Assembly (NCBI GenBank): GCA_001779115.1
Contig: MFJF01000015.1
Coordinates: 22,491 to 86,490, forward strand
Length of the DNA stretch: 64,000 bases
DNA from: Candidatus Gottesmanbacteria bacterium RIFCSPHIGHO2_01_FULL_40_15
GTDB taxonomy: Bacteria > Patescibacteriota > Microgenomatia > 2-02-FULL-39-11
Reading direction: 5' to 3'
In this document: piece by piece, positions 1-64,000 of the stretch
Layout: each line of letters begins with the position of its first letter
How positions within the stretch are numbered: position 1 is the stretch's first letter
The notes under the pieces: generated by a model
The model's input: only the letters and a program-made list of their open reading frames with translations
Database searches by the model: none
What the model was told of the DNA's origin: nothing
Made by a program: the position numbers and the translations under genes

Positions 1-1389
1 GAAGCAATATATATCCGATGGGCGCAGATAGGTTTGAATGACCCGGCTCACCGTTTTATTTCCCTGACCGACGGCAAACAGCCGCTTTTTACCTGGCTAA
101 TGTATCCGTTTCTTAGTATTTTTACTGATCCGCTTTTTGCCGGCCGGTTTGTTTCGGTTCTTTCCTCGATGCTCGCCGTTTCCGGAATTTACTTCCTGGC
201 CAAAGAATTATTTAACCGCAAAACAGCAGTATTTGCCTGTATTTTATATCTGATTTCACCCTTCGCCCTGCTCTATGACAGGCTGGCCCTAATGGACAGC
301 CTACTCTCGGCGCTTTTGGTTTGGTGCTTATATTTTACGGTTATGCTCACCAGATACAGCCGTCTCTATTTCAGTTTTATGCTGGGAATAACCGCCGGAT
401 TTGGACTCCTTACAAAATCATCAGCCGCTTTCGGTCTTTATCTTTTGCCATTCTCGCTTCTTCTTTTTAATTTTAGCGAAAAAAATAACTTAAATAAATT
501 ATTAAAATGGGCAGTTTTTTCTTTTTTGAGTATAATAATTGCTCAAATTATATATAATTTATTGAGATTATCGCCATATTTTTACATTATAGAACAAAAA
601 AATTATTCTTTCATCATGACGTTTGATGAATTTATAAAATCACCTTTGAGGATTTTTCTGCCTAATCTGAACGGTTTGACCGGATGGCTTTTTTCCTATT
701 TAACAATTCCTGTCGCTGTAATTACCATCATAAATCTGATTATTTCCATAATTAAAGTAAAAAGAATTATATTTTTACTATTTCTCTGGTTTATAATTCC
801 CTTTCTTGCTTTAGCGTTTTTGGGTAAAGTAATTTTCCCTCGTTTTATCCTGTTTATGACGATGCCCTTATTGATAATTGCGGCTGATTTTCTAAGCCGG
901 TTTTATTCATTCGCCAGGATTCGCATGAAATACGCTTATATAGTTATTTTGCTGATTTTAGCCCAATCGTTTTATATTTCACTTGTATTGATAGTAAAAC
1001 CGGTAAATGCCGATATACCGCTTAATGACAGAAACCAGTTCTTTGATGATTGGCCGTCGGGATTCGGAGTCAGGCAGGTAGTCGATTATATCGAAAACGA
1101 ATCCCGAAAAGGAAAAGTGGTATTGGGAACGGAGGGTACGTTCGGCCTGAATCCGGCCGCGTATGAAATATATCTCAAGTCCAATGACAACATCATTATA
1201 AAAGGATATTGGCCTGTAAAATCAGTGCCCGCTGAACTGAAAAACTATGCCCGCCTTTATCCTACATATCTTGTCTTTAAAGATACACAGGAATTTCCCG
1301 GTAACTGGCCTTTAAAACTGGTTGCCCGATACCGGCGCGGTTTAAAAAACACTTATTTGTATTTCTATCAGGTGATTCCTGAAGATTAA
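1..1389 (+). CDS. PMT_2/ArnT-like GT-C membrane glycosyltransferase, 5'-truncated (sixth B-family paralog). The frame is open to the window start; the ORF track begins at TTG 34.
   Basis: No stop in frame from nt 1. Polytopic hydrophobic protein whose TM-core and C-terminal region are collinear with the paralogs at 25085, 27551, 29205, 32797 and 34404. The N-terminal DE-loop is presumably upstream. Confidence 0.55.
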   Translation, partial: EAIYIRWAQIGLNDPAHRFISLTDGKQPLFTWLMYPFLSIFTDPLFAGRFVSVLSSMLAVSGIYFLAKELFNRKTAVFACILYLISPFALLYDRLALMDSLLSALLVWCLYFTVMLTRYSRLYFSFMLGITAGFGLLTKSSAAFGLYLLPFSLLLFNFSEKNNLNKLLKWAVFSFLSIIIAQIIYNLLRLSPYFYIIEQKNYSFIMTFDEFIKSPLRIFLPNLNGLTGWLFSYLTIPVAVITIINLIISIIKVKRIIFLLFLWFIIPFLALAFLGKVIFPRFILFMTMPLLIIAADFLSRFYSFARIRMKYAYIVILLILAQSFYISLVLIVKPVNADIPLNDRNQFFDDWPSGFGVRQVVDYIENESRKGKVVLGTEGTFGLNPAAYEIYLKSNDNIIIKGYWPVKSVPAELKNYARLYPTYLVFKDTQEFPGNWPLKLVARYRRGLKNTYLYFYQVIPED

Positions 1390-3038
1390 TGCGAAAATTA
1401 CCAGGTTTATATTTTTTTTTAACTCTGATTTTCCTGCTGATTATTTCTTTAGTTTATTCATGGCCTTTTTTCAAGCCGGGTCTGATTGTAACGGACGATG
1501 GTATTTGGTCGGTTGTGCGTCTTGCGGAAATGGTCAGAGAGTTAAAAGATTTCCAGATTCCTCCGCGCTGGGCCGGATACCTTAACCATGGATACGGTTA
1601 TCCTCTTTTTTCCTTTGCTTATCCCTTGCCTTATTATTTGGGTGCGTTTTTGAAATTTACGGGATTGTCCTATGTTTCTGCCGTAAAATTTTTATTTATC
1701 GGCAGCACGTTCCTTTCAGTGTTTTTCATGTATCTGTTGGGATCGACCTTAACCGGTCCCGGCGGAGGATTAACGGCAGCTCTTTTTTATTTGATAGCTC
1801 CTTACCGGTTAACCGATCTTTATGTCCGGGGTTCTTTAGGAGAATCAATCAGTTTCCTTTTTTTTCCGCTGATTTTTTACCTGACGGTTAAAATATTTAA
1901 AGAAAGTCCCGGTTTTAAGCCTATTTTTCTCAGTCTGTCCCTTTCCGCTTTGATGCTTTGCCATAATGTCATGGCTGTCCTTTTCATCCCTGTTTGGCTT
2001 TTTTTTGTATTTTTTCTTAATTTTTCCCGCTTCGGAAGGAAAGAAAATGATAAAAAGACATCACCGGTCATTAAATTTCTACCGGTGCAGTTTTTAAAGA
2101 TTTTATTTCTGTCACTCTCTTTGGCGGCATTTTTTATTCTTCCGGCTCTGATGGAAAAAAAATTCCTTGTACTGGATAAAATTCAGCTGGCCGCCAAAAG
2201 CCTCAATTTCATTTCACTCATCAATTTAGTCACCCGGCCGCAAAATACGGTCTATCCCTTTTTCAATTTGGGAATTCCGCAACTGACGGTTGCCGGTCTT
2301 TCTGTATTAGCGCTTTTCAGGATGAAAAAGGATCTTGATCACCGGAGCTTTATGATCTCTGTCCTGATAATTTTAGCCGCCCTTATTTTTCTCACCAATA
2401 ATATAAGTTCATTTTTCTGGCAGCTTCCGATTCTCAATTCAATTGATTTTCCCTGGCGGGTTATGGGTTTGGTCATTTTCATGTTGGCTTTATTAACCTC
2501 ATTTATCGGTTCAAACAGGAATTTATTGGCATTTGGTCTCCTTCTTGCCGGTATCGGCTTTTTCCGGAATCTTTCCCTTATTAATCCTGCCGGATACACT
2601 AAACAAAATGATGAATATTACCTGACTAACGATGCCACCACAACATCCAAAGACGAATTTATGCCTATTTGGGTGACTGATCCCCCAGGAAAAAGATTTT
2701 CGGAAAAAGTCTCATTACCGGAAAACGCTCTCATTTCCGATCTCGTCTACAATTCCAAAACAGTAAAATTTAACCTGCTGTCCCGACAGCCGGGTCGCCT
2801 GATAATAAATACAATTTACTTTCCCGGGTGGCAGGCCACTTTAAACGGAAAAAATACCGCAATTATATACAATAATCCCCAGGGACTGATCTCCCTGGAT
2901 TATCCTTCCGGGGCTTCACGGATTGAAGCGTTTTTTAAGGAAACCCCGTTAAGAAAGACAGCCGACGTCATAAGTTTGCTGGCCCTTATTTATATAATTT
3001 TCTCAATTATGAAAAGAGTTTTTAAATATGTCAGGTAA
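1389..3038 (+). CDS. YfhO-like GT-C family polytopic membrane protein (A-family paralog A1)
   Basis: N-terminal periplasmic-loop motif TDDGIW...RLAE...PPRWAGYLNHGYGYPLFSFAYPLPYYLG. More than 10 predicted TM segments. C-terminal soluble domain with YFPGWQATLNGK, as seen at the C-termini of YfhO-family proteins. The TAATG junction overlaps the previous gene. Confidence 0.6.
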   Translation: MRKLPGLYFFLTLIFLLIISLVYSWPFFKPGLIVTDDGIWSVVRLAEMVRELKDFQIPPRWAGYLNHGYGYPLFSFAYPLPYYLGAFLKFTGLSYVSAVKFLFIGSTFLSVFFMYLLGSTLTGPGGGLTAALFYLIAPYRLTDLYVRGSLGESISFLFFPLIFYLTVKIFKESPGFKPIFLSLSLSALMLCHNVMAVLFIPVWLFFVFFLNFSRFGRKENDKKTSPVIKFLPVQFLKILFLSLSLAAFFILPALMEKKFLVLDKIQLAAKSLNFISLINLVTRPQNTVYPFFNLGIPQLTVAGLSVLALFRMKKDLDHRSFMISVLIILAALIFLTNNISSFFWQLPILNSIDFPWRVMGLVIFMLALLTSFIGSNRNLLAFGLLLAGIGFFRNLSLINPAGYTKQNDEYYLTNDATTTSKDEFMPIWVTDPPGKRFSEKVSLPENALISDLVYNSKTVKFNLLSRQPGRLIINTIYFPGWQATLNGKNTAIIYNNPQGLISLDYPSGASRIEAFFKETPLRKTADVISLLALIYIIFSIMKRVFKYVR

Positions 3039-4749
3039 ACCGGTATCCATTCTGATGCTGATTACGGTATTGGTACTATCCTATTTTTCCGTCCGTCCGG
3101 TATTTATTAAAGGTTACTTTCCCGTGCATGACGATACTCAGCCGGCCAGGGTTTTAGTCATGTCGGAGCAGTTAAGAAAAGGCATCTTTCCTGTGAGGTT
3201 GGTTGACCGCCTCGGCTATGGATACGGTTATCCCTTATTTAATTTTTACGCACCGCTCCCGTATTATTTGGGCTCTTTATTTCATCTGGCCGGATTCTCT
3301 CTTATTTTTTCCGTAAAACTGATGTTTGCTTTTGGAGTGATATTGGCGGCAGTATTTATGTATCTTTTGGCGGTTGAAATCGCCGGGTCCTTCTTTGCTG
3401 CCGCAGCTGCCGTCTTTTATTTGTACGCTCCATACCATGCCGTCAATGTCTATGTCAGAGGTGCGGTCGGAGAGTACTATGCTTATGCATTCCTGCCGTT
3501 ATTGGGACTTGGAATATTGCGCGTAATAAAATCATCTGCCGGAAAATCCGACCACCGTATCCGTCCGGTGTTGCCACTGATACTTGGACTGGCCGGAATA
3601 CTGTTAAGTCATAATATTTTTGGTCTGGTTACTCTATATCTTTTGATCATTTTGATTCTGTATGGACTGTATCGCCAATTAAGAAAAAAAGGAGGCTGTC
3701 ATCTGATGCAAATTCTCATGAATATGGCTTTAGGAATCGGACTGTCCGCTTTTTTTATCCTGCCTGCTTTTTTGGAAAGCCACTTTACCCGTGTTGCCGG
3801 TCTTTCGGCGGGATCAAACAGTTACGATCTGCATTTTATCTCCTTGTTTCAGTTATGGGATTCTCCCTGGGGTTTCGGCGGTTCTGTTCCGGGCTTAAAC
3901 GACGGCATGTCTTTTAAGATCGGAAAACTGCACCTTTTAATAGCGGTTTTAGGGCTCATCCGTTTTATCTTTCTTGGTCCAAAAAACCCAAAATCAGCTG
4001 CTAAAAAATTTCTGGTTCCGGCTTCACTTTTTCTTTTTCTCCTTTCTGTCTTTTTTATGCTTCCCGTATCCTCTTTTTTGTATCGTTTGTTGCCGTATAT
4101 GAACTTTATCCAGTATCCGTGGCGTTTTTTGAATATCTCTCTTTTTGCCCTCAGCCTGGGTATAGCTCCGCTGTTTTATAATATGAAAAATAAATTTCAG
4201 GCAATATCTGCCTTTTTAATCATCTTCTCTATACAAGGCGTAAACCTGAAATATTTTAATCCGAGAACAGTTCATCCGTTTGATGAAGCCGATTATAAAA
4301 ATCCTGTTAATCTGAAGTTTACAATTTCCAGAATTTCTGACGAGTATTTGCCTCCCGGTATAAACATTCCCCAAACTGCCCGTGATCTTCCCGGTTCATC
4401 TCTGCCGGCAACTCCGGAAATGCCCGTTTATGAATTGACCGGTACGACCGTTTTTAAAAAATTCATGGTTGATAAAAAGGAAACGGGTCCGGTTGTCACC
4501 AAAATGGCATATTTCCCCGGTTGGCAGGCAAAAATTGACTCAAGTGCGGTAAGGGTTGTAAATAGAGAGGGTTTGATTGCTCTTCATGTTCCCGCCGGAA
4601 AGCATATTCTTGAATTGGAATTCAAAAATACGCCGGTAAGATTTACCGGTAACGCGATTTCCATTTCAAGTATTGTTCTGTTACTATATTTACTGTTGGT
4701 GCTGCCGATTAAATATATTTTATGCAAAGAGCCAGATCCGTCGAGGTAG
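3028..4749 (+). CDS. YfhO-like GT-C family polytopic membrane protein (A-family paralog A2)
   Basis: HDDTQP...RLGYGYGYPLFNFYAPLPYYLG motif, many TM segments, C-terminal YFPGWQAKIDSS domain. Paralogous to 1389..3038 and 39192..40847. Confidence 0.6.
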   Translation: MSGKPVSILMLITVLVLSYFSVRPVFIKGYFPVHDDTQPARVLVMSEQLRKGIFPVRLVDRLGYGYGYPLFNFYAPLPYYLGSLFHLAGFSLIFSVKLMFAFGVILAAVFMYLLAVEIAGSFFAAAAAVFYLYAPYHAVNVYVRGAVGEYYAYAFLPLLGLGILRVIKSSAGKSDHRIRPVLPLILGLAGILLSHNIFGLVTLYLLIILILYGLYRQLRKKGGCHLMQILMNMALGIGLSAFFILPAFLESHFTRVAGLSAGSNSYDLHFISLFQLWDSPWGFGGSVPGLNDGMSFKIGKLHLLIAVLGLIRFIFLGPKNPKSAAKKFLVPASLFLFLLSVFFMLPVSSFLYRLLPYMNFIQYPWRFLNISLFALSLGIAPLFYNMKNKFQAISAFLIIFSIQGVNLKYFNPRTVHPFDEADYKNPVNLKFTISRISDEYLPPGINIPQTARDLPGSSLPATPEMPVYELTGTTVFKKFMVDKKETGPVVTKMAYFPGWQAKIDSSAVRVVNREGLIALHVPAGKHILELEFKNTPVRFTGNAISISSIVLLLYLLLVLPIKYILCKEPDPSR

Positions 4750-5459
4750 TTATTCCTATCTATAATGAACAGGAGGAGCTTGCTGACAGTATTATCAAGC
4801 TCCGTTCGTTTTTAAAAAAGAATTTGAAAGACTTCAATTGGCATATTACCATTGCCGATAACGCTTCAACTGACGAAAGCCTTAATATTGCCAGAAAACT
4901 AAAATCCCGTTATACCGGTGTCGGTTTTATTCATCTGGATGAAAAAGGCCGGGGCCGGGCTGTTAAAAAAGCCTGGCAAACAAGCAGGGCTGATTTCTTA
5001 TCTTATATGGACGTAGATCTGTCTTCAGACCTCAGGTATTTCCGGACATTAATTACTGCACTGGTTGACGGATATGATATATCGATAGGCAACCGGCTTA
5101 TGAAAGGATCAATCGTTAAAAAACGCCCTTTGAAAAGGGAAGTTCTTTCAAGGGGATATAATATTCTGATAAAATTACTGTTTTTGGTTCATTTCAGTGA
5201 TGCACAATGCGGTTTTAAAGCTGTCAACCGGAAAGTAGCCGACCGCTTATTGCCGAATATTAAGGATAATGCCTGGTTTTTTGACAGTGAGCTCCTGATT
5301 ACCGGTGAAAAGGTCGGCTATAAAATATTCCAGGTACCGGTTTCCTGGACCGATAATCCCGGATCAACCGTCCGGGTTTTAAAAACAGTTTCGGGTGATT
5401 TGGCCGGTCTTTTACGGTTATTCCTGGATCGGCCTTGGCGCAAAATAAATAAAGTTTAA
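4722..5459 (+). CDS. GT2 polyprenyl-phosphate sugar synthase (Dpm1/GtrB/ArnC-like)
   Basis: VVIPIYNEQEEL...ADNASTDES...YMDVDLSSDL (GT-A DxD region). Size about 245 aa. Overlaps the end of A2. Confidence 0.7.
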   Translation: MQRARSVEVVIPIYNEQEELADSIIKLRSFLKKNLKDFNWHITIADNASTDESLNIARKLKSRYTGVGFIHLDEKGRGRAVKKAWQTSRADFLSYMDVDLSSDLRYFRTLITALVDGYDISIGNRLMKGSIVKKRPLKREVLSRGYNILIKLLFLVHFSDAQCGFKAVNRKVADRLLPNIKDNAWFFDSELLITGEKVGYKIFQVPVSWTDNPGSTVRVLKTVSGDLAGLLRLFLDRPWRKINKV

Positions 5460-5461
5460 AC

Positions 5462-6481
5462 ATGAAAAATATTTTCATTACGGGAGGAGCCGGTTTCATC
5501 GGGTCAAACCTGGCTGCCCATTTTATTAAAAAAGGAAAAAAAGTAACTGTTTTTGATAACCTTTCAAGGCAGGGAGGAAAAGCCAATTTGGACTGGCTGT
5601 CTTCTTTGGGTCCTTTCAAATTCACAAGAGGAGATATCAGGAATAAATCTGAACTTGAAAAGGCGGTTAGGGGGGCTGATGCAATACTCCATCTGGCTGG
5701 TCAGGTTGCCGTAACCACATCAGTTGACGATCCTGCCACAGACTTTGACATTAATGCTTTGGGTACCTTTAATCTCCTTGAAGCTGTCAGAACTTCCGGA
5801 AAAAAAATTCCAGTCATATTTTCATCAACTAATAAAGTTTACGGCGGAATGGAGAATATCAAAGTCATAGAAAAAAATGGCCAGTATATATATAAAGACT
5901 ATAAGTTCGGAATCGCCGAAACTAAAAACCTTGATTTCCATTCACCCTACGGCTGTTCTAAGGGGGCGGCCGATCAGTATATGCGGGATTATTACCGCAT
6001 CTATGATATTCCGACAGTTGTTTTCCGTCAATCCTGCATTTACGGTCCGCGTCAATTCGGTATTGAAGACCAGGGTTGGGTAGCCTGGTTTATTATCGCT
6101 GCTTTTTCCGGAAAAAAAATAACTGTTTACGGCGATGGTAAACAGGTCAGGGATGTGCTTTTTATTGATGATCTGGTTGGGCTTTTTGATATTACACTCG
6201 CAAACATAAATAAATCCGCCGGTAAAATATATAACGTCGGAGGCGGATTTACTAATATACTTTCAGTTTGGACAAAGTTCGGACCTATTTTGGAGGATCT
6301 TTTCGGGCATAAAATAAGAGTGAGTTTCAGCCGGTGGCGGCCCGGTGATCAGAAAGTTTATATTAGTGATATTAGACAGGTTAAAAAAGAGCTCGGTTGG
6401 CAACCCAAAGTCGGAGTTAAAGAGGGTATATCAAAATTATTTAAGTGGGTGGGCAGTAATCAGAATCTGTTCAAATCTTGA
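5462..6481 (+). CDS. CDP-paratose/tyvelose 2-epimerase-like SDR (NAD-dependent sugar-nucleotide epimerase)
   Basis: TGGAGFIGSNL Rossmann motif. VFDNLSRQGGKANLDWL, STNKVYGG and HSPYGCSKGAADQYMRDY (YxxxK) closely resemble the RfbE/Tyv family. Confidence 0.7.
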   Translation: MKNIFITGGAGFIGSNLAAHFIKKGKKVTVFDNLSRQGGKANLDWLSSLGPFKFTRGDIRNKSELEKAVRGADAILHLAGQVAVTTSVDDPATDFDINALGTFNLLEAVRTSGKKIPVIFSSTNKVYGGMENIKVIEKNGQYIYKDYKFGIAETKNLDFHSPYGCSKGAADQYMRDYYRIYDIPTVVFRQSCIYGPRQFGIEDQGWVAWFIIAAFSGKKITVYGDGKQVRDVLFIDDLVGLFDITLANINKSAGKIYNVGGGFTNILSVWTKFGPILEDLFGHKIRVSFSRWRPGDQKVYISDIRQVKKELGWQPKVGVKEGISKLFKWVGSNQNLFKS

Positions 6482-6485
6482 AGAT

Positions 6486-7610
6486 ATGCCAAAATACAAC
6501 AACATTTTAGTCACCGGCGGAGCCGGTTTTATCGGTTCGCATTTGGTCGACGCTTTAATTACTAAAGGTTTTAAAGTCCGGGTTCTTGATAATCTCGATA
6601 AACAGATACACCCCTCTGGCAAGCTTCCTGCATACTTTAACAGGAAAGCTCAATTCATTAAAGGCGATGTAGTTAAAACTGAAGATTGGCGTAAAGCGTT
6701 AAACAAAATTGATTGTGTTTTTCATTTTGCTTCAGCTGTCGGCGTCGGCCAGAGTATGTATGAGATTGAAAAATACGTGCGCGTCAACTGTCTTGGGACG
6801 GCGCTTTTTCTTGACATGTTGGCCAATAAGAGTCACGGCGTTAGAAAAATTATTGTGGCCGCTTCCATGAGTTCTTACGGTGAAGGAAGCTACATTTGCA
6901 GTAAATGCGGTATTGTCAGACCGGATCTTCGTCCCCAATCTCAGCTGAAAAAAAGAGACTGGCAGGTATATTGTCCTGAATGTGGCATTTGGGTAACGCC
7001 TGTTCCGACAAAAGAAGAAGCCAAGCAGAATTCCAATTCTATTTATGCGATTACCAAAAAAAACCAGGAAGACATGATTCTGACAACCGGTAAAACTTAC
7101 GGTATTCCCTCTGTTGCCCTCCGTTTTTTTAATGTTTACGGTCCCAGACAATCACTTTCCAATCCCTATAACGGTGTGGCTGCCATATTCCTCAGCCGCA
7201 TCAAAAATAATAAACCGCCTGTAATAAATGAAGACGGTTTTCAGACCAGGGATTTTATCCATATTACTGATGTTGTTTCAGCCTGTATTGCCGCCATGGA
7301 AAAATCCTCAGGGGATTACGAAGTATTTAATGTAGGCAGCGGTAAACCTGTTACTATATTGGAAGTAGCCGGGGTTATAAGCAGATTATTAAAAAGTTCT
7401 ATTAAACCTGACATAACGGGTAAAGCAAGAAAACTTGATGTCCGTCATTGCTATGCCGATCTGAAAAAAATTAAAAAACTGCTCGGTTGGTCTCCCAAAA
7501 TTAAACTCTTGGAAGGATTTGCCGGACTGATTGAATGGGGTAAATATGAGAAAGCGCGGGATAAGGTGGATTATGCTCTTGGTGAATTGGAAAAAAGAGG
7601 ATTAAGATGA
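6486..7610 (+). CDS. NAD-dependent epimerase/dehydratase (SDR) with a Zn-ribbon insertion
   Basis: ILVTGGAGFIGSHLVD, and a catalytic Ser region (ASMSSYGEG) followed by a CSKCG...CPECG insertion before YAITK. Start taken at ATG 6486; the ORF track's TTG 6345 would overlap the upstream gene by 137 nt. Confidence 0.7.
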   Translation: MPKYNNILVTGGAGFIGSHLVDALITKGFKVRVLDNLDKQIHPSGKLPAYFNRKAQFIKGDVVKTEDWRKALNKIDCVFHFASAVGVGQSMYEIEKYVRVNCLGTALFLDMLANKSHGVRKIIVAASMSSYGEGSYICSKCGIVRPDLRPQSQLKKRDWQVYCPECGIWVTPVPTKEEAKQNSNSIYAITKKNQEDMILTTGKTYGIPSVALRFFNVYGPRQSLSNPYNGVAAIFLSRIKNNKPPVINEDGFQTRDFIHITDVVSACIAAMEKSSGDYEVFNVGSGKPVTILEVAGVISRLLKSSIKPDITGKARKLDVRHCYADLKKIKKLLGWSPKIKLLEGFAGLIEWGKYEKARDKVDYALGELEKRGLR

Positions 7611-8350
7611 CAGTTTCATTCATAATTCCCTTCCATAATGAAGGAAAAAACTGCCAACCGATGGTAGAACGTGTAGCGGCTTTTGCTGAAAAAAATGATA
7701 TTGATTATGAAATAATTCCGGTGGATGACAGAAGTAATGATAAAACACGGCAAATCCTTAAGAATTTATGCGCGAAAAACAGGCGAATAAAACCCGTTAT
7801 ACGAAAAGAGGACAGCGTGGAAAAGGGAAATACTATGGGCAGTGCCCTTATGGAAGGAACGGTAAAATCAATCGGCCGTTTTATAATTTGGACTATGGGC
7901 GATATGGCCGACAATACTGCAACTTATAAAGATATACTGGATAAACTTAACGGCAATTATGATATGGTTTTTGGTTCCCGTTATATGCCCGGCGGTTCAC
8001 GGGGTAATCTTGATCCTTTGAAAGCGACTTTAAGCTCAACAGGCACTTTCCTGGCCCGGATTCTGTTTGGAATTCCCGTTCATGATATAACTAATGCCTT
8101 CCGGGGTTTTAAAAAAGAAGTATTTCAGAAAGTAAGCCTGGAAGAGACCGGATTCGGCATTTCACCTGAATTTGCCATTAAAGCCCATATGGCCGGATTT
8201 AAGCTCGGGGAAGTTCCGACAACATACGCCAACAGGGTTGAAGGAATCTCCAATTTTAAACTATATAAAATGACCAGGGGATACCTTTTATTATACTTCA
8301 AACTCCTTCTAAAATACCGGCTTCACAAAAAAAAGCTGGTCCTTCACTGA
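7607..8350 (+). CDS. GT2 polyprenyl-phosphate sugar synthase (Dpm1/GtrB-like)
   Basis: SFIIPFHNEG...IPVDDRSNDKT and a C-terminal RVEGISNFK motif typical of Dpm1/GtrB enzymes. ATGA overlap with the upstream gene. Confidence 0.7.
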   Translation: MTVSFIIPFHNEGKNCQPMVERVAAFAEKNDIDYEIIPVDDRSNDKTRQILKNLCAKNRRIKPVIRKEDSVEKGNTMGSALMEGTVKSIGRFIIWTMGDMADNTATYKDILDKLNGNYDMVFGSRYMPGGSRGNLDPLKATLSSTGTFLARILFGIPVHDITNAFRGFKKEVFQKVSLEETGFGISPEFAIKAHMAGFKLGEVPTTYANRVEGISNFKLYKMTRGYLLLYFKLLLKYRLHKKKLVLH

Positions 8351-8359
8351 GATATTTGA

Positions 8360-9526
8360 TTATCTCAACCAATTTTCAGTTAACCGTTTAAACCTGTTTT
8401 CGCTTATGGCTTCCCTTATTTCATTCATGAGTGAGCCGAAAAAAAACAGGTTGTGTATAGTAGCCAGCCTGTATGAAAGAAGCTCCCGGCTCCTGAATAA
8501 ATGGTTTAAGTAAGAGCGGGAAAAATTACTGCAGGTATAGCAGGAGCAATTTTTGACAGGGGGCCGCTTGTCACCGGTATAAATACTTTTGATAATGTCA
8601 TATCTGAATTTATTTTTAAGCCCTGCATTTTTGTCAAAAATCCATCCCATCCTTCCCAGTCTGGTCGGTGTTACACAATCCAAGCTGTCAATTCCTTTGC
8701 CGACAGATATGAAAATATCTTCAATTTCCCCGATCCCCAGAAAGTGGATAGGTTTTTCAGTCGGAAGCAAATAAGGCAGCGTCCAGTCCAAAACGGCAAA
8801 AACTTTCTCCCGCGGTTCACGGCTGTTGGCCACGCTGCCGATGGCCAATCCGTCAAAGGACAGGTGGCTCATAAATTCAGCTGATTCTTGCCGCAAATCC
8901 TTAAAAACTGATCCCTGAACTATCCCGTATAGAAATTGTTCAGTTACTCTTTTTTTTATAAGTAAATCAAGGCAAATACGGGCCCATCGGTGAGTCCTTT
9001 CCATGGCGGTAATTGCCTTTTCCCGAATAATTGGATAGAAAGTACATTCATCAAAGGCCATTAAAATATCCGCGCCCAACTCGAGTTGCGCCCGAATTGA
9101 TTCAACCGGACCCAAAAATTGCCTGCTTCCGTCCCATGCTGATTTGAATGTTATACCCGAATCGGATATTTTCACCAGCGTTTTTTCAATCCTGTTTTGC
9201 CGCGGACCGTGTTCCGACAGGGAAAAGGCCTGGAATCCTCCGGAGTCCGTCATGACAGGTCCGCTCCAGTTCATAAATTTATGAAGCCCCCCGGATTTTT
9301 TAACCGTTGCCACACCCGGGCGGAAAAGCATATGGTAAGTATTGACAAAAAAAACATCCAGATTTGCTGCCCGTATTTCCTCAGGGGTTACCGATTTTAC
9401 AACGGCGCCTGTTCCGACCGGAACAAATGCCGGTGTTCTTATAACGCCGTGTGAAGTATGTATTTCTCCCGCTCGGGCCGACGATTTATTATCCCTGAAT
9501 TTGATATTAAACTTTAAATTGGACAT
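8360..9526 (-). CDS. tgt: queuine tRNA-ribosyltransferase
   Basis: TPAFVPVGT, VNTYHMLFRPG, DSGGFQ and LAFDEC motifs. C-terminal zinc site CxCxxC...H (CSCYTCSNF...HL). Confidence 0.9.
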   Translation of the reverse strand: MSNLKFNIKFRDNKSSARAGEIHTSHGVIRTPAFVPVGTGAVVKSVTPEEIRAANLDVFFVNTYHMLFRPGVATVKKSGGLHKFMNWSGPVMTDSGGFQAFSLSEHGPRQNRIEKTLVKISDSGITFKSAWDGSRQFLGPVESIRAQLELGADILMAFDECTFYPIIREKAITAMERTHRWARICLDLLIKKRVTEQFLYGIVQGSVFKDLRQESAEFMSHLSFDGLAIGSVANSREPREKVFAVLDWTLPYLLPTEKPIHFLGIGEIEDIFISVGKGIDSLDCVTPTRLGRMGWIFDKNAGLKNKFRYDIIKSIYTGDKRPPVKNCSCYTCSNFSRSYLNHLFRSRELLSYRLATIHNLFFFGSLMNEIREAISENRFKRLTENWLR

Positions 9527-9586
9527 ACTTCTTATATTCGGTAATTTCTTTTATAATGCCGGTAATTAATCCGGCAAATTCCTTTA

Positions 9587-9988
9587 ATGATAATCAGATC
9601 AATCAACAAAATCAAAGAACAGCCGGCCGGCCATGAAAATAAGAAAAATCCCGGCTCCCTGAAAAAAATTATCTTTGACCGGAAAAATTTGCCGGGTCTT
9701 TATAAACCCCAAATGATTAATTGGGCCCGCATTCCCTCCGGAAGAAAATTTAGGCCGCATTACCATCAGGATATGACAGAAATCTTCATTATCCTAAAAG
9801 GCCGTGCCGGAATAACCGTAGACGGCAAATTTGCCCGCTTAAAAAAAGGTGATGCGGTTTTAATTGAGGAAATGAAAGAGCATGAAATGGAAAACACCGG
9901 AAAGCAGGATGTTGAATATCTCGTTATCGGTTTATCCCGCGGTGAAGGAGGGAAAACCGTCATCTCCGGGCAAAAAAATAATGAATAA
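9587..9988 (+). CDS. cupin-domain protein. Start uncertain; an internal ATG near 9713 is also possible.
   Basis: Two-His cupin motifs (HYHQDMTEIFIILKG...GDAVLIEE..EHEMEN), about 110-130 aa. Confidence 0.5.
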   Translation: MIIRSINKIKEQPAGHENKKNPGSLKKIIFDRKNLPGLYKPQMINWARIPSGRKFRPHYHQDMTEIFIILKGRAGITVDGKFARLKKGDAVLIEEMKEHEMENTGKQDVEYLVIGLSRGEGGKTVISGQKNNE

Positions 9989-11384
9989 AAAAAGCTTGGT
10001 CTTCTTTATCTTTCTGACATTTTCGGCTCTGACAGCTTTTTATTTATTCCGTAAGTCTTTAAACGGGTTCTTTTTCCAGGATGACTGGTTTTCACTTAAA
10101 ATCAGTTCGGTTAAAAACATTAGGGATGCCTTAAATATATTTGTTCCAAGGTCTGACGTGATTTATTACCGTCCTTTGGGAATGCAGTTGCCCTTTTATC
10201 TCTTAAGCTTGGGCGGTAAGATTAACCCCATCCCGTTTAAGGTACTTATAGCCGTGGTGCATTTTGCCAATATTTGTCTTCTAAGTCTTCTGATTCTGAA
10301 GTTAACCGGAAAAAAATTCAGTTCACTTTTGGTTTCATTTTTCTATTCCACTTCCCTGATTCATTTCACTATTTTTTGGTGGAGCGCCACTTTATCATTT
10401 ATTTTAACAACTTTCTTTTTGCTTATAGCCCTCATTTTATATTTAAAATATTTAACGGAAAAAAAATTTTGGTCTTATTTCTCAACCCTGTTATTTTTTA
10501 CCCTGGCTCTCTTAACCAATGAGATGGCGTTGATTTTTCCGGTGCTAACGCTGTTGCTGCTATGGCTGATTAAAAAAGGAAAGTTCTCATATTTGGGGGT
10601 TGTTCCCTTTATAATTTTACCGGTAATACTTTTTTCAGCCCGATTTCTGTATTTTCCGCCGCCGATATCCGGGGATTACCGGCTGGTTATCGACAGGGGA
10701 CTGATTATTAATCTGAGGGATTACTTCCTCTGGAGTTTTAATTGGCCAGAAGAAATGAAAGGACAATTCGTTAAATTTTTTGCAGTCAATCCTCTTTTTA
10801 TCAGCGGTTTTAAACCTTATTTTTTGGCATTTGTTGTAACACTTTTTATTAATTTGTCTTTCCTTTTTTTAATTCCCTTTCTTTATCTTCTGATTTCCGG
10901 GAATTTAATACCCTTCCGGATGATTATATTCGGAGCTGGTTTATTTCTGGCGGGTTTATTGCCGGTTATACTTTTCGGCCGGCACACTTTTTCCTATTAT
11001 CTGACTCTTTCCCTGATCGGACTGCTTCTTATAACCTCCTCTCTGATTGAAGAGTTTTTCGCAAGTTTCGAAGGCAAATACAGACTTTTGGTTTTCTTTT
11101 ATTTGCTGGTAATTCTAACCAATTGGCTCTATTCGTCATTTATGGGCTTCGAGTTCAACATGAAAGTCCATTGGGCTCCCCGCCGATCGGATATTTCGCA
11201 AAAACTTATTTCTCATGCCGGAGGATTAAAACCGGCTGCCGGGCAAACAGTAATTATTTCGGTAAATAATAATCCTGAAGTGAAACTGGCTTTAAACAAT
11301 CAGGACGCGTTCCAAGTTTTGTTCGGCAGAAACGATATCATTACTGTTTATTCAGATAAAATCGAGGCCGATTTCAGATTATGA
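9983..11384 (+). CDS. polytopic integral membrane protein of unknown function, possibly GT-C-like
   Basis: 467 aa and at least 11 hydrophobic segments. ATGAATAAA start overlaps the cupin stop. I recognised no family. The ORF track start of 9882 is rejected because of the overlap. Confidence 0.45.
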
Positions 11385-12529
11385 AGAAAACTATTGTAGT
11401 ACTAGCAATTGTTATTACTTCGCTGCATTTAATAAATTTCTGGCATATAAATCTGGAAAGGTTAAAAAGACCCTTTGATCCGGATTACTTTTCCGGACTT
11501 TATTCAACTTCCCAATATGTTTTGGGAGAAAAATCAAAAGGAGGTATCGGTGATGACGGACTTTATGCTTTTGCCGGCTATTATTACTTTTTCCAACAGG
11601 GAGATGTCAGTGCGGTAAACTTTGAACACCCGCCTTTGGGGAAATATCTAATTGGACTTTCAATTTTTCTTTTTAACAACGAAATTATAATCGGAATTAT
11701 ATATTTTATTTTTCTTCTTATCACGGTTTATAAATTAAGCGGTTTACTGATAAGTGATAAATATCTTTCCCTTCTTCCCCCGATTCTGATTTCATGGGAT
11801 CCGCTCTTTCTCGATCACACAATAAGATCCCAGCTTGACCTTCCCTTCTCGTTGTTTTTCGTCACGGCTGTTTATTTTTTTCTTCTGATTTTTAAAAATA
11901 ATACCGGTATATATCTTTCCCAATTATTTTGGGCCTTGGCGTTTAGCGTCCGTTTTTTCCCGTTTCTTATTATTTTGGAAATTTATATGGCAATTATTAC
12001 ATTTTTTGTCGGCCGCAGGTTTTTACTCCGGTTTCTTCTGTCGTCACTTTTAACTCCGGTTATATACCTTGTAACCCATACCGTTTTTTTTATTTACCAT
12101 CCGTCACTGGTGGAATTTCTCAGGCATAAAAAATGGATGCTCGCCTGGTTTACCGGAACTCCGGTTAAATTCGGCAATATCTTAAGAAACATTTTTACCG
12201 GAAGGCTTCTTGATACGCTTGATAATTCGGTTGTCAATAACCTGTGGACTCCGATGCAGCCGGTAATTTTAGTTTTGGCACTGCTTTGTCCGTGTCAATT
12301 TCATCGGCGGAATAATTCAATTAGCGTAAAATTTTCCCCGTATTTTGTTCTATTAGGTTTTGTAATCTTATATTTCCTTTATACCGTAATTTTAACCGGC
12401 GGCCAGGCGAAATTTATCATGCCTGTATTTCCGCTGATGGCGGTTCTGGCGGTAAAGAATGCGGCAGATCTCTATAGTATAATACTGCCATGGATCAGGG
12501 CGCGCTTGAGGCATTCAAAAACAAAGTAG
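11381..12529 (+). CDS. short PMT-like (GT39-type) GT-C mannosyltransferase homologue
   Basis: The loop after TM1 reads DDGLYAFAGYYYFFQQGDVSAVNFEHPPLGKYLIGL, which resembles the PMT loop-1 DE...HPPLGKLL signature. Many TM segments, 382 aa, no MIR domain. Confidence 0.55.
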   Translation: MKKTIVVLAIVITSLHLINFWHINLERLKRPFDPDYFSGLYSTSQYVLGEKSKGGIGDDGLYAFAGYYYFFQQGDVSAVNFEHPPLGKYLIGLSIFLFNNEIIIGIIYFIFLLITVYKLSGLLISDKYLSLLPPILISWDPLFLDHTIRSQLDLPFSLFFVTAVYFFLLIFKNNTGIYLSQLFWALAFSVRFFPFLIILEIYMAIITFFVGRRFLLRFLLSSLLTPVIYLVTHTVFFIYHPSLVEFLRHKKWMLAWFTGTPVKFGNILRNIFTGRLLDTLDNSVVNNLWTPMQPVILVLALLCPCQFHRRNNSISVKFSPYFVLLGFVILYFLYTVILTGGQAKFIMPVFPLMAVLAVKNAADLYSIILPWIRARLRHSKTK

Positions 12530-13935
12530 TCGGCGGCGTTTTGGCCTTAACTACACGGACTTTCATCCTCCAGATAATATCATTTACTGCTACTTTTATT
12601 CTGACCATATTGCTGTCTCCTGAAATATTCGGGATTTTTTTTGTTGTTTCAGCCGTAATTTCCTTTCTTACCTATTTTTCCGATATCGGACTGGCAGCGG
12701 CTCTTATACAGAAAAAGGATGAGCCTGTCAGAAGCGAACTGGTGTCCGTTTTTACTTTACAGCAGGTGATAGTAACCCTAGTAGTCGCAGTCTCTTTTTT
12801 AAATGTTTCGCTAATTTCCCGTTTTTATAAATTATCCGGGGATGGTACTTTTCTTTTCCAGGCTCTTTTAGTTTCTTTTTTTCTTTCTTCTTTAAAGACC
12901 ATACCCTCAATTCTTCTGGAACGTAAACTGGATTTTTCCCTTTTGGTAGTCCCTCAGATTCTTGAAAATCTGGCTTTTTACCTAACGGCCGTAATTCTGG
13001 CGCTTTTGAATTTGGGTATTGCCAGTTTCGCCTGGGCAGCTTTGATCAGAGGCATTGTCGGTTTGATTGCCATTTATTCAGTTTCTCCATGGGTTCCGGG
13101 TCTTGGTTTTTCCTATTCCTCGGTGAGACACCTGATTACTTTTGGAATTCCTTTCCAGGCTAATTCTCTTCTGGCACTCGTTAAGGATGATCTTCTTACA
13201 TTATATTTGGGCAAAATACTGCCTTTTTCCTTTATCGGCTATCTTGGCTGGGCAAAAAAATGGGCTGAAATTCCTCTCAGGCTTATTATGGACAGTGCCG
13301 TCAGGGTCACTTTCCCGGCCTTTTCAAGAATCCAAAAAGAAACCGCCTTATTGAAAAAAGCCATTGACAAAACCGTATTTTTTCTGGCGCTTTTGATTCT
13401 GCCGGTATCGGTTCTTTTGATTGTCTATATTAAACCGGCCATCGGAATAATTCCTAAATATCAGAAATGGGAGCCGGCTTTACCGGCTTTTTATCTTTTT
13501 TCACTTTCTGCTGTCCTGGCGTCCTTTTCCAGTCCGATTGTTAACGCGCTTAATGCTTTGGGGAAAATTAGAAAAACCTTAGGTCTGATGTTACTCTGGA
13601 CTGTAATGACCTGGATGCTGGTACCGGTTCTGACAAATCTTATCGGCTATAACGGTTGGCCGATTTCAGCCCTTCTTATTTCCTCCACTCTATTCCTGCC
13701 TGTGTCAATGTTAAAAAAGTATGTCAGTTTTGATTTTTGGAAAAATCTGAAAACCCCCCTGGTCTTAACTTTGGTAATGTTCCTGTTTTCGTTTATGACA
13801 ATGTCTTTTGTATATAATATTTATACTCTGGTTGCTTTAATTTCTGCCTCCCTCCTTTTATACTTGCTTTTATGTTTTTATTTTCTTAAAAAAGACATCT
13901 TGCCTTTTCTTCCGGAGTTTCTAAAACGTGTTTGA
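12490..13935 (+). CDS. Wzx-like polysaccharide/oligosaccharide flippase (MOP/PST family)
   Basis: 481 aa with about 12-14 TM segments. The N-terminus (KNKVVGGVLALTTRTFILQIISFTATFILTILLSPEIFGIFFVVSAV) is typical of PST-family flippases. Confidence 0.7.
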   Translation: MDQGALEAFKNKVVGGVLALTTRTFILQIISFTATFILTILLSPEIFGIFFVVSAVISFLTYFSDIGLAAALIQKKDEPVRSELVSVFTLQQVIVTLVVAVSFLNVSLISRFYKLSGDGTFLFQALLVSFFLSSLKTIPSILLERKLDFSLLVVPQILENLAFYLTAVILALLNLGIASFAWAALIRGIVGLIAIYSVSPWVPGLGFSYSSVRHLITFGIPFQANSLLALVKDDLLTLYLGKILPFSFIGYLGWAKKWAEIPLRLIMDSAVRVTFPAFSRIQKETALLKKAIDKTVFFLALLILPVSVLLIVYIKPAIGIIPKYQKWEPALPAFYLFSLSAVLASFSSPIVNALNALGKIRKTLGLMLLWTVMTWMLVPVLTNLIGYNGWPISALLISSTLFLPVSMLKKYVSFDFWKNLKTPLVLTLVMFLFSFMTMSFVYNIYTLVALISASLLLYLLLCFYFLKKDILPFLPEFLKRV

Positions 13936-15673
13936 TTTTAGTAAAACAGCCATAAACCGTGCTTTTTCTTTTCCGGCAACACTACTGATGCTGTTTTTGT
14001 GTTTGGGTATTTTCAGTTCATCCATGCCAAAGGCAGTGGCATCGCCCCGGTATATGCCATCTGCTTCTTATGTAAACATTGTAGTACCGTTAAGAAGCCG
14101 GGAATATTGGAAGGATTTCGGAAATGTTATTCCTCTGTTTGAATTCCTGAAAGAGGAAAAATTGCCCACAACTGTTCTTATCCAGTACTCCAATCTCCGT
14201 GATCCGCAGGTCCGAGATTATTTAAAAAGTCTTCCTGAAAATTTTGAATTGGGTTTGTTTTTGGAAGTAGATCAGGTTCTGGCAGATGATTCATTTGCTT
14301 CATATTATTTCGGCATGGATGACCGTTCCCACGCTAATCAGATATTCTTGTCAGGCTATAAAGTAAGTGAAAGGAAAAGAATGATTGATTCTGTTTTTAA
14401 CCGGTTTCGGGAAGTATTCGGATATTTCCCCGGATCTGCCGGAGCCTGGTATGTGGACGCTTTATCCCAAAATTACCTTAAGGATAAATACGGAGTTTCA
14501 GCGCTACTTGATGTTGCCGACCAGTTCCGGACGGATACTTACGGTCTTTGGGGTAAACCATGGGGAACTCCTTTTTTCCCGTCAAAAATAAATCCCCTGG
14601 TACCCTCAGCCGGTAAAAGTGATAATTCACAAATAGTTAAAATCCAGTGGGCAGCACGAGATCCTGTCAGGGGCTATGGCCTCAATGTCTTTGATTCAAC
14701 TTACAGCGTCCAGGCTAATGATTATATTAAAGGGCACCGGTTGGATACCGGTTATTTTACCCATTTAGCTGCCGCTTATCTTTTTTCAAAAAATTATGTT
14801 AACCAGTTAACCCTGGGACTTGAAGCAGGCCAGGAAGGGGCTTCATTTCTGGATGAATTCAGGCTCCAGATTGAAGCTATCCGGCAATTAAACAGTGTTA
14901 ACAGGATAACCTTTGTAACCATGAAGGAATTTGCCGGCATTTTCCGCCGGGCTTATTCAGTGCCTAAATGGAGTTGGGCTGTAGAATCTTCCGATTATTT
15001 TAACCGCCAAACTAAAGCTTACTGGATAAATTTCCCTTCCTATAGGGTTTTAATACTTTTTGAAAATAACGGTTTGATCCTAAAAGATCTCAGGGTTTAT
15101 GATAATGCCCGGTTTTGGGCTGATTTTTTCGATTCCGACCGAAATCGCGATTTAAAAAGAATTCTTCCTGCCTGTATTGACAGCCTTAATATGCACAATG
15201 AAATGCTTCTTGCTGCCGGAGTCGACAGTCCCGAATTGGTACGGATTGATAATTCAAATACATTCTATATTCAGTTTAGCACTGATAAAAAATCCGGACC
15301 GGAAAAATTGGTTTTTTCAAAAGACGGCATTTTTTCCGGTAATGAAAATATCTTCGACTCAGGCCGTTTGCTTGTTTCCGATAATTTTCTGACGGAATTT
15401 TTTATGGATTTGATGCACGTTTATCAGCTTAAAAAAAACCGATTTTATGGGAAAAATATCCGTTTATCCAAAATAAACGGTAACTTTTATTTCGGCTTGG
15501 AAATATCTCCCGGAAAATTATTGGCGTTGACAAGTTCTTATCCATTCGGAGGTATTTATGATTTCCCTTTTCAGATTCTTTCCAAATTTCATAGGCTTAA
15601 TATTATTGACAATCTTCAGCCGTATTTTCAAAGTTTTATTAATCCGCCCGTTAATTGTAAAATTAAACTGTGA
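13928..15673 (+). CDS. hypothetical exported or membrane-anchored protein, possibly carbohydrate-active
   Basis: N-terminal hydrophobic signal or anchor followed by a soluble domain of about 540 aa. I recognised no catalytic motif. Confidence 0.4.
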   Translation: MFDFSKTAINRAFSFPATLLMLFLCLGIFSSSMPKAVASPRYMPSASYVNIVVPLRSREYWKDFGNVIPLFEFLKEEKLPTTVLIQYSNLRDPQVRDYLKSLPENFELGLFLEVDQVLADDSFASYYFGMDDRSHANQIFLSGYKVSERKRMIDSVFNRFREVFGYFPGSAGAWYVDALSQNYLKDKYGVSALLDVADQFRTDTYGLWGKPWGTPFFPSKINPLVPSAGKSDNSQIVKIQWAARDPVRGYGLNVFDSTYSVQANDYIKGHRLDTGYFTHLAAAYLFSKNYVNQLTLGLEAGQEGASFLDEFRLQIEAIRQLNSVNRITFVTMKEFAGIFRRAYSVPKWSWAVESSDYFNRQTKAYWINFPSYRVLILFENNGLILKDLRVYDNARFWADFFDSDRNRDLKRILPACIDSLNMHNEMLLAAGVDSPELVRIDNSNTFYIQFSTDKKSGPEKLVFSKDGIFSGNENIFDSGRLLVSDNFLTEFFMDLMHVYQLKKNRFYGKNIRLSKINGNFYFGLEISPGKLLALTSSYPFGGIYDFPFQILSKFHRLNIIDNLQPYFQSFINPPVNCKIKL

Positions 15674-16575
15674 TCAGTGCTGTCATACATACCTATAACG
15701 AAGAAGAAAATATTGACCGAAACCTGTCCTCCTTAACATGGGTTGATGAAATTATTCTGGTTGATATGGGTTCCAGGGATAAAACTTTGGAAATTGCCGG
15801 CCGGTATAAAACCAGAATTTTTGCTCACGCTTATACCGGCTACGTCGAACCTGCCAGAAATTTCGGAATCGGAAAAGCGAAAGGCGACTGGATCCTTATC
15901 ATAGATGCCGATGAGGAACTGCCTTGGTCTCTTTCCAAAAAAATCAGGCAACTGGAAAACATTCCGGATCAGGATATAACTTTCTACAGAATACCCAGGA
16001 AAAATGTTGTTTTCGGAAAATGGCTCAAACACTCCGGTTGGTGGCCGGATCACCAGATAAGATTTTTCAGAAAAGGCAGTGTTACCTGGGGTGATGAAAT
16101 TCACCGGGTACCGGTAACCCGGGGTATAGGCCGCGAGCTGGAAGACAGGGAAGAATTAGCAATCATTCACTACCATTACTCAACAATAGGCATGTACCTG
16201 AACCGGATAAACCGTTATTCCTCAATTCAGGCAAAAGAACTTTTTCTTAATAATAAAAAATTTACACCGGATTTGCTCATTTTCCCCCCGGTTAATGAAT
16301 TCGTCAAAAGGTTTTTTTTCCTGGAAGGTTATAAGGATGGACTTCACGGCCTGGCAGTTTCCCTGCTTCAGGCCTTTTCCGAACTTATTGTTTATTTAAA
16401 ACTTTGGGAATTATCGAAATTTTTTCAAATGCCCGTTTTACTTGACCGGGTTTACCGGAATAATAAAACGGTCGGCAGAATCTTTAATTACTGGCTTTAT
16501 AATGAACTTTTAAAAAAGCCAACCGGTTCTTTAAAAAGCCTTAAATGGCGTATTCTCCGTAAACTCAATTCATGA
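15670..16575 (+). CDS. GT2 glycosyltransferase, KdtX/WaaE-like (paralog 1 of 3)
   Basis: MISAVIHTYNEEENI...VDEIILVDMGSRDKT...DADEE. C-terminal LHGLAVSLLQAFSELIVYLKLWE helix shared with 17481 and 40840. GTGA start/stop overlap. Confidence 0.7.
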   Translation: MISAVIHTYNEEENIDRNLSSLTWVDEIILVDMGSRDKTLEIAGRYKTRIFAHAYTGYVEPARNFGIGKAKGDWILIIDADEELPWSLSKKIRQLENIPDQDITFYRIPRKNVVFGKWLKHSGWWPDHQIRFFRKGSVTWGDEIHRVPVTRGIGRELEDREELAIIHYHYSTIGMYLNRINRYSSIQAKELFLNNKKFTPDLLIFPPVNEFVKRFFFLEGYKDGLHGLAVSLLQAFSELIVYLKLWELSKFFQMPVLLDRVYRNNKTVGRIFNYWLYNELLKKPTGSLKSLKWRILRKLNS

Positions 16576-17468
16576 ATAATATTTTCATTGTAATTGTCCA
16601 TTTCGGCAAACCCGAACTGACTCAGGATTGCCTCCGGTCAATTTATCAAAGCCCCCAAGCTACTTGGAGCACAATCATTATTAATAACAGTCCTGACTGC
16701 AATTTAAACGGCATCATTTCTCCGTTTCAAGGCGTTTCAACCGTTAATCCCGGGAAAAATCTCGGTTTTGCCGCCGCCAATAATTTGGGAATAAGAAGCG
16801 CTTTAAAAAAGGGCGCCCGGATATTAATCCTCCTTAATAACGATACAATTGCCGGTGAAAATCTTATCCCGATCCTGGCGGATTTTGCCGGTAAAAATCC
16901 TGACACCGGGATTGTTTCTCCGAAGATATATTTTGCCCCCGGGTACGAATACCACCCTGAAAGGTACGGAAAAAAAGATTTGGGTAAAGTTATTTGGTAT
17001 GCCGGAGGTGTGATTGACTGGAAAAACATGTACGCGTCCCATATCGGCGTGGATGAAGTGGACAACCCCGGTCTCAACCCTTCCCGGAAAACCGATTTTG
17101 CCACTGGCTGCTGCATGCTGATAAATAGGGAAGTTGTGGAAAAAACAGGATTGATCGATGAGAAGTATTTTCTGTATTATGAAGATGTTGCTTATTCGCA
17201 AAAAGCCATAAAATCAGGTTTTAAAGTTTCCTATTGCCCAAAAGCCCATCTTTGGCACAAAAATGCCCGGTCATCCGGCCCGGGTTCTTCAGTTCATATT
17301 TACTATCAGTCCAGAAACAGGCTTTATTTCGGTATGAAATATGCTCCCTGGAAAACAAAGATTGCTCTAGTCAGAGAAAGCCTCCGGAAATTGTCCGAAG
17401 GCGGTATTGAATCCGGGGCTGTTATTGACTTTTATATTGGCCGTATGGGAAAAGGCCGCCTGAAGTGA
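16572..17468 (+). CDS. GT2 glycosyltransferase (rhamnosyltransferase-like)
   Basis: IFIVIVHFGKPELT...NNSPD...LLNNDT, and YYEDVAYS (the ED motif of GT2). Confidence 0.65.
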   Translation: MNNIFIVIVHFGKPELTQDCLRSIYQSPQATWSTIIINNSPDCNLNGIISPFQGVSTVNPGKNLGFAAANNLGIRSALKKGARILILLNNDTIAGENLIPILADFAGKNPDTGIVSPKIYFAPGYEYHPERYGKKDLGKVIWYAGGVIDWKNMYASHIGVDEVDNPGLNPSRKTDFATGCCMLINREVVEKTGLIDEKYFLYYEDVAYSQKAIKSGFKVSYCPKAHLWHKNARSSGPGSSVHIYYQSRNRLYFGMKYAPWKTKIALVRESLRKLSEGGIESGAVIDFYIGRMGKGRLK

Positions 17469-17480
17469 TTGTTTGACTAA

Positions 17481-18248
17481 ATGAAAAAAACATTATCAGT
17501 AATTGTCATTGCCAAAAACGAAGAAAAAAACTTGCCGGAATGTCTTAAACGGCTCAAATTTGCCGGTGAAATAATACTTATTGACAACAATTCGACTGAC
17601 CGGACACATTGGGTTGCGAAAAAATTTAATGCCCGGATCTACAATTATGCCGGTATGGATTTTTCAAAAATGAGGATTTTGGGAGCCCGGTTAGGAAGCT
17701 TTAATTGGCTTTTATATATTGATGCCGATGAAAGAGTCACGGCTGAGCTCGCAAAGGAAATAAAAGAAAAACTTATAAGACCTCCTCAAAAAGCCGCTCC
17801 GGCAGCCTACAGTCTGATCCGCCGGAATTTCTATTTCAGACGGTCTTGGCCGGCAGGCGAAAATATTATCAGGCTTATAAAAAAAGACGCACTAATTGGA
17901 TGGTCCGGTCCGGTCCATGAAAGCCCGCGCATAAATGGTACGGTCAGCCGGTTGAAAAATCCGCTTCTCCATTACACGCACAATGATCTTTTTGACATGG
18001 TTGAAAAAACTAATCTCTGGTCGGAAACGGAAGCTGATTTGAGATATAAAAAAAATCACCCTGAGGTGGTCTGGTGGAGATTTTACCGGGTAATGCTGAC
18101 GGCGTTTTTTAATTATTTTATCAGGCAAAATGGATTTAGAGCCGGTGCCATCGGCTTGGTGGAGTCATTATTTCAGGCATTTAGTATTTTTATAACCTAT
18201 GCCAAGTTATGGGAACGCCAGATTTCCCCAAAAGCCAAAATTGCATGA
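17481..18248 (+). CDS. GT2 glycosyltransferase, KdtX/WaaE-like (paralog 2)
   Basis: LSVIVIAKNEEKNL...AGEIILIDNNSTDRT...DADER, and a C-terminal GLVESLFQAFSIFITYAKLWE. Confidence 0.7.
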   Translation: MKKTLSVIVIAKNEEKNLPECLKRLKFAGEIILIDNNSTDRTHWVAKKFNARIYNYAGMDFSKMRILGARLGSFNWLLYIDADERVTAELAKEIKEKLIRPPQKAAPAAYSLIRRNFYFRRSWPAGENIIRLIKKDALIGWSGPVHESPRINGTVSRLKNPLLHYTHNDLFDMVEKTNLWSETEADLRYKKNHPEVVWWRFYRVMLTAFFNYFIRQNGFRAGAIGLVESLFQAFSIFITYAKLWERQISPKAKIA

Positions 18249-19312
18249 AAAAAAAGAAGATTCTGCTTTATAGTCCTTATCTGTCCACTCTGGGAGGCGG
18301 GGAAAGATATTTGTTCCAAATAGCCGCAGCTTTACAGAATGATCACCGGGTTACTTTGGCGGCGGATCCGGACATTAAAAAAAAAGCCGATAAATTTTTT
18401 TCCATTGATCTTAATAAAACGGAGATTATCCCGGTTAAATTATTCGTCAGCCAAAAGTTTATCTCCCGTTATTTTTTTACCAAACTTTACGACCTGGTTT
18501 TTTATGTCACTGACGGCAGTCTGATTTTTCCTTCAGCCAAAAAAAATTATCTCATTATCCAGTCACCAAATCATATCCCCCCCGATACTTTTCCCGTTAA
18601 ACTGAAACTGCCCGGTTGGAAGATTGTCTGTTACTCGGCTTTCATGAAAAATATCATATCCGGAAGGATTAACCGGAAGGCATATGTCCTTCCTCCGGCA
18701 GTTGATACCGTTCTTTTCAGTCAGGGGAACCGGAAAAAAGAAAAAATCATTCTTACTGTGGGTCGGATTTTTACCTCAGCCCTCCATGAAAAAAGACAGG
18801 ATTTCCTTATAAGTTTTTTCAAAAAAAATTACCGGAAACATTTTTCCGGTTGGCGGTTTATTATTTGCGGAAATGTAACGGAAGAGAGCGGCCAGAAAAC
18901 TTTTGAAAAAATGCAAATAAACATGAAAGGCGCGCCTGTTGAACTGCATAAAAATCTGCCTTTTTCCCGGCTTCTGACATTCTACCGCAAAGCAGCTGTT
19001 TATTGGCATGCCGCCGGATACGGTTCAGATGAAGAAACCAATCCTGAAAAAATGGAGCATTTCGGCATAACGACAATTGAGGCGATGGCGGCCGGTGCCG
19101 TACCGGTGGTATATGGAGCCGGAGGCCAAACGGAAATAATTGAAAATGGAAAATCAGGTTTTCTTTTTAAAGACGAGAGAATTTTTTTAAAGAGAAATAT
19201 TGAAATAATCACCAATCAAAATCTTTTAGACAAATTAAAAACCGGCGCCGTTAAAAAAGCAGCTGTCTACTCATTTGCCAATTTCCGTAAAAAAGTAAAT
19301 GAACTTATATAA
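18245..19312 (+). CDS. GT4 (GT-B) glycosyltransferase
   Basis: C-terminal EAMAAGAVPVVYGAGGQTEIIENGKSGFLF is a GT4 donor-binding motif. ATG 18245 is preferred over the ORF-track start at 18209. Confidence 0.7.
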   Translation: MKKKKILLYSPYLSTLGGGERYLFQIAAALQNDHRVTLAADPDIKKKADKFFSIDLNKTEIIPVKLFVSQKFISRYFFTKLYDLVFYVTDGSLIFPSAKKNYLIIQSPNHIPPDTFPVKLKLPGWKIVCYSAFMKNIISGRINRKAYVLPPAVDTVLFSQGNRKKEKIILTVGRIFTSALHEKRQDFLISFFKKNYRKHFSGWRFIICGNVTEESGQKTFEKMQINMKGAPVELHKNLPFSRLLTFYRKAAVYWHAAGYGSDEETNPEKMEHFGITTIEAMAAGAVPVVYGAGGQTEIIENGKSGFLFKDERIFLKRNIEIITNQNLLDKLKTGAVKKAAVYSFANFRKKVNELI

Positions 19313-21590
19313 AAAACACTTTTTCTTAATTCTTTTCTGTACGGTTGTTACGTTTTTTTATTTCCCCTTTTTTCTGTACGGTAAATTACCGGTAGCCGCC
19401 GACACCATCGTCGGAATGTATCACCCTTTCAGGGACAATATTTGGGACGGATTCAGAGCCGGTGTTCCTTTTAAAAATTACCTGATTACCGATCCGGTCA
19501 GACAGCAATATGTTTGGAGGGAATTGGCTGTAGACCAGATGAAAAAAGGTCAGCTTCCGGTCTGGAATCCTTATTCCTTTTCGGGAACGCCTCTTCTTGC
19601 CAATATTCAGGCTTCGGCTTTTTACCCCCTGAATATTCTCTTTTTTTTCCTGCCGTTTTCATTAGCCTGGTCCTGGCAGATAATTATCTCTGCGTTTTTG
19701 GCCGGAATTTTTATGTATTTATATCTAAGAAACAAAAATATTAGTCCTCCGGCTTCATTTATCGGAGCAATATCTTTCAGTTTTTCAGGCTTTGCTGTTT
19801 CCTGGCTCACCTGGAATACCATACTGCATACGGCCGCATTTCTTCCTTTATCTCTTTTTACCGCTGATAATATTTTTCTTCGTACCCGCCCCTTAAAACT
19901 CCACTTGGCGGTGTTTATTCTATCGCTTGTTTTCGCGTTTCTAGCCGGCCATCTGCAGATATTTTTTTACTCAATGATTTTAATCATCGCCAATATCCTT
20001 TTCAATCTCCGGACTCTTAAAAAAAATAAATTTTCTTATTTATTGTTATTTGGATTGAGTTTTCTGATTTTTATTCTTATCACTCTGCCTCAATCAATCC
20101 CCTTATTCCGTCTGATTTTTGAAAGTGCCCGGGATATTGATCAGGGCGTTTGGAGAAAAGTTGGCTGGTTTATTCCTTGGCAGAATTTAGTCCAGTTTCT
20201 GGTGCCTGATTTCTTCGGAAATCCGGCAACCGGTAATTATTTCGGTATTTGGAATTATATGGAATTTGTGGGGTATATAGGCGTAATCCCGCTGTTATTA
20301 TCCCTTTTTTCACTGGTTTTTATCCGCTCGCAATTAACTCTTTTTTTCGGCTCGGTTCTTATCATTTCCCTGCTGTTTGCATTCCCGACGCCTGTCGCCA
20401 GGCTTGTGTATATCTTCAATATTCCTCTAATTTCAACCGCCCAACCGACCCGGTTATTGTTCCTGGTTGATTTTTCACTGTCGGTTCTTGCCGCATATGG
20501 CCTTAACAGCCTGAAAGACTTTAAAAAATTCCGGAAAATGACAATAATTGCATTAATAATCTTTTTTGTATTTATTATATTATGGCTGTTGGTGTCTCTT
20601 CCTTTTGCCGAACCGCTTTTTTTCGATGAAGGTTTACGCTCAATCAGCCGCAGAAATCTGATCCTGCCCGGATTTATTTTTACGGCCGGCGCTCTTTCCC
20701 TGATGGGCTTTATAAAAAAACAATACAAGGCATCCCGGAAAATATTTATATTTGTTATTTTACTTTTAACAGTTGCCGATCTTATGAGATTTGCCTGGAA
20801 ATTTACACCCTTCAGCAACAGGAATTGGCTTTATCCCCAAACAAAAATTACCGATATTTTAAAAAGAGATACGTCCAAATGGCGTTTTATGTCCCTTGAC
20901 AGAAGAATAATGCCCCCTAATTTTTCAATCGCTTACAGGTTTGAAGACGCCGGTGGATATGATCCCTTATATCTCAAGGATTATAATCTGCTGGTATCTT
21001 CATGGAATCAGGGAAAAAGTGCGGTAGAAGCTTCCCCCTTTAACCGTATTGTCACTCCGCAAATTTCTGACAGTATTATTACCGATATTTTAAACGTCAA
21101 ATACCTTCTTTCGTACGGACCCTTATCATCAACAAAATTGAACTTAACGGCCGCCGAAGGAATGACCTATCTGTATGAGAATAAAAATGTTTTTCCAAGA
21201 GCCTGGCTGACCCCGTTTCTTATAAAAGTAAGTAATCAGGCACAGGTATTGGAAAAAATTTTTGAACTTAAAGATTTCCTGAAAACAATAACCGTCACAT
21301 CAGAGGCTGTTGATTTTAAAAATACCATCAATGCGCTTCCGGCTGTTATTCCCCCGGGCAATTCACCAAAAGACCGGGCAGACCTGGTGCTATGGAGCGA
21401 AAACAGCATCACTGTCAGGACATTTAGCGAAAAAACTCAAATTCTGGTGCTGTCGGAAATATATCATCCCTCCTGGAAAGTTAAAATTAACGGGAAAAAG
21501 GGTAAAATTTATAAAGTAAATTATCTTCTCCGCGGTATCCCTTTGGAAGAGGGTGAAAACCTGGTAGAGATGTCAGCCACCGTTTTTTGA
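19299..21590 (+). CDS. YfhO-family GT-C membrane glycosyltransferase
   Basis: 763 aa. N-terminal loop QLPVWNPYSFSGTPLLANIQASAFYP matches the YfhO signature. Many TM segments. C-terminal domain ends KVNYLLRGIPLEEGENLVEM. Confidence 0.7.
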   Translation: MNLYKKHFFLILFCTVVTFFYFPFFLYGKLPVAADTIVGMYHPFRDNIWDGFRAGVPFKNYLITDPVRQQYVWRELAVDQMKKGQLPVWNPYSFSGTPLLANIQASAFYPLNILFFFLPFSLAWSWQIIISAFLAGIFMYLYLRNKNISPPASFIGAISFSFSGFAVSWLTWNTILHTAAFLPLSLFTADNIFLRTRPLKLHLAVFILSLVFAFLAGHLQIFFYSMILIIANILFNLRTLKKNKFSYLLLFGLSFLIFILITLPQSIPLFRLIFESARDIDQGVWRKVGWFIPWQNLVQFLVPDFFGNPATGNYFGIWNYMEFVGYIGVIPLLLSLFSLVFIRSQLTLFFGSVLIISLLFAFPTPVARLVYIFNIPLISTAQPTRLLFLVDFSLSVLAAYGLNSLKDFKKFRKMTIIALIIFFVFIILWLLVSLPFAEPLFFDEGLRSISRRNLILPGFIFTAGALSLMGFIKKQYKASRKIFIFVILLLTVADLMRFAWKFTPFSNRNWLYPQTKITDILKRDTSKWRFMSLDRRIMPPNFSIAYRFEDAGGYDPLYLKDYNLLVSSWNQGKSAVEASPFNRIVTPQISDSIITDILNVKYLLSYGPLSSTKLNLTAAEGMTYLYENKNVFPRAWLTPFLIKVSNQAQVLEKIFELKDFLKTITVTSEAVDFKNTINALPAVIPPGNSPKDRADLVLWSENSITVRTFSEKTQILVLSEIYHPSWKVKINGKKGKIYKVNYLLRGIPLEEGENLVEMSATVF

Positions 21591-21592
21591 AT

Positions 21593-22417
21593 ATGAAAAT
21601 TTCAATTATCATTCCCAATTATAACGGCCGCGTACTTTTAGAAAAAAATCTGCCTGAAGTAATTAAAAACAGTCCGGCCGCGGAAATTATTGTGGTTGAT
21701 GACGCTTCCGGCGACGATTCAGTTTTTTTCTTAAAAAAGAATTTTCCCGGTATAAAAATAATCGGAAAAAATAAAAATACCGGTTTTTCTTCAACGGTAA
21801 ATACCGGAGTTGAAAAAGCAAAGGGAGATTTAATAATACTTCTAAACACTGATGTCTATCCGAAAAAAGATTATGTTAAACCGCTCCTTTCGTATTTTAA
21901 CGATCCCCTGACTTTTGCCGTTGGTATGCTGCAGGAAAGTCATGAAGGAGGAAAGATTATAAAAAGGGGCAGGGGAGAAGGTGAATTCAAAAAAGGATTT
22001 TTGATTCACCGGCGGGGGCAGATAGATAAAAATGATACTCTTTGGGTTTCGGGAGGCGCCGGGATTTTCAGAAAAAGTATTTGGGAAAAATTGGGCGGTT
22101 TTGATGAAATATTCGATCCTTTTTATTGGGAAGATATAGACTTATCCTTCAGGGCGGTTAAAAAAGGATATAAAATTTGGTTTGAAAAAAATTCCGTTGT
22201 TGTCCACCGCCAATCGCAAGGATCGATCAGAAATGAATATAATCCTTCCCGGATAAAAACTATTGCCTATAGAAACCAGTTTTATTTTGTCCGTAAAAAC
22301 TTGACCGGAGCGGATGACAGAATTGCCCATTACATCTGGCTTCCTTATCATTTTATAAATGCGCTAAAATCCGGCGACTGGCCTTTTTTTATGGGATTTT
22401 TTCCGAAAAAACAATGA
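21593..22417 (+). CDS. GT2 glycosyltransferase
   Basis: KISIIIPNYNGRVLLEK...VVDDASGDDS...LNTDV and YWEDIDLSFR (GT2 ED motif). Confidence 0.7.
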   Translation: MKISIIIPNYNGRVLLEKNLPEVIKNSPAAEIIVVDDASGDDSVFFLKKNFPGIKIIGKNKNTGFSSTVNTGVEKAKGDLIILLNTDVYPKKDYVKPLLSYFNDPLTFAVGMLQESHEGGKIIKRGRGEGEFKKGFLIHRRGQIDKNDTLWVSGGAGIFRKSIWEKLGGFDEIFDPFYWEDIDLSFRAVKKGYKIWFEKNSVVVHRQSQGSIRNEYNPSRIKTIAYRNQFYFVRKNLTGADDRIAHYIWLPYHFINALKSGDWPFFMGFFPKKQ

Positions 22418-22611
22418 AGAATATTAGCCGGAGAAAGATTATCCTTACAGCTGTAATTTTTCTGATACTTCTTCTAGATTGGGCAGCCCTGGATGACATT
22501 ACCACCGGAAATGAGCCTGATTATTACGGTGAATACGCGGTTTTGATATTAAGCGCCGTTTTTTTTGTAATTTATTTTCTTTGGAAAAGTACCCGGAAAA
22601 AAGCCGTTTGA
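22414..22611 (+). CDS. small two-TM membrane protein
   Basis: 65 aa with two hydrophobic helices. ATGA overlap with the upstream GT2. Confidence 0.35.
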   Translation: MKNISRRKIILTAVIFLILLLDWAALDDITTGNEPDYYGEYAVLILSAVFFVIYFLWKSTRKKAV

Positions 22612-22638
22612 GGACGCATAATTCTAATCTGTTATAAT
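22609..22638 (+). promoter_or_regulatory. candidate sigma70-like promoter (TTGAGG-N18-TATAAT) upstream of the transaldolase-family gene
   Basis: TATAAT at 22633-22638 and TTGAGG at 22609-22614, in the 60-nt gap before ATG 22672. Confidence 0.35.
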
Positions 22639-22671
22639 GGCTTGAGAAATTATATCTTCCTGCCTGAGTTT

Positions 22672-23877
22672 ATGAAGGAAAGCGTATTGGAACGACTGGC
22701 CAGAGTCCATCCTGATCTTGAAATCTGGTGGGATTCTTCTCCTCTTGTTTTTACTTCCTGGGTTAAGAAAATGGTTGATGGTTCGGAAGTTTCCCGAAAA
22801 AACAGACTGGCGGAGCAGCTTAACAGGATATATTCCGTTGAAAATCCTGAAAAAAGTCTGATTCGCGGTTGCACTACCAATCCGCCGCTGTCATTGGCTG
22901 CCGTAAAAAACGATCTTCCTTATTGGAACAATTGGATAGATAATCTGATAAATAAAAACAGGGGGTTTAACCGATATGAATATTTTCTTTTAACTTATAA
23001 GGAAATAATCCGCAGAGGTGCCCTTATGATGCTGCCGATTTGGAAAGCCACAAAAGGCCGATACGGTTACATTTCCGGACAGCTTGATCCGAGGCTTCTG
23101 ACAGAGACGGACCAAATGATAAAACAGGCCCGTGAAATACGCTCAATTGCCCCCAATGTCATGATAAAGGTTCCTGCCAGTACCCAGGGTGTGGAAGTGG
23201 TAAAAGTATTAACTTCGCTGGCTATTCCGACCAATGTCACTACCTGTTTTACCTTACCGCAAATATGGGCGGTTGCCAAAGCAGCCAAATTAGGAGTTAA
23301 AATAGCCCTGAAAAATAAAGTGGATATGAGCCGGTGGCGGGCCGTCATTACCATGATGATTGGCCGGCTGACGGAAAATCCGGAATTGGAAACCCAGGCC
23401 AAAGCCCACAATATTTCACTGTCCTGGAAAGATAAGCATTGGTTAGGCATTTATATATTCCGAAAAGCTTACAATTTATTGCATGAAAATGACATGCCCA
23501 GCAAAATGCTTGCCTGTTCAATGCGCGACGGACCTCACCTGAACGGCAAATACCGTTTTTGGGATATTGAAAAAATTGCCGGTAATATCATCTATACCAT
23601 GCCGCCGTACGTTCTTGACCCGCTGTTTAACCTCTGCGGCGGTCTTACTTTCCGTGAAGAAATTCTTTATGAAGATGTGCCTACCGGGGTAATGCATAAA
23701 CTGGAAAAAATACCGTTCGCCCGCTCGGCTTGGGATAAAGACGGTATGGCTGTTGACCGGTTCAACACCCATCCGTCAACGGTCGCCACATCAAAAGCTT
23801 TCAGAGCCGCATCATCCGGTTTGGAAGAATATATCGGAGAACGGATGAAAATTATTAAAAAGACAATCCGGAAATGA
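22672..23877 (+). CDS. transaldolase-family protein
   Basis: The GCTTNPPL motif (TTNP) and IKVPASTQGVEV..NVTTCFTLPQ match the transaldolase fold. ATG 22672 is preferred over the ORF-track TTG start at 22642. Confidence 0.65.
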   Translation: MKESVLERLARVHPDLEIWWDSSPLVFTSWVKKMVDGSEVSRKNRLAEQLNRIYSVENPEKSLIRGCTTNPPLSLAAVKNDLPYWNNWIDNLINKNRGFNRYEYFLLTYKEIIRRGALMMLPIWKATKGRYGYISGQLDPRLLTETDQMIKQAREIRSIAPNVMIKVPASTQGVEVVKVLTSLAIPTNVTTCFTLPQIWAVAKAAKLGVKIALKNKVDMSRWRAVITMMIGRLTENPELETQAKAHNISLSWKDKHWLGIYIFRKAYNLLHENDMPSKMLACSMRDGPHLNGKYRFWDIEKIAGNIIYTMPPYVLDPLFNLCGGLTFREEILYEDVPTGVMHKLEKIPFARSAWDKDGMAVDRFNTHPSTVATSKAFRAASSGLEEYIGERMKIIKKTIRK

Positions 23878-25037
23878 CAGGCAAAACAACAAGACAAAAA
23901 ATGTTAAAAAAAACAATTGAGGATTATTTTGTTCCCTGGATTAAACCGCTGAAAATGTATGTTTCGGACCATATCGAACTGGCCTGGCAAAAGCCCGGTC
24001 TTCACCGGATGATGTCCAATGAAAACCCGGTCCCTCCGTCCCGGAAAATAATAAAAACCATATTAAAATATTCCGCTTTGGCCAACCGGTATCCTGACCA
24101 GGGCCTTTCCGTCAGGTCAAAAATTGCCGCAATAAACGGACTGAAAGGCCCTGAAAATGTTGTTCTCGGTAACGGATCGAGCGAAATATTTGATATGATT
24201 TTCAGGTCTTTTGTTACCAGGGGTGATCAGGTGATTCAAGAGATTCCGTGCTTTGGTATCTACAAATTAAGATGTGAATTGCTTGGAGGAAAAATAGTTT
24301 CCGTACCCATGATCTACCGTGACAATCAACTTTTATACAATACCGATGCCCTTTTAAAGTTGGTGTCTTCAAAAACTAAGATCATCACCATTGCCAATCC
24401 GAATAACCCTTCCGGAAATTTTATGGATAACAGGGATTTTGTAAAAATCGCCGGTACCGGTATTCCGTTTGTGATAGACGAAGCTTATATAGAGTATTCC
24501 GGTTTGGGAAAATCGCAGGTTAATCTGATTAAAAAATTCCAAAACGTGATTATCACCAGAACTTTATCCAAAGCATACGGATTAGCCGGTCTCCGCTTCG
24601 GCTACCTTCTGGCCGATGAAGGAATTGCCGGAAAAATTGCCGCGACTCTCATTCCCTGGAATGTGGGAACTATTTCAATGTGGACTGCCCTTACTGCTTT
24701 AGAGGATAACCGTGATCTGGAAAAAAAGGTCAAATACAATAACCGACAGGTTGCTTTCATAATAAAAATGCTGGAAAATATTCCCGGATTAATCAGTTTT
24801 CCTTCCCGGGCTAATTTCATTCTTTTTGACGCCGGGCCGGCCGGATATAAAGGCGCCGATATTATTGAATTTGCCACTAAAAGGGGAATAATTCTGCGCG
24901 GTGAAAAAACTCAATACGGCAGTGACGGCTGGTTCCGGGTTACGATCGGCACGGAAAAGGAGAATCAAAAGTTTGTGGGATTGATCAGGGATTTTTTCTC
25001 ATTTAATAATTCTAAAAAAAACAGATTAAAGCAGTGA
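23874..25037 (+). CDS. class I/II PLP-dependent aminotransferase (HisC-like)
   Basis: TRTLSKAYGLAGLRFGY (PLP-Lys region), NPNNPSGNF, 387 aa. Confidence 0.7.
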   Translation: MTGKTTRQKMLKKTIEDYFVPWIKPLKMYVSDHIELAWQKPGLHRMMSNENPVPPSRKIIKTILKYSALANRYPDQGLSVRSKIAAINGLKGPENVVLGNGSSEIFDMIFRSFVTRGDQVIQEIPCFGIYKLRCELLGGKIVSVPMIYRDNQLLYNTDALLKLVSSKTKIITIANPNNPSGNFMDNRDFVKIAGTGIPFVIDEAYIEYSGLGKSQVNLIKKFQNVIITRTLSKAYGLAGLRFGYLLADEGIAGKIAATLIPWNVGTISMWTALTALEDNRDLEKKVKYNNRQVAFIIKMLENIPGLISFPSRANFILFDAGPAGYKGADIIEFATKRGIILRGEKTQYGSDGWFRVTIGTEKENQKFVGLIRDFFSFNNSKKNRLKQ

Positions 25038-25084
25038 ATCCGGTTTTTAAATATTATAGGCTCCCGGTATGGTACAATAACTAA

Positions 25085-26758
25085 ATGAAAAAGACATTGG
25101 TGCTTTTGGGCGCCGTGACAATCCTGGCTGCTGTTTTAAGATTATACCGGCTGGGTTCAACGCCCATTTCCCTTGAGTGGGATGAAGTAGCCATCGGATA
25201 TGATGCTTATTCCCTAATAAAAACCGGCCGTGATCAGTTTGGGGATTTACTTCCTGTCACTTTCCGTTCACTGGATGATTACAAGCCTCCTATTTATGAA
25301 TATCTTACCGTTATTCCGGTTTCCGTTTTCGGATTAACCGGTTTTGCCGTCAGATTACCCTCTGCTTTGTCCGGTATCGGTATGGTTTTTCTTCTTTATT
25401 TTTTTGCCGGTATTTTATTTCAAAATATTTTTTTATTGAAAAATTACAAAAATAAAGCCGCTCTGCTGGCTTCTTTTTTATTGGCTGTTTCTCCCTGGCA
25501 TATTCAGTTTTCAAGGGCTGCCTTTGAAGTTAATGTGGCAGCTTTAATAACTGTTTCAGCGGTCTTTTTGTTCCTTAAAGGGCTCAAAAACCCCCGTTAT
25601 TTCATATATTCGGCAGGTCTTTTCGGGCTTGATTTATTTTCTTATCATTCTGCACGAGTTGTCGCGCCTCTTTTATTAATCTTCCTTTTTGTGATTTTTA
25701 ATAAATCCTTGCCCGGCAAAAAGCCGGTAATTTATTTTATGGTAATTTTTGGAGTTTTCCTTCTGGCTGTTCTGCCGGTCTTATTTTCCCAAAACGCCCA
25801 AATCAGATTTACGGCAACCAATATTTTCCGTCCGGCTGCCCGTTATCTGGATGAAAAAGACCTGGATAAGATTTTTCTTGAACAGAGATTGAACGATATA
25901 TTCAAGGGATATGAATTTAGCGGTAAAATTTTTCACAACCGCCGGTTAGTCTGGTTTGATTATGACACGCTTAAAAAAGCTTTTAATAATTATCTATCCA
26001 ATTACCGGTTTGAATATCTGTTTATCAAAGGAGATGCACCGCTCCATCATGCGCCCGGTTTTGGCTTATTTCATATGTGGGAGTTGCCGTATCTTGCCGC
26101 CGGGATAATCTTTTTACTGTTTAAAGGTTTAAACCGTTACAGCCTTTTTCTGCTTTTTTGGCTTTTAATTGCTCCTTTGCCCAATGCCGTCACCAGGGAA
26201 GCTCCTCACTCCGTCAGAACACTTCTGTTGCTTCCGGTCTATCAGCTGTTGGGGGCAGCCGGTCTGATTTATCTCTATAATTTGGCAAAAGAAAACTTTT
26301 GGGTTCTCTTTCTGCCGGTCACCATAATTACTTTTCTGTTTATAATAAATCACGGCTATTATCTGCATCAGTATTTCATCCATACCGATTTTGATGTTGC
26401 CGCAAACTGGAAATACGGCCGGAAACAGGCGGTAAATATTACTGAAAAAATAAAAATCAATTATGACCGGGTTCTGGTGTCTCTGTCTCTTGAGATGCCG
26501 CATGTTTTTTGGCTGTTTTACAGCCGGTTTCCTCCCGACCGGTATCTGGTAAACGGCGGGACAGTTTCGGGAGGTTATGCTGATGAGAGGAACTCTTTTG
26601 ATAAATATCAGTTTCGTAATTTTGATTATAAACTGTTAAAGGGTCAGGGAAACCTGCTGTTGGTCGGTACACCCGGTGATTTTCCGGCCGGAGCCGATAT
26701 TTTTGTAAACATTTATAACCCCGACGGTTCAGTTGCTCTGCAGATGGCCCGAAACTGA
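25085..26758 (+). CDS. PMT_2/ArnT-like GT-C membrane glycosyltransferase (B-family paralog B1)
   Basis: N-terminal signature LRLYRLGSTPISLEWDEVAIGYDAYSLIKTGRDQFGDLLPVTFRSLDDYKPP. Polytopic, with a C-terminal soluble domain. Confidence 0.65.
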   Translation: MKKTLVLLGAVTILAAVLRLYRLGSTPISLEWDEVAIGYDAYSLIKTGRDQFGDLLPVTFRSLDDYKPPIYEYLTVIPVSVFGLTGFAVRLPSALSGIGMVFLLYFFAGILFQNIFLLKNYKNKAALLASFLLAVSPWHIQFSRAAFEVNVAALITVSAVFLFLKGLKNPRYFIYSAGLFGLDLFSYHSARVVAPLLLIFLFVIFNKSLPGKKPVIYFMVIFGVFLLAVLPVLFSQNAQIRFTATNIFRPAARYLDEKDLDKIFLEQRLNDIFKGYEFSGKIFHNRRLVWFDYDTLKKAFNNYLSNYRFEYLFIKGDAPLHHAPGFGLFHMWELPYLAAGIIFLLFKGLNRYSLFLLFWLLIAPLPNAVTREAPHSVRTLLLLPVYQLLGAAGLIYLYNLAKENFWVLFLPVTIITFLFIINHGYYLHQYFIHTDFDVAANWKYGRKQAVNITEKIKINYDRVLVSLSLEMPHVFWLFYSRFPPDRYLVNGGTVSGGYADERNSFDKYQFRNFDYKLLKGQGNLLLVGTPGDFPAGADIFVNIYNPDGSVALQMARN

Positions 26759-26765
26759 TAATTTT

Positions 26766-27554
26766 ATGTCCGTCTTTCTGCTTTTAACTTTAATAAGCAT
26801 ATTTAATATCATTATCAGATTTTTTAACTCCTCCGCCCGGTTTAATTCTTCTCTTACCGCATTTGTCCCCGTTGTTTTATATTTTTATCTGGCTAATTAT
26901 TTTAAAAGAAAAAAAATTGCCCTTATCAGTTCATTTATTTTCAGCCTTTTACCGCAAACAGTGGCTTTAGGCCGGATCGCCTCTCCCGTAAATTTCCAGG
27001 TATTTCTGTTTTTGCTATTCCTGATATGTTTTTCCTATATCAGAAAAATATCTGTCCGGATCGGGCTTTTTTTTCTGTGGTTTTACATATCTTTTTTGAC
27101 CTTCAGGGGTTTTTGGTTTTATCACTCCTATCCCCAAAATTCTGTGTATAAATTGATGGAAAATATTTTCAATCTGACTTCTTTTAACCTTCTCTTTTTC
27201 AACAACGTGACATACTACTGGGGTGGCGTCAGGGAAAACGGTATATTGTATATTGCCCTGTTGCCTTTTTTTTTGATCGGGCTTTTTACCCTTATCCGGT
27301 CAAAAACTACAAACATCATAAGCGTCACGGCAGTCATATTCATTTTAACGGTCATGTCACCGTCATACCCTGAATCCAAGGAAATTTTCATGGCTTTTCC
27401 CATGCTGTCGGCCGTTACCGGCCGGGGTTTTTATGAATTATGGCACCGGAATAATTTGTTAAACCGGTTATTTACAGGGTTTTTGATTTTATTTCTTATT
27501 TATGAAACAGCCCAGTTTTTGCATTATTACTTTATTCATTTTCCCCTGGAATGA
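26766..27554 (+). CDS. polytopic membrane protein of unknown function. The ORF-track start is TTG 26733.
   Basis: About 260 aa and 6-8 hydrophobic segments, between paralogs B1 and B2. No recognisable motif. Confidence 0.4.
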   Translation: MSVFLLLTLISIFNIIIRFFNSSARFNSSLTAFVPVVLYFYLANYFKRKKIALISSFIFSLLPQTVALGRIASPVNFQVFLFLLFLICFSYIRKISVRIGLFFLWFYISFLTFRGFWFYHSYPQNSVYKLMENIFNLTSFNLLFFNNVTYYWGGVRENGILYIALLPFFLIGLFTLIRSKTTNIISVTAVIFILTVMSPSYPESKEIFMAFPMLSAVTGRGFYELWHRNNLLNRLFTGFLILFLIYETAQFLHYYFIHFPLE

Positions 27555-29200
27555 CGATGTTTAAAATAAATAAGGCGGTTTTTTTTCTGATCCTGATATT
27601 ATCACTGGCCACATGTCTTCGGCTTTGGAAATTGGATTCAATTCCTCCGTCATTATATTCGGATGAGGCAAATCTGGGTTATAATGCTTACTCAATTCTA
27701 AAGACCTTCCGGGACGAACACGGAATTTTTCTGCCCGTTTCATTGAGATCTTTCGGCGACTGGAAACCGCCCCTGCCGGCATATTTGATGATCCCTCCGA
27801 TTTACTTATTCGGCTTAAACGAATTTTCAGTCCGGCTGCCCTCAGCAATCCTTGGGGTAGGTTCTGTTTTCCTGATATACCGGTTGGTGAATTTAATCTT
27901 TTTGTCCGCTTCTTTCAGGGGAAAAGCCGCTCTTTTAAGTGCTTTTTTCCTGGCTCTTTCTCCCTGGCATCTGCTCCAGAGCCGTGCCTCCATGCTGGTA
28001 ATGGTTGCCCTTTATTTTCTCCAGCTCGGAGTTTATTTTTTTCTTAAAGGAAAAACTGACCGCCGTAATTTCTACTGGGGGTCCCTTTTTTTAACCGTGA
28101 CTTTTTATGCTTACTACGGAATGAGACTGATTTCACCGCTGCTTTTTTTAATTCTCATAATTTATAATTACCGGGAATTCTTCCGGAAAAAAATCTGGCT
28201 AAAATCTTTCCTGATAGTTTTGCTGATGATAACTCCGCTTATACTGGGTTTTATTAAAAATCCGGACGTAGTTTTCGGCCGGGCCAAAACAGTCAGTGTT
28301 TTTTATGACCGGGGAACAGATTTAAGATTGTGGGAACTGACAACTCAGGACGGTATTTCAGCCGATCCTCTTATAACGCGCTTTTTTCATAACCGCCCCT
28401 ATCAATTCGGTAAAAAAATCCTTTCCAATTTCTTTACCCATTTCCATGGAAAATTCCTTTTCCTGGAAGGGGATAAATCCCAGCCGTTTGAAACACCGGG
28501 AATGGGTATTTTATATCTTTTTGACGGCATTTTTATTCCGGCGGGCCTGTTTATCAGTTTAAAATTACGGTCTTCATTTGGTAAGTTTTTTGTAATTTGG
28601 CTCATAATATCAATTTTTCCGGCAGCCCTGACATTTATGGTCCCCTCTTCAAACCGGACTTTTAATGCTGTAATACCTCTGTCCGTGTATTTCTCACTGG
28701 GATTTTATTATTTTAGCAGGAAAATACATTCCCGGATTTTGGCGGCGCTATTTCTTACAGTTGTATATTTCTCGGCATTCACGTATTTTATGAAAATTTA
28801 TTTTATCAGCATACCCGAAAACTACAGCCATATATGGAATTACGGCTGGAAACAGGCAACCGGATTTGTCCAAAAACAGGCTGCTGATTATGACAATATA
28901 ATAGTATCGGATGTCGGAATGCCATATATATATTTCCTATTTTACAACAAATATGACCCGGCCAGGTTTCAAAAAGAAGCTGTCAGAAGTTATGCGGCCG
29001 ATCAGTTCGGATTTGAACATGTCCTCGGATTCAATAAATATCTTTTTATAAATGAAATGGACTGGCGGGAAACAAAAAATAGTCTGATGGATAATACTCT
29101 TTATCTTGTCCATAAAGACCGGATGGGGGAAGAAGTCGGGTCAGCTGAAGTTATAAAATACCAAAGCGGACTGCCTGCCGTTAATATCTTCAGGAATTAA
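27551..29200 (+). CDS. PMT_2/ArnT-like GT-C membrane glycosyltransferase (B2)
   Basis: LRLWKLDSIPPSLYSDEANLGYNAYSILKTFRDEHGIFLPVSLRSFGDWKPP. Confidence 0.65.
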   Translation: MTMFKINKAVFFLILILSLATCLRLWKLDSIPPSLYSDEANLGYNAYSILKTFRDEHGIFLPVSLRSFGDWKPPLPAYLMIPPIYLFGLNEFSVRLPSAILGVGSVFLIYRLVNLIFLSASFRGKAALLSAFFLALSPWHLLQSRASMLVMVALYFLQLGVYFFLKGKTDRRNFYWGSLFLTVTFYAYYGMRLISPLLFLILIIYNYREFFRKKIWLKSFLIVLLMITPLILGFIKNPDVVFGRAKTVSVFYDRGTDLRLWELTTQDGISADPLITRFFHNRPYQFGKKILSNFFTHFHGKFLFLEGDKSQPFETPGMGILYLFDGIFIPAGLFISLKLRSSFGKFFVIWLIISIFPAALTFMVPSSNRTFNAVIPLSVYFSLGFYYFSRKIHSRILAALFLTVVYFSAFTYFMKIYFISIPENYSHIWNYGWKQATGFVQKQAADYDNIIVSDVGMPYIYFLFYNKYDPARFQKEAVRSYAADQFGFEHVLGFNKYLFINEMDWRETKNSLMDNTLYLVHKDRMGEEVGSAEVIKYQSGLPAVNIFRN

Positions 29201-29204
29201 AAAA

Positions 29205-30830
29205 ATGTTTAAACGAAGGAGTTATCTGATTCTTATCCTTTTACTGGCGCTGTTCCTGCGTCTCTTCAAAATTAGCGATTTCCCCAAAACCCTTTACGGT
29301 GATGAGCAGGCTTTTGCCTGGAATGCTTATAATATTTTGAAAACCGGAACAGACGAATACGGTACCCCTTTCCCGCTCCAATTCCGTTCATTTAATGATT
29401 ACAAAGCGCCGGTTCCAGTCTATCTTTTGGTTCCGGTATTTAAACTTTTCGGGATGACTCCGGCATCAATCAGAATTCCAGTGTCTTTGGCTTCACTTTT
29501 AACTGTTTATGTTTTTTATTTATTAGTTTTTAAATTTCTTCCGGCAAAAATTTCACTTGTCTCCTCATTTCTGTTTACCGTTTCGCCTTGGCATATTCAT
29601 TTATCTCGGGGATATTTCGAGGCAACTCTTGCCCTGCTTTTTTTCCTGATTGCTTTATATTTCTTTTTTAAAGACAACTTTTCCCCCAAATCGCTACTAT
29701 TGAGCGGCTTATTTTTTGTCTCTGCTTTATACAGTTATTTTACTCCACGGATGCTGTTGCCTTTATTTATTCCGTTTATAATCTTTATTGGATTCCGCCT
29801 GCCTGTTACCGGGAAAAAAATAAATTACAAAAATGTTGCCCTTTTCCTAATTCTTATCTTTATCCTGTCGCTGCCCCTTATAAAGCTGACTTTCTTCGGG
29901 CAGGGTTTATCCCGTTTCAACAAATTAAATGAAACGGTCAGTCAGGCAATAATTCAGACGGTAAATAATGAACGGAAGGCTTCCAATCTGCCGCATTCCG
30001 TCCGGCCTTTTTTCCATAATAAGGCAACGGTTTGGCTGAGGTTCGTAAAAAACAATTATCTTGAACATTTCTCCCTTAACTTCTGGTATATATACGGGGA
30101 TAATTCCCTGAGGTATTTCCTGGGAAATATGGGCATGTTTTACCTTTTTGAAATGCCCTTTTTTATATTGGGGCTTGTTACGGTTTACGCTCGTCATAAG
30201 AACCTGTTTTATTTCCTGTCAGGCTGGCTCCTGTTGGCTCCGGTTCCTGCCTCCGTTGTCGGCCGGTCTTTTGCCGTCAGAAGCTTGAGCATGCTCCCGG
30301 TGCCGTTTATTTTTGTTGCCGCCGGAATTGATCAAATGACTTCATTTATAAAAAACCGGCCTTCCCGGAAAATATTCATCCTTACCCTGACAATGGTAAC
30401 TGTAACCTCGATCGGCGCCGTTTTAATCCGTTATTATTTGGAATATCCCGTATATGCGGCTACTTGGTGGGGGTGGGAAAATAAAGCCGCTATCGATTAT
30501 GCCAAAGCAAGGGAAAATAAATACCAGCAAATATTTATTTCCGACTTTTATACCGGTTCGACTTTGGCTTATGCTGTCTATAACAACTTTGACCCCCTTA
30601 AATACCGGCAGGCGGTAAATAATCCCGTTGTTATGGCCGACAACCGGCATTTTATTAAACTCGGCAAATATTATTTCGGTTCTCTTGATCTTGATGAAAA
30701 ACGACTATCAGAGGGAACAATTCCAAAAAAGTCGCTTTATATCGGAAGACCTGAAGAAGCCGCTTCGGATGAAACAATCAATGCTCCGGATGACGGCCGG
30801 ATAATTTTTATTATCCATAAAACAGAATAA
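29205..30830 (+). CDS. PMT_2/ArnT-like GT-C membrane glycosyltransferase (B3)
   Basis: LRLFKISDFPKTLYGDEQAFAWNAYNILKTGTDEYGTPFPLQFRSFNDYKAP. Confidence 0.65.
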   Translation: MFKRRSYLILILLLALFLRLFKISDFPKTLYGDEQAFAWNAYNILKTGTDEYGTPFPLQFRSFNDYKAPVPVYLLVPVFKLFGMTPASIRIPVSLASLLTVYVFYLLVFKFLPAKISLVSSFLFTVSPWHIHLSRGYFEATLALLFFLIALYFFFKDNFSPKSLLLSGLFFVSALYSYFTPRMLLPLFIPFIIFIGFRLPVTGKKINYKNVALFLILIFILSLPLIKLTFFGQGLSRFNKLNETVSQAIIQTVNNERKASNLPHSVRPFFHNKATVWLRFVKNNYLEHFSLNFWYIYGDNSLRYFLGNMGMFYLFEMPFFILGLVTVYARHKNLFYFLSGWLLLAPVPASVVGRSFAVRSLSMLPVPFIFVAAGIDQMTSFIKNRPSRKIFILTLTMVTVTSIGAVLIRYYLEYPVYAATWWGWENKAAIDYAKARENKYQQIFISDFYTGSTLAYAVYNNFDPLKYRQAVNNPVVMADNRHFIKLGKYYFGSLDLDEKRLSEGTIPKKSLYIGRPEEAASDETINAPDDGRIIFIIHKTE

Positions 30831-32800
30831 TGCTAGCCCCTCTGATTATTTTTTTGTTTTTCCTCCTCTTTTATGTCTTTATCCCCGGCATTTGTTTTCT
30901 CCACCTGGGAAAAATAAAAACGGATAATATTTTAATCGGTACCGGACTGGCAGGCTGCACCGGTTTGATTTTATTGATTTCACTTCTGATGCCTGCCAAG
31001 ATTATCAGGTTCCCTGATTTTATTATTTATTTATATCCTTTTATTTTTGCTTTTTCTTATCTGATTTTCCGGAAAAAATCTCAAAAAAAAGACGTTTTGA
31101 ATGTTGTGCGGATATTAAATTCAACCGGAGCAGTACTGTTATTGATTATGGTAAGCTCTTTAATCCAGTCATATACTCTTTTTTCAGGGGGAGTAAAGAC
31201 AGATGCGGGAATCCGTTTTCATTCGGTTCATGATAACCTGTGGAATATTTCCATAATCAATGAACTTAAAATTAAGGTCCCGCCCGATCATCCGGCTATT
31301 TCCGGGGAAGTTGTTAAAAACCATCATTATTTTTACCTGTATTTTCTCGCTTTGGCCAATAAAATAACAGCAATTTCCGTCTTTGATCTGTATTTCCGGT
31401 TCGGTCCGGTTTTTGTGTCTTTCTTATACGGTTTATCTTTGTATTCTGCGGCAGCCATATTTACCAAAAAAGTTCTTTTCCGTGCTGTTGCCGTATTCCT
31501 GGGTTATTTTTCCGGTAATCTGGCTTATCTGGCGCCTCTGTTTTTTTCCAATATAACTGATTGGCGGGCAAATCTTTTTTTTGCCGATCAGCCGTTTGAT
31601 CAGATATTTAATCCTTACACTGTTCTTGGGTTTGCCGTATTTTTATATGCTGCTTATTCATTGTCTTTTTTTCTAAGACAGAAAAAACCGGGTTACATTT
31701 GGCCTCTGATTATCTCCCTTTTTATCGCCGGTTCCTTCGGTATTAAATCATTCGGTTCAGTTATCCTTCTTGGTTCATTGCTTTTTACCGCTACGGTATC
31801 ATTTATTTTTTTCCGGGAAAAACGCCTGCTGTACCTGTCAATATTATCCATCTTACTTTTCCTGCCTGTTTTTTATCTGATAGCCGGTAAATCAAGCATT
31901 TCCCCGGTATTTATTCCCGGCTGGTTATTAAGGGAAATGATGACCGGCACCGATAAGCTCAATCAGCCGGTTTTTTCCGATATTGAAAATTACTATATTT
32001 CGGTTAATAACCTTGCCGGTTTATTAAAAATAAAATTGTTTGAACTTTTTATTTATATATTGGGAAATTTCGGTATGCGGTTATTGGGGTTTCTATTTCT
32101 CATGAGTATAATTCTTTCAAAAAAAGCGGTCCGGCTTAAAATCACTGCCCTGTTTATCCTCACTGCCGTCGTGCTTTCTATTTCGGTACCACTGTTATTT
32201 AATCTGTCAAATTCACCTTACAACATCATTCAGTTTACTCCGTATTCTCTGGTCCTTTTATCTGTCGCTTCGGCACTTTTTTTGGAGGATTTGAGGGATT
32301 TTTTAACTGCAAAAAAATTAGGGTTAATGGCTTATATTCTGATTTTATTCCTTATTATCAGCTCACTGCCGGTCAACATTAAAAATTTTTCCGGTAAGAT
32401 CAGGGAAGAGGGGGATATTATTGGAAGAGAAGATTTAGAAGGAGCCCAATTTCTGAAAGAGAAAGCCGGCCGCCAAAAAATTATACTAATTGATCCTGAT
32501 CAATTTCCCGGTTCAGCCATATATCTTCCGGCTTTAAGCGGGAAAAAATTTTACCTTGCCGATTCCGGCTATGCTCTTCAAACGGGAATAAGTCCGGAGA
32601 AAAAATTGGCATTGATCAGAAATTTTTTCGATACCGGAATGACTGACCGGAGTTTTCTTGATAAAAACAATATTGAATATATTTACCTGAAAAACGGCGG
32701 GCACCCGTTTGTGTTATTTGACCCCTCAACCGGCTTAACCGATAATATGTACCGAACTGTCTTTACCAACGGGAGTATCACTATCCTGCAGCTGAAATGA
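30830..32800 (+). CDS. large polytopic membrane protein with a C-terminal soluble domain. GT-C-like or polymerase-like, unclassified.
   Basis: 656 aa, at least 13 hydrophobic segments and a soluble tail of about 150 aa. TAATG overlap at the start, ATGA at the end. Confidence 0.45.
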   Translation: MLAPLIIFLFFLLFYVFIPGICFLHLGKIKTDNILIGTGLAGCTGLILLISLLMPAKIIRFPDFIIYLYPFIFAFSYLIFRKKSQKKDVLNVVRILNSTGAVLLLIMVSSLIQSYTLFSGGVKTDAGIRFHSVHDNLWNISIINELKIKVPPDHPAISGEVVKNHHYFYLYFLALANKITAISVFDLYFRFGPVFVSFLYGLSLYSAAAIFTKKVLFRAVAVFLGYFSGNLAYLAPLFFSNITDWRANLFFADQPFDQIFNPYTVLGFAVFLYAAYSLSFFLRQKKPGYIWPLIISLFIAGSFGIKSFGSVILLGSLLFTATVSFIFFREKRLLYLSILSILLFLPVFYLIAGKSSISPVFIPGWLLREMMTGTDKLNQPVFSDIENYYISVNNLAGLLKIKLFELFIYILGNFGMRLLGFLFLMSIILSKKAVRLKITALFILTAVVLSISVPLLFNLSNSPYNIIQFTPYSLVLLSVASALFLEDLRDFLTAKKLGLMAYILILFLIISSLPVNIKNFSGKIREEGDIIGREDLEGAQFLKEKAGRQKIILIDPDQFPGSAIYLPALSGKKFYLADSGYALQTGISPEKKLALIRNFFDTGMTDRSFLDKNNIEYIYLKNGGHPFVLFDPSTGLTDNMYRTVFTNGSITILQLK

Positions 32801-34407
32801 AGAAATTTCTTTTAATTCTTATTATTATAATCGCCATTTTTTTAAGGATTTGGCACCTGGATCTTAATCCGCCTTCACTTTATTGGGATGAAGCATCCCT
32901 GGGTTATAATGCTTATTCAATTCTATTATCGGGAGCTGACGAACACGGCGAAAAGTTACCTCTTGATCGGTTTATCGCTTTTGGCGATTACAAGCCGCCC
33001 GGTTACATATATTCAACTGTTTTTTCAATGGCGGTCTTTGGTCCGAATGAATTTGCCGTCCGGTTCCCTTCAGCAATGGGTGGAATCCTGATGGTTATAT
33101 TAACTTATTTTTTAACCAAAAAACTTTTAACTTCAGTAAAAGTTTCTTTATTGGCTTCATTTTTATTAGCTGTTTCTCCCTGGTCGATACATTTATCAAG
33201 GGCTGCTTTTGAAGCTAATTTGGCGGCTTTTTTCAATCTGGCTGCGGTTTTCTTTTTTCTTAAAGCCAAAAAAAAAGCCTCTTTTTTTATTCTGTCAGTT
33301 ATCTTTTTTGTCCTTTCTTTTTATACATTCAACGCCAACAGAATTATCGCCCCGGTTTTTCTTATTTCTTTGATTTTTATCCATTTTAAATTTATAAGGC
33401 AAAATCTTGTTTGGTACATTGCCGGTTTTATTTTGGCGGGATTTTTTATTTTGCCGTCGACCGGATTTTTACGAAGCCGGGAAAGCAGGCTCCGGTTCCA
33501 GGAAGTTTCCATATTCAACAGTATTGTCCCTGTTGAAATTGCCAATGCCAGAATTTCAAATGACGGTAATACGGCCATTGCCCGGCTTATCCATAACCGC
33601 CGGTTATTGTTCCTGGCGGATTATCTTAAACACTTAAGCGATAATTTTTCCGGCCGGTTTCTTTTTACCCACGGTGACGGCAATCCCAGATTATCAGTCC
33701 AGGGAATGGGACAGCTTTACTTCTGGGAACTTCCCTTTGCCGTTGCCGGATTATTTTTCCTGATACTTTATAAAAGATCAATTATTCCTCTTATTTTTGC
33801 CTGGATGGCAATAAGCGTTATTCCGGCCGGTGCTGCCCGAGAAACACCCCACGCTCTTAGAATTGTTTCCATACTGCCCTCATATCAGATTATTACGGCT
33901 TTCGGGCTTTACCGGTCAGCCCTTTGGTTGAAAGATATTTTTTCCCGGAAAAATTATATTGCGGCAATCTTTATTTCCGGCATTATATTTGTGTTTAATT
34001 TTTACTATTATATCCATCTTTATCATATCCACTTTCCTTCCGATTGGGCCGGGCAGTGGCAGTACGGCTATAAACAAATGGTAAATTATGTTTTAAATAT
34101 TAAGTCCCGCTATGACAGGATATTTATTACTTCAACGCTGGGCCGGCCCTATATTTTTTTCGCTTTTTATAAGCCGTATTTACCTTCCGAGTTTCAAAAA
34201 GAAAAAAAAGTCTCCCGGGATTGGTTTGGCTTCTATGAGGTTGAGGCTTTGGGAAAAATAAGTTTCGATACTTCAAATCTGTATAACGCTTCCGGCCGGA
34301 TTCTGTATGTCGGATCGGAAAATAAGCCGCCGGTCGGTTTCCGGTTCCTGGCGACAATAAACTCAAGTAGCCGGGAGCCGGTTTTCTATATTTGGGAAAA
34401 AACATGA
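32797..34407 (+). CDS. PMT_2/ArnT-like GT-C membrane glycosyltransferase (B4)
   Basis: LRIWHLDLNPPSLYWDEASLGYNAYSILLSGADEHGEKLPLDRFIAFGDYKPP. Confidence 0.65.
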   Translation: MKKFLLILIIIIAIFLRIWHLDLNPPSLYWDEASLGYNAYSILLSGADEHGEKLPLDRFIAFGDYKPPGYIYSTVFSMAVFGPNEFAVRFPSAMGGILMVILTYFLTKKLLTSVKVSLLASFLLAVSPWSIHLSRAAFEANLAAFFNLAAVFFFLKAKKKASFFILSVIFFVLSFYTFNANRIIAPVFLISLIFIHFKFIRQNLVWYIAGFILAGFFILPSTGFLRSRESRLRFQEVSIFNSIVPVEIANARISNDGNTAIARLIHNRRLLFLADYLKHLSDNFSGRFLFTHGDGNPRLSVQGMGQLYFWELPFAVAGLFFLILYKRSIIPLIFAWMAISVIPAGAARETPHALRIVSILPSYQIITAFGLYRSALWLKDIFSRKNYIAAIFISGIIFVFNFYYYIHLYHIHFPSDWAGQWQYGYKQMVNYVLNIKSRYDRIFITSTLGRPYIFFAFYKPYLPSEFQKEKKVSRDWFGFYEVEALGKISFDTSNLYNASGRILYVGSENKPPVGFRFLATINSSSREPVFYIWEKT

Positions 34408-35999
34408 CTAAAACTGCCAAAATTTTACTTTTACTGACATTGGTCTTAGCGTTTGTTCTCCGCGTTTGGAAACTGGGTGATAATCCTCCGTCTTTGGATT
34501 GGGATGAAGCATCTTTAGGCTATAATGCCTATTCCATTTTAAAAACCGGCCGGGATGAATATGGTAATTTTCTTCCCATGTCCATCCGCTCATTCAATGA
34601 TTACAAACCTCCTTTATATACTTATCTGGCCTTGCCCGCGGTTGCGGTTTTCGGACTGAATGAACTTTCGGTCCGCCTGCCTTCGGCGGTATTCGGATTT
34701 CTTGCCGTAATTTCCTGTTTTTATCTGGTCAGACTGATGAATCCCCAAAATATTAAATTAGCTTTGCTGACCGCCTTTTTCCTGTCAATTTCCCCGTGGC
34801 ATATCCAGTTCTCCAGGATCGCTTTTGAAGCCAATCTCGCCTTATCCTTATATATTTTGGCCATTACTCTTTTTCTCAAAAGCCTTAAAAGCGGTATTTT
34901 TTATCCGTTTTCCGCACTTGTATTTGCCTTGTCAATTTATTCTTACCACAGTCCCAGATTAATAATTCCGATAGTAGTTTTGGGTCTGGTTCTCCTTTAT
35001 TTTAAGAGAGTCACAGGCAAATTACCGTGGTTTTTGACCTTTGTTGTACTGCTGTTTGTCACAGCATTCCCGGTAATAAAAGAGATAAACCGGTCAACCG
35101 GAGCCCGTTTTTCCTCAGTCAGTGTTGTTAATCCTGATGAAAAATTAGGCGCTTCCATTGCCGCCATGGAATTTGACCGCCTGAGAGGGGAGCCTTTCGG
35201 AAAAATACTTCATAACCGGAGACTTGTTTTCGGCAGGGAAATTCTTGCAGGCTACCTGGATCATTTTAATTTTGATTTTCTTTTTCTGACCGGTGATCCT
35301 CCCGGCCGCCACCATGCTGCCGGCATGGGCATGCTTTATGTCACAGACCTGCCGTTAATTCTTCTCGGAATTGTTTTTCTTGCTCTTAATTTTAAAAAAA
35401 AGGCATTCCGCTTAATTCTCCTATTATTTTTTGCCGCCCCTCTTGCTTCATCATTGACTACCGGAACCCCGCACGCGGTTAGGGCAATTTTTTACCTTCC
35501 CGTCTATCAGATCATTGCCGCCCTGGGTTTGATTCGGGTCAGTAAAAAATCCTATTTCAAATATGTTTTCTGCCTTCTTTTAATTATTAATTTCCTTTAT
35601 TATCTCCATCAGTACTATGTCCATACCCCGGTGGAATATGCCTCGTCCTGGCAATACGGATATAAAGAAGCGGTTTATGAATCCGAAAAACACTATGGGT
35701 CCGTTGACAAAATTATAGTTACTTACCGGTATGATCAGCCTTATATTTATTTCCTTTTCTATAACCGGACTGATCCCGCTTGGTATCAATCATTATGGCG
35801 GGGTTATGCGATTAAAAGAGCAGAAAGGCAATATGACAAGTATGAATTCCGCAATATTAATTGGGAACAGGATAGCCAAATGAAAAATGCCTTGCTTATC
35901 GGAACGCCGGAAGAAATTCCTGATAATGCTCCGGGTATAACCAGAGAAATATTTTTTCCTGACGGCACTATCGCCTTCAGAATTGTTAAACGGATTTAG
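34404..35999 (+). CDS. PMT_2/ArnT-like GT-C membrane glycosyltransferase (B5)
   Basis: LRVWKLGDNPPSLDWDEASLGYNAYSILKTGRDEYGNFLPMSIRSFNDYKPP. ATGA overlap with B4. Confidence 0.65.
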   Translation: MTKTAKILLLLTLVLAFVLRVWKLGDNPPSLDWDEASLGYNAYSILKTGRDEYGNFLPMSIRSFNDYKPPLYTYLALPAVAVFGLNELSVRLPSAVFGFLAVISCFYLVRLMNPQNIKLALLTAFFLSISPWHIQFSRIAFEANLALSLYILAITLFLKSLKSGIFYPFSALVFALSIYSYHSPRLIIPIVVLGLVLLYFKRVTGKLPWFLTFVVLLFVTAFPVIKEINRSTGARFSSVSVVNPDEKLGASIAAMEFDRLRGEPFGKILHNRRLVFGREILAGYLDHFNFDFLFLTGDPPGRHHAAGMGMLYVTDLPLILLGIVFLALNFKKKAFRLILLLFFAAPLASSLTTGTPHAVRAIFYLPVYQIIAALGLIRVSKKSYFKYVFCLLLIINFLYYLHQYYVHTPVEYASSWQYGYKEAVYESEKHYGSVDKIIVTYRYDQPYIYFLFYNRTDPAWYQSLWRGYAIKRAERQYDKYEFRNINWEQDSQMKNALLIGTPEEIPDNAPGITREIFFPDGTIAFRIVKRI

Positions 36000-36024
36000 A
36001 ATAAAGCATGCTAAAATACCGGAT

Positions 36025-36951
36025 ATGAACATATTGGTAACCGGAGGAGCCGGTTTTATCGGTTCCCATATTGTTGATGAGTTTATATGCCTTGGACACC
36101 AAGTGGCCGTAATTGATGATCTTTCAACGGGAAAAAAAGAGTTTATAAACAAAAAAGCACATTTTTTTAAAGTCGATATCAGGGATAAAAGGGAAATCGC
36201 TTCAATTATTAAAAAAATACGTCCCGATATTATCAGTCACCATGCCGCTCAAATTAGCGTCAGGAATTCCGTTGAGAATCCCGGAGAAGATGCACAGGTG
36301 AACATTTTAGGTCTCTTGAATTTACTGGAAGCCGGCCGCCTCTATGGCTTGAAAAAAGTGCTGTTTGCTTCTTCCGGAGGTGTTGTTTACGGTGAGGCTG
36401 ACCGGATTCCCACGCCTGAAAGTTACGATCCCAAATTGCCGTTGTCTCCCTATGGAATAACAAAACTTGCCGGAGAATTTTATTTAAGCGTATATATGAG
36501 AAATTACAAAATTGATTATGTAGCTCTTAGATATTCCAATGTCTACGGTCCCAGGCAAAATCCTCACGGTGAAGCCGGAGTAGTCGCCATATTCTCAAAC
36601 AGTCTTCTGACCGGCCTGCCTCCCGTAATTAACGGTGACGGCAGGCAGACCAGGGATTATATTTTTGTCAAAGATGTGGTTAACGCCAATGTCCGGGCAA
36701 TAAGTGCAAAATATTCAGGTCCGGTCAATATCGGGACCGGTATTGAAACTGATGTTCTGGCTGTTTTTTCCGGAATAAAAAATCATGTCAGAACTGATAT
36801 TTCTCCCCGGTTCGGTCCGGCTAAAAAAGGAGAGCAGCGAAGAAGTTGTCTTAACGTGAATTTAGCCAAAAAAGCCATTAATTGGCAACCCGCGGTTACC
36901 CTTTCCCGGGGTTTGGAAAACACCGTTTTATATTTCCGCGCTGACAGATAA
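36025..36951 (+). CDS. NAD-dependent epimerase/dehydratase (GalE-like UDP-hexose 4-epimerase family)
   Basis: ILVTGGAGFIGSHIVD, SPYGITKLAGE (YxxxK), NVYGPRQ. ATG 36025 is preferred over the ORF-track start at 35983. Confidence 0.7.
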   Translation: MNILVTGGAGFIGSHIVDEFICLGHQVAVIDDLSTGKKEFINKKAHFFKVDIRDKREIASIIKKIRPDIISHHAAQISVRNSVENPGEDAQVNILGLLNLLEAGRLYGLKKVLFASSGGVVYGEADRIPTPESYDPKLPLSPYGITKLAGEFYLSVYMRNYKIDYVALRYSNVYGPRQNPHGEAGVVAIFSNSLLTGLPPVINGDGRQTRDYIFVKDVVNANVRAISAKYSGPVNIGTGIETDVLAVFSGIKNHVRTDISPRFGPAKKGEQRRSCLNVNLAKKAINWQPAVTLSRGLENTVLYFRADR

Positions 36952-36956
36952 TCGAA

Positions 36957-38432
36957 ATGGATAAAAATAAAAGCATAGTAGTTATGGGTGCCGGTTTGGC
37001 CGGTTTATCCTGTGCTTATGAACTGGCCAAAGCTGGCAAAAAAGTTACTGTTATTGAGAAATGGGAGGATGTCGGGGGATTGGCAAGAACAATAAAAGTA
37101 AACGGTTTTTCGTTTGATACCGGTCCCCACCGCTGGTATACCAAAAATGACATGGTTAACAATTGGATGCTTCAGCTGATGAAGAGCGAAATCACCAAAG
37201 TCCCCAGGTTAACCAGGATTTATTTCGATAATAAATTCTTCCATTATCCGATCCAAATAAAAAGTACCATAAAAGGCATGGGTCTGGTTAAAACTTTCTG
37301 GGCCGTTGTTGATTATCTTATGGTCAGGAGTTTGTCTTTCTTTCATAAGGCTGAACCGGTCACAATTGAAGAAGGCTATATCAGCCAATTCGGCCGGACG
37401 CTGTATGAAATGTTTTTCAAAAGATATACCGAAAAACTTTGGGGAAGATCCTGCCGGGAAATTTCCGCCGACTGGCTCGGACAGAGATCAAGGGGTTTCA
37501 ATATTTCAACCGTTATTAAAAATGCTCTTTTTTCAAAAGAGAAGGTCGTATCATTCGTGGATGAATTTTCATATCCACAAAAGGGTATAGGCCGCCTGGC
37601 CCAAAAATTGGCACAAGGAGTCAAAGAGGCAAAAGGCACTCTCTATTTAAACAGCGAAATCATCAAAATTAATCACCGGGCCGGAAAAATTAGTTCGGTT
37701 ACCGTCAAATCAGGTAAAAAATTATGGGAAATCAAAGGCGAAGAATTTGTTTCAACTATTGCTGTTTCGGACCTAATAAACGGCTTGATGCCGCCCGTTC
37801 CCGGAGCTGTAGCTAAATTCAATAACCGTCTTAAATACCGCGATGAAGTCCAGGTTGTTCTGTTTATAAATAAAACCCGTGTTACGCCGGACACCTGGGT
37901 TTATGTTCATGCTTTAGATATTCCTTTTGTCCGGTTCATGGAAATGGATAACTGGAGTAATAAACTCACGCCTAAAGGAAAAACAGCCATAGTTTTCGAA
38001 ATTGTCTGCAATTACGGTGATAAAGTATGGAATATGCCGGATAAGCGCCTGGCCGACCTCGTTTCTGAAAAATTCATCAGTAGTTTTAAATTAATCAAAA
38101 AGGAAAATATTATCGGCTGGCATATCCACCGTGTTCCCAAAGAATATCCTGTTTACCACATCGGCTACCGCAAAGACCTGGAGGTAATAAAATCATATCT
38201 TGGCAGGTTTTCCAATCTTCAGATTGCCGGAAGAAACGGGATTTTCCGTTATAACAATATGGACCATTCCATTGAAATGGGTCTTTATGCCGCCTGGAAC
38301 ATTCTTGAAGGAAGCCGGAATTTCAATATCGAATCGGTCAATATTGACAGGGAATATCTTGAGGAAAAGAAGGTTGTTTTAAGAGCACCTGAACTGCCGG
38401 AAGATCAGTATGTCCAAGAATATAAAAATTAA
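36957..38432 (+). CDS. FAD/NAD(P)-binding oxidoreductase with an amine-oxidase or UDP-galactopyranose-mutase-like fold
   Basis: The N-terminus VVMGAGLAGLSCAYELAKAGKKVTVIEKWEDVGGLARTIKVNGFSFDTGPHRW is a dinucleotide-binding signature. 491 aa. Confidence 0.5.
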   Translation: MDKNKSIVVMGAGLAGLSCAYELAKAGKKVTVIEKWEDVGGLARTIKVNGFSFDTGPHRWYTKNDMVNNWMLQLMKSEITKVPRLTRIYFDNKFFHYPIQIKSTIKGMGLVKTFWAVVDYLMVRSLSFFHKAEPVTIEEGYISQFGRTLYEMFFKRYTEKLWGRSCREISADWLGQRSRGFNISTVIKNALFSKEKVVSFVDEFSYPQKGIGRLAQKLAQGVKEAKGTLYLNSEIIKINHRAGKISSVTVKSGKKLWEIKGEEFVSTIAVSDLINGLMPPVPGAVAKFNNRLKYRDEVQVVLFINKTRVTPDTWVYVHALDIPFVRFMEMDNWSNKLTPKGKTAIVFEIVCNYGDKVWNMPDKRLADLVSEKFISSFKLIKKENIIGWHIHRVPKEYPVYHIGYRKDLEVIKSYLGRFSNLQIAGRNGIFRYNNMDHSIEMGLYAAWNILEGSRNFNIESVNIDREYLEEKKVVLRAPELPEDQYVQEYKN

Positions 38433-39183
38433 GGGAAACCCTAAAAAAAAAGTCATAGTGGTCATGCCGGCTTACAATGCCGCAAAGACCCTGGAGAAAA
38501 CTTACCGGGATATTCCCAATAAAAATGTTACGGAAATTCTGGTAGTCGATGATGACAGCTCGGACGAAACCGTCAGGATTGCAGGTAAGTTAAATCTGCC
38601 GACATTCCTTCACAAAAAAAATCTGGGATATGGGGGCAACCAAAAAACCTGTTATAAAAAGGCACTGCAAAGGGGAGCCGAAATTGTGGTCATGATACAT
38701 CCGGACTACCAGTATGATGCCACTCTCACGGATGAACTTGTTGCTCCTGTTGCCGCTTCTCGGTTTGATATAATGCTTGGCAGCAGGATCAGAAGCCGCC
38801 GGGAAGCTTTATCCGGAGGAATGCCCTATTACAAATATATAAGCAACCGTTTGCTGACACTATTGGAAAATCTGGTACTCGGGTTGAATTTGTCCGAATA
38901 TCATACCGGCTTCAGGGCGTTTAAAAGAAGTGTACTGAAAACTTTACCTTTGGACAGTTTTTCCGATGATTTCGTTTTTGATCAGGAAATTCTTATTTGC
39001 GCCCATGCGGCCGGATTTACGATAGGCGAAATACCGGTACCGGTCCGCTATTTTCCTGAAGCTTCGTCAATTAATTTCACCAGGTCGGTGGTTTACGGAC
39101 TGATGATAATTAGAACTCTTTTTTTATATCTTCTGCACAGAATGAAATTAAACATTAAGATATTCAGATTTAATAGGGCATAA
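38410..39183 (+). CDS. GT2 polyprenyl-phosphate sugar synthase (Dpm1/GtrB-like)
   Basis: KVIVVMPAYNAAKTLEKT...ILVVDDDSSDETVRIA. Lies immediately upstream of YfhO-like paralog A3. Confidence 0.7.
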   Translation: MSKNIKIKGNPKKKVIVVMPAYNAAKTLEKTYRDIPNKNVTEILVVDDDSSDETVRIAGKLNLPTFLHKKNLGYGGNQKTCYKKALQRGAEIVVMIHPDYQYDATLTDELVAPVAASRFDIMLGSRIRSRREALSGGMPYYKYISNRLLTLLENLVLGLNLSEYHTGFRAFKRSVLKTLPLDSFSDDFVFDQEILICAHAAGFTIGEIPVPVRYFPEASSINFTRSVVYGLMIIRTLFLYLLHRMKLNIKIFRFNRA

Positions 39184-39191
39184 AAAGGAAA

Positions 39192-40847
39192 ATGAAAAGG
39201 ATTGACTGGCTGGTAATTTTATTTATTATCCTCGCTTCGGTATTTACTCTGAAAGATCTTTTTCGGCCGGATTTCTACACCAGCCATGACGGACCGCATC
39301 AGGTTGTCAGACTCTATCATTATGATCAATTGTTGCGGCAAGGCCAAATACCTCCCCGGTGGGTCAATGACCTTAATCACGGTTTCGGCTACCCGCTTTT
39401 TATTTTTTCCTACCATATGCCCTGGCTGATATCCGCTCCCTTCATGTTTTTCGGATTATCAGTATTCATATCCATAAAAATGACTTATTTAACGGGTTTT
39501 ATACTTTCGGGAATTCTTATGTACTTTTATCAGAAAAAACTTTTTGGTGTTTTACCCGCATTTATAGGAGCTTTCCTGTATTTGTTTGCCCCTTACCGGT
39601 TCTCCAATATCTTTGTCAGGAGTTCAATAGGTGATGCTACCGCCTTTATTTTTCCGCCGCTTATTTTCTGGTCATTTGACGTTGTGCGTTCAAAAGGGAA
39701 ATTAAATTATTTTTGGCTTTTCCTCTATGCGGCCTCTCTATCGGCCCTTCTTTTGACCCATGCCATGCTATTTTTCCTGTATGTTTTAATCCTGTCGGTT
39801 TATATCCTTTACTGGTTCGTATTCTCCTCCAACAGGAAAAAAATTATTTCAGTTAATGTACTGGGATTCTTAATGGCTGTTTCCCTGTCAGCTTTTTATC
39901 TTTTTCCCTCCTTATTAGAAAGAAATTTTACTGTTTTTAATTCGGTAATGAAAAACGCGTTTTCTTCGCAGTCTTTTATCCCCATATCGCGCCTTTTTTA
40001 TTCACCCTGGGGGTATGGTGTTGTTGACGCGTATGAGGGCGCTATGTCGCTTCAGCTGGGTTTTGCCCAATGGTTGTCATTTCTACTTGGATTACTTCTA
40101 TTTATTTATTTACTGACAAGAAAATCAATGCGGAATATAAATTACGGCTTCATATATATTCTGATATTTATCCTGTCTGTATTTTTAATGCTGAAATCTT
40201 CAGCTCCGATTTGGCAGTTTATTACCCGCTTTGTCTTAATTGATTTTAAATGGCGGATTCTTCACGTGACGGTTTTTGCCGCTGCCATTATTTCGGGTTG
40301 GTTTATTTATAACCTAAAAATACTTAAGCGCCGCTTGTGGACGGCGTTTGCTGGATTTTTTCTTATTAGTCTTTCAATTTATGCCAACCGGAACCACCTG
40401 AAAATAAACCAGGTCCTTGATTGGCCGGTTGACTTTTACCTGAAATTGGAAAAAACCACCAATTCATTTGATGAGTATACGCCCATTTGGGCTCACGCGG
40501 GTATAATCAGGGAAAACGCGTCGCCGGCCGAATTTTCCGCTCCGGCCGGTATCAGGATTATCAGTTCCACATCGGTAAAAAAAGATCTGGAGCTGGAAAC
40601 AGAAAGTGAAGGAGTTTTAACCCTCAACACTCTTTATTATCCCGGTTGGCAGGTATTTATAAACGGTAAACCGGTTGATATTGATTACCAAAACCGCGGT
40701 CTGCTGGAATTTCCCGTTGCCAAAGGAAAAAATATTATTTCAGCCCGCTTTGAAAAAACACCTATGCGCCTGATATCGGATACCATCACCCTATCGGCTA
40801 TAATATTATTACCCGGATTCCTGATATACAAAAAAATCTATGGTTAG
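39192..40847 (+). CDS. YfhO-like GT-C family polytopic membrane protein (A-family paralog A3)
   Basis: HDGPHQVVRLYHYDQ...PPRWVNDLNHGFGYPLFIFSYHMPW and a C-terminal YYPGWQVFINGKPVD domain. Confidence 0.6.
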   Translation: MKRIDWLVILFIILASVFTLKDLFRPDFYTSHDGPHQVVRLYHYDQLLRQGQIPPRWVNDLNHGFGYPLFIFSYHMPWLISAPFMFFGLSVFISIKMTYLTGFILSGILMYFYQKKLFGVLPAFIGAFLYLFAPYRFSNIFVRSSIGDATAFIFPPLIFWSFDVVRSKGKLNYFWLFLYAASLSALLLTHAMLFFLYVLILSVYILYWFVFSSNRKKIISVNVLGFLMAVSLSAFYLFPSLLERNFTVFNSVMKNAFSSQSFIPISRLFYSPWGYGVVDAYEGAMSLQLGFAQWLSFLLGLLLFIYLLTRKSMRNINYGFIYILIFILSVFLMLKSSAPIWQFITRFVLIDFKWRILHVTVFAAAIISGWFIYNLKILKRRLWTAFAGFFLISLSIYANRNHLKINQVLDWPVDFYLKLEKTTNSFDEYTPIWAHAGIIRENASPAEFSAPAGIRIISSTSVKKDLELETESEGVLTLNTLYYPGWQVFINGKPVDIDYQNRGLLEFPVAKGKNIISARFEKTPMRLISDTITLSAIILLPGFLIYKKIYG

Positions 40848-41619
40848 ACTGTCTATCGCCATAGCCGTTTATAACGAAGAACAGAACATCAAGCGCTGCC
40901 TTGACAGCTGTGCCGGTCTGGCTGATGAAATTGTGGCGGTTGACGGTTCTTCAACTGATAACTCAGTCGCAATTCTTAAAAGTTATAACGCCAGGATTTT
41001 TATCCGTAAGAATCCGGTCAATTTCCATATCAATAAAAATCTTGCCATCGACTCCTGCCGCGGCCGCTGGATTCTGCAATTGGATGCCGATGAAGTAGTA
41101 AGTCCGGGGTTAAAAAAAGAGATTCTCCAGATTATTGCTTTACCCTTGACCCATAACCGCCAACCTGCAAATGGTTATTGGATTCCCAGGAAAAATTTTA
41201 TTTTAGGCAGGTTTTTGGAAAAAGGAGGCCAATATCCGGATTACACTTTAAGGCTATACCGGAAGGGTTTTGGCCGGCTACCGGGAAAAAGCGTTCATGA
41301 ACAGGCTCAGGTAAAAGGTCCGGTCGGGAATTTAATAAATCCAATACTTCATTATCCTTATCCTGATTTTTCCCATTACCTTGATCACTTTAATCGTTAT
41401 ACGTCAATTATGGCTATTGATTTAAAAAAAGAAAACATTAAGCTTACTCCTGTTGTTTTTGCTGATTATATCCTGGTAAAACCCCTCACCTGGTTTTTCA
41501 GAACCTATTTTCTAAATAAAGGTTTTTACGACGGTTTTGCCGGTTTTGCCTTTTCTCTTTTTTCTTCATTAAGATTTACGGTAGCTTATATCAAATACAG
41601 GGAACTTTTTAAAAATTGA
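40840..41619 (+). CDS. GT2 glycosyltransferase, KdtX/WaaE-like (paralog 3)
   Basis: LSIAIAVYNEEQNI...ADEIVAVDGSSTDNS...DADEV and a C-terminal GFAFSLFSSLRFTVAYIKYRE. Confidence 0.7.
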   Translation: MVRLSIAIAVYNEEQNIKRCLDSCAGLADEIVAVDGSSTDNSVAILKSYNARIFIRKNPVNFHINKNLAIDSCRGRWILQLDADEVVSPGLKKEILQIIALPLTHNRQPANGYWIPRKNFILGRFLEKGGQYPDYTLRLYRKGFGRLPGKSVHEQAQVKGPVGNLINPILHYPYPDFSHYLDHFNRYTSIMAIDLKKENIKLTPVVFADYILVKPLTWFFRTYFLNKGFYDGFAGFAFSLFSSLRFTVAYIKYRELFKN

Positions 41620-42686
41620 TGAAATATGACCCGTTGATAAAAGTCGCCTTTGTCCGTCCCCCGCTTTCGGAACATGCGTTTAGGGGAACCGGCTCCTATT
41701 ACAGAAATCTTCTGATAAGTTTAAAAAAAGAGGACGGGCTTGAAGTAACGGCCATAGAAAACGGCGCTCCCGTGGGTAATTTTGACATAATTCATTATCC
41801 GTACTTTGACCCTTTTTTTCTGACGATGCCATTAATTTCTAAGAAAAATACGGTAGTCACCGTTCATGACCTTATTCCCCTGAAATATCCTGATAAATTC
41901 AAAAGCGGCATTAAGGGGTTATTTAAGTGGTTTATTCAGAAAGGCACCCTTTGCCGTTCCCGGCATATTATAACCGATTCCCATTCTTCCAAAAAAGATA
42001 TTGCCGCGATTACCGGGTTTCCCCAAAAAGACATCCGGGTCATTTATTTGGGAATTGAAAATGTTTTCAGAAAAATTAGCGACAACCGGATACTAATGCC
42101 TGTTCTTACCAGGTATCAGCTTAATACTCCGTTTATTCTTTATGTCGGTGATATCAACTGGAATAAAAATATTCCCGGTTTAATTAAAGCTTTAAGCTTT
42201 CTTGAGAAGGAAAACGGGGCACCCCAATTGGCGCTTGTTGGACGGGGTTTTGTAAATAACAGCGGCAATCTCACGGAAATTAACAAATTGATCTCGGATT
42301 TAAATCTTGACGGCAAAATAAAAAGAATAGCCGATGTTCCGCCGGATGATCTGGTTGCCCTTTATAATCTGGCGGAAATGTTTATCCTGCCCTCATTTGA
42401 TGAGGGTTTCGGATTGCCGCTTCTTGAAGCGATGGCCTGCCAGACTCCGGTTATTTCTTCTGACCGGGGGAGCTTGGCTGAAATATCAGGAAGGGCAGTT
42501 TTTTCTGTTGATCCCAACGATTCCGGCCAAATGGGAAAAGCCATAAAAAAACTCCTGAAAAATAAGGAATTAAGGGACCGTTTGGTAGCCGAAGGCATAT
42601 TGCAGTCCCAAAAATTCACCTGGGAAAAGACAAGTCGGGCAACAGTCAATGTCTATAAAAAAATTCTGGGAATAAAAGAATATTAA
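41619..42686 (+). CDS. GT4 (GT-B) glycosyltransferase
   Basis: PSFDEGFGLPLLEAMACQTPVISSDRGSLAEI is a GT4 signature. Confidence 0.7.
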   Translation: MKYDPLIKVAFVRPPLSEHAFRGTGSYYRNLLISLKKEDGLEVTAIENGAPVGNFDIIHYPYFDPFFLTMPLISKKNTVVTVHDLIPLKYPDKFKSGIKGLFKWFIQKGTLCRSRHIITDSHSSKKDIAAITGFPQKDIRVIYLGIENVFRKISDNRILMPVLTRYQLNTPFILYVGDINWNKNIPGLIKALSFLEKENGAPQLALVGRGFVNNSGNLTEINKLISDLNLDGKIKRIADVPPDDLVALYNLAEMFILPSFDEGFGLPLLEAMACQTPVISSDRGSLAEISGRAVFSVDPNDSGQMGKAIKKLLKNKELRDRLVAEGILQSQKFTWEKTSRATVNVYKKILGIKEY

Positions 42687-42689
42687 ATA

Positions 42690-43829
42690 ATGATATTTTT
42701 CATCTTTCATTTTTTTATTGTTTGGCGGATATTTTTATTCCTTGCCGCATATACCGGTTCTTTTATTCTTCCGTTTCAACCCCGTTTTCCTTATGCTGAT
42801 ACTCTTCTTATTCCTTCGGGTCTTCCGGCCTGGCTCTGGTCTTTTGCCAATTTTGACGGAGTTCATTATCTGACAATAAGCCGATATGGATACAGCGCCC
42901 AGTTTACCCAGGTTTTTTTCCCACTTTATCCGCTTCTTTTGGGACTTGTCAATAAAATTCTTTTTTTTCTTCCGCGGCTTTTTTCAGGACTTATGGTTAC
43001 CAACCTGTTTTTTTTATCAGCGCTTTTTGTTTTTTACCGGCTCATGAGAATGGATTTTAATGTCCGCCAAATCAGATGGATGATTGTATTTCTTCTCTTT
43101 TTTCCGCTTTCTTTATACTTTGGCAGCCTTTATACCGAAAGCCTGTTCCTGTTACTTTTGCTAAGCGCCTTTTATTTTGCCCGCCGACGTCACTGGCTGG
43201 CTGCCTCGGTAGTAGCTGCACTCGCCGGATCAACGCGGCTGGTGGGTGTTTTTCTTCTGCCGGCCCTGCTATGGGAATGGTATCTGCAGTCAAATAATAA
43301 AAAAGTAAGTTTATTGCTGTCCGTGACCCGTTCTCCGGTTACCTATGTAGTTCCTCTTGGACTTTTGGTTTACATGGTTTATCTGCAGATTAATTTCGGT
43401 GATCCTCTTTATTTTTGGCATGCCCAACCCGTATTCGGCGCAGAGCGTTCAGGCAGTTCTATCGTACTGCTTCCCCAAGTTCTCTGGCGTTACCTGAAAA
43501 TCTTTAAGACCGTTCCCAAAAACAGTCTTACGTTTTGGATTCCTTTTACGGAGCTTGTCTCTTTTTTTCTGGCCGCCGTTTTTCTGATTATTGCCCACCT
43601 GAAAAAAATCCGTTTTTCTTATCTTCTTTTTTCCTGGCCGGCTCTAATTGTTCCGTCTTTAACCGGAACGCTTTCCAGTATGCCCCGTTATGTGCTTATT
43701 CTTTTTCCCATATTTCCGATTTTAGGCCTTATCGCTTCTTCTAAAATAAAATTGACTATTCTGGCTTTTTTTGTCATTTTATTGGCCTGTTATACAATTC
43801 TTTTTACCCGGGGATTATGGGTTTCCTGA
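42690..43829 (+). CDS. PIG-V-like (GT76-type) GT-C mannosyltransferase homologue
   Basis: NFDGVHYLTISRYGYSAQFTQVFFPLYPLLLG resembles the PIG-V WDGxxYLxIAxxGY...AFFPL signature. 379 aa, polytopic. Confidence 0.5.
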   Translation: MIFFIFHFFIVWRIFLFLAAYTGSFILPFQPRFPYADTLLIPSGLPAWLWSFANFDGVHYLTISRYGYSAQFTQVFFPLYPLLLGLVNKILFFLPRLFSGLMVTNLFFLSALFVFYRLMRMDFNVRQIRWMIVFLLFFPLSLYFGSLYTESLFLLLLLSAFYFARRRHWLAASVVAALAGSTRLVGVFLLPALLWEWYLQSNNKKVSLLLSVTRSPVTYVVPLGLLVYMVYLQINFGDPLYFWHAQPVFGAERSGSSIVLLPQVLWRYLKIFKTVPKNSLTFWIPFTELVSFFLAAVFLIIAHLKKIRFSYLLFSWPALIVPSLTGTLSSMPRYVLILFPIFPILGLIASSKIKLTILAFFVILLACYTILFTRGLWVS

Positions 43830-43850
43830 AATTATTTCATTAGAAAAATA

Positions 43851-44535
43851 TATGGATTTATTGATCGGTATTCCGGCATTCAACGAGGAAACAATGATCG
43901 GTAAAGTATTAAAATCACTGCCGAAAAGAATACCCGGTATTGACCGCATTGATATATTGGTTGTTGATGACGGTTCATCCGACAGAACTGCTGCGGTGGC
44001 AAAAAATTCAGGCGCTTTAGTCTTAAGGCATATTATTAACCGCGGTCTTGGTGGCGCCCTGAAAACAATATTTGCATATGCCGGTAAATACCGGTATGAT
44101 CTCCTGGTGACAATTGATGCGGACGGACAGCACCATCCGGCTGATATAGTGAAAATCCTCCGGCCGGTAATTGATAACGGTAAAGACGTGGTTATCGGTA
44201 CAAGATGGAAAAATTCCTTAAAGAAAAAATTTATTCTCCGTTATCTGATAAATCAGCTGGCCAATTTTTATACTTTTTTACTCTACGGGATAGAAACCGG
44301 TGATTCGCAATCCGGTTTCCGTTCTTTTTCAGGAAAAGCGGTCAAAAAAATTAATTTGAGTTCGGACGGAATGGAAGTATCCAGTGAATTTTTCAGGGAA
44401 ATTTACCGACATGGTCTTATCTATGATGAAGTGCCGGTTAAGCTTATTTATACCGACTATTCCCAGGGTAAGGGTCAGCGTCTGTCAAACGCGCCCAATG
44501 TTTTTTTCAGGCAGTTTTTAAGACTGTTAAGGTAA
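43851..44535 (+). CDS. GT2 polyprenyl-phosphate sugar synthase (Dpm1-like)
   Basis: LIGIPAFNEETMIGKVL...ILVVDDGSSDRT...TIDADGQH. ATG 43851 is preferred over the ORF-track start at 43771. Confidence 0.7.
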
Positions 44536-44536
44536 T

Positions 44537-44893
44537 ATGCCGTTCACATTTACCCAAATTTTTTTAAGCCTGTTTTTATTATTCGCCATCAGCCGGGTAG
44601 TTATCCGTTTCCGGGAAGGCATACTGCCTTTGTTGGGATTTGCTTTTTGGCTGGCGGTTTTCGGCTTTGCCATTGTTATCGTTCTGTTTCCCGGATTAAC
44701 CAGCGTATTGGCCACTGTTGTGGGGATCGGCAGGGGAGCCGATTTTGTGATATATGTATCAGTCAGTCTTATTTTTTTCCTTATTTTCAGACTGTATATC
44801 TATTTGGAGGATATCAGGCATGATATTACCGAAATTATCACGCATTTGGCTCTAGAGAATAAAAAACGGAAAAATGCCCGGAAAACTTCCTAA
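44537..44893 (+). CDS. small 3-4-TM membrane protein (DUF2304-like partner of Dpm1-type GT2)
   Basis: 118 aa and hydrophobic, immediately after the GT2. GT2 plus a small membrane protein is a common arrangement. Confidence 0.4.
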   Translation: MPFTFTQIFLSLFLLFAISRVVIRFREGILPLLGFAFWLAVFGFAIVIVLFPGLTSVLATVVGIGRGADFVIYVSVSLIFFLIFRLYIYLEDIRHDITEIITHLALENKKRKNARKTS

Positions 44894-45662
44894 AATCAGT
44901 ATAATTACTCCCTCGTTAAATCAGGGAAAATTCATTGAGCGTACGATTAAGTCCGTTCTTGACCAGAAATATCCTCAGCTGGAGTATATCGTCATGGACG
45001 GCGGATCAACTGATCAAACACTCCGGATTCTCAAAAAATACAAAAGCAGGTTAACTTATTTTACCGGACCGGATAAAGGCCAGTCTGACGCTATCAATAG
45101 GGGATTAACCATGGCAACCGGTGACATCGTCGCCTACATTAATTCCGATGATTATTATTTACCGGGTACATTCGATTACATTACCCGTGCTTTTTCCGAA
45201 AAAAATGCCAAGTGGATAATAGGTATGTGCCGGAATGTTGATACTAATGGGAAAAAAACCAGAAATTATGTTTCACTATGGAAAGGATTATGGTATCGGT
45301 TTCCCTTTCCGGTGAAATTTAAAAGCAATATTTTATATATTCTTAACTTTATACCTCAACCGGCAGTTTTTTGGAAGAGATCGGCAATGAAAAAAATTGG
45401 CTTTTTTGATGTTTCTCTGAATTTTGCCATGGATTATGATTTCTTTATCCGTTTATTTAAATATTCATCACCTGTAATAACAAAAAGGGAATTAGCTTCC
45501 TATACCATTCAAAAGCAAGCTAAAAGTTTCAGATTCAGTAAAGAATCATTTAATGAGAGTTTAAAAGTTGCCAAAAGATATACTTCTTCACCTGTTTTTT
45601 TAACTCTCCATTATTTGCATGACCTTTTGGCATACAGAATTTATATAAATTCATCACAGTAA
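44874..45662 (+). CDS. GT2 glycosyltransferase
   Basis: KISIITPSLNQGKFIERTIKSVLDQKYPQLEYIVMDGGSTDQT...NSDD. Confidence 0.7.
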   Translation: MPGKLPKISIITPSLNQGKFIERTIKSVLDQKYPQLEYIVMDGGSTDQTLRILKKYKSRLTYFTGPDKGQSDAINRGLTMATGDIVAYINSDDYYLPGTFDYITRAFSEKNAKWIIGMCRNVDTNGKKTRNYVSLWKGLWYRFPFPVKFKSNILYILNFIPQPAVFWKRSAMKKIGFFDVSLNFAMDYDFFIRLFKYSSPVITKRELASYTIQKQAKSFRFSKESFNESLKVAKRYTSSPVFLTLHYLHDLLAYRIYINSSQ

Positions 45663-45666
45663 TAAT

Positions 45667-45674
45667 TATATAAT
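45667..45674 (+). promoter_or_regulatory. candidate -10 element (TATATAAT) upstream of the fcl-like gene
   Basis: TATAAT at 45669-45674, 20 nt before ATG 45694, in a 31-nt intergenic gap. Confidence 0.25.
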
Positions 45675-45693
45675 TTACTTTTAAACCAAATTT

Positions 45694-46629
45694 ATGAACG
45701 GGGTGTTTTGGAAAAATAAAAAAGTCCTGGTTACCGGCGGAAACGGATTTCTCGGCGGCGTTCTGGTCAAACAGCTTAAAAAAATTAACGCCCAGGTATT
45801 TTCCCCAGCATCAAAAGAACTCGACCTGCGGATAAATAAAAATTGCCGAAAAGCGGTTTCAGGGCAGGAGATAGTCATACACTTGGCTGCAAAAGTCGGC
45901 GGTATCGGCTATAACCTTAATCATGCCGGAGAAATGTTTTATGACAATATAATAATGGGAGCGCAATTGATGGAGGAGGCCAGAATTGCCGGTGTTAAAA
46001 AGTTTGTCGCGTTGGGAACAATTTGTGCATATCCAAAATTTACCAGGGTGCCTTTTAAGGAAAAGGATCTTTGGAACGGTTATCCTGAAGAAACTAATGC
46101 TCCGTATGGCCTTGCTAAAAAAATGCTTCTGGTACAATCTCAGGCATATCGCCAGCAATACGGTTTCAACTCCATTTTTCTTTTACCGGTTAATCTCTTT
46201 GGTCCCGGTGATAATTTTGACCCGCTTTCTTCCCATGTTATTCCGGCTTTAATAAGAAAAATTTCAATTGCAAAAAAGAATCATTCAGCCAGTGTAACGG
46301 TGTGGGGAACCGGCAATCCGACCCGCGAATTTTTATATGTTGACGATGCTGCGGAAGGAATTATTTTAGCCGGTGAAAAATATAATAAATCCGAACCTGT
46401 AAATTTGGGGGCCGGCTTTGAAATAACAATTAAAAAATTAGTTTACGAGATTTGTAATCTTATGGAATATCATGGCAGTATAATTTGGGATAAATCCAAA
46501 CCTGACGGGCAGCCCAGAAGAATGTTAAACACGAAAAAAGCGTTCATGGAATTCGGTTTTAAAGCGAAAACCGACTTCATAACCGGATTGGAAAAAACAG
46601 TGAATTGGTACAAGAAAAACCGATTTTAA
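45694..46629 (+). CDS. GDP-L-fucose synthase-like (Fcl/ColC family) NAD(P)-dependent epimerase/reductase
   Basis: [33 protein letters not shown] and [10 protein letters not shown] (the Fcl signature). Confidence 0.75.
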
Positions 46630-46640
46630 TTCGGGGATAA

Positions 46641-47822
46641 TTATTTTGAAAAAATTTTTATCAGGGTATTTATTTCTTTTCCTGTTAATTCCGGATTGTT
46701 TCCGAAATAGAGACCCTGCTCATGAATCAGCCGGGCTTGGCTTTGGGAATAATTAAAAGAAATTTTACCCATGTATTTGCGGAAAAAAGGTTGGGTTGTA
46801 ATGTCTCCCCCGACAATCGGTCTTATTTCCACTTTTTTTTCGCATTTGGCTACCAGCTTATCGCGTATTTCTCTTGATTTACAAATAAGGGGAAAAGCAA
46901 AATTGGAGATAAAATCCAAATGGTTGTATTTAACCGGATAATAAAGTTTAGGGTTAGTGTAAAGATATTCAGCCAGCCTTTTGAAATTATCCCTTCTCTT
47001 TTGGTTAATTTCATCAAGATATTTCAGTTGGATATTTCCCAAAAACCCCGCTATCTCGGTCGGTCTCAAATTGAATCCCAAATCATAAAATGTATAACGG
47101 GAATAAAAAGTTGAGTTGACTTTAAAGCGGTTCCGTATGCTGTTTTGTCTCGCCAAAGACAAATTCCTGTCCCAACCGTGGGCTCTGACAATCCGCAGCA
47201 TCGAAGCCAGGTTGTAATTGTCCGTCAGAACGGCTCCTCCCTCAACAGTTGAGAGATGATGCCCGACATAAAAGGAAAAAGTTGAGGCCAATCCGAAATT
47301 GCCGAGCTTCTTTCCCTTATAAATGCTCCCCAAAGCTTCACAGTTATCCTCAATAAGAATGATCTTGTTGTCACGGCAAATTTCAGCGATTTTATCCGGA
47401 TCGGAGCAAAATCCCAGTAGATTTGTCAAAAACAGCATTTTTAACGGATATCTTTTTAAAGTTTTATGAACCGTTTCAGAGTGTACATTCAGAGTTTGCA
47501 AAGAAACATCAACCGGAACGGCAGTCAGACCAAGCTGAATAAGCGGCATGACGTTAGTTGACCAGGTTAGGGCGGAAAAACCGACCATATCGCCCCGTTT
47601 AAGAATCCCCAGATTAATAAGAGCCATGATGATTGCCAGGTTGGCGGAACTGCCGGAATTTACCAATACGCACTGTTTCCGTTCCTGATATCCTGAAAAA
47701 TTTTTCTCAAACAGTACGCATTCCCGCCCAAAACTCAGCTGCTTGGTTCTGTTTATAAACTCTGTCAGATTTTTCTTGGTTTCAGATTCTTTGAAAAAAG
47801 TTGATTTGATCAGCTTAATCAT
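46641..47822 (-). CDS. DegT/AHBA-fold PMP-dependent sugar-nucleotide 3-dehydratase (ColD/E1 DdhC-like). The PLP-binding Lys is replaced by His.
   Basis: Type I aminotransferase fold (VLVNSGSSANLAI...). At the Schiff-base position the sequence reads FSFYVGHHLSTVEGG, with His where aminotransferases have Lys, as in ColD and CDP-6-deoxy-D-xylo-4-hexulose 3-dehydrase. Confidence 0.6.
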   Translation of the reverse strand: MIKLIKSTFFKESETKKNLTEFINRTKQLSFGRECVLFEKNFSGYQERKQCVLVNSGSSANLAIIMALINLGILKRGDMVGFSALTWSTNVMPLIQLGLTAVPVDVSLQTLNVHSETVHKTLKRYPLKMLFLTNLLGFCSDPDKIAEICRDNKIILIEDNCEALGSIYKGKKLGNFGLASTFSFYVGHHLSTVEGGAVLTDNYNLASMLRIVRAHGWDRNLSLARQNSIRNRFKVNSTFYSRYTFYDLGFNLRPTEIAGFLGNIQLKYLDEINQKRRDNFKRLAEYLYTNPKLYYPVKYNHLDFISNFAFPLICKSREIRDKLVAKCEKKVEIRPIVGGDITTQPFFRKYMGKISFNYSQSQARLIHEQGLYFGNNPELTGKEINTLIKIFSK

Positions 47823-47837
47823 AATTTTTTTAATTTT

Positions 47838-48527
47838 TCAATTAAAATTATTCCCTTTAATGATTTCCCTTAAAAAGTAATAAATGAATTTAATTCCCGT
47901 GGGAATTGCTGCCGAACCACTTTTTCCGCCGACCCTTTTGCCTTCCCGGGTTGGAATTTCAACGATTTTCATCTTTAATTTTAAAGCTCTAATGGTCATC
48001 TGAAATTCAACCGCGTATCCTTTTGCATCAAGTTTAAGTTTCCGAAAAGAAGTTTTCCTTATCGCCCTGTATCCGTTAATACTGTCTGTGATTTTACTTT
48101 TCCAGATGACATTTACAAGCAGTGTGAATCCGCGGTTAGCCCATGCCCTGAATTTTAAGATATTATCATCTTCTTCATTTCTTGATTTTTTCGTAAACCG
48201 GGAGGCGATTGCCATATCCGCGCCTTTTATCAGCTGTTTGACTAACTTTGGAATATCGGCCGGATCTTCATTTCCGTCAGGACTGAAAAATATAAGGTAT
48301 TTTCCCTTGGCTTTTTTGAAAGCCAGATAAAATGCCTCCGCCCGTCCCGGATTTTTCTGCTTCAAAACCGGAATTTTATTTTTAAGGAAATATTCGACTG
48401 TTCCGTCGGAAGACTTGTAGTCAACGGCAAAATACTCGTCAACCTTTTTAAAAGGTATTTTTTTAAAAAGATTTTTAACACCGTCGATTTCATTCCGTGT
48501 CAGGATGATAAGTGTTGTCTGTACCAT
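47838..48527 (-). CDS. GT2 polyprenyl-phosphate sugar synthase (Dpm1-like)
   Basis: TLIILTRNEIDGV...AVDYKSSDGT...FFSPDGNEDP. Confidence 0.65.
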   Translation of the reverse strand: MVQTTLIILTRNEIDGVKNLFKKIPFKKVDEYFAVDYKSSDGTVEYFLKNKIPVLKQKNPGRAEAFYLAFKKAKGKYLIFFSPDGNEDPADIPKLVKQLIKGADMAIASRFTKKSRNEEDDNILKFRAWANRGFTLLVNVIWKSKITDSINGYRAIRKTSFRKLKLDAKGYAVEFQMTIRALKLKMKIVEIPTREGKRVGGKSGSAAIPTGIKFIYYFLREIIKGNNFN

Positions 48528-49471
48528 TCAATTGTTTCCTTCAGTCCCTCTTTAAGCGGTGTTTCGGCGGTAAAACCGATTTTAGCTGTTGCTTTTTTTG
48601 TATCACAGCTCCTTCTCGGTTGTCCATCGGGTTTAGAAGTATCAAATTTAATTTTGATCTTCGAACCCGTAAGTTTAAGAATTAATTTTACCAGGTCACC
48701 GATAGGGATTTCTTCATCCGAACCGATATTAACCGGATCGGCCACGGGATATTTTTCGGCGGTCAAAAGTAATCCCCTGGCAAAATCCCGGGAATATAAA
48801 AAAGACCTTGTCTGTTTGCCGCTTCCCCATACAACTAAAGGATTTTCCCCGTCAAACACCCGTTTGATTATACCCGGAATGACATGCGAAATTTCCGGGT
48901 TAAAGTTATCCCTGGGTCCGTATGCGTTATAAGGTCTGGCGATAGCTACTTTCATTCCGAATTCGCTGTTATAAAAACGGCCCAGAAGTTCCGCCGTCCT
49001 TTTGGCCCAGCCGTACCCCAGGTTGCTCGGTTCGGGATCACCGATAAACCCTTCCGATTCCGGAGTCGGGATCGAGGTATTTCTCGGATAAATGCAGGCG
49101 GAAGAAACAATAAGGAATCTATCCGTTCCGTTCTCATACGCCGCTTTAATCATATTCTGGGCAATTCTGACGTTATCTTCAAACATTATGGCCGGATGAA
49201 CTATGTTATATTGGATTCCGGCGACTTTAGAGGCCAGATTAAGAATAATATCCTGATTTCTTGATGCACGTTTGGCCTGAATATAATCCGTCAGATCAGC
49301 TTTATAAATTCTTATTCTTTTTTTATGATGACTGATTTTCTCGATGTTTCCGGTTTTAGTTATTACCGACACTTCAGCTTTTTTTTGGAGAAGCAAATCA
49401 ACAACATGGGATCCGATAAATCCGGCACCGCCCGTAACCAGAACTTTTTTATTCTTCCAGTAATCATTCAT
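48500..49471 (-). CDS. Fcl-like NAD(P)-dependent sugar-nucleotide epimerase/reductase (second copy). Start taken at [15 protein letters not shown].
   Basis: VLVTGGAGFIGSH, SHVIPGIIKR, NLGYGWAKR and a [12 protein letters not shown]-terminus place it in the Fcl family. Confidence 0.7.
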   Translation of the reverse strand: MNDYWKNKKVLVTGGAGFIGSHVVDLLLQKKAEVSVITKTGNIEKISHHKKRIRIYKADLTDYIQAKRASRNQDIILNLASKVAGIQYNIVHPAIMFEDNVRIAQNMIKAAYENGTDRFLIVSSACIYPRNTSIPTPESEGFIGDPEPSNLGYGWAKRTAELLGRFYNSEFGMKVAIARPYNAYGPRDNFNPEISHVIPGIIKRVFDGENPLVVWGSGKQTRSFLYSRDFARGLLLTAEKYPVADPVNIGSDEEIPIGDLVKLILKLTGSKIKIKFDTSKPDGQPRRSCDTKKATAKIGFTAETPLKEGLKETIEWYRQHLSS

Positions 49472-49548
49472 GGTAAACAATAGTATATAATAAGACAGCA
49501 ATCATCATTAAGAATAAGTTTATCTGCATTACAAATTAAATTAACAAA
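49472..49548. promoter_or_regulatory. divergent intergenic region with a TATATAAT box (49484-49491)
   Basis: 77-nt AT-rich gap between minus-strand gene start 49471 and plus-strand gene start 49549. Confidence 0.3.
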
Positions 49549-51453
49549 ATGAGACGAAATTATCTTCTGCTCATTTTTTTTATTCTTTTTTTTCAAATAT
49601 TTTTTATTCTGATTGACCGTCACAGCTATTATTTCGATATGAAATATTATTTAAATACCTCATCTGTTCTGCATGAGGCTTTTAGAAATATATTCACATA
49701 TCCATTATCATTCGGGAAAATACATTATTTCTTCACAATGCTTTTAACAGGTTACCGGCCGTCTTTATATTATATTCCCGGTATTATTTTAGGTAGCCTT
49801 TGGAAATTTAATGCCAAGATATTTGTAATTATTACTTACCTTTTTTATTTCACGCTGGCTTCACTGACAATTTATTCAGTTGCTCCAAGGAATTCTCTGG
49901 AAAACATTTATAAAACTGCTTTTTTACTGTTTATTATCAGTCCGCAAATTTTAGTTTATGGAAGATACCCTATGGTTGAATTTCCGTTATTTTTAATAGT
50001 CGCTGTAACTATTATTCTTTATTTATATTCTGACAGTCTTACCCGTTCTCCTTATTGGCAATTATTCATAATATTTTCGGTTGCCGGGATGCTAATTAAA
50101 TTCAGCTATGTTTCTTTTGTAATCTATCCGGTTTTGTTTATCGCGGTTCTTGACAGTCTTTTAATAATTAGGTCAATGGGTTGGCAGGGCTATTTATCAA
50201 GGTTTGAAAAAGAAAAAAATTTCCGAATCTTACAGGCAGCTTTTTTTCTGTCTTTATTTTTAATCGGTCTGAGTATTTTTAGCGGATTCAAAGGTTATTT
50301 TCTCGGCAATTTACACCACTTTTTAAGAACAGAGGTTGCCGGTTACTGGTCATACCCTTATCAAACCTTTCCGGAAAAATTATGGTGGATTTTAATAGCG
50401 CCCACGCAAATAACAACCGTTCCGGTACTTTTATTATTTATTTTGGGAATAATTTTTTACGGCCGGAAATTGAATAAATTGTATATTTTTATTTTATTGC
50501 CCCTGATTCAATTCGGTTTTTTCATGCAATCAAAAGGTGCCAGACTGTTTGCTCCGGTTGTCTTTCCCATTTGTCTCGTCGCGGCTTACGGATTGAATCA
50601 TTTACTCAGTAGAATGCCGACTGTTTTTAAAAAGAGATATTTTTCTATAATTTCCTTATTTATTATTATTAATATGTTCAGCAGCGTTTTTATTTCCCTA
50701 GATCACGCTCCGGCATACGAATATCCGGAAGGAGGCAGCATTGATATTTTTAACGGTTTAACCGTTCAGGCAGTTACCCGGGGAGGTTGGGGGGAAGACA
50801 AAAATATTTGGGATGAAAAAGTTAAGGATATCACCGGGATTATTCTGGACAGACAGGTGCAAAAAGCCACTGTTGTCCATCTATACTATACTGTTAAATT
50901 ACCGCCTTACAATCAGGAATTGGAAAAAAAAGGATATAAGCAGGTAATCGATGAACTCTTATGGCCGGAGGCTCAACGGTTTCCTATTGAAGTATTTACT
51001 GCAAAAAATGTATTTATCATCAGAAAAACCGGAAACTTTACCCATTGGGGGGAGAAAGGTACGGGGTTGGAACTTGAAAGGAATTTACGGTTTTTAAACG
51101 GACGGTTTGCCGATAATACTTCAATTTGGCGGAAAAAAACAATTAAACTGAATGATGTAATATTACCTGATAAATCAATAGTTGAAATATTTTACAGATA
51201 TGATGATTTGACTGATGAAGAAACAGTCCGGCTTTATGAAGAATTCTTAAATTATGATTATCCTAATGCAATAAATATAAAAATCGCGGAAAGTCTGATT
51301 GAATATTTTACAAATTCAAAGGAGCCGGAAAAAATATATTACTGGCGAAGTTGGGTTAAAAATGCCGAAATTCATCCGAAAGTTATCCGTCTGCTTTCAG
51401 TTAAAGACATTAAAAAAGTTAACGAAATTCGGGAGAAGCTTCTAAATAATTAA
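49549..51453 (+). CDS. polytopic membrane protein (about 380 aa) fused to a C-terminal soluble domain of about 250 aa; unknown function
   Basis: 634 aa. At least 10 hydrophobic segments, then a hydrophilic domain. No recognised motif. Confidence 0.45.
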   Translation: MRRNYLLLIFFILFFQIFFILIDRHSYYFDMKYYLNTSSVLHEAFRNIFTYPLSFGKIHYFFTMLLTGYRPSLYYIPGIILGSLWKFNAKIFVIITYLFYFTLASLTIYSVAPRNSLENIYKTAFLLFIISPQILVYGRYPMVEFPLFLIVAVTIILYLYSDSLTRSPYWQLFIIFSVAGMLIKFSYVSFVIYPVLFIAVLDSLLIIRSMGWQGYLSRFEKEKNFRILQAAFFLSLFLIGLSIFSGFKGYFLGNLHHFLRTEVAGYWSYPYQTFPEKLWWILIAPTQITTVPVLLLFILGIIFYGRKLNKLYIFILLPLIQFGFFMQSKGARLFAPVVFPICLVAAYGLNHLLSRMPTVFKKRYFSIISLFIIINMFSSVFISLDHAPAYEYPEGGSIDIFNGLTVQAVTRGGWGEDKNIWDEKVKDITGIILDRQVQKATVVHLYYTVKLPPYNQELEKKGYKQVIDELLWPEAQRFPIEVFTAKNVFIIRKTGNFTHWGEKGTGLELERNLRFLNGRFADNTSIWRKKTIKLNDVILPDKSIVEIFYRYDDLTDEETVRLYEEFLNYDYPNAINIKIAESLIEYFTNSKEPEKIYYWRSWVKNAEIHPKVIRLLSVKDIKKVNEIREKLLNN

Positions 51454-51471
51454 CAGGAGTAATTAACTAAA

Positions 51472-52398
51472 TTGAAAAAAATTTTGGTTACGGGACTGTC
51501 CGGGTTTATCGGAACCCGGTTGTCAGAATTATTTCACCGATATTCATTAATCGGAGTAAGCCGGTCAGTTTCCCGAAATGGAAGGATTCCGGCCAGGAAT
51601 ATGATTAAAGCTGATATTACCGATGAAAAAGAGTTAAGTAAAAAAATAAACAATATTGAGTTTGACGGGATAATTCATTTGGCAGGGATAACTCATATAG
51701 ACAGGTGTGAAGAGGATAAAATTAACGGAAAAAACGGCCTTGCTTGGAAAGTTAATGTCACCGGGACGGAAAACATTATCAGGGCATGCAGCCAAAGCGG
51801 CAAATTCCTTCTATTTCTGTCAACAGAATGTGTCTTTGACGGAAAAAAAGGTTTTTATAAGGAGTCAGACACGCCCTCTCCGGTTAACTGGTACGGCCGG
51901 ACAAAATATGAAGCTGAAAAGAAGATTTTGAGCAGTAAAATTAATGCCTGCATATTAAGATCGGTATTGGTTTACGGTCATTCAAAGGGTTATAAAGTTG
52001 ATTTGGCTAAAAAATTTTTCGAATTGCTAAAATCAGGCAAAAAAATATCAGCAGTCAATGATCAATTTGTGACTTTTACTTTTATTGATGACCTGATTGG
52101 TGCAATTAATCTGGCTTGGGACAAGAAACTTACCGGCATATATCATTTTGCGGCAGAGACCTCTTTATCACCTTTTGAATTTGCCCGGACTATTTCTTCG
52201 GGATTTGGTTTAAATAATAAAATGATAAAACAAACAACTCTTGAGAAATTTTTCGGTAAATCACACCGCTTGCGGTTGGTCAATTCCAGTTTGAATTCGG
52301 ATAAATTCAGGGAATTTTCCCGTACCAGGGCTAAAAATTTGGAAGATGTTGTACCCATACTTGTCAAAAGATGGGGTAAACCGGGAAATATAAAGTAA
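51472..52398 (+). CDS. RmlD-like dTDP-4-dehydrorhamnose reductase family SDR
   Basis: ILVTGLSGFIGTRL, STECVFDGKKGFYKESDTPSPVNWYGRTKYEAE (the RmlD substrate-binding-domain signature). TTG start. Confidence 0.6.
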   Translation: MKKILVTGLSGFIGTRLSELFHRYSLIGVSRSVSRNGRIPARNMIKADITDEKELSKKINNIEFDGIIHLAGITHIDRCEEDKINGKNGLAWKVNVTGTENIIRACSQSGKFLLFLSTECVFDGKKGFYKESDTPSPVNWYGRTKYEAEKKILSSKINACILRSVLVYGHSKGYKVDLAKKFFELLKSGKKISAVNDQFVTFTFIDDLIGAINLAWDKKLTGIYHFAAETSLSPFEFARTISSGFGLNNKMIKQTTLEKFFGKSHRLRLVNSSLNSDKFREFSRTRAKNLEDVVPILVKRWGKPGNIK

Positions 52399-53573
52399 TG
52401 GAAATTCTTTTTGTCATATCATATTTTTTTCCTGCCTGGGCTTATGGCGGACCCGGAAAACTGGTCAGGGAATTAGCCCGGACATTATCAGATCGGGGTT
52501 TCCGGCTGGCGATTTATTCGACTGATGCTTTCGATCTGAAAAGGAGAAGGAAAGAGATTGACAATAAACTTTTAAAAAAGGAAAAATATAAGATTTATTT
52601 TTTCAGAACAATAAATAACCGCTTCAGCTATTACAGTAAATTTTTCCTGTCTCCCGGCCTTGTTTTGACTGCCGCAGCTGAAATCGGAAAATTTGATCTG
52701 GTACACCTGCATGAATTTTTTACCGGAAATGTTGCTATTATTACTTTCCTGGCGGTATTATTTAAAATTCCTTATATAATTTCCGCTCACGGAACTCTTG
52801 ATAGTTACCGCATCAAACACCGCAATTTCGGCAAAAAAATTTTTATGATTTTTTTCGGAAAAAGAATCATTAAAAATTCAGCCGGATTTGTCGCTGCAAC
52901 AGTTGAAGAAACGGAAGAATATAAGCTTTTGGGTGTTCCGGCTGCTAAAATTCATCACATTCCCAACGGAATTGATCTTAAAGAATTCGATAATATGCCC
53001 GGAAAAAACATATTTAAAAAGAAGCACAATATATCCGCCGGGGAAAAAGTGCTTTTATATTTGGGGAGAATACATAAATTAAAAGGTTTAAGACATTTAG
53101 TTGAGGCAATGCCGCTAATCAGCAGTCAAATAGACTGCCGCTTAGTGGTTGCCGGCAGCGATGACGGCTACCAGGAGGAACTTATAAAACTTGTAAAAAA
53201 AAATAAAATCAGTAATGTGGTATTCCCCGGGTTAATCCAGGGGAAGGAAAAATTACAGTTATACAGGGACAGTGATGTTTTTGTTTATCCTTCCTTATCC
53301 GAGGGATTTTCTTTGGCAGTCCTGGAAGCTGCTGCCGCCGGTTTACCGCTGGTGATTACATACGGCTGCAAATTTCCCCAAGTGGCAGAGTATAATGCCG
53401 GTTATATTGTCAGTGCCAAAGCCGAATCTTTAGCCTCGGCAGTGATTAAGATATTAAAAGATGAAAAAAAAAGAAAATCTATGGGTCGCTCGGCCGGAAA
53501 AATGATTAAAAATGATTATTCGATAACAGTAATGGCAAAAAGGCTGGCCGGACTGTATAAAAATATTTCCTGA
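52398..53573 (+). CDS. GT4 (GT-B) glycosyltransferase
   Basis: PSLSEGFSLAVLEAAAAGLPLVIT is a GT4 motif. Confidence 0.7.
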   Translation: MEILFVISYFFPAWAYGGPGKLVRELARTLSDRGFRLAIYSTDAFDLKRRRKEIDNKLLKKEKYKIYFFRTINNRFSYYSKFFLSPGLVLTAAAEIGKFDLVHLHEFFTGNVAIITFLAVLFKIPYIISAHGTLDSYRIKHRNFGKKIFMIFFGKRIIKNSAGFVAATVEETEEYKLLGVPAAKIHHIPNGIDLKEFDNMPGKNIFKKKHNISAGEKVLLYLGRIHKLKGLRHLVEAMPLISSQIDCRLVVAGSDDGYQEELIKLVKKNKISNVVFPGLIQGKEKLQLYRDSDVFVYPSLSEGFSLAVLEAAAAGLPLVITYGCKFPQVAEYNAGYIVSAKAESLASAVIKILKDEKKRKSMGRSAGKMIKNDYSITVMAKRLAGLYKNIS

Positions 53574-53575
53574 AA

Positions 53576-54292
53576 ATGGTTAAATTATCCAAATTATTTT
53601 ACGAAAGTACATATAAAACCGGCTATACATTTAAACAACCTAAGGGAATCAGTGGATTAATATTCAAATTATTCCGGAGATTTGAGGAATACCGTGAGGA
53701 TGCAGTCTGTAATATGCTGCCCGGCGGTGGGCGGTTATTGGATATAGGCTGCGGTGACGGTAATCTGGTATTTAAATCACTAGATTATTACTCGGAAATT
53801 TATGGAATGGACATCGCCGGAACAAGATTGAAAGTCGCCAGAAAGAAAAGGAACGGACTTAAACCAAGAGACCGGAAAAAAATAAAGTTCGTTTTAGCAG
53901 ATGCCGATCAGCCTTTTCCCTTTAAAAATTCATTTTTTAACGCGGTAACACTGGTGGCCACCCTTGAGCATTTTTTTGATCCGTACTTTATTTTAGGGGA
54001 AACTAAAAGAGTATTAAAAACAGGCGGCCGGATAATAATTGAAGTTCCCAATTTGGGATATCTGCCCAGACGTCTTTGTGTATTAACCGGAAATTTACCG
54101 GTAACCAGCGAGGATGAAGCCGGTTGGGACGGAGGTCATTTGCATTATTTCACTTTTAAGACTTTAAAAGAATTATTGAAAGTTGTAGGATTTACTGCCG
54201 AAGAGGAAACTTGCTCTGGGATATTTGCCGGGTTAAGGAGATGGTGGCTGCCTCTTTTGGCAGCGGATATAATCATAAGTGCTAAAAAATAA
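53576..54292 (+). CDS. class I SAM-dependent methyltransferase
   Basis: LLDIGCGDGNLV (motif I), 238 aa. Confidence 0.7.
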   Translation: MVKLSKLFYESTYKTGYTFKQPKGISGLIFKLFRRFEEYREDAVCNMLPGGGRLLDIGCGDGNLVFKSLDYYSEIYGMDIAGTRLKVARKKRNGLKPRDRKKIKFVLADADQPFPFKNSFFNAVTLVATLEHFFDPYFILGETKRVLKTGGRIIIEVPNLGYLPRRLCVLTGNLPVTSEDEAGWDGGHLHYFTFKTLKELLKVVGFTAEEETCSGIFAGLRRWWLPLLAADIIISAKK

Positions 54293-54301
54293 AATAAATA
54301 T

Positions 54302-56254
54302 ATGTGCGGAATAGCCGGAATATATTATTTTAACGGGAAAAAAGCGGATAAAAAAATCTTAGACCGGATGATTCAGGCTTTAATTCACCGGGGACCAGAC
54401 GATCAGGGTAACAAATTGCACGGCAATGTCGGTATTGCCAATTGCAGACTGGCGATTATTGACCTATCCAAACGCGGCCGGCAGCCGATGACTGACTCTA
54501 CCGGAAATGTCAGCATTACTTATAACGGTGAAATTTTCAATTATCAGAAGTTAAGGGAAAAACTTCTCAGGTCAGGCTACCGCTTTAAATCGGAAACAGA
54601 TACGGAGGTTATCTTAAACGGTTATCTTAAATGGGGAGAGGGGATTGTTTCCAAATTAATCGGTCAATTCGCTTTTTGTATTTGGGATAAAAATACAAAC
54701 AGTTTACTGTTAGCCAGGGATCAACTGGGTATAAATCCGCTGTATTATATTCAAAAGGGAAATTTTTTTTTATTCGCTTCCGAAATTAAAGCTTTAATTG
54801 CCTCAGGTCTTATAAATCGGGAAATTAATCCCCAGGCAATTCATCATTTCCTGTCTGTATTTCATATACCGCAACCCATGACAATTTTTCAGGATATAAA
54901 ATCACTTTTGCCGGGCCATTATCTTAAGGTTTCCGGAAACGGACTGAAATCAACCTGTTTTTGGCAAATACCTCTGGGCGGTTGGAAAAATAACCGGCTG
55001 TCAAAAAATGAAATAAAAGAAAAACTTAGATATCAGCTTATTTCTGCGGTTGATGCTGCCAGCGTATCAGATGTACCGGTATCCGCATTTTTATCAGGAG
55101 GAATTGATTCATCAGCCGTAGTTTCTTTATTAGCTCAAAAAAGTTCATATCCGATAAAAACGTTCTGCCTTTACTATCAGGGTGACAGCTATTTTGATGA
55201 AAGACATTTTGCCAGGATTGTATCCCGGATGTATTCAACCGAACATAATGAAATAACTGTCAGTAATACGGAAATTAAAAATGAGTTACCCAAAATAATT
55301 TATTTTTATGACCAGCCTACCGGCGGATCTTTTGAAACATACTTTATTACGAAAGCTGCCGGTAAATCGACAAAAGTTGCCTTATCTGGACTGGGAGGGG
55401 ATGAACTTTTTGCCGGATATCACTCGCTGATTTATAAATGGAAATTTTTGTCTTCTCTGTACCGTAAAATACCCGGTCCATGGCTCAATTTCATTCATCA
55501 TTCTTTGGAAAGGTTACCCCTTAAAGCTGATCTGAAGCATACAATCACAACCGCCGATAAATTTTTAAGGCTTAGTAATCCGGTAAAACAGCGCTTATTT
55601 TATTATTTTGTATTTAATGAGGCTGAAAAAAAGAAAATGTATTCGGCTGAATATCTTTCAAATAAGGACAATTATGAAACTGAAAAGTATTTCACTGATC
55701 TTGCGGATTATGTCAAGGAGTATTCCGCTGTCAGCCAGCTTTATTATATGGATTTGACAAGTTATACGCGTGACGACCTTCTATTAGGCATGAACATGAT
55801 GAGCATGTGTAATTCTCTCGAAGTCAGAGTCCCCCTTTTAAATCCGGAACTGGTTTCTTTTGCCGACAGTATTCCGCCGCATTTAAAATACCAAAACGGT
55901 ATCTCAAAATACATATTTAAAGAAGTAGTCCGGGAATGGCTGCCGGAGGAAGTAATATACAGGAAGAAAAAAGGATTCGGTTTACCGAGGTCCAAAATAA
56001 TGAAACAAGGTTTAAAAAAATACATTTATAATTGTTTGAATTCTGGCATTTTTATTAAGAGAGGATATTTTAATCCTTCCTATATCCGTTCTCTTACTGA
56101 TACGTTTTTCCGTGATAATTCAAAAAGACACCTCTGGAGCCAGGATCTGCAGATTTGGATTCTCTTTATTTTTGAATTATGGTGCCGTCTCTATCTGGAC
56201 CGGAAAGAAGTTACAGTTCCTTCAATAACACTCTCAGATTTAGTAGATCTATGA
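54302..56254 (+). CDS. asnB: asparagine synthetase (glutamine-hydrolysing)-like amidotransferase
   Basis: MCGIAGIY N-terminal nucleophile, and a SGGIDSS PP-loop. 650 aa. Confidence 0.85.
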   Translation: MCGIAGIYYFNGKKADKKILDRMIQALIHRGPDDQGNKLHGNVGIANCRLAIIDLSKRGRQPMTDSTGNVSITYNGEIFNYQKLREKLLRSGYRFKSETDTEVILNGYLKWGEGIVSKLIGQFAFCIWDKNTNSLLLARDQLGINPLYYIQKGNFFLFASEIKALIASGLINREINPQAIHHFLSVFHIPQPMTIFQDIKSLLPGHYLKVSGNGLKSTCFWQIPLGGWKNNRLSKNEIKEKLRYQLISAVDAASVSDVPVSAFLSGGIDSSAVVSLLAQKSSYPIKTFCLYYQGDSYFDERHFARIVSRMYSTEHNEITVSNTEIKNELPKIIYFYDQPTGGSFETYFITKAAGKSTKVALSGLGGDELFAGYHSLIYKWKFLSSLYRKIPGPWLNFIHHSLERLPLKADLKHTITTADKFLRLSNPVKQRLFYYFVFNEAEKKKMYSAEYLSNKDNYETEKYFTDLADYVKEYSAVSQLYYMDLTSYTRDDLLLGMNMMSMCNSLEVRVPLLNPELVSFADSIPPHLKYQNGISKYIFKEVVREWLPEEVIYRKKKGFGLPRSKIMKQGLKKYIYNCLNSGIFIKRGYFNPSYIRSLTDTFFRDNSKRHLWSQDLQIWILFIFELWCRLYLDRKEVTVPSITLSDLVDL

Positions 56255-57411
56255 GAATAATTCATCTGATAGATTATTTCCAGCCGAAACTGGGCTACCA
56301 GGAAACTTACCTTGCCTTAGCGCATTTAAGATTGGGACACCATGTTACCGTAATAACATCTGATCGCCACTATCCGTTTTCCGATTATGCTTCAGCTTTC
56401 CAGAAGATATTGGGAGAAAGAAAGAAAAAACCGGGCAAATTTAAAGAATATGGCCTGGATACATTAAGACTTGCGGCAATTGAAATGCCTTTCACTCCGG
56501 TGATATTTCTTCGTAATTTAAAGACTGCCTTAGCGCATTTAAATCCTGATATGGTTTTTTGTCATGGGATATTTTCAGTTGTGTCATTTCAGGCAGCCCT
56601 TTATAAGGAACAATTTTCATACAAATTGTTTTATGACAGTCACGCCGCTGATTTTAATACGGATTTTGAAAATTCATTATTAAAAAAATTCTATTATTTA
56701 CTGTACATCAAACTGATGGCACCCGTTATCAAAAAAGCCGCCGATAGATTATTCGCAGTAGGGGAGGCGGAAAAGAAGTTTCTTCTGCGTTTTCTTAAAA
56801 TTCCCAATTATCGGGTTGAAATATTAAGAGTTGGCATTGATCCTGTTTTTTTGAAAGCTAAAAAAGAGAAGCGGATGGAAATACGCAGAAAATTGGGCAT
56901 TTCGCCTGATGAATTTGCCATTATTTACACCGGCAAAATCGCTCCGGGGAAAGATTTGCCTGTATTACTCCGGGCGGTTAAATTGCTTGAAGGATTGCCC
57001 GTAAAAATTCTGATTATTGGCGGAGGTAACGTACATTATATCGAAAAATTAAAAAAGCAATATCCTTTTCGGGAAAAAGTTATTTGGACCGGTTTTATTA
57101 CCAATAAAATGTTAACAAAGTATTATAGTGCTGCTGACACGGCAATCTGGCCCGGTAATCCGTCAGTAGCTGTTCTTGAAGCTATGGCCGCCGGATTACC
57201 GGTCATTATTTCCCGTTGGTTTGGTACCCGGTATTTGAATAAAAACAAAACAGTTTTGTCATTTCCCCGGGGAAATCATATAAAATTAGCTAATTTAATT
57301 AAAATATTATCAATTAATAGCCAATTTAGACAAAAATTGGGAATAAAAGCCCAATTATTCATAAAAAATGAATTATCTTGGGATAAAATCGCAAAACAAG
57401 CTATAATTTAG
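56251..57411 (+). CDS. GT4 (GT-B) glycosyltransferase
   Basis: VAVLEAMAAGLPVIISR is a GT4 motif. ATGA overlap with asnB. The ORF-track start at 56179 is rejected. Confidence 0.7.
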   Translation: MRIIHLIDYFQPKLGYQETYLALAHLRLGHHVTVITSDRHYPFSDYASAFQKILGERKKKPGKFKEYGLDTLRLAAIEMPFTPVIFLRNLKTALAHLNPDMVFCHGIFSVVSFQAALYKEQFSYKLFYDSHAADFNTDFENSLLKKFYYLLYIKLMAPVIKKAADRLFAVGEAEKKFLLRFLKIPNYRVEILRVGIDPVFLKAKKEKRMEIRRKLGISPDEFAIIYTGKIAPGKDLPVLLRAVKLLEGLPVKILIIGGGNVHYIEKLKKQYPFREKVIWTGFITNKMLTKYYSAADTAIWPGNPSVAVLEAMAAGLPVIISRWFGTRYLNKNKTVLSFPRGNHIKLANLIKILSINSQFRQKLGIKAQLFIKNELSWDKIAKQAII

Positions 57412-57428
57412 TATATTTACCATTAAAA

Positions 57429-57457
57429 TTGACTTCATATGAAATTTTTATTATCAT
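57429..57457 (+). promoter_or_regulatory. candidate sigma70-like promoter TTGACT-N17-TATCAT
   Basis: TTGACT at 57429-57434 and TATCAT at 57452-57457, in the 96-nt AT-rich gap before ATG 57508. Confidence 0.35.
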
Positions 57458-57507
57458 TTTCTGCAATTATTTGTATATTTTTCTTCTTTTAATACTTTTA
57501 TGTCTTT

Positions 57508-58524
57508 ATGATTAAGATTGGTGTCATCGGCAGCGGTTATTGGGGTAAACATCACTTGAGAATATTTTCACAATTACCTTGTGAGCTTATCGGAGTAGCT
57601 GATATCAATCCGGAACATGCAAAATTGGCAGAATATTTTAAAATTCCTTTTTATAAAGATTACAGAAAATTACTTAAAAAGGCGGACGCGGTAACTGTTG
57701 TCACACCTCCGGCTACCCATTACGAAATCGCCAAAACCGCACTTTTAAGGAAAAAACATGTATTGCTGGAAAAACCTTTTGTCTTAAAACTTTCTCAAGC
57801 TCAAAGACTGTACAAATTAGCGGAAAAAAATAAAGTTCATCTCATGGCCGGTCATACTTTTCTTTATAATCCGGCAGTCAGATTAATCAGGCGGATGTTA
57901 ACTGAAAATAAATTAGGTAGGATTTATTACCTGACAATGGAATGGATGAATCTGGGAATAATCAGAAGTGATGTAAACGCCTTATGGAATTTCGCTCCTC
58001 ACCCTTTTTCCATCCTGAATTATCTTTTTGAAAAATTACCGGTAAAAGTTTCTTTCAGCGGACTGTCATTTATTCAGAATGGTATTGAAGATTTTGTATC
58101 AGGCAGTCTCTTTTATGAAAATGGAATTGTTGCGCACCTGGTTTTGTCCTGGCTTCATCCGGTAAAAATCAGGCAGATTACTTTGGTTGGCAGTAAAAAA
58201 CTAGTCAGATTTGACGATGTTAATAATGAGTCACCGGTTGAAATTTTTGATAAAGGCATCACCCCTGAAGAATTCTTAAAATACCAATCCTGGGATAATT
58301 TTGCCGAGTTTAAGGCCAAAAAACGATACGGCCTGCTGGAAATTCCGGAGGTGGATAAAATTGAGCCTCTCAAAGAAGAACTGAGGGAATTTATCAATGT
58401 TTCTGAAGGAAAAGTTAAATTGCTTTCAGATCAATTCACTGCAGTTAGTACAATTGCTTTGTTGGAAGCTGCCCAAAAATCAATGATGAAGAAAGGAAAA
58501 ATAATAAGTGTCTCCGGACATTAA
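57508..58524 (+). CDS. Gfo/Idh/MocA-family NAD(P)-dependent oxidoreductase (sugar dehydrogenase, WbpB-like)
   Basis: IKIGVIGSGYWGKHHL...LLEKPF is the Gfo/Idh/MocA N-terminal signature. Confidence 0.7.
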   Translation: MIKIGVIGSGYWGKHHLRIFSQLPCELIGVADINPEHAKLAEYFKIPFYKDYRKLLKKADAVTVVTPPATHYEIAKTALLRKKHVLLEKPFVLKLSQAQRLYKLAEKNKVHLMAGHTFLYNPAVRLIRRMLTENKLGRIYYLTMEWMNLGIIRSDVNALWNFAPHPFSILNYLFEKLPVKVSFSGLSFIQNGIEDFVSGSLFYENGIVAHLVLSWLHPVKIRQITLVGSKKLVRFDDVNNESPVEIFDKGITPEEFLKYQSWDNFAEFKAKKRYGLLEIPEVDKIEPLKEELREFINVSEGKVKLLSDQFTAVSTIALLEAAQKSMMKKGKIISVSGH

Positions 58525-59482
58525 TATTCTTTTAACCGGTGCCGGTACCCAGACTTTTGCCAATGTAATTAATCCGTTAAAGGATTATTATCGCAATAGA
58601 GTCAAATTGGTTGCCTGTGACATGGATCCGATGGCTTACGGATTATATTTAGCCGATAAATCTTATATTATTCCTCCGGCAGTAAATAGTAATTTTATCA
58701 AAAGAATTGTTGAAATTTGCCGGTTGGAATCGGTTAAAATTATTCTGCCGTTATTGTCGCTGGATATGCTTCCCATATCAAAACACAAAAAAGAGTTTGC
58801 CGATATGGGAGTATCTGCGCCAATTTCCGATTATAAATCGATTAAGATCTGTTCGGATAAAAAATTAACTTATGATTTTTTCCGCCATCACAATATACCG
58901 ACTCCGGCAACTTACCTTCCCGATGAGTTACCCGGGAAATTAGATTTTCCGGTAATTGTTAAACCTCGTCATCTAAGCGGAAGCAAATTTTTTCAAAAAG
59001 TAAACTCCAGAGATGAACTTCCGAAAATAACCGGTTGTGTACCCGATCCGATTATCCAATCTTTTTTGAACGGCCAGGAATATACCGTTGATATTTTGGC
59101 TGATCTGGAAAGCCGTCCTGTCGGAATAGTACCGAGAAGCCGATTGAAAATATCGGCTGGAAAATCAGTGGTGGGTAAAACTGAAGATTTGCCGGTTTTA
59201 AGAAAATTAATTGAATATGTAATTAAAAAAATTCCCCTTATCGGACCCGCCAATATTCAATGCTTTAAAATTAACGGCAATTTTTTGTTCACCGAAGTGA
59301 ATCCCAGATTTTCGGCAGGCGGACTGCCGTTATCTGTTTCCGCCGGAATGAATTCACCGGTACAGCTGGTAAAAATAGCATTGGGCCAAACCGTTCCAAA
59401 ATTAACAAAAAATTACAATAATCTATATCTGTTCAGATATTATACCGAAGTGATTGTTACGGAGAAAAAAATAATCAAATGA
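58508..59482 (+). CDS. ATP-grasp domain protein
   Basis: VIVKPRHLSGSKFFQKV...QEYTVDIL...FTEVNPRF is an ATP-grasp fold signature. GTG start. Confidence 0.65.
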   Translation: MSPDINILLTGAGTQTFANVINPLKDYYRNRVKLVACDMDPMAYGLYLADKSYIIPPAVNSNFIKRIVEICRLESVKIILPLLSLDMLPISKHKKEFADMGVSAPISDYKSIKICSDKKLTYDFFRHHNIPTPATYLPDELPGKLDFPVIVKPRHLSGSKFFQKVNSRDELPKITGCVPDPIIQSFLNGQEYTVDILADLESRPVGIVPRSRLKISAGKSVVGKTEDLPVLRKLIEYVIKKIPLIGPANIQCFKINGNFLFTEVNPRFSAGGLPLSVSAGMNSPVQLVKIALGQTVPKLTKNYNNLYLFRYYTEVIVTEKKIIK

Positions 59483-60489
59483 CCAGACCGTTTTCCGGAT
59501 TGAAAATACTTGTTACCGGCGGAGCCGGTTTTATCGGTTCGCATATTGTTGATTCTTTGGTTTCCCAAGGAGCAAAAGTAACGGTTTTGGATAATTTTTC
59601 ATTCGGACGCATCGATAATTTAAGCACAGTCAGAAGTAAAATTAAAATTATTAAAGCCGATATCAGGGATTATGGCAAACTGGTAAAAGCCATGGAGGGG
59701 ATCGATATGGTTTCACATCATGCCGCACAATTGGAAATAATCAGGGCAAATAATGATCCCTGGATCGATCTTCAAATCAATTTGCTCGGTACCATAAATG
59801 TTTTAAAAGCAAGCCGCATCAAGCGCGTTAAAAAAATTATTAACGCTTCTTCAGCTTGTGTCTATGGTCAGCCTAAATATAAAAAGCAGGATGAAAATCA
59901 CCCTGTAGAGCCGAATTGGGAATATGGGATATCAAAACTCGCTGCTGAAAAGTATTGCCGCATATTTACAACGTCGTTTGGCATTCCCTCGGTCTCTCTC
60001 CGATACTCAATCGTATATGGCCCACGGGAATGGTACCGGCGTGTTCTGACGATTTTTATCAAAAGAACCATACAGGGAAAGCCTCTTGTTGTGTTTGGCG
60101 ACGGTAAATTATACCGTGATTATGTATACGTGGCAGATGTGGTCAAGGCCCACAACTTATGCCTGATTAAAAAAGCGGCAGACGGAGAAGTTATTAATAT
60201 CGGATCAGGAAATTTAATTACCATTTTGAAATTAGCAAGACTGGTAAATATTGTATCAGGAAAACAATTGCCGATTATCCATGAGCAGGTTTCTGAAGGA
60301 GGGGAAAGCCGGCAAGTTCCCGGTAAGAAAAGAAATCCTCAGGATTTAAAAGGAATGTGCCTGGACAACAAAAAAGCTAAAAAATTATTGGATTGGCAAT
60401 CGGAAGTCACTTTGCCGGACGGAATTCATTTTGAATTGGATTGGGCAATGAAAAATCTCGACCAGTGGCGTAAAATTAAATACTCTTAA
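59479..60489 (+). CDS. NAD-dependent epimerase/dehydratase (SDR)
   Basis: ILVTGGAGFIGSHIVD, YGISKLAAE (YxxxK). Confidence 0.7.
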   Translation: MTRPFSGLKILVTGGAGFIGSHIVDSLVSQGAKVTVLDNFSFGRIDNLSTVRSKIKIIKADIRDYGKLVKAMEGIDMVSHHAAQLEIIRANNDPWIDLQINLLGTINVLKASRIKRVKKIINASSACVYGQPKYKKQDENHPVEPNWEYGISKLAAEKYCRIFTTSFGIPSVSLRYSIVYGPREWYRRVLTIFIKRTIQGKPLVVFGDGKLYRDYVYVADVVKAHNLCLIKKAADGEVINIGSGNLITILKLARLVNIVSGKQLPIIHEQVSEGGESRQVPGKKRNPQDLKGMCLDNKKAKKLLDWQSEVTLPDGIHFELDWAMKNLDQWRKIKYS

Positions 60490-61193
60490 TGATTTTGAAA
60501 CTTGACCGGATTGCCGGAAAATATTCCGAAGAAAAAGGATTTGAAAAGGTTATAACTTCATACAAAATCCGGGAAATTATTAAGTTTATCAAAGGCCCTG
60601 ATGTGCTTGATTTGGGATGCGGTGAAGGCATAATCACCCGGGCAATCGCTTCGCTGAATTTTCATGTGGTTGCCGTAGACGGTTCGAAACTCAAACTTCA
60701 AAAAGCCAAAAAGAATATTTCAAATAATAATGTAAAATTTATCCATTCTTTTTTTGAAAATTTTGATCCGCCGGTAAAATTCAATTCCATTGTTATGAGC
60801 AACATTCTGGAACATGTCAATAAGCCCGATAAATTACTGACCCGGGCTAAGTCGTGGCTCAAGCATGACGGCAGAATCATTGCCACAGTCCCTAATGCCG
60901 ATAGTTTAAACAGGTTGTTGGGTTTAAAAATGGGAGTAATTTCCGGTAAAAAGGAATTGACTGCTGAAGATAAACATAAAGGTCATCGGCGGGTTTATGA
61001 TATGAAATCATTGAAAACTGATTTTAAAAGCGCCGGTTTTAAGGTCAAATTTATGGGAGGTATTTTTCTTAAACCGTTACCCCATAAATATATGGAAAAA
61101 ATAGGCGATGAAAATATTTATGAAGGACTTTATAAACTTCGTCTGGAATACCCGAACTTATGTTCTTCGTTAATCGCGGTTGCTTTAAAATGA
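60489..61193 (+). CDS. class I SAM-dependent methyltransferase
   Basis: VLDLGCGEGIIT motif I. TAATG overlap. Confidence 0.7.
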   Translation: MILKLDRIAGKYSEEKGFEKVITSYKIREIIKFIKGPDVLDLGCGEGIITRAIASLNFHVVAVDGSKLKLQKAKKNISNNNVKFIHSFFENFDPPVKFNSIVMSNILEHVNKPDKLLTRAKSWLKHDGRIIATVPNADSLNRLLGLKMGVISGKKELTAEDKHKGHRRVYDMKSLKTDFKSAGFKVKFMGGIFLKPLPHKYMEKIGDENIYEGLYKLRLEYPNLCSSLIAVALK

Positions 61194-61753
61194 ACCGGGT
61201 AAAAGCTGTTTTTTTTGATTTTGACGGTACTATTTTTACATTGAAAATGGATTGGTTAAATCTGAAAAACAATATTATTTCCGAATTCGGCCTTAAAATT
61301 TCTGCAGAATCAAATTTTATGAATAATATATACGATCTGAAAAATGACAAAAAAAAGTCGCAGATTTTAGCCAGGATCACCTTTGAAGAATTGAAAGGAG
61401 TTGAAAACGGGAAACCTGATCACGGTTCTATAGATTTTATAAATTTCTGCCGTAAAAAAAAATATAAATTAGGTGTTGTTTCCAGAAACAGCCGTAAAGC
61501 CATATTATCCGGCTTGGGTAAAATGCGGCTGTCTGAAATACCGGTAATTGGCAGGGAAGATGTTCGAAAACTGAAACCTCATCCGGAAGGATTAATTAAA
61601 ATGATGAGTATGCTTTCAGTATATCGGAATGAGTGTATTTATATCGGTAATGATGCGGTTTCGGACAGGCGGTTTGCTGAAAATGCGAAAGTTAAATTCA
61701 TCCACCTGAAGAGCTGGAATGAAATTAAAATCAACTGCAGATCGTGGAACTGA
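61190..61753 (+). CDS. HAD-superfamily hydrolase or phosphatase
   Basis: VFFDFDGTIF (DxDGT motif I), 187 aa. ATGA overlap. Confidence 0.65.
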   Translation: MNRVKAVFFDFDGTIFTLKMDWLNLKNNIISEFGLKISAESNFMNNIYDLKNDKKKSQILARITFEELKGVENGKPDHGSIDFINFCRKKKYKLGVVSRNSRKAILSGLGKMRLSEIPVIGREDVRKLKPHPEGLIKMMSMLSVYRNECIYIGNDAVSDRRFAENAKVKFIHLKSWNEIKINCRSWN

Positions 61754-64000
61754 TCCTGACTATATTAATACCGGTTGTTTTATCGCTTTCAGGTTTACCG
61801 TTCCTTTTGAAAAACAGGTATTTCCGGGAATTCCCGGGTATTCTTCTGTTGGCAATTTCCGTCCAATTAGGCCTATCCCTTGTGATATTTCCGATGGTAA
61901 TTTGGGGTTTAATTTTTGCATCGGGATTTGTTGTGATTGCCAGAATAATTTTCATATTATCTATCCTTCTTTCCGCAATTGGTCTTTATACATTCCTGCG
62001 GAATAAAAAATTTTCCATAAATCTAAAAGAAACGATTAAACTTGTTAAAAATCCTGTTATTGCCGTAACTTTTATATTCTTATTTATCTACTTCTTATTG
62101 TTTGCGTTAAAACCCGTAATTGACTCGGATATAATCAGCAGTTATCTGCCGCTGGGCAGAAGTATCATCAGATCTGACAGTATTCCCCGGCTTAATTATT
62201 ATGATAATAAACCGTTTGTTATACCCCCCGTTGCCGGTCCTGTTTTATTCTCATTTTATTATGCACTTTCAAAAAATATAACCGGTGAAATTTTCCGGTA
62301 TATAAACCTGCCGTTTTTCTTTTCATTCCTGATTTTTTCTTATTATATATTCAGAAAATTTCTGAACAAATCATATTCTTTATTGGCTCTGGTAGTACTT
62401 TTAACAACACCCCTGTTGGAAGATCTTATTTTCAGTGCCGGTCTGTACCCGGATTTCATTTTTGCCTCACTGTGCCTTTTTTCCTTTTGGCTCATGTACT
62501 CTCTGGCAAATACTCCAAAAGCGACAGGACAAAATAGAATATCATTTTTTATCTGTATGTTGATGGGAATTTCAATTGCGCTGGCTATGCTTTTTAAATA
62601 TCAGGCAATTGTACTTTACGTCATTGCTGCCGCTTTTATATTGTCTCAGAATTTAACCGGTTTGTTGAGAAGTCTGGTTTACCTTCTGGATTTATCACCC
62701 CTCTTTTTAATGGAGTATTTCTCAATTAATCCTTATAATAAATTCCCGTTATTTGTTGAATTGGTATTTATCCTGCTGATTACAGTCGCCCTTTTTTTAC
62801 TTCATAAAAACATTAAACCTTTTAAAAAAAGTAATTTATTGAACTTGTACATTTTTTTTATTTTCAGCCTTCCGGGTTTTATTTTTATTGTCAGAAATTT
62901 TTTGGTATTTAATGGTCTTAATGAAACCTCATTAATCTATAACTGGGCTGTAAGTATGGAAAAAACAGTCGGAGAAGAAATTGAACAGGGAAATCTGTAT
63001 TCAATTTTTTCAATCTTTTTAGCGCCCGCTTTATCGGCCTACTGGTTAATTCCGAAAATAACCGGATTATTCATTATGATAAAAAAGAACCGGAAGCATT
63101 TTCTCAATTTGTTTATTATATTTACCTGGACAGGCTATTGGGTTATTGGAATGAGTGCGGTTACTGTCAGATGGTTAATGCCGATTCTGCCTTTTCTGGT
63201 CTTAAGTATAATGGTTGGACTTAAACATTTTTTTAAAAAAATAAATTATTTTACTCAAATAATTTTTACGGGCATTCTTTTTATGATACTTTCATCCAAA
63301 TTCATATTTATTAATTTGGGATCATTGCTTTCAGGGACTGAGAATTTGCGTCAAATAGCCGGGCAGCAGCAAAGCGGCAGCTCCGTTATAAGAAACGGTA
63401 TTGATGGATTTTTAAAAACAATTATTTTTACCCTGACCGCCCGTACTGAATCGGAAAAAGATATATTACAGTTGTTAATCTTGTCTGTTATTTTTTTTAT
63501 TCTGATAAAAAAAATTGCAGATCTATTTGGTTCTGCCAAATCATTAAAAGTCATTTTATTAACAGTTTTTATCATTTACGGCAGTGTGTTTATGTGGGTG
63601 TCAAACGGCAATTTACTGAATTTTACAGAACGTGAAGCTGATCTTGTATTTGACTATTGGGGTCAACAGAGGTATTTGATTCCATATTTGAAAAATCATT
63701 CGGAAAAAGATGATATAGTCTTATCCTACAATATACAAACCGGACTTTCATATTATACCAACATGCGGGTTTTTAATTTGCAGTATGGTGCCGGATTACA
63801 AATCTTTTATCCGATTTTCAATGAAACCGATCCGGAAAAAATCCACCTGTTTTATAAAAAAAACGGATTTAGGTATTTTGTTCTCCTGGATTATCAGGAA
63901 TCGAAAAAACATTGGACCAACTTAAGAAAAAAAACAAAAATTTTTGATATTCTCGATGATAAGCGTTACAGTACTCTTGTACTTAGTCCCAATAATAAAT
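61744..64000 (+). CDS. polytopic membrane protein of more than 750 aa, possibly another GT-C-like enzyme. 3' end is beyond the window. Not in the ORF track.
   Basis: I hand-translated frame 1 from the TAA at 61726-61728 to nt 64000 and found no stop. The product is a hydrophobic multi-TM protein. The likely start is GTG 61744, overlapping the HAD stop. Confidence 0.6.
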   Translation, partial: MELILTILIPVVLSLSGLPFLLKNRYFREFPGILLLAISVQLGLSLVIFPMVIWGLIFASGFVVIARIIFILSILLSAIGLYTFLRNKKFSINLKETIKLVKNPVIAVTFIFLFIYFLLFALKPVIDSDIISSYLPLGRSIIRSDSIPRLNYYDNKPFVIPPVAGPVLFSFYYALSKNITGEIFRYINLPFFFSFLIFSYYIFRKFLNKSYSLLALVVLLTTPLLEDLIFSAGLYPDFIFASLCLFSFWLMYSLANTPKATGQNRISFFICMLMGISIALAMLFKYQAIVLYVIAAAFILSQNLTGLLRSLVYLLDLSPLFLMEYFSINPYNKFPLFVELVFILLITVALFLLHKNIKPFKKSNLLNLYIFFIFSLPGFIFIVRNFLVFNGLNETSLIYNWAVSMEKTVGEEIEQGNLYSIFSIFLAPALSAYWLIPKITGLFIMIKKNRKHFLNLFIIFTWTGYWVIGMSAVTVRWLMPILPFLVLSIMVGLKHFFKKINYFTQIIFTGILFMILSSKFIFINLGSLLSGTENLRQIAGQQQSGSSVIRNGIDGFLKTIIFTLTARTESEKDILQLLILSVIFFILIKKIADLFGSAKSLKVILLTVFIIYGSVFMWVSNGNLLNFTEREADLVFDYWGQQRYLIPYLKNHSEKDDIVLSYNIQTGLSYYTNMRVFNLQYGAGLQIFYPIFNETDPEKIHLFYKKNGFRYFVLLDYQESKKHWTNLRKKTKIFDILDDKRYSTLVLSPNNK

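Follow-up and report, generated by a model that had tools for sequence, protein, structure and literature searches.

Why should a sugar-nucleotide enzyme of the SDR type carry four cysteines, spaced as in a zinc ribbon, between the residues of its active centre? SDRs are classically regarded as metal-independent, and the question is raised by the second of two adjacent SDR genes (genes 1 and 2, Table 1) in the window, that is, the whole 64-kb stretch of DNA that was analysed. The original prediction had taken gene 2 for an extended SDR whose catalytic serine and YxxxK motif are separated by an inserted Cys4 element resembling a zinc ribbon, and both the profile matches and the positions of the cysteines (C138, C141, C163 and C166) bear this out. 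Since SDRs are metal-independent in the textbooks, the conserved Cys4/Cys3His module is a structural trait that the annotation of a large family has so far left out. As a whole, the locus is best explained, with a confidence that we would call reasonable rather than high, by a zinc-stapled SDR of the 4-epimerase type acting within a CPR cassette.

Table 1. Features of the locus and their positions in the window
Feature	Position	Strand	Description
Three polytopic membrane proteins	34..4749	+	likely GT-C-type glycosyltransferases, upstream in the conserved cassette
GT2a	4722..5459	+	245-aa family-2 glycosyltransferase, of the same Dpm1/AglJ/ArnC-like type as GT2b
Gene 1	5462..6481	+	339-aa homologue of CDP-tyvelose/paratose 2-epimerase (TyvE)
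Gene 2	6486..7610	+	374-aa extended SDR, NAD-dependent nucleotide-sugar epimerase type
Insertion of gene 2, SYICSKCGIVRPDLRPQSQLKKRDWQVYCPECGIW	6888..6986	+	residues about 135-167; predicted zinc-ribbon/rubredoxin-like module
C-terminal tail of gene 2, DKVDYALGELEKRGLR	7542..7607	+	about 20 residues; predicted helix 361-370
GT2b	7607..8350	+	247-aa family-2 glycosyltransferase, Dpm1/AglJ/ArnC-like polyprenyl-phosphate sugar synthase type

The affiliation of gene 2 is plain: it encodes an extended SDR of the nucleotide-sugar epimerase/dehydratase class (PF01370/PF16363), with E-values of 1.4e-46 for PF01370 (159 bits, cutoff 20.9) and 4.2e-41 for PF16363, and with the Rossmann motif GGAGFIG at residues 11-17. 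Its open reading frame runs from a GTG at 6345, and the ATG at 6486 is the start consistent with all the homologues, which are about 374 aa long in 120 out of 120 among the matches listed. The catalytic triad is S127/Y187/K191, with a Ser-to-Tyr spacing of 60, and in the tree alignment, whose ingroup counts 175 sequences, its Tyr, Lys and Ser/Thr positions are invariant. The AF2 model of the protein (pLDDT 97.4) superposes on GalE-type structures with TM-scores of up to 0.93 on the target. The best Foldseek match, 4zrm, extends over no more than the SDR core, with TM-scores of 0.77 on the query and 0.93 on the target. The GalE/WbpP-type UDP-hexose 4-epimerases to which this entry belongs (T. 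maritima TM0509, 4zrm; P. protegens, 6wjb) are the best matches of the core (E 1e-42) and share the catalytic machinery of gene 2, but they have a connection of just 3 residues in the place of its insertion, and neither a metal site nor a C-terminal tail. The reaction of gene 2 is most likely the C4 epimerisation of an NDP-hexose; a search of the NCBIfam profiles assigned the protein to no equivalog.

In the Pfam, NCBIfam and PDB matches of gene 2 the alignment divides at 134/173, leaving one part of about 1-134 and another of about 173-351; among the PDB matches listed that cover both halves, 9rl0 is the only one that crosses the insertion in a single stretch. The segment sits between the YGEG turn that follows the catalytic serine and the PxPTxE strand that precedes the catalytic tyrosine, and some 38 residues remain unaligned there, against a 3-residue connection in T. 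maritima GalE. The net insertion therefore amounts to about 35 residues, so that an inserted segment is present as foreseen, its announced size of about 50 being a little high. Its cysteines form two motifs, C138-x2-C141 (CSKCG) and C163-x2-C166 (CPECG). In the AF2 model the first is a beta-hairpin knuckle at the turn between strands 135-138 and 142-144, a helix follows at 151-155, and C163-P-x-C166 forms a second knuckle before the strand 171-173.

This small element is predicted with a pLDDT of 97-98 within the full-length protein and of 81.7 when it is excised and folded alone. Compared with Pfam, the excised insert yields sub-threshold matches only, and almost every one is a zinc-ribbon or zinc-finger family; Zn_Ribbon_TF leads with E 1.9e-5 and 24.5 bits, where the cutoff is 29. 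A Foldseek search of the folded insert against the PDB gave no significant match (best E 0.4); the non-significant ones are mostly Cys4 metal modules, from LeuRS, sirtuins, rubredoxin fusions, LapB, PLpro and a chain of a transcription pre-initiation complex. Neither the PDB sequence search nor Foldseek found the insertion or its Cys4 feature in any solved SDR structure. It does not figure in the Pfam or NCBIfam annotation of gene 2 either, and among the open-access papers covered by our literature search none reported a zinc ribbon or a zinc site for sugar-nucleotide SDRs. The insert would hold a single metal ion of structural role, most likely Zn(II), through a Cys4 or Cys3His set.

A trivial origin of the insert, through a frameshift, a misassembly or a chance pattern of cysteines, can be discarded as practically inconceivable: the ORF is continuous, a protein 100% identical to gene 2 is on record for Candidatus Gottesmanbacteria on 25 contigs, the insert is modelled at very high confidence, and the four positions recur in over 100 diverse representatives. 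The latter come from a conservation set composed of the query and 150 representatives of 50%-identity clusters, where 104 of the 151 sequences have the complete aligned set of four Cys or His residues (CCCC or CHCC). Because of this proportion the insertion has to be considered common and not rare, and the belief that it would be unusual does not survive the database search: the Cys-bearing insertion is the majority state (about two thirds) of a large and mostly uncharacterised clade that extends across many phyla. Within the 109 Zn-type sequences three of the cysteines (C138, C163 and C166) never vary, and position 141 holds Cys in 74 and His in 34.

Loss of the ligands is mostly all-or-none, with 30 of the 151 sequences keeping 0-1 of them and 10 keeping 2-3, and the loop itself is retained without cysteines in about 90 mycobacterial Tle orthologues, in the WbiB-type proteins of Caballeronia and Microvirga, and in homologues from R. 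etli and X. sacchari. In a neighbour-joining tree, computed without the insert columns and without support values, the Cys-less groups are scattered among the Zn-type sequences, and the WbiB/Tle-type proteins nest inside the cysteine-bearing clade. P0106, a protein 67% identical to gene 2 and found in the same cassette on 12 contigs, has F/G/Y/T at the four Cys sites. Arg149 of the loop, on the other hand, is Arg in 106 of the 109 Zn-type sequences and in all 47 Cys-less ones. Because an orthologue from the same cassette does without all four cysteines, and Arg149 is kept with or without them, the comparison favours a predicted metal that would be structural and dispensable, not catalytic, over the effect on oligomerisation or substrate specificity suggested with the original prediction. 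What matters functionally in the loop is probably Arg149 itself.

The knuckles could also be read in terms of iron or of redox control, as an Fe(Cys)4 centre of rubredoxin type, or as a zinc switch that responds to redox state and regulates the enzyme. Their CxxCG...CPxCG pattern is the classical rubredoxin signature, Pfam matches the insert weakly to the rubredoxin-type domain of LapB (E 0.0018), and rubredoxin fusions appear among its Foldseek matches; however, 34 of the 109 Zn-type members, about a third, have His as the second ligand, which is common at Zn sites but not known to be so for the iron of rubredoxins. Moreover, SDR epimerases recycle their own NAD by an established mechanism that needs no external electron transfer, and the frequent loss of the complete site speaks against an essential regulatory role, all of which makes this reading very improbable. 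A structural zinc staple would have parallels in the zinc module of sirtuins, the zinc knuckles of class I aminoacyl-tRNA synthetases and the zinc lobe of MDR alcohol dehydrogenases, where a small structural metal module also lies within a nucleotide-binding fold, although these superfamilies are unrelated to the SDR of gene 2. Modules of these types head the non-significant Foldseek matches of the excised insert. Gene 2 does not amount to a novel type of system. In thousands of putative epimerases of sugar nucleotides, a conserved Cys4/Cys3His module separates the catalytic Ser from the Tyr. Recombinant work on Cys4 SDRs may need zinc supplementation and the avoidance of chelators, and the natural Cys-less variants offer a ready series on the replacement of a structural metal site.

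The only characterised relatives of gene 2 are Tle (MAB_4111c, from Mycobacterium abscessus) and WbiB (from Burkholderia thailandensis), two dTDP-L-rhamnose 4-epimerases (EC 5.1.3.25) with the same extended SDR fold and Ser/Tyr/Lys triad. Tle is an experimentally proven 4-epimerase, for which S121, Y181, N210 and R249 are essential (PMC11549994), and these residues align with S127, Y187, N216 and R255 of gene 2 at a constant offset of 6. The Ser-to-Tyr spacing of Tle is likewise 60, and its AlphaFold 3 model was noted to carry an insertion equal in length and position (residues 128-165), without mention of a metal (PMC11549994). Consequently, the insertion itself was already known from a characterised subfamily, but the zinc site was not. 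The loop of the Tle/WbiB type shares with gene 2 Arg149 and an aromatic residue at 159, whereas Tle/WbiB orthologues and close relatives lack the four cysteines, a status read from the mycobacterial, Caballeronia and Microvirga proteins mentioned above rather than from the assayed pair. In genome contigs, M. abscessus tle was not recovered with the S121A primer from the literature (0 matches), and the degenerate back-translation of LVLASSRAVYGE retrieved 120 loci, mostly mycobacterial orthologues, with none from M. abscessus or B. thailandensis.

It could then be argued that gene 2 is nothing more than a dTDP-L-rhamnose 4-epimerase, orthologous to WbiB/Tle (KEGG K17947) and producing dTDP-6-deoxy-L-talose, as the JGI label 'dTDP-L-rhamnose 4-epimerase' of many of its close homologues would have it. 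The common spacing and the alignment of the Tle-essential residues agree with this idea, as does the position of the WbiB/Tle-type proteins inside the same larger clade; but these residues are generic to 4-epimerases and therefore do not discriminate the activity of gene 2. Its identity to P0338, the WbiB-type protein from Caballeronia, is only 32%, which falls short of orthology, and since this value is about the same as the identity to the T. maritima UDP-glucose 4-epimerase, a 4-epimerase activity of gene 2 is in any case an extrapolation. The WbiB/Tle-type proteins form a distinct subclade of about 350 aa, with GTGQSLTE and LQNVYGPGQS motifs, no Cys4, and no ELxxRGL tail at the C-terminus, a tail that is typical for the clade of gene 2. 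They occur in contexts of glycopeptidolipid or O-antigen rhamnose, whereas gene 2 has as conserved partner a TyvE-like enzyme, next to a GT2, and not rml genes. Among the ORFs of at least 130 aa scanned in the window, RmlA, RmlB and RmlC were not found, and the sole RmlD-like gene, at 51472 and 44 kb from gene 2, scores below its cutoff. A rhamnose epimerase thus seems to us an unlikely identity for gene 2, and the database label has probably been over-propagated from a derived, Cys-less subclade.

For gene 1, membership in the tyvelose/paratose 2-epimerase family had been proposed and is confirmed by end-to-end PDB matches to CDP-tyvelose 2-epimerases (9rl0, E 5.8e-107; 1orr, E 5e-101), with 49% identity to TaTyvE, the crystallised enzyme of T. 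atlanticus. It has the T123/Y163/K167 triad and, of the two TyvE motifs TNK and VAM (PMC13098431), the former intact (T123-N124-K125) and the latter as VAV. Gene 1 also has the TyvE-type beta-hairpin, which spans Gly132-Asn150 in TaTyvE (PMC13098431) and occupies the same topological site as the insertion of gene 2. In TyvE (1orr, 9rl0), however, this hairpin has about 15-19 residues and no Cys ligands, and the chemistry takes place at C2, not C4. Genuine TyvE genes lie in clusters of the rfbF/G/H/S type, such as those that flank TaTyvE and its Persephonella homologue, whereas the CDP-3,6-dideoxyhexose genes (rfbF, rfbG, rfbH and rfbS) are absent around gene 1, from the rest of the 64-kb window and from the orthologous CPR cassettes. 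To judge from this context, the substrate of gene 1 need not be CDP-paratose. A natural partnership of TaTyvE with a gene 2-type SDR was also considered and rejected, as TaTyvE and the Persephonella homologue belong to canonical nucleotidyltransferase-SDR-SDR-DegT(E1-like)-TyvE clusters.

Both epimerase genes are framed by glycosyltransferases. GT2a ends 2 nt before gene 1, and the start codon of GT2b overlaps the stop of gene 2 (ATGA). In other lineages the SDR and the GT2 are fused (P0133, P0141 and P0214), and a gene 2-type SDR adjoins a GT2 in an archaeon. Comparison of orthologous loci shows that the cassette is conserved in CPR, where the counterparts of the three membrane proteins are one PMT_2 and two PTPS_related proteins. 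No nucleotidyltransferase gene that would point to the nucleotide was found near gene 2, and a scan for promoters and terminators delimited no operon boundaries. Outside CPR, adjacency to TyvE was not seen for Zn-type members on metagenome contigs, many of which are short. These contigs were scanned with [VI]TGGAGFIG, a generic pattern; of the 80 loci that it picked up only about 20 belonged to the family, and TyvE adjacency appeared in two Cys-less ones only (L136 and L139). In Rhizobium and Xanthomonas, the TyvE-like partner is fused to an N-terminal domain that has no Pfam, NCBIfam or PDB sequence match.

The scheme that we infer is the following. Two CxxC/CxxH knuckles would pin the excursion of about 35 residues together by holding one structural metal ion, a fold-stabilising staple, and catalysis would be left to the usual Ser/Tyr/Lys-NAD hydride shuttle. 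Gene 2 and the TyvE-like 2-epimerase would modify an NDP-sugar within the conserved CPR cassette, the translationally coupled Dpm1-like GT2 would then put the modified sugar on polyprenyl phosphate, and the neighbouring GT-C membrane glycosyltransferases would use the lipid-linked sugar. The linkage to Dpm1-like GT2s and GT-C transferases offers a testable way into CPR surface glycosylation, about which little is known. A bolder version, to which we give small credit, holds that the Cys4 clade is a distinct family of NDP-hexose epimerases, devoted to neither rhamnose nor talose, which together with the TyvE-like enzyme would make a rare hexose, for instance a talo-configured one by inversion at C2 and C4, to be passed straight to the Dpm1-like GT2 and made into a new polyprenyl-phosphate donor for GT-C glycosylation of the CPR surface, with the ribbon perhaps docking the GT2. 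If this is true, no conserved structural metal site would have been described in the SDR nucleotide-sugar class before the zinc ribbon.

Docking can also be considered in its own right, with the Cys4 module as an assembly element through which gene 2 would oligomerise or meet its GT2, TyvE-like or membrane-bound partners, and with the metal needed for building the complex, not for a stable monomer. The insert stands out from the Rossmann domain as a mini-domain of its own, which keeps its predicted fold when excised, and gene 2 is tightly coupled to GT2b; but P0106 lacks all four cysteines in an otherwise unchanged cassette, and the TyvE hairpin at the same site is not named among the main contributors to the dimer-dimer contact (PMC13098431). 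We therefore consider a docking role improbable, and prefer the structural staple. The repeated SDR-GT2 fusions, all three with the Cys/His set preserved, would nonetheless suit such a role.

Searches of Pfam, NCBIfam and the PDB place gene 2 among the extended, epimerase/dehydratase-type SDRs, and the alignments all split in two, covering residues from about 1 to 134 and from 173 to 351. S127, Y187 and K191 form the catalytic triad, with a Ser-to-Tyr spacing of 60, as against 25 in the GalE of Escherichia coli (S124/Y149). The extra segment, SYICSKCGIVRPDLRPQSQLKKRDWQVYCPECGIW, holds C138, C141, C163 and C166, and gene 2 has 38 residues where the UDP-glucose 4-epimerase of Thermotoga maritima has only 3. 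The original prediction of an extended SDR with a four-Cys insertion between the catalytic Ser and Tyr is therefore borne out. The open reading frame containing gene 2 (see the table) opens upstream, at GTG 6345, and a 100% identical protein is recorded on 25 contigs as a hypothetical protein of Candidatus Gottesmanbacteria, in the Candidate Phyla Radiation (CPR).

Coordinates of the genes and minor features discussed in the text, in the window or in the retrieved locus named
Feature	Sequence	Position	Strand	Remarks
Gene 1, TyvE-like SDR	Window	5462-6481	+	339 aa; directly adjoins gene 2
Gene 2, SDR with Cys4 insertion	Window	6486-7610	+	374 aa; ATG 6486 is the start fitting every homologue
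C-terminal tail of gene 2	Window	7542-7607		About 20 residues; motif ELxxRGL; predicted helix 361-370
Antisense ORF overlapping gene 1	Window	5299-5625	-	108 aa; most likely spurious
Antisense ORF overlapping gene 2	Window	6732-7151	-	139 aa; most likely spurious
tRNA-guanine transglycosylase gene	Window	8360-9526	-	Opposite strand within an otherwise co-directional glycosylation cassette
P0106, Gottesmanbacteria orthologue of gene 2	L211	6001-7122		Same cassette
TyvE-like fusion, Rhizobium etli pRetIE4803d	L001	10098-12140		Adjoins Cys-less homologue
TyvE-like fusion, Xanthomonas sacchari	L002	10322-12220		Adjoins Cys-less homologue

The insertion is a genuine, conserved and probably zinc-binding ribbon. 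An AlphaFold2 model of gene 2, built on a 97-sequence alignment, reached a mean pLDDT of 97.4 (97-98 in the insert); in it, strands 135-138 and 142-144 make a hairpin that bears one knuckle, residues 151-155 form a short helix, and the other knuckle leads into strand 171-173. When excised, the 53-residue insert folds at a pLDDT of 81.7. Foldseek returned nothing significant for it (best E 0.4), the non-significant list being mostly Cys4 modules (the leucyl-tRNA synthetase zinc domain, the sirtuin zinc module, rubredoxin fusions, LapB and PLpro), and Pfam gave only sub-threshold matches (best E 1.9e-5, 24.5 bits for a cutoff of 29), nearly all to zinc-ribbon or zinc-finger families, so that its independent classification as a zinc module is no more than suggestive. 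No PDB structure covers the insert (best TM-score 0.77-0.78 on the query, but as high as 0.93 on the target), and in full-text searches of the open-access literature no paper describing such a ribbon in a sugar-nucleotide SDR came up. The ribbon is missing from solved structures and from the curated family models searched.

Such an insertion had been regarded as unusual, a view that the database search overturns. When 1.84 billion cluster representatives were searched exhaustively with HMMER, 3003 matched at E up to 1e-30, and for most of the best 150, each from another 50%-identity cluster, the alignment runs unbroken through the insertion. Among these 150 and the query, all four ligand columns are Cys/His (CCCC or CHCC) in 104 of 151 sequences; ten keep two or three ligands, 30 have at most one ligand in an insertion of similar length, and in the remaining seven the connection is short or missing. 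Named sources of Cys-bearing members are Candidatus Anammoxibacter, Binatia, Planctomycetota, Acidobacteriaceae, Propionivibrio and Oligoflexia; a homologue from the haloarchaeon Halomarina keeps three of the four cysteines, and that of Ilyomonas (Bacteroidota) is Cys-less. The full ligand set in 104 sequences across many phyla indicates that the feature is real and strongly selected, and not rare.

Many gene 2 homologues carry the JGI label “dTDP-L-rhamnose 4-epimerase”, an activity demonstrated for WbiB of Burkholderia thailandensis and Tle of Mycobacterium abscessus (PMC11549994). The catalytic residues of Tle (S121/Y181/K185) are spaced from Ser to Tyr exactly as in gene 2, and a loop at the same site has already been noticed there, with no mention of cysteine, zinc or metal (PMC11549994). 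The original interpretation is partly supported: solved structures and the curated models searched lack the ribbon, but it is widespread, its loop had already been noted in a characterised relative, and the site is more probably structural than specificity-determining. A degenerate-pattern scan retrieved about 90 mycobacterial Tle orthologues, the assayed M. abscessus and B. thailandensis proteins not being among them. The orthologues match the peptides that the published mutagenesis primers encode (PMC11549994); in all of them the loop is present and the ligand set is missing (AWQ[S/C]G..FYP..R....L..G.WDPQGP). The cysteines are also missing from WbiB-type proteins of Caballeronia (Burkholderiaceae) and Microvirga, in which the loop is slightly shorter; NCBI names the Microvirga protein dTDP-L-rhamnose 4-epimerase. 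Gene 2 shares only 32% identity with a WbiB-type protein, no more than with T. maritima GalE. In a rough neighbour-joining tree, made with the insert columns removed and without support values, the WbiB/Tle group nests within a Cys-bearing clade, and Cys-less sequences are scattered across the ingroup. We conclude from these sequences that the characterised Tle and WbiB probably represent a derived branch, lacking the cysteines, within a much larger family that bears the zinc ribbon; given this nesting and the low identity, the rhamnose/talose label should not be carried over to gene 2. The C-terminal tail is found in gene 2 and most of its clade, whereas WbiB/Tle-type proteins are without it.

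With regard to the role of the metal, the 151-sequence alignment reveals that the cysteines tend to disappear together without a change in loop length. P0106, 67% identical to gene 2 and present on 12 contigs, carries F, G, Y and T in place of the ligands in a loop of unchanged length and is, as judged from its residues, a natural metal-free variant. The second ligand is His in a third of the Cys-bearing members; His is a usual ligand of zinc but an unusual one of rubredoxin iron. Midway along the loop, Arg149 is conserved with or without the cysteines (106/109 Cys-bearing and 47/47 Cys-less sequences), so the conserved function of the excursion appears to lie in the loop itself. Taken together, these four observations argue for a metal that is structural and dispensable, and we favour a site that would be structural rather than specificity-determining, the metal acting as a staple of a loop that would carry the conserved function.

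Gene 1 belongs, as originally predicted, to the tyvelose/paratose 2-epimerases: it matches the two solved CDP-tyvelose 2-epimerases over their full length (9rl0, E 5.8e-107; 1orr, E 5e-101), is 49% identical to the crystallised Thermodesulfatator enzyme TaTyvE, and carries the catalytic T123/Y163/K167 and the TNK motif. Where TaTyvE has VAM, a motif treated in PMC13098431, gene 1 has VAV. At the two loci examined around genuine TyvE (TaTyvE and a Persephonella homologue), a nucleotidyltransferase, two SDRs and a DegT/E1-like gene accompany it, in that order and followed by TyvE itself, which for TaTyvE is the canonical CDP-3,6-dideoxyhexose cluster. No such cluster flanks gene 1 or its CPR orthologues, and CDP-paratose is therefore not to be assumed as its substrate. 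The E1-like product at the TaTyvE locus has a PemK_toxin Pfam match at its N-terminus. A TyvE-like partner also adjoins Cys-less homologues of gene 2, on the R. etli plasmid, in X. sacchari and on two metagenome contigs; in the first two it is a fusion protein of 630-680 aa, TyvE-like in its C-terminal half (46-47% identity to gene 1) and without any match in Pfam, NCBIfam or PDB sequences over its N-terminal 280-330 residues.

The whole window is a glycosylation island, with at least 12 GT2 and four GT4 glycosyltransferases, at least eight large GT-C-like membrane proteins (PMT_2, YfhO, PTPS_related or unassigned), seven extended SDRs, a flippase, a DegT aminotransferase, an asparagine-synthase-like enzyme and methyltransferases; no nucleotidyltransferase, RmlA, RmlB or RmlC was found among its scanned ORFs of at least 130 aa. 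The local order (PMT_2, two PTPS_related membrane proteins, GT2, gene 1, gene 2, GT2, cupin, GT-C-like proteins, flippase) recurs on other Patescibacteria contigs at 65-72% identity. The genes are closely packed, and the gene 2 stop overlaps the start of the downstream, Dpm1-like GT2 (ATGA). The best NCBIfam matches of both GT2s, all sub-threshold, are polyprenyl- or dolichyl-phosphate sugar synthases (AglJ, dolichyl-phosphate hexose transferase, ArnC and PpgS). Three unrelated representatives (P0133, P0141 and P0214) are natural fusions of the SDR with a GT2, found in both orders and all keeping the Cys/His ligand set, and in Halomarina a GT2 lies directly upstream of the homologue. The most economical reading, drawn from gene linkage only, is a short pathway in which one or two epimerisations would take place on an NDP-hexose, the coupled GT2 would move the epimerised sugar onto polyprenyl phosphate, and GT-C enzymes would use the lipid-linked sugar outside the membrane.

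The tRNA-guanine transglycosylase gene is placed identically in two other loci (L128 and L211) and is missing at that position in L124 and L126. Positions 1-10000 of the window have 26 terminator-like hairpins, most of them within coding regions, where shuffled sequence has 12.1 +/- 3.2, a roughly twofold excess.

What the first reader, a model, noticed from the sequence alone, without database searches (positions are those of the whole stretch)
11381..13935. Eukaryote-type PMT loop-1 signature in a short bacterial protein next to a Wzx flippase
The protein at 11381..12529 carries DDGLYAFAGYY...FEHPPLGKYLIGL directly after TM1. This closely mirrors the DE...HPPLGKLL loop-1 signature of protein O-mannosyltransferases (GT39). 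At 382 aa it has no MIR domain. Its stop overlaps a PST-family flippase. It is a candidate protein O-mannosylation enzyme in this organism.
Basis: partly seen in the sequence, partly recalled or inferred. Interest (0 to 1): 0.6.

Follow-up and report, generated by a model that had tools for sequence, protein, structure and literature searches.

The report
Compact PMT-like membrane glycosyltransferase in Gottesmanbacteria
This gene encodes a small membrane glycosyltransferase that very probably adds a lipid-carried sugar to something on the outside of an uncultured Gottesmanbacteria-type cell; its resemblance to protein O-mannosyltransferases is real but limited, and relatives already carry that database label, so it is a fairly ordinary find.

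Summary
The ORF 11381..12529 (382 aa) and its motifs (D58-D59; E82-HPPLGK-88) are real. They are invariant in 35 orthologs and lie in the first extracytoplasmic loop. This loop resembles yeast Pmt2 (z=8) far more than ArnT or the window's other GT-C paralogs.

Pfam PMT and PMT_2 do not hit the window protein itself. Among 35 orthologs, 27 match PMT_2 and 17 match PMT; in the eight scored individually the PMT match excludes loop 1. The AlphaFold model (pLDDT 88.8) is a GT-C fold closest to ArnT. It has about 10 TM helices with both ends cytoplasmic, no PMT_4TMC module, no MIR domain and no soluble domain. Across the wider family the His of HPPLGK varies.

The gene lies in a 16-gene block conserved in Gottesmanbacteria: two PTPS_related GT-Cs, GT2, two SDRs, GT2, cupin, GT-C, target, Wzx, unknown protein, three GT2, GT4, YfhO.

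My best reading is a lipid-phosphate-sugar-dependent transferase acting on the outer face within an envelope-glycan assembly line. Protein O-mannosylation is possible but unproven. Relatives are already annotated as "GT39 family". I rate it a new member of a known kind, of modest interest.

The parts
11381..12529 (+). Target: a compact GT-C glycosyltransferase of 382 aa and about 10 TM helices, in the PMT/PMT_2 clan.
   Evidence: ORF. 232 homologs, mostly from Gottesmanbacteria. 27 of 35 orthologs match PF13231 and 17 of 35 match PF02366. AF2 model has pLDDT 88.8. Foldseek's best hit is ArnT, followed by other GT-C enzymes.
11450..11632 (+). First extracytoplasmic loop (EL1, residues 24-84). 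It carries the invariant D58-D59 (nt 11552-11557) and leads into E82-HPPLGK88 (nt 11624-11644).
   Evidence: Invariant columns. The positive-inside analysis places the loop outside. Similarity to Pmt2 loop 1 gives z=8.
9981..11384 (+). Upstream partner GT-C of 467 aa (start taken at Met34 of ORF 9882..11384). It has an invariant FQDDW motif after TM1 and overlaps the target start by ATGA.
   Evidence: 103 homologs, some with PF13231 or PF19528. Invariant Q33-D34-D35. AF2 pLDDT 91. Foldseek's best hits are AglB, PglB and STT3, then Pmt4 and ArnT. Junction sequence.
12490..13935 (+). Wzx/PST-family (MOP superfamily) flippase. Its ORF overlaps the target's 3' end by 40 nt.
   Evidence: PF13440 at 2.3e-46 and PF01943 at 5e-24. 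NCBIfam matches MOP flippase models below their cut-offs. Junction sequence. Adjacent to the target in 14 of 16 ortholog loci.
7607..8350 (+). Small GT2 (247 aa) that resembles polyprenyl-phosphate-monosaccharide synthases. Proposed maker of the lipid-P-sugar donor.
   Evidence: PF00535 at 9e-20. Best NCBIfam matches are AglJ, Dol-P-hexose transferase, PgfS, ArnC and PpgS, all below cut-off. Conserved in position in the orthologous loci.
5462..6481 (+). SDR1, an NDP-sugar 4,6-dehydratase/epimerase-like enzyme.
   Evidence: Best NCBIfam match is dTDP-glucose 4,6-dehydratase (7e-58, 196 bits against a 365 cut-off). Syntenic.
6486..7610 (+). SDR2, an NDP-sugar epimerase/reductase-like enzyme with an inserted Cys4 segment.
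   Evidence: NCBIfam matches to GalE, LegB and RmlB models are split into two stretches. The sequence contains CSKCG...CPECG. Syntenic.
9587..9988 (+). Small cupin (133 aa) with weak similarity to the cupin domain of type II mannose-6-phosphate isomerase.
   Evidence: Cupin_2 at 1.4e-16. PF01050 at 2e-5 (25.1 bits against a 23.6 cut-off). Present in several orthologous loci.
13928..15673 (+). Conserved 581-aa protein of unknown function with an N-terminal hydrophobic segment.
   Evidence: No Pfam or NCBIfam hit. An ortholog shows a weak DUF3863 hit. Present in 6 of the 56 fetched loci (4 independent contigs).
15670..19312 (+). Three GT2 genes (15670-16575, 16572-17468, 17481-18248) and one GT4 gene (18209-19312). 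These are cytoplasmic glycosyltransferases proposed to build the lipid-linked glycan.
   Evidence: Pfam. NCBIfam gives a rhamnosyltransferase-like match for the middle GT2. Conserved order.
19299..21590 (+). YfhO-family GT-C (763 aa) that closes the conserved block.
   Evidence: PF09586 at 2.5e-16. Syntenic.
1389..5459 (+). Head of the conserved block: two PTPS_related-type GT-C membrane proteins (1389-3038, 3028-4749) and a small GT2 (4722-5459).
   Evidence: The window copies have no Pfam hit. They are 35-44% identical to L001 and L003 genes that carry PF10131. The GT2 matches PF00535 at 2.7e-22.

Best explanation
The gene encodes a compact GT-C-fold glycosyltransferase of the PMT/PMT_2 clan. 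It has about 10 TM helices, both termini in the cytoplasm, and no soluble domain.

**Proposed mechanism**
1. The two SDRs and the cupin tailor a nucleotide sugar.
2. The small GT2 at 7607-8350 loads that sugar onto polyprenyl phosphate at the cytoplasmic face.
3. The lipid-P-sugar reaches the outer leaflet, possibly through the translationally coupled Wzx-type flippase. AglR in haloarchaea and the MATE flippase of GT136 systems are precedents for this.
4. The target transfers the sugar to an acceptor outside the cell. The invariant D58 of loop 1 would act as catalytic base. D59, E82 and D153, together with the basic residues K88, R191, R248, K250 and K344, would hold the donor phosphate and the acceptor.

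**Most likely acceptor.** I think the acceptor is the envelope glycan or glycoconjugate built by the same conserved operon. In that operon three GT2 and one GT4 act inside the cell, and five GT-C enzymes act outside.

**Shown:** the fold, the family-level Pfam membership, the outer-face location of all invariant polar residues, and the conserved synteny.

**Inferred:** the identity of the donor sugar, the flipping route and the acceptor.
For: **Fold.** The AF2 model has pLDDT 88.8 and pTM 0.89. The top Foldseek PDB hits are all GT-C enzymes. ArnT is best at E=1.5e-4 and TMq 0.58.

**Family.** 27 of 35 orthologs match PMT_2 (scores of 31-47 bits against a 26.1 cut-off in the eight scored individually). 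17 of 35 match PMT. hhalign to a window paralog that matches PMT gives 91% probability.

**Topology.**
- K+R density is 0.28-0.45 per residue in the predicted cytoplasmic loops and 0.07-0.11 in the long outer loops.
- All invariant polar residues lie on the outer side.
- Fusion proteins insert one extra TM helix between the module and an extracytoplasmic PBP-pedestal domain. That independently places the module's C-terminus in the cytoplasm.

**General GT-C pattern.** The expected pattern is an acidic pair in EL1, Asp/Arg in EL2, Arg/Lys in EL3 and a basic residue in EL5 (PMC6801728). The target has all four.

**Context.**
- The triplet GT-C, target, Wzx is intact in 14 of 16 ortholog loci, and most keep the full 16-gene block.
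- In distant Woesebacteria and Microgenomates relatives the module sits directly behind SDR-(SDR)-GT2.
- The GT2 best resembles the polyprenyl-P-sugar synthases AglJ, PgfS, ArnC and PpgS.
- The module is found fused to a PTPS_related GT-C, the family at the head of this operon, and to PBP-pedestal domains.

**Precedents.** Three-component systems are described in PMC11127046. The AglD/AglR/AglS pathway is described in PMC3871713.
Against: - The window protein itself gives no Pfam or NCBIfam hit. No member or profile of the family matches any solved GT-C by sequence.
- The GT2, SDR and Wzx assignments are all below the curated equivalog cut-offs, so the sugar is unknown.
- No biochemical data exist for any member of the family, and I found no literature on it.
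- Wzx proteins classically flip Und-PP-oligosaccharides rather than Und-P-monosaccharides. The adjacency could instead reflect a shared pathway.
- The preference for a glycan acceptor over a protein acceptor rests only on context.
- The GT39-like loop 1 and the EL4 beta-hairpin, which recalls the peptide-facing hairpin of MtPMT, point the other way.
Confidence: 0.5

Rival explanations
1. The protein is a true protein O-glycosyltransferase. It transfers mannose or another hexose from polyprenyl-P-sugar to Ser/Thr of secreted or surface proteins, as actinobacterial Pmt and eukaryotic PMTs do, or as the YfhO-type PgfM1 and PgtC2 of streptococci do.
For: - Loop 1 is significantly more like Pmt2 and Pmt4 than like ArnT.
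- About half of the orthologs match PF02366. In the fusion relative P0136 the PF02366 match covers loop 1 (profile positions 4-224).
- The model has an EL4 helix followed by a beta-hairpin (275-285), as described for the peptide-binding EL4Cter of MtPMT.
- The cupin next door passes the PF01050 (mannose-6-phosphate isomerase, C-terminal) cut-off narrowly.
- GT-C enzymes paired with GT2 partners are known to O-glycosylate Ser/Thr-rich regions in bacteria (PMC12041528).
Against: - There is no PMT_4TMC module and the protein has about 10 TM helices, not 11. The Rx2Y motif of EL5 is replaced by K344-F345.
- The closest fold is ArnT.
- No solved PMT is detectable by sequence.
- The His of HPPLGK is not conserved across the family.
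- The gene sits in an operon of polysaccharide-type genes.
- The window encodes no Ser/Thr-rich protein.
- No GDP-mannose synthesis gene or Ppm1-type gene was identified.
- The SDR pair suggests a modified sugar rather than mannose.
Confidence: 0.25
2. The protein handles the Wzx-flipped lipid-linked oligosaccharide itself. It would act as a polymerase, ligase or oligosaccharyltransferase that moves a whole glycan from polyprenyl-(P)P to a growing chain, a wall polymer or a protein.
For: - The gene is translationally coupled to Wzx, and this adjacency is conserved.
- No recognisable Wzy, WaaL or PglL gene and no initiating phosphoglycosyltransferase was found among the window ORFs of 150 aa or more that were scanned.
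- The adjacent GT-C resembles the TM cores of AglB, PglB and STT3.
- The small GT2s best match AglJ, which starts a Dol-P-linked glycan in haloarchaea.
Against: - The PMT_2, ArnT and PMT relatives with known function all use monosaccharide-P-lipid donors (established knowledge).
- The target lacks the large periplasmic domain and the WWDYG-type motif of oligosaccharyltransferases.
- Of the two adjacent GT-Cs, the OST-like one is the neighbour, not the target.
Confidence: 0.12
3. The protein is not a transferase. It would be a lipid-linked-sugar scramblase or flippase helper (like the PMT_2-like archaeal Agl23) or a catalytically dead GT-C scaffold (like PIG-U).
For: - Agl23 is reported as a putative hexose-P-Dol flippase, and the purified protein translocates a lipid-linked oligosaccharide in vitro (PMC11182771).
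- A window paralog weakly matches the Agl23 NCBIfam model.
- PIG-U is the third-ranked Foldseek hit.
- The gene abuts a flippase gene.
Against: - 0 of 35 family members match the Agl23 model TIGR03663 at E<=1.
- The acidic pair and the basic residues on the outer face are invariant, as expected for an active GT-C.
Confidence: 0.05

Closest known systems
PMT_2 (Pfam PF13231) GT-C enzymes: ArnT (GT83) and RgtA-D-type transferases
   Same: - Family-level Pfam membership above the cut-off.
- ArnT is the best structural match (5f15 and 5ezm; E=1.5e-4, TMq 0.58).
- Loop 1 aligns in register with ArnT: DD with DE, GD with GD, FEHPP with FEKPP.
- The expected donor is a polyprenyl-P-monosaccharide made by a GT2.
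   Different: - The protein has 382 aa and about 10 TM helices. ArnT has about 550 aa, 13 TM helices and a C-terminal periplasmic domain.
- There is no detectable sequence match to ArnT chains.
- A lipid A acceptor is implausible, because Patescibacteria are generally considered to lack LPS (my own knowledge, not tested here).
Protein O-mannosyltransferases: GT39 (yeast Pmt1, Pmt2 and Pmt4; M. tuberculosis PMT)
   Same: - An acidic pair in EL1, and an HPPLGK-x-L-x-GLS string that is 10 of 12 identical to Pmt2.
- PF02366 matches in about half of the orthologs.
- An EL4 helix followed by a hairpin.
   Different: - No PMT_4TMC module, no MIR domain, and about 10 TM helices rather than 11 with the C-terminus inside.
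- Weaker fold match than ArnT.
- K-F replaces Rx2Y in EL5.
- The His is not conserved in the wider family.
Haloarchaeal AglD / AglR / AglS module
   Same: The logic matches. A GT2 loads a sugar on lipid phosphate, a Wzx/Rft1-like protein is needed for its appearance outside, and a Dol-P-Man-dependent transferase adds it to an existing glycan (PMC3871713 and PMC5744192). Here a GT2 with AglJ-like best hits, a Wzx and a PMT-like GT-C are clustered.
   Different: I could not test sequence relatedness to AglS, because the primary papers and sequences are not held. The organism is a bacterium, and the lipid carrier and sugar are unknown.
Bacterial three-component extracytoplasmic glycosylation systems (GtrA/B/C; CsbB-GtcA-YfhO; the GT136 system; Pgf)
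   Same: The components match: a polyprenyl-P-sugar synthase, a flippase and a GT-C. Epimerases sit nearby, and acceptors can be glycans or Ser/Thr-rich proteins (PMC11127046 and PMC12041528).
   Different: - The flippase candidate is a full-size PST/Wzx protein rather than GtrA or an SMR protein.
- The GT-C belongs to another family.
- The module is embedded in a much larger operon with five GT-Cs.

Membership tests
GT-C superfamily | A polytopic membrane fold with the conserved GT-C TM module. | tested here: met
   The AF2 model has pLDDT 88.8. All significant and near-significant Foldseek hits are GT-C proteins: ArnT, STT3, ALG3, EmbC, AftA, PIG-M, Pmt, ALG9, PglB and AftB.
GT-C superfamily | An acidic DxD, DD or DE motif in the first extracytoplasmic loop after TM1, plus conserved charged residues in EL2, EL3 and EL5 (PMC6801728). 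| tested here: met
   D58 and D59 are invariant in 35 of 35 sequences. D153 (34 of 35) lies at the EL2/TM4 border. R191 is R or K in EL3. K344 (34 of 35) lies in EL5. The positive-inside analysis puts all of these on the outer face.
PMT_2 (PF13231; ArnT/GT83-like) | A Pfam PF13231 match above the gathering score. | tested here: inconclusive
   The window protein gives no hit even at E<=10. 27 of 35 orthologs match, with scores of 31-47 bits against a 26.1 cut-off in the eight scored individually, starting at the PPLGK motif. The criterion is met at family level but not by this sequence alone.
PMT_2 (PF13231; ArnT/GT83-like) | The ArnT architecture: 13 TM helices plus a C-terminal periplasmic domain. 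| tested here: not met
   The protein has 382 aa and about 10 TM helices, no soluble domain, and a positively charged cytoplasmic C-terminal tail.
GT39 protein O-mannosyltransferase | A PF02366 (PMT) match covering TMH1-7, including loop 1. | tested here: inconclusive
   The window protein gives no hit. 17 of 35 orthologs match (25-34 bits against a 22.7 cut-off in the five scored individually), but only over profile positions ~86-236. One fusion relative (P0136) matches positions 4-224.
GT39 protein O-mannosyltransferase | The C-terminal PMT_4TMC module (PF16192) and an 11-TMH, N-in/C-out topology (PMC12331936). | tested here: not met
   No PF16192 hit in 0 of 35 members. Only 3 TM helices follow EL4. 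The C-terminal tail averages 4.1 K+R and is predicted to be cytoplasmic. Fusion proteins need an extra TM helix to reach the outside.
GT39 protein O-mannosyltransferase | The loop-1 signature D-E...(V)HPPLGK before TM2. | tested here: met
   DD...EHPPLGKYLIGLS against Pmt2 DE...VHPPLGKMLVGLS gives z=8.0 and hhalign E=1e-6. One caveat applies: the His varies (V, M, N, T, K) among 149 wider-family representatives.
GT39 protein O-mannosyltransferase | The Rx2Y motif in EL5 and a second catalytic Asp (MtPMT R441/Y444 and D176). | tested here: inconclusive
   EL5 carries K344-F345-x-M-P rather than Rx2Y. D153 is a candidate equivalent of D176. I could not obtain a residue-level superposition because model coordinates are not exposed.
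GT39 protein O-mannosyltransferase | A MIR beta-trefoil domain (eukaryotic PMTs only). | tested here: not met
   No Pfam hit, and the model is all-helical. Actinobacterial PMT also lacks MIR, so this does not exclude a bacterial-type PMT.
GT39 protein O-mannosyltransferase | Transfer of mannose from polyprenyl-P-mannose to Ser/Thr of proteins. | not testable with these tools
   This needs biochemistry or glycoproteomics. The window holds no Ser/Thr-rich candidate acceptor.
Three-component extracytoplasmic glycosylation system | A clustered polyprenyl-P-sugar synthase (GT2), a flippase and a GT-C. | tested here: met
   The GT2 at 7607-8350 has AglJ, PgfS, ArnC and PpgS-like best hits, all below cut-off. 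The Wzx is at 12490-13935. The target is the GT-C. The arrangement is conserved in 14 of 16 ortholog loci, and distant relatives show SDR-GT2-module. The activities themselves were not tested.
Agl23-type flippase-associated PMT_2-like proteins (TIGR03663) | A match to NCBIfam TIGR03663. | tested here: not met
   0 of 35 members match at E<=1. Only the window paralog 32797-34407 matches weakly (46 bits against a 126 cut-off).

The most novel reading that the evidence does not exclude
The target is one station of a conserved Patescibacterial assembly line that resembles the ER pathway for lipid-linked glycans. Cytoplasmic GT2 and GT4 enzymes would build a glycan on polyprenyl phosphate, with an AglJ-like start and no classical phosphoglycosyltransferase. 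A Wzx/Rft1-type protein would flip it. Five GT-C enzymes would then extend it and transfer it outside the cell: two PTPS_related proteins, an OST-like neighbour, this minimal 10-TM PMT-like enzyme, and YfhO. The final acceptor could be surface proteins or the cell wall. The paralogs in which the same module is fused to class B PBP pedestal domains would tie this GT-C clade physically to the peptidoglycan synthesis machinery.
Probability: 0.15. Interest if true: 0.65.

Novelty: new member of a known kind. Interest (0 to 1): 0.3.

Why it matters
Patescibacteria (CPR) are uncultured, reduced-genome bacteria that often live attached to hosts, so their surface chemistry probably governs that attachment. 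Almost nothing is known about their envelope glycans.

This window shows a Gottesmanbacteria-type genome devoting most of 64 kb to glycosylation. It holds at least a dozen GT-C-type membrane proteins. The target belongs to a tightly conserved 16-gene block.

If the target's donor and acceptor were defined, that would give a first handle on CPR surface glycosylation. It would also provide a very small GT-C (365-385 aa) that could be useful for structural and mechanistic work.

As it stands, the gene is a plausible but uncharacterised member of a known enzyme clan, and automated pipelines already label its relatives that way.

Tried and rejected
**Searches that gave nothing useful**
- Direct Pfam and NCBIfam scans of the window protein gave nothing, even at E<=10. 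I therefore moved to family-level scans.
- The family profile, a single sequence and the loop-1 segment were each searched against PDB sequences. None gave a GT-C hit; only chance matches to eIF2B and mandelate racemase appeared.
- I tried to fetch full-length genuine PMT sequences for a profile-profile test, seeding with the verified 42-aa Pmt2 segment. I substituted hhalign against the PDB-verified loop segments.
- The primary AglS and AglR papers are not held.
- Literature searches for CPR, Patescibacteria or Gottesmanbacteria combined with GT-C, PMT or glycosylation found nothing relevant.
- Model coordinates are not exposed to scripts, so I could not make a residue-level superposition on ArnT or Pmt.

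**Checks with negative results**
- A search of the window for Ser/Thr-rich acceptor proteins found none. The highest 30-aa windows are TM segments or spurious ORFs.
- No initiating phosphoglycosyltransferase was found among the ORFs of 150 aa or more that were scanned.

**Readings considered and rejected**
- A truncated pseudogene of a longer PMT: orthologs are uniformly 365-385 aa.
- A chance motif: it is invariant across orthologs.
- Lipid A modification in the manner of ArnT: this lineage is not known to make LPS (my own knowledge).

Full report

Yes. ORF 11381..12529 (+) encodes 382 aa beginning MKKTIVVLAIV. After TM1 (residues 4-23) comes a 61-residue loop. It contains GIG-D58-D59-GLYAFAGYYY and NF-E82-HPPLGK88-YLIGLS.

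A homolog search found 232 relatives, almost all 365-385 aa. Those that are named come from Candidatus Gottesmanbacteria or other Microgenomates. In an alignment of 35 orthologs (42-64% identity to the window protein), D58, D59, E82, H83, P84, P85, G87 and K88 are invariant.

I retrieved the true loop-1 segments of Pmt1, Pmt2, Pmt4 and ArnT from PDB chains and scored the target loop against them with shuffling controls.

| Segment | Score | z | Shuffles reaching the score |
|---|---|---|---|
| ScPmt2 | 61 | 8.0 | 0 of 2000 |
| CtPmt4 | 50 | 6.2 | 0 of 2000 |
| ScPmt4 | 42 | 4.3 | 4 of 2000 |
| ScPmt1 | 34 | 2.6 | 47 of 2000 |
| ArnT | 31 | 2.7 | 47 of 2000 |

The window's own PMT_2 paralogs give z<=3.4. 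hhalign of the family profile against the Pmt2 segment gives 91% probability and E=1e-6 over HPPLGKYLIGLSIFLF. ArnT aligns weakly (E=0.03) but in register over the whole loop.

The window's other GT-C paralogs carry a different loop-1 pattern, DE(A)xxGYxAYS...DYKPPL. The target's GT39-like string is therefore distinctive.

There is no MIR domain. The target's stop codon lies 40 nt inside the downstream Wzx ORF, and the upstream GT-C gene overlaps the target start by ATGA.

**2. What is it?**

The window protein alone gives no Pfam or NCBIfam hit, even at E<=10. At family level the picture is clearer.
- 27 of 35 orthologs match PMT_2 (PF13231). Scores are 31-47 bits against a 26.1 cut-off in the eight scored individually, and the match starts exactly at PPLGK.
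- 17 of 35 match PMT (PF02366). Scores are 25-34 bits against a 22.7 cut-off in the five scored individually. In those, the match covers only profile positions ~86-236, which lies downstream of loop 1.
- None matches PMT_4TMC.

An AlphaFold2 model built on the alignment is confident (pLDDT 88.8, pTM 0.89). It is all-helical except for a small hairpin at 275-285. Foldseek against the PDB returns only GT-C proteins at the top. ArnT is first (E=1.5e-4, TMq 0.58). PIG-U, STT3, ALG3, EmbC, AftA, PIG-M, Pmt1/Pmt2 (E=0.15), ALG9, PglB, AftB and Pmt4 follow. No solved GT-C is detectable by sequence.

*Topology.* I combined the model's helices with a family-wide positive-inside count. Predicted cytoplasmic segments carry 0.28-0.45 K+R per residue, and the long outer loops carry 0.07-0.11. 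This gives 10 TM helices with both termini inside.

Related fusion proteins give independent support. When the module is followed by an extracytoplasmic domain, one extra TM helix is inserted after a KQR linker. When it follows a PTPS_related GT-C, a TM helix and a Lys-rich linker precede the module's TM1.

All invariant polar residues lie on the outer face: D58, D59, D75, N80, E82, H83, K88, D153, R191, H240, E245, R248, H249, K250 and K344. They fit the general GT-C pattern of an acidic pair in EL1, Asp/Arg in EL2, Arg/Lys in EL3 and a charged motif in EL5 (PMC6801728).

**3. Context**

The window is an enormous glycosylation locus.
- At least six further ORFs match PMT_2 or PMT directly.
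- Two ORFs are YfhO-like, and one is weakly PIG-V-like.
- Several large multi-TM ORFs have no Pfam hit.
- The remainder includes many GT2 and GT4 enzymes, SDRs, an aminotransferase, methyltransferases, an asparagine synthase homolog and an ATP-grasp enzyme.

Around the target, gene order is conserved in other Gottesmanbacteria at 34-54% protein identity. The order is:

PTPS_related x2 - GT2 - SDR - SDR - GT2 - (cupin) - GT-C - TARGET - Wzx - (about 560-aa unknown protein) - GT2 x3 - GT4 - YfhO

The triplet GT-C, target, Wzx is intact in 14 of 16 ortholog loci, two of which re-sample the same contigs. In distant Woesebacteria and Microgenomates relatives (25-30% identity) the module sits directly behind SDR-(SDR)-GT2. 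In Pacebacteria it abuts a PTPS_related GT-C, with Wzx and the GT2/GT4 set nearby.

The small GT2 at 7607-8350 best resembles the polyprenyl-phosphate-monosaccharide synthases AglJ, Dol-P-hexose transferase, PgfS, ArnC and PpgS, all below curated cut-offs.

The upstream neighbour (467 aa) is itself a confident GT-C (pLDDT 91) with an invariant FQDDW motif after TM1. Its best structural matches are AglB, PglB and STT3.

No initiating phosphoglycosyltransferase and no Ser/Thr-rich protein is encoded in the window.

**4. Wider family**

A full HMM scan of 1.84 billion cluster representatives finds 1665 clusters at E<=1e-3 and 218 at E<=1e-30. Among the best 149:
- 77 are standalone proteins of 330-450 aa.
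- 34 are 641-720 aa. In the three of these scanned (P0157, P0176, P0187) the module is followed by MecA_N, and in two of them also by PBP_dimer. These are class B PBP pedestal domains, and no transpeptidase domain is present.
- 7 are longer than 720 aa. The three scanned (920-954 aa) have a PTPS_related GT-C fused in front of the module.

The named fusion proteins are Patescibacterial. In this wider set the acidic pair and E-x-PPLGK-Y-L-I-G persist, but the residue before PP varies. EHPPLGK occurs 23 times, EVPPLGK 18, EMPPLGK 18 and ENPPLGK 6. Other variants include FENPPLGQY and NKPPVGIY. The exact identity to the eukaryotic HPPLGK is therefore a subgroup feature.

The same loop-1 words also occur in several archaeal lineages (Bathyarchaeia, Desulfurococcales, Sulfolobales and Methanobacteriota) at about 25-37% identity.

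**5. Mechanism**

The best-supported reading is a lipid-phosphate-sugar-dependent GT-C transferase acting at the outer face. It would be the last step of a three-component route of GT2 synthase, flippase and GT-C. Such routes are documented for O-antigen and teichoic-acid decoration (PMC11127046). They are also documented for Ser/Thr-rich protein regions (PMC12041528). In haloarchaea the same logic appears as AglD, AglR (Wzx-like) and AglS (PMC3871713 and PMC5744192).

I rate the fold, the outer-face active site and the lipid-P-sugar donor class at about 0.85. The acceptor is unresolved.
- Context favours the glycan made by the same operon. The supporting points are the five GT-Cs, the three GT2 plus GT4, the Wzx, and the fusions to a PTPS_related GT-C and to PBP-pedestal domains.
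- The GT39-like loop 1 and the EL4 hairpin (compare MtPMT, PMC12331936) keep a protein Ser/Thr acceptor alive, at about 0.25.
- Two less likely rivals remain. One is a role in handling the Wzx-flipped oligosaccharide (0.12). The other is a non-catalytic or scramblase role like Agl23 (0.05; PMC11182771; no TIGR03663 match).

The sugar is unknown. The dehydratase-like SDR, the second SDR and the cupin suggest a tailored hexose, perhaps a 6-deoxyhexose. The cupin's marginal PF01050 match leaves mannose possible.

**6. Comparison and novelty**

The protein works like ArnT and PMT-type GT-C enzymes.

*Membership.* The GT-C superfamily criteria are met. PMT_2 is met at family level. GT39 in the strict sense is not established: there is no PMT_4TMC module, the topology is 10 TM rather than 11, there is no Rx2Y motif, and the PF02366 match is weak and partial. 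NCBI and JGI already label homologs 'glycosyltransferase family 39 protein' or 'predicted membrane-bound dolichyl-phosphate-mannose-protein mannosyltransferase'. No paper in the held library addresses these enzymes in Patescibacteria.

I class it as a new member of a known kind, with a compact architecture worth noting, and of modest interest (0.3).

Noticed in passing
Relatives outside the window: P0157, P0176 (OGF99980.1, Gottesmanbacteria RBG_13_37_7), P0187 and about 30 other clusters: In proteins of about 660-705 aa, the target's ~365-aa GT-C module is fused through one extra TM helix to MecA_N, and in P0157 and P0187 also to PBP_dimer. These are the pedestal domains of class B penicillin-binding proteins, and no transpeptidase domain is present. 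This architecture is unusual. It hints that this GT-C clade works at the peptidoglycan synthesis machinery.
   Followed up: partly
Relatives outside the window: P0142, P0147, P0200 (920-954 aa); P0136 (604 aa, a shorter relative that keeps only the C-terminal part of the PTPS_related region in front of the module): The same module is fused behind a PTPS_related (PF10131) GT-C. That is the family of the two genes heading the conserved block in the window (1389-3038 and 3028-4749). The fusion is Rosetta-stone evidence that the two GT-C types act in one pathway.
   Followed up: partly
window 34-1389, 25085-26758, 27551-29200, 29205-30830, 32797-34407, 34392-35999: Six further PMT_2/PMT-type GT-C paralogs, four of which share the loop-1 pattern DE(A/V)xxGYxAYS...(D/E)YKPP(L). 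Some match PF02366 much better than the target does; for example 32797-34407 scores 9.5e-13 over profile positions 3-233. That paralog also weakly matches the Agl23 'flippase activity-associated' NCBIfam model.
   Followed up: partly
window 9981-11384: The upstream, ATGA-coupled 467-aa membrane protein is a second GT-C with an invariant FQDDW motif. Its predicted TM core is closest to the oligosaccharyltransferases AglB, PglB and STT3, although it lacks their large C-terminal domain.
   Followed up: yes
window 13928-15673: A conserved ~560-580-aa protein with an N-terminal hydrophobic segment and no family assignment; one ortholog shows only a weak DUF3863 hit. It sits between Wzx and the GT2 genes in several Gottesmanbacteria.
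   Followed up: no
window 6486-7610: An SDR-type NDP-sugar epimerase/dehydratase whose Rossmann and C-terminal halves are split by an inserted ~40-residue Cys4 segment (CSKCG...CPECG) that looks like a zinc ribbon.
   Followed up: no
window 8360-9526 (-): An opposite-strand ORF interrupts the otherwise co-directional glycosylation block between the GT2 and the cupin. I take it to be a tRNA-guanine transglycosylase (tgt)-like gene from reading the sequence only; no family search was run on it. The two orthologous loci with gene calls (L001 and L003) lack this insertion.
   Followed up: no
window 42690-43829: Another short (379 aa) multi-TM protein, with a borderline match to PF04188 (PIG-V-type GPI mannosyltransferase; 22.1 bits against a 22.4 cut-off). 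It is a second 'eukaryote-flavoured' GT-C candidate in the same window.
   Followed up: no
window 44874-61753: A second sugar-tailoring region. It encodes a DegT-type aminotransferase, several SDRs, an RmlD-like reductase, two GT4, two methyltransferases, an asparagine synthase homolog, an ATP-grasp enzyme, a GFO/IDH/MocA oxidoreductase and a HAD phosphatase. This suggests an elaborately modified, possibly amidated or aminoacylated, sugar.
   Followed up: no
Whole window: No initiating phosphoglycosyltransferase (Bac_transf or MraY/WecA type) was found among the ORFs of 150 aa or more that were scanned, despite the Wzx and more than 15 glycosyltransferases. The small GT2s best match AglJ, which starts a glycan on Dol-P in haloarchaea.
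   Followed up: partly
Loci L007, L008, L013, L015, L019, L021, L026 and others (genome contigs): Several MAG records titled 'uncultured Gammaproteobacteria' or 'Pseudomonadales' carry orthologs or relatives of the target, and a few (L007, L008, L015) keep the Gottesmanbacteria-type gene order. The taxon labels on these third-party assemblies look unreliable.
   Followed up: no

Follow-up and report, generated by a model that had tools for sequence, protein, structure and literature searches.

Five diverged PMT_2-type GT-C paralogs form a tandem array within a glycan gene cluster of Candidatus Gottesmanbacteria

Introduction

Tandem arrays of GT-C paralogs are already known as a design, the embCAB genes and the ALG enzymes being examples, and the conceptual surprise of finding another is therefore modest. 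The CPR bacteria (Patescibacteria) combine genomes of about 1 Mb with minimal biosynthesis, and their way of life is believed to centre on surface contact with hosts; we know of no experimental work on their surface glycans. Our literature searches for GT-C enzymes, GT39 members or mannosyltransferases of Gottesmanbacteria, of Microgenomates or of the CPR (Patescibacteria) at large returned nothing relevant. Candidatus Gottesmanbacteria itself is a groundwater bacterium with a tiny genome.

Among the closest known relatives of the enzymes considered here are the PMT and ArnT proteins. A hallmark of GT-C class A is an acidic DxD, DD or DE motif soon after TM1, in loop 1 (PMC6801728). The Pmt of S. 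coelicolor cannot function without D113, H159 and its counterparts of D55 and K85 in ArnT (PMC8698208), and K85 of CmArnT is quoted as essential in the same paper. PMTs are obligate dimers (PMC12705809). Below we define orthogroups for the array, provide a confident structural model and a list of candidate catalytic residues, and bring out two unannotated families, a mini GT-C and a 656-aa GT-C with an AglB-like domain.

Results

The window, by which we mean the whole 64-kb stretch of DNA analysed, contains five + strand ORFs that are full-length paralogs, with 27-38% pairwise identity over ~500-560 aa and BLASTP E-values of 5e-42 to 6e-117 (the latter for A against E, at 37% identity), a relationship far above chance level. 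Paralog A (25085..26758, +) is a full-length PMT_2-type GT-C of 557 aa with the loop signature WDE...RDQ...DYKPP. The others are B (27551..29200, +; 549 aa; SDE...RDE...DWKPP), C (29205..30830, +; 541 aa; GDE...TDE...DYKAP), D (32797..34407, +; 536 aa; WDE...ADE...DYKPP) and E (34404..35999, +; 531 aa; WDE...RDE...DYKPP), the terminal and most conserved copy, to which P0001 of Candidatus Gottesmanbacteria RIFCSPHIGHO2_01_FULL is 100% identical. As the first-pass annotation had proposed, an N-terminal TM helix followed by a shared motif is seen in all five: LR(L/V/I)(W/Y/F)xL..P..L.(W/S/G)DE...(G/A)(Y/W)(N/D)AY..(L/I)...(G/F).D(E/Q).G...P...(R/I)(S/A)(F/L).D(Y/W)K(P/A)P. Its placement of the copies among the GT-C enzymes of the PMT_2/ArnT/PMT clan also holds: every copy passes the Pfam gathering threshold of PF13231, 26.1 bits (A 38.8, B 42.9, C 36.6, D 40.9 and E 32.6 bits), and two of the five, B (39.5 bits) and D (48.7 bits), pass that of PF02366, 22.7 bits. 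The latter family gave no match to A, C or E at E <= 0.01 and is found in many orthologs of E. The AF2 model built for E is confident and has 11 TM helices by our count; it predicts a GT-C class A fold, polytopic with a conserved N-terminal TM module and helices in the first extracytoplasmic loop. The same model shows the long loop (232-312) as helical, and A-E end in an alpha/beta extracytoplasmic domain of ~115 aa, the presumed topology being N-in/C-out. The subfamily is confined mainly to Microgenomates.

Conservation among 267 family members is highest in loop 1, and the residues that are at least 94% conserved across this set (D34, E35, D51, P58, R91, P131, R138, N271, G309 and R360) are without exception retained in all five window copies. 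D34-E35, 97% conserved in 267 relatives, opens the first loop helix (H33-48) of the AF2 model and supplies A-E with the acidic motif of GT-C class A. The 'invariant Asp-Glu pair' reported earlier is thus correct for D34-E35, present in 5/5, whereas the motif holds two acidic pairs and the second reads D-Q in A. Against C. thermophilum Pmt4, it is the first pair (WDE) that falls on the DE motif of the PMT enzymes, which agrees with the earlier identification of a catalytic DE loop; the register is that of Pmt D77-E78 in yeast and D113-E114 in S. coelicolor. The aligned Pmt4 segment, 'LTRFWGIS-HPDQVVFDEVHFG', which includes 'VVFDEVHFG', came from an N-terminal-only profile and is alone not significant (E 2.3); alongside it, the PF02366 matches begin at profile position 3. 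DYKPP sits at the HPP/KPP position of PMT/ArnT alignments, and DYK68PP aligns with 'FEKPP' of CmArnT, whose K is printed at chain position 88 and was equated with K85 by an inferred offset of 3 residues. From this alignment, K68 is the putative counterpart of the conserved carrier-phosphate-binding Lys of ArnT/GT83 (CmArnT K85). The spacings from K68 to R91 (23) and from R91 to R138 (47) match those of 23 from H159 to R182 and 46 from R182 to R228 in S. coelicolor Pmt. We list D34, E35, D51, K68, R91, R138 and R360 as candidate catalytic residues. The best match to solved enzymes is weak (ArnT, E 6.6e-6, the sole match of the full-length profiles), and a PDB search with the single D sequence gave no match. 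When we looked strictly for sites at which every orthogroup has fixed a residue of its own, only 3 emerged, too few for an argument about specificity determinants, which we dropped; functional divergence is therefore not demonstrated at the residue level.

The description of a tandem array stands in that the five paralogs lie in a row, but they are not contiguous, since a mini GT-C and a 656-aa gene interpose. The ATGA overlaps noted earlier at 32797 and 34404 are genuine; another occurs at 27551, where B overlaps the mini GT-C, and a TAATG at 30830, and the D gene has an ATGA overlap at both ends. In relatives, 50 of 131 adjacent pairs have a 4-nt overlap, and this tight coupling is real and general. 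No boundary inside the array was marked by promoter or terminator scans. Promoter-like sites were no more numerous than in shuffled controls, and terminator-like sites (31 against 21.8 in shuffles, sd 4.4) all fell inside coding sequence, their excess probably arising because that sequence is T-rich. Scanning the 64-kb window for tRNA genes and Rfam families gave no hits.

At the DNA level the copies are strongly diverged, as had been stated, being alike only in patches of 45-160 nt (72-81% identity) in motif-coding regions, and nothing at this level suggests that any were recently duplicated or converted. The duplication is indeed old, because each paralog has separate orthologs, at about 48-58% identity, in other genomes. 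There is one orthogroup per paralog (46, 25, 14, 8 and 1-5 members). Orthologs of A (44-48%) occur in loci L005, L023, L046 and L049, those of B (43-51%) in 11 loci and those of C (49-58%) in 14, and those of D (46-57%) lie immediately upstream of E-type copies in most loci, the D-E adjacency extending across Microgenomates. The array is syntenic in Gottesmanbacteria, where the order ...B..C-[656]-D-E is kept, and Microgenomates commonly have arrays of 2-7 copies; its layout is normal for the lineage. A and B are without 1:1 orthologs in some relatives, which could reflect partial redundancy. These comparisons bear on the idea of a variable surface-diversification cassette, in which partly redundant copies would come and go quickly and so alter the surface glycan, perhaps in response to phages or hosts. 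Loci of 21 kb do differ in copy number, each having between 1 and at least 7, and 1:1 orthology is poor in the 5' portion of the array (A and B with their neighbours) while C, D and E are stable. Nevertheless, the retention of all near-invariant residues in the five window paralogs, the DNA-level picture just described and the persistence of orthogroups between genomes at ~50% identity speak against such a cassette, which we regard as quite improbable.

The mini GT-C (26766..27554, +; 262 aa; listed among the ORFs with a TTG start at 26733) is a truncated homolog inside the array. It aligns with the full-length family (hhalign Prob 99.75%, E 3e-27) collinearly with three deletions; missing from it are the DE loop, TM5-7 together with a portion of the long loop, and the C-terminal domain. 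It retains counterparts of R91, R138 and R360, but D34, E35, D51 and K68 are gone. Its relatives of 285-300 aa form ~95 clusters, at least 7 related genomes have it at the corresponding place in their arrays, and dN/dS values of 0.16 and 0.21 among its relatives indicate purifying selection. We rejected a decaying pseudogene as the reading of ORF 26733 because the orthologs are conserved and under selection. Such conservation, with the arginines kept and the acidic residues and Lys lost, would suit hetero-oligomers, in which D and E pair like Pmt1-Pmt2 or EmbA-EmbB, the mini GT-C serves as a non-catalytic, carrier-binding subunit and translational coupling sets the stoichiometry. The neighbouring positions of D and E, the frequent 4-nt overlaps and the dimers formed by PMTs are in keeping with this arrangement. 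On the other hand, overlapping starts are usual in any compact operon and many loci have an E-type copy but no clear D, and we consider hetero-oligomers rather unlikely.

The second interposed gene (30830..32800, +) encodes a 656-aa protein with a predicted GT-C fold that neither Pfam nor NCBIfam recognises. Three additional TM helices precede the common part at its N-terminus, the loop helix begins with an invariant H134-D135, and the C-terminus forms an AglB-like globular domain. Compared profile to profile, this family and PMT_2 gave no significant match (Prob 11%). Structure prediction, on which the assignment is based, suggests a GT-C that is unrelated in sequence to A-E.

The copy at the start of the window (1..1389, +), counted in the first-pass annotation as a sixth member of the set and a carrier of its motif, has to be removed from it. 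The window holds the C-terminal 462 of its 491 aa, with TM1 and the D of the DE falling outside. It is a PMT_2 protein (PF13231 64 bits) of a different subfamily and only weakly related to A-E (E 5e-6 to 3e-4 over ~90-130 aa). The full-length protein, P0282 (491 aa), reads '...VPIFTDEAIYIRW...DGKQP', that is FTDE...DGKQP, and has a short loop 1 without the GYNAYS..TG.DE insertion. At the other end, a further PMT_2-type membrane protein, the seventh PMT_2-type ORF (61729..63999, +; PF13231 27.9 bits against the gathering threshold of 26.1), has a frame that is open for at least 757 codons and runs past the window end. The 2.2-kb tail of the window was for a time taken as 'non-coding', a reading we rejected since it belongs to this ORF.

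Most of the 64-kb window consists of glycan genes. Five small GT2 proteins (PF00535), candidate polyprenyl-phosphate sugar synthases, are encoded at 4722-5459, 7607-8350, 38410-39183, 43771..44535 (+) and 47838-48527 (- strand). In NCBIfam they come closest to PpgS (139.8 bits), AglJ and dolichyl-P hexose transferase, with every score well short of the equivalog cut-off. A Wzx-type (Polysacc_synt_3) flippase (12490..13935, +; PF13440 158.8 bits) belongs to the same co-directional cluster and is the sole flippase-like protein among the scanned window ORFs, which included no GtrA/SMR or MATE lipid-P-sugar flippase; the cluster has no free space left for an additional small ORF. A 551-aa polytopic protein (39192..40847, +), encoded in a conserved block that follows the array downstream, is probably another GT-C: it has a YfhO C-terminal match of 28 bits, just under the gathering threshold, and weak PTPS_related matches. 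It forms a trio with the paralogs at 1389-3038 and 3028-4749 (28-31% identity), and its orthologs occupy the same position in L001 and L003 (45-52%). The locus further encodes a YfhO homolog (19299-21590), GT4s, epimerases/dehydratases and an aminotransferase. At least 10 ORFs match GT-C families and six further polytopic proteins are unassigned, a content that suggests an elaborate glycan put together on the outside of the membrane.

Discussion

We think it fairly likely that A-E are competent class A GT-Cs that use polyprenyl-phosphate-sugar donors and perform separate steps of an extracytoplasmic assembly or decoration line. Starting from the homology, fold, motif conservation, synteny and retention of the copies described above, we infer the donor class and the division of labour. 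On the outer side of the cytoplasmic membrane, each paralog would draw its sugar from a polyprenyl-phosphate-linked donor, with loop 1 (D34-E35, D51 and K68) together with R91, R138 and R360 forming the active site and phosphate-binding site, and would pass it to a cell-surface glycoconjugate. The donors may be supplied by the five DPM1/PpgS-like GT2s and the sugar-nucleotide-modifying enzymes of the same co-directional cluster. An ancient tandem duplication would have given rise to the paralogs, and their long retention as separate orthogroups makes a different step for each, whether in sugar, linkage or acceptor position, the likeliest outcome; a separate linkage or acceptor per paralog, as first suggested, is plausible from this retention. 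Beyond separate enzymes working in line, one can envisage a multi-subunit extracytoplasmic glycan-assembly machine of coupled GT-C pairs (e.g. D-E), with the mini GT-C as a dead subunit that hands over, flips or recycles the polyprenyl-phosphate carrier. We judge this unlikely; if true, the mini GT-C would represent a so far undescribed family of GT-C-derived pseudoenzymes, filling the missing flippase role of the locus.

Taken as individual transferases, A-E could alternatively be protein O-glycosyltransferases like bacterial Pmt (GT39) that hexosylate or mannosylate Ser/Thr residues in S-layer, pilus or secreted proteins, each paralog serving its own target proteins or sequence contexts. This is doubtful, if worth keeping in mind. 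In comparison with PMT/Pmt (GT39, PF02366), whose reaction moves mannose from polyprenyl-P-Man onto protein Ser/Thr, A-E lack the MIR domain (a lumenal beta-trefoil of the eukaryotic enzymes), there being no MIR Pfam match; they have an extra insertion of ~20 residues in loop 1, bearing the second conserved Asp (D51), and add the alpha/beta extracytoplasmic C-terminal domain. Only 2/5 copies reach the PF02366 threshold, and bacteria have one Pmt gene as against the 5-7 tandem paralogs here.

ArnT-type transferases (GT83), which add aminoarabinose from undecaprenyl-P-Ara4N to lipid A, or would here modify another lipid, share with A-E the KPP position and gave the sole match of the full-length profiles to a solved enzyme. 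The ArnT-like function proposed at first does not survive comparison with the equivalog NF009784, for which D scored 16.5 bits against a cut-off of 567 and the other copies gave no match. ArnT has 13 TM helices against 11 in the model of E, the Ara4N pathway genes (an arnA/B/C/D set) are absent here, and CPR bacteria, to our knowledge, have neither lipid A nor an outer membrane. Such a role is barely credible. An oligosaccharyltransferase of the STT3/AglB/PglB type (GT66) was likewise rejected: the WWDYG motif is absent from both A-E, which have W..YG.K directly after the last TM, and the 656-aa protein, and the loop motifs of A-E are PMT-type, not OST-type.

The mycobacterial embC-embA-embB/Aft enzymes are likewise tandem GT-C paralogs, theirs having distinct acceptors and using polyprenyl-P-sugar donors to build an envelope glycan outside the membrane. 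The 656-aa protein aligns with AftA over 469 residues, and PpgS, of the PpgS/Rv3779 pair, is the best match of the GT2 at 43771. In contrast, A-E are without sequence-level relationship to GT53, GT85 or GT87, are smaller, have no detected carbohydrate-binding modules and are not accompanied by a PRPP/DPA pathway. The GtrA/B/C, CsbB-GtcA-YfhO and GT136 systems (Kelly et al. 2024, PMC11127046) follow the same logic, a GT2 lipid-P-sugar synthase acting with a post-export GT-C, and a YfhO homolog is present in the locus. These three-component systems include a small GtrA/SMR or MATE flippase, which was not found among the scanned ORFs here, and whereas they are 1:1:1 modules, this locus sets many GT-C genes beside five GT2 genes.

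Five diverged GT-C paralogs in a glycan-biosynthesis locus

Glycan-biosynthesis genes fill nearly the whole window (about 40% G+C), and between 9882 and 46629 all open reading frames of at least 150 aa lie on the + strand with minimal gaps, the exception being a 187-aa minus-strand ORF within 19299-21590. This run contains five genes that we call A (25085-26758), B (27551-29200), C (29205-30830), D (32797-34407) and E (34404-35999), all on the + strand. The product of E is 100% identical to a hypothetical protein of Candidatus Gottesmanbacteria bacterium RIFCSPHIGHO2_01_FULL, which places the window in a Microgenomates (CPR/Patescibacteria) genome. As the first-pass annotation proposed, their products are full-length paralogs (27-38% identity, E-values of 5e-42 to 6e-117 in all-against-all BLASTP of the window ORFs). 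Each passes the gathering score of Pfam PMT_2, and B and D also pass that of PMT (PF02366). Alignment shows the N-terminal signature attributed to them in all five, slightly varied: D34-E35 (E numbering throughout), the first acidic pair, occurs in 5/5 copies as WDE, SDE or GDE, and the second is D-Q in A. The copies are indeed strongly diverged in DNA, with 72-81% identity left only in 45-160-nt patches that encode parts of the motif, which rules out recent duplication or gene conversion. The ATGA overlaps noted at 32797 and 34404 are present, with further junctions at 27551 (ATGA) and 30830 (TAATG); among 131 adjacent same-strand pairs in related loci, 74 overlap to some extent, 50 of them by exactly 4 nt. 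Terminator-like hairpins between 22000 and 38500 number 31, against 21.8 (s.d. 4.4) in shuffles; all lie within coding sequence, and the excess is probably a by-product of T-rich codons in membrane proteins.

A sixth copy had been placed at 1-1389. Its product is a PMT_2 protein (64 bits), but its matches to A-E are limited to about 90-130 residues at E-values of 5e-6 to 3e-4. The window begins at the E of its DE motif; the full-length form (P0282, 491 aa) starts MDFVVLSLFALLAFISRVVNLLEVPIFTDEAIYIRW...DGKQP and has a generic GT-C DE motif, but its loop 1 is short and lacks the GYNAYS..TG.DE.G insertion. Judged by its sequence, this protein is assigned to a subfamily other than that of A-E. At the opposite end, a marginal PMT_2-type ORF (61729-63999; 27.9 bits against a threshold of 26.1) has at least 757 codons and is open past the window end; the apparent 2.2-kb gene-free tail is this ORF running off the end.

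Fold and catalytic loop

The AlphaFold2 model of E, built from 45 homologs (pLDDT 91.1, pTM 0.90), opens with TM1 (3-21) and a loop 1 in which a helix (33-48) beginning exactly at D34-E35 is followed by a beta-hairpin (61-68) and another helix. The remainder comprises ten more TM helices, a long loop, helical and extracytoplasmic (232-312), and an alpha/beta C-terminal domain of about 115 aa. By our count the model thus predicts 11 TM helices in an N-in/C-out arrangement, as has been reported for POMT-type GT-Cs (PMC6801728).

CmArnT was the sole match of sequence profiles (E-value 6.6e-6, TM2-6), and the K of DYKPP aligns with that of ArnT 'FEKPP'. We rejected ArnT-type lipid modification on the ArnT equivalog score, and regard it as extremely improbable. 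PMTs are characterised by a DE motif. In an N-terminal profile, LRxW.L..P...DE aligns with 'LTRFWGIS-HPDQVVFDEVHFG' of C. thermophilum Pmt4 at an E-value of 2.3, which is not significant alone; the PF02366 matches, which start at profile position 3, are consistent with this alignment. ArnT D55 and K85 are counterparts of Streptomyces coelicolor Pmt D113 and H159 (PMC8698208), and the spacings of that enzyme are reproduced in E, both from K68 to R91 (23, as for H159 to R182) and from R91 to R138 (47, against 46 for R182 to R228). The shared motif therefore aligns with the catalytic loop of known GT-C enzymes and the model is GT-C-like, as the annotation had supposed. PMT-like protein O-glycosylation by the array paralogs is a rival reading that we think rather unlikely.

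Among 267 family members from 82 loci (81 genomic loci and the window), conservation is highest in loop 1 and reaches at least 94% at R20, P28, D34, E35, D51, P58, Y74, R91, P131, R138, N271, G309, G322, R360, G375 and Y404. Because each of A-E keeps these residues, all five look catalytically active.

A mini GT-C and a 656-aa protein within the array

Two further genes lie inside the array. The first (26766-27554) encodes a 262-aa 'mini GT-C' that terminates exactly at '...LHYYFIHFP', the motif with which the final TM helix closes in the full-length copies. It is collinear with the full-length family (hhalign probability 99.75%, E-value 3e-27) save for three deletions: loop 1 (about 31-88), taking out D34, E35, D51 and K68; about 170-285, covering TM5-7 along with some of the long loop; and the C-terminal domain. 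Counterpart ORFs of 260-320 aa occupy the same array place in at least seven related genomes (L005:3933-5000, L007:745-1671, L010:828-1739, L012:1036-1920, L018:760-1545, L022:790-1671 and L046:2674-3555). An exhaustive search matched 111 clusters, the great majority of 285-300 aa and covering the whole query, with full-length PMT_2 proteins entering only from an E-value of about 1e-7; the family (about 290 aa) amounts to some 95 clusters in a library of 1.8 billion proteins. No Pfam family is dedicated to it. Two pairs of relatives gave dN/dS of 0.16 (dS 0.86) and 0.21, values that place the family under purifying selection. The mini GT-C is thus no pseudogene but a conserved derivative of the PMT_2 paralogs, which has almost certainly no catalytic activity. 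The window's copy is the most degenerate of the family, having lost the LG..PP stretch. That the paralogs form hetero-oligomeric machines including the mini GT-C seems to us unlikely.

The second gene (30830-32800) encodes a 656-aa protein with zero Pfam or NCBIfam matches. Only 50 homologs were found, and every source-named one is from Gottesmanbacteria, Microgenomates or Patescibacteria. It lacks WWDYG, and its loop helix opens with an invariant H134-D135.

The array across relatives

In orthologous loci of other Gottesmanbacteria the PMT_2 copies number six to seven, and the genes behind them are those found downstream of the window array (FAD oxidoreductase, GT2, 550-aa polytopic protein, GT2, GT4 and PIG-V-like protein). 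There D and E have 1:1 orthologs in conserved order (50-56% identity); L001 holds orthologs of C and of the 656-aa gene, and in one genome (L005) the array reads A-mini-B-C-D-E at 48-58% identity throughout. Clustering at 50% identity gives separate orthogroups for E (46 members), D (25), C (14), B (8) and A (1, growing to 5 at 45% identity), which bears out the claim of an old duplication; the array is typical of the lineage. C, D and E, at the 3' end, form its stable part; the 5' part is more fluid. A scan of a genome collection turned up at least 577 related stretches in Gottesman-, Levy-, Roizman- and Chisholmbacteria. Each locus of about 21 kb holds one to seven PMT_2 copies (3 in 22 loci, 2 in 17, 4 in 16, 6 in 11, 1 in 10, 5 in 5 and 7 in 4), counts that are lower bounds as flanks are cut. 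A variable diversification cassette is, in our estimation, very unlikely.

One full-length paralog (L001:3060-4790) carries T-E where the catalytic D-E is expected (QTEAAFGYNAY) and may be inactive or mechanistically altered. Many array records (L005, L007, L009, L013, L014 and others) bear 'uncultured Gammaproteobacteria' MAG titles, and one each is titled 'Bacteroidota', 'Pacearchaeota' and 'Limnocylindrales'; they carry typical Microgenomates GT-C arrays (40-58% identity), and the titles appear to be mislabelled.

Surrounding genes and proposed function

Directly downstream of the array, and syntenic in relatives, lie an NAD-dependent epimerase/dehydratase (35983/36008-36951), an FAD oxidoreductase (36957-38432; PRK07208-type in NCBIfam, 439.8 bits, with a UDP-galactopyranose mutase-like N-terminus), a small GT2 (38410-39183) and a polytopic protein (39192-40847). 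It is pure speculation that the first three recall DprE1/DprE2 logic, in which a lipid-linked sugar would be epimerised. The polytopic protein forms with those at 1389-3038 and 3028-4749 a trio of about 550-aa paralogs (28-31% identity, sub-threshold YfhO and PTPS_related matches) that is probably another GT-C family. The window also encodes a polytopic YfhO homolog (19299), a polytopic PIG-V-like protein (42690), polytopic proteins without family assignment (9882, 11381, 13928, 49549), a Wzx-type flippase (12490), GT4s, six epimerase/dehydratases, an RmlD-like reductase, and DegT and class I aminotransferases. An AsnB-like amidotransferase, an ATP-grasp enzyme, two SAM methyltransferases, a GFO/IDH/MocA oxidoreductase and a HAD phosphatase make up a sub-cluster (53576-61753), a gene set suggestive of a pathway to an uncommon sugar that is amidated or methylated. 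A tRNA-guanine transglycosylase gene on the opposite strand (8360-9526, 390 bits) divides the glycan region into two blocks.

Five small GT2s have polyprenyl-phosphate sugar synthases (AglJ, dolichyl-P hexose transferase, PpgS) as best NCBIfam matches, all below equivalog cut-offs, including the 43771 product (139.8 bits to PpgS). The best-supported reading, which we consider fairly probable, is that the array encodes polyprenyl-phosphate-sugar-dependent GT-C transferases: neighbouring GT2 synthases would make the sugar donors, the paralogs would transfer sugar from the carrier at the outer face of the membrane, and each would be retained because it carries out its own step as a glycoconjugate of the cell surface is built or decorated.

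Array-type proteins are already public as 'glycosyltransferase family 39 protein' or 'phospholipid carrier-dependent glycosyltransferase', and our literature search found nothing on GT-C arrays in CPR. The most original items are the conserved mini GT-C without a DE loop and the 656-aa protein, a predicted GT-C that no Pfam family matches. In itself, a tandem set of GT-C paralogs that share out the work follows a known design (embCAB). The proposed scheme has parallels in extracytoplasmic three-component systems (Kelly et al., PMC11127046), although a dedicated small flippase of their kind was not found at the window locus, and in mycobacterial arabinan assembly as summarised by the same authors.
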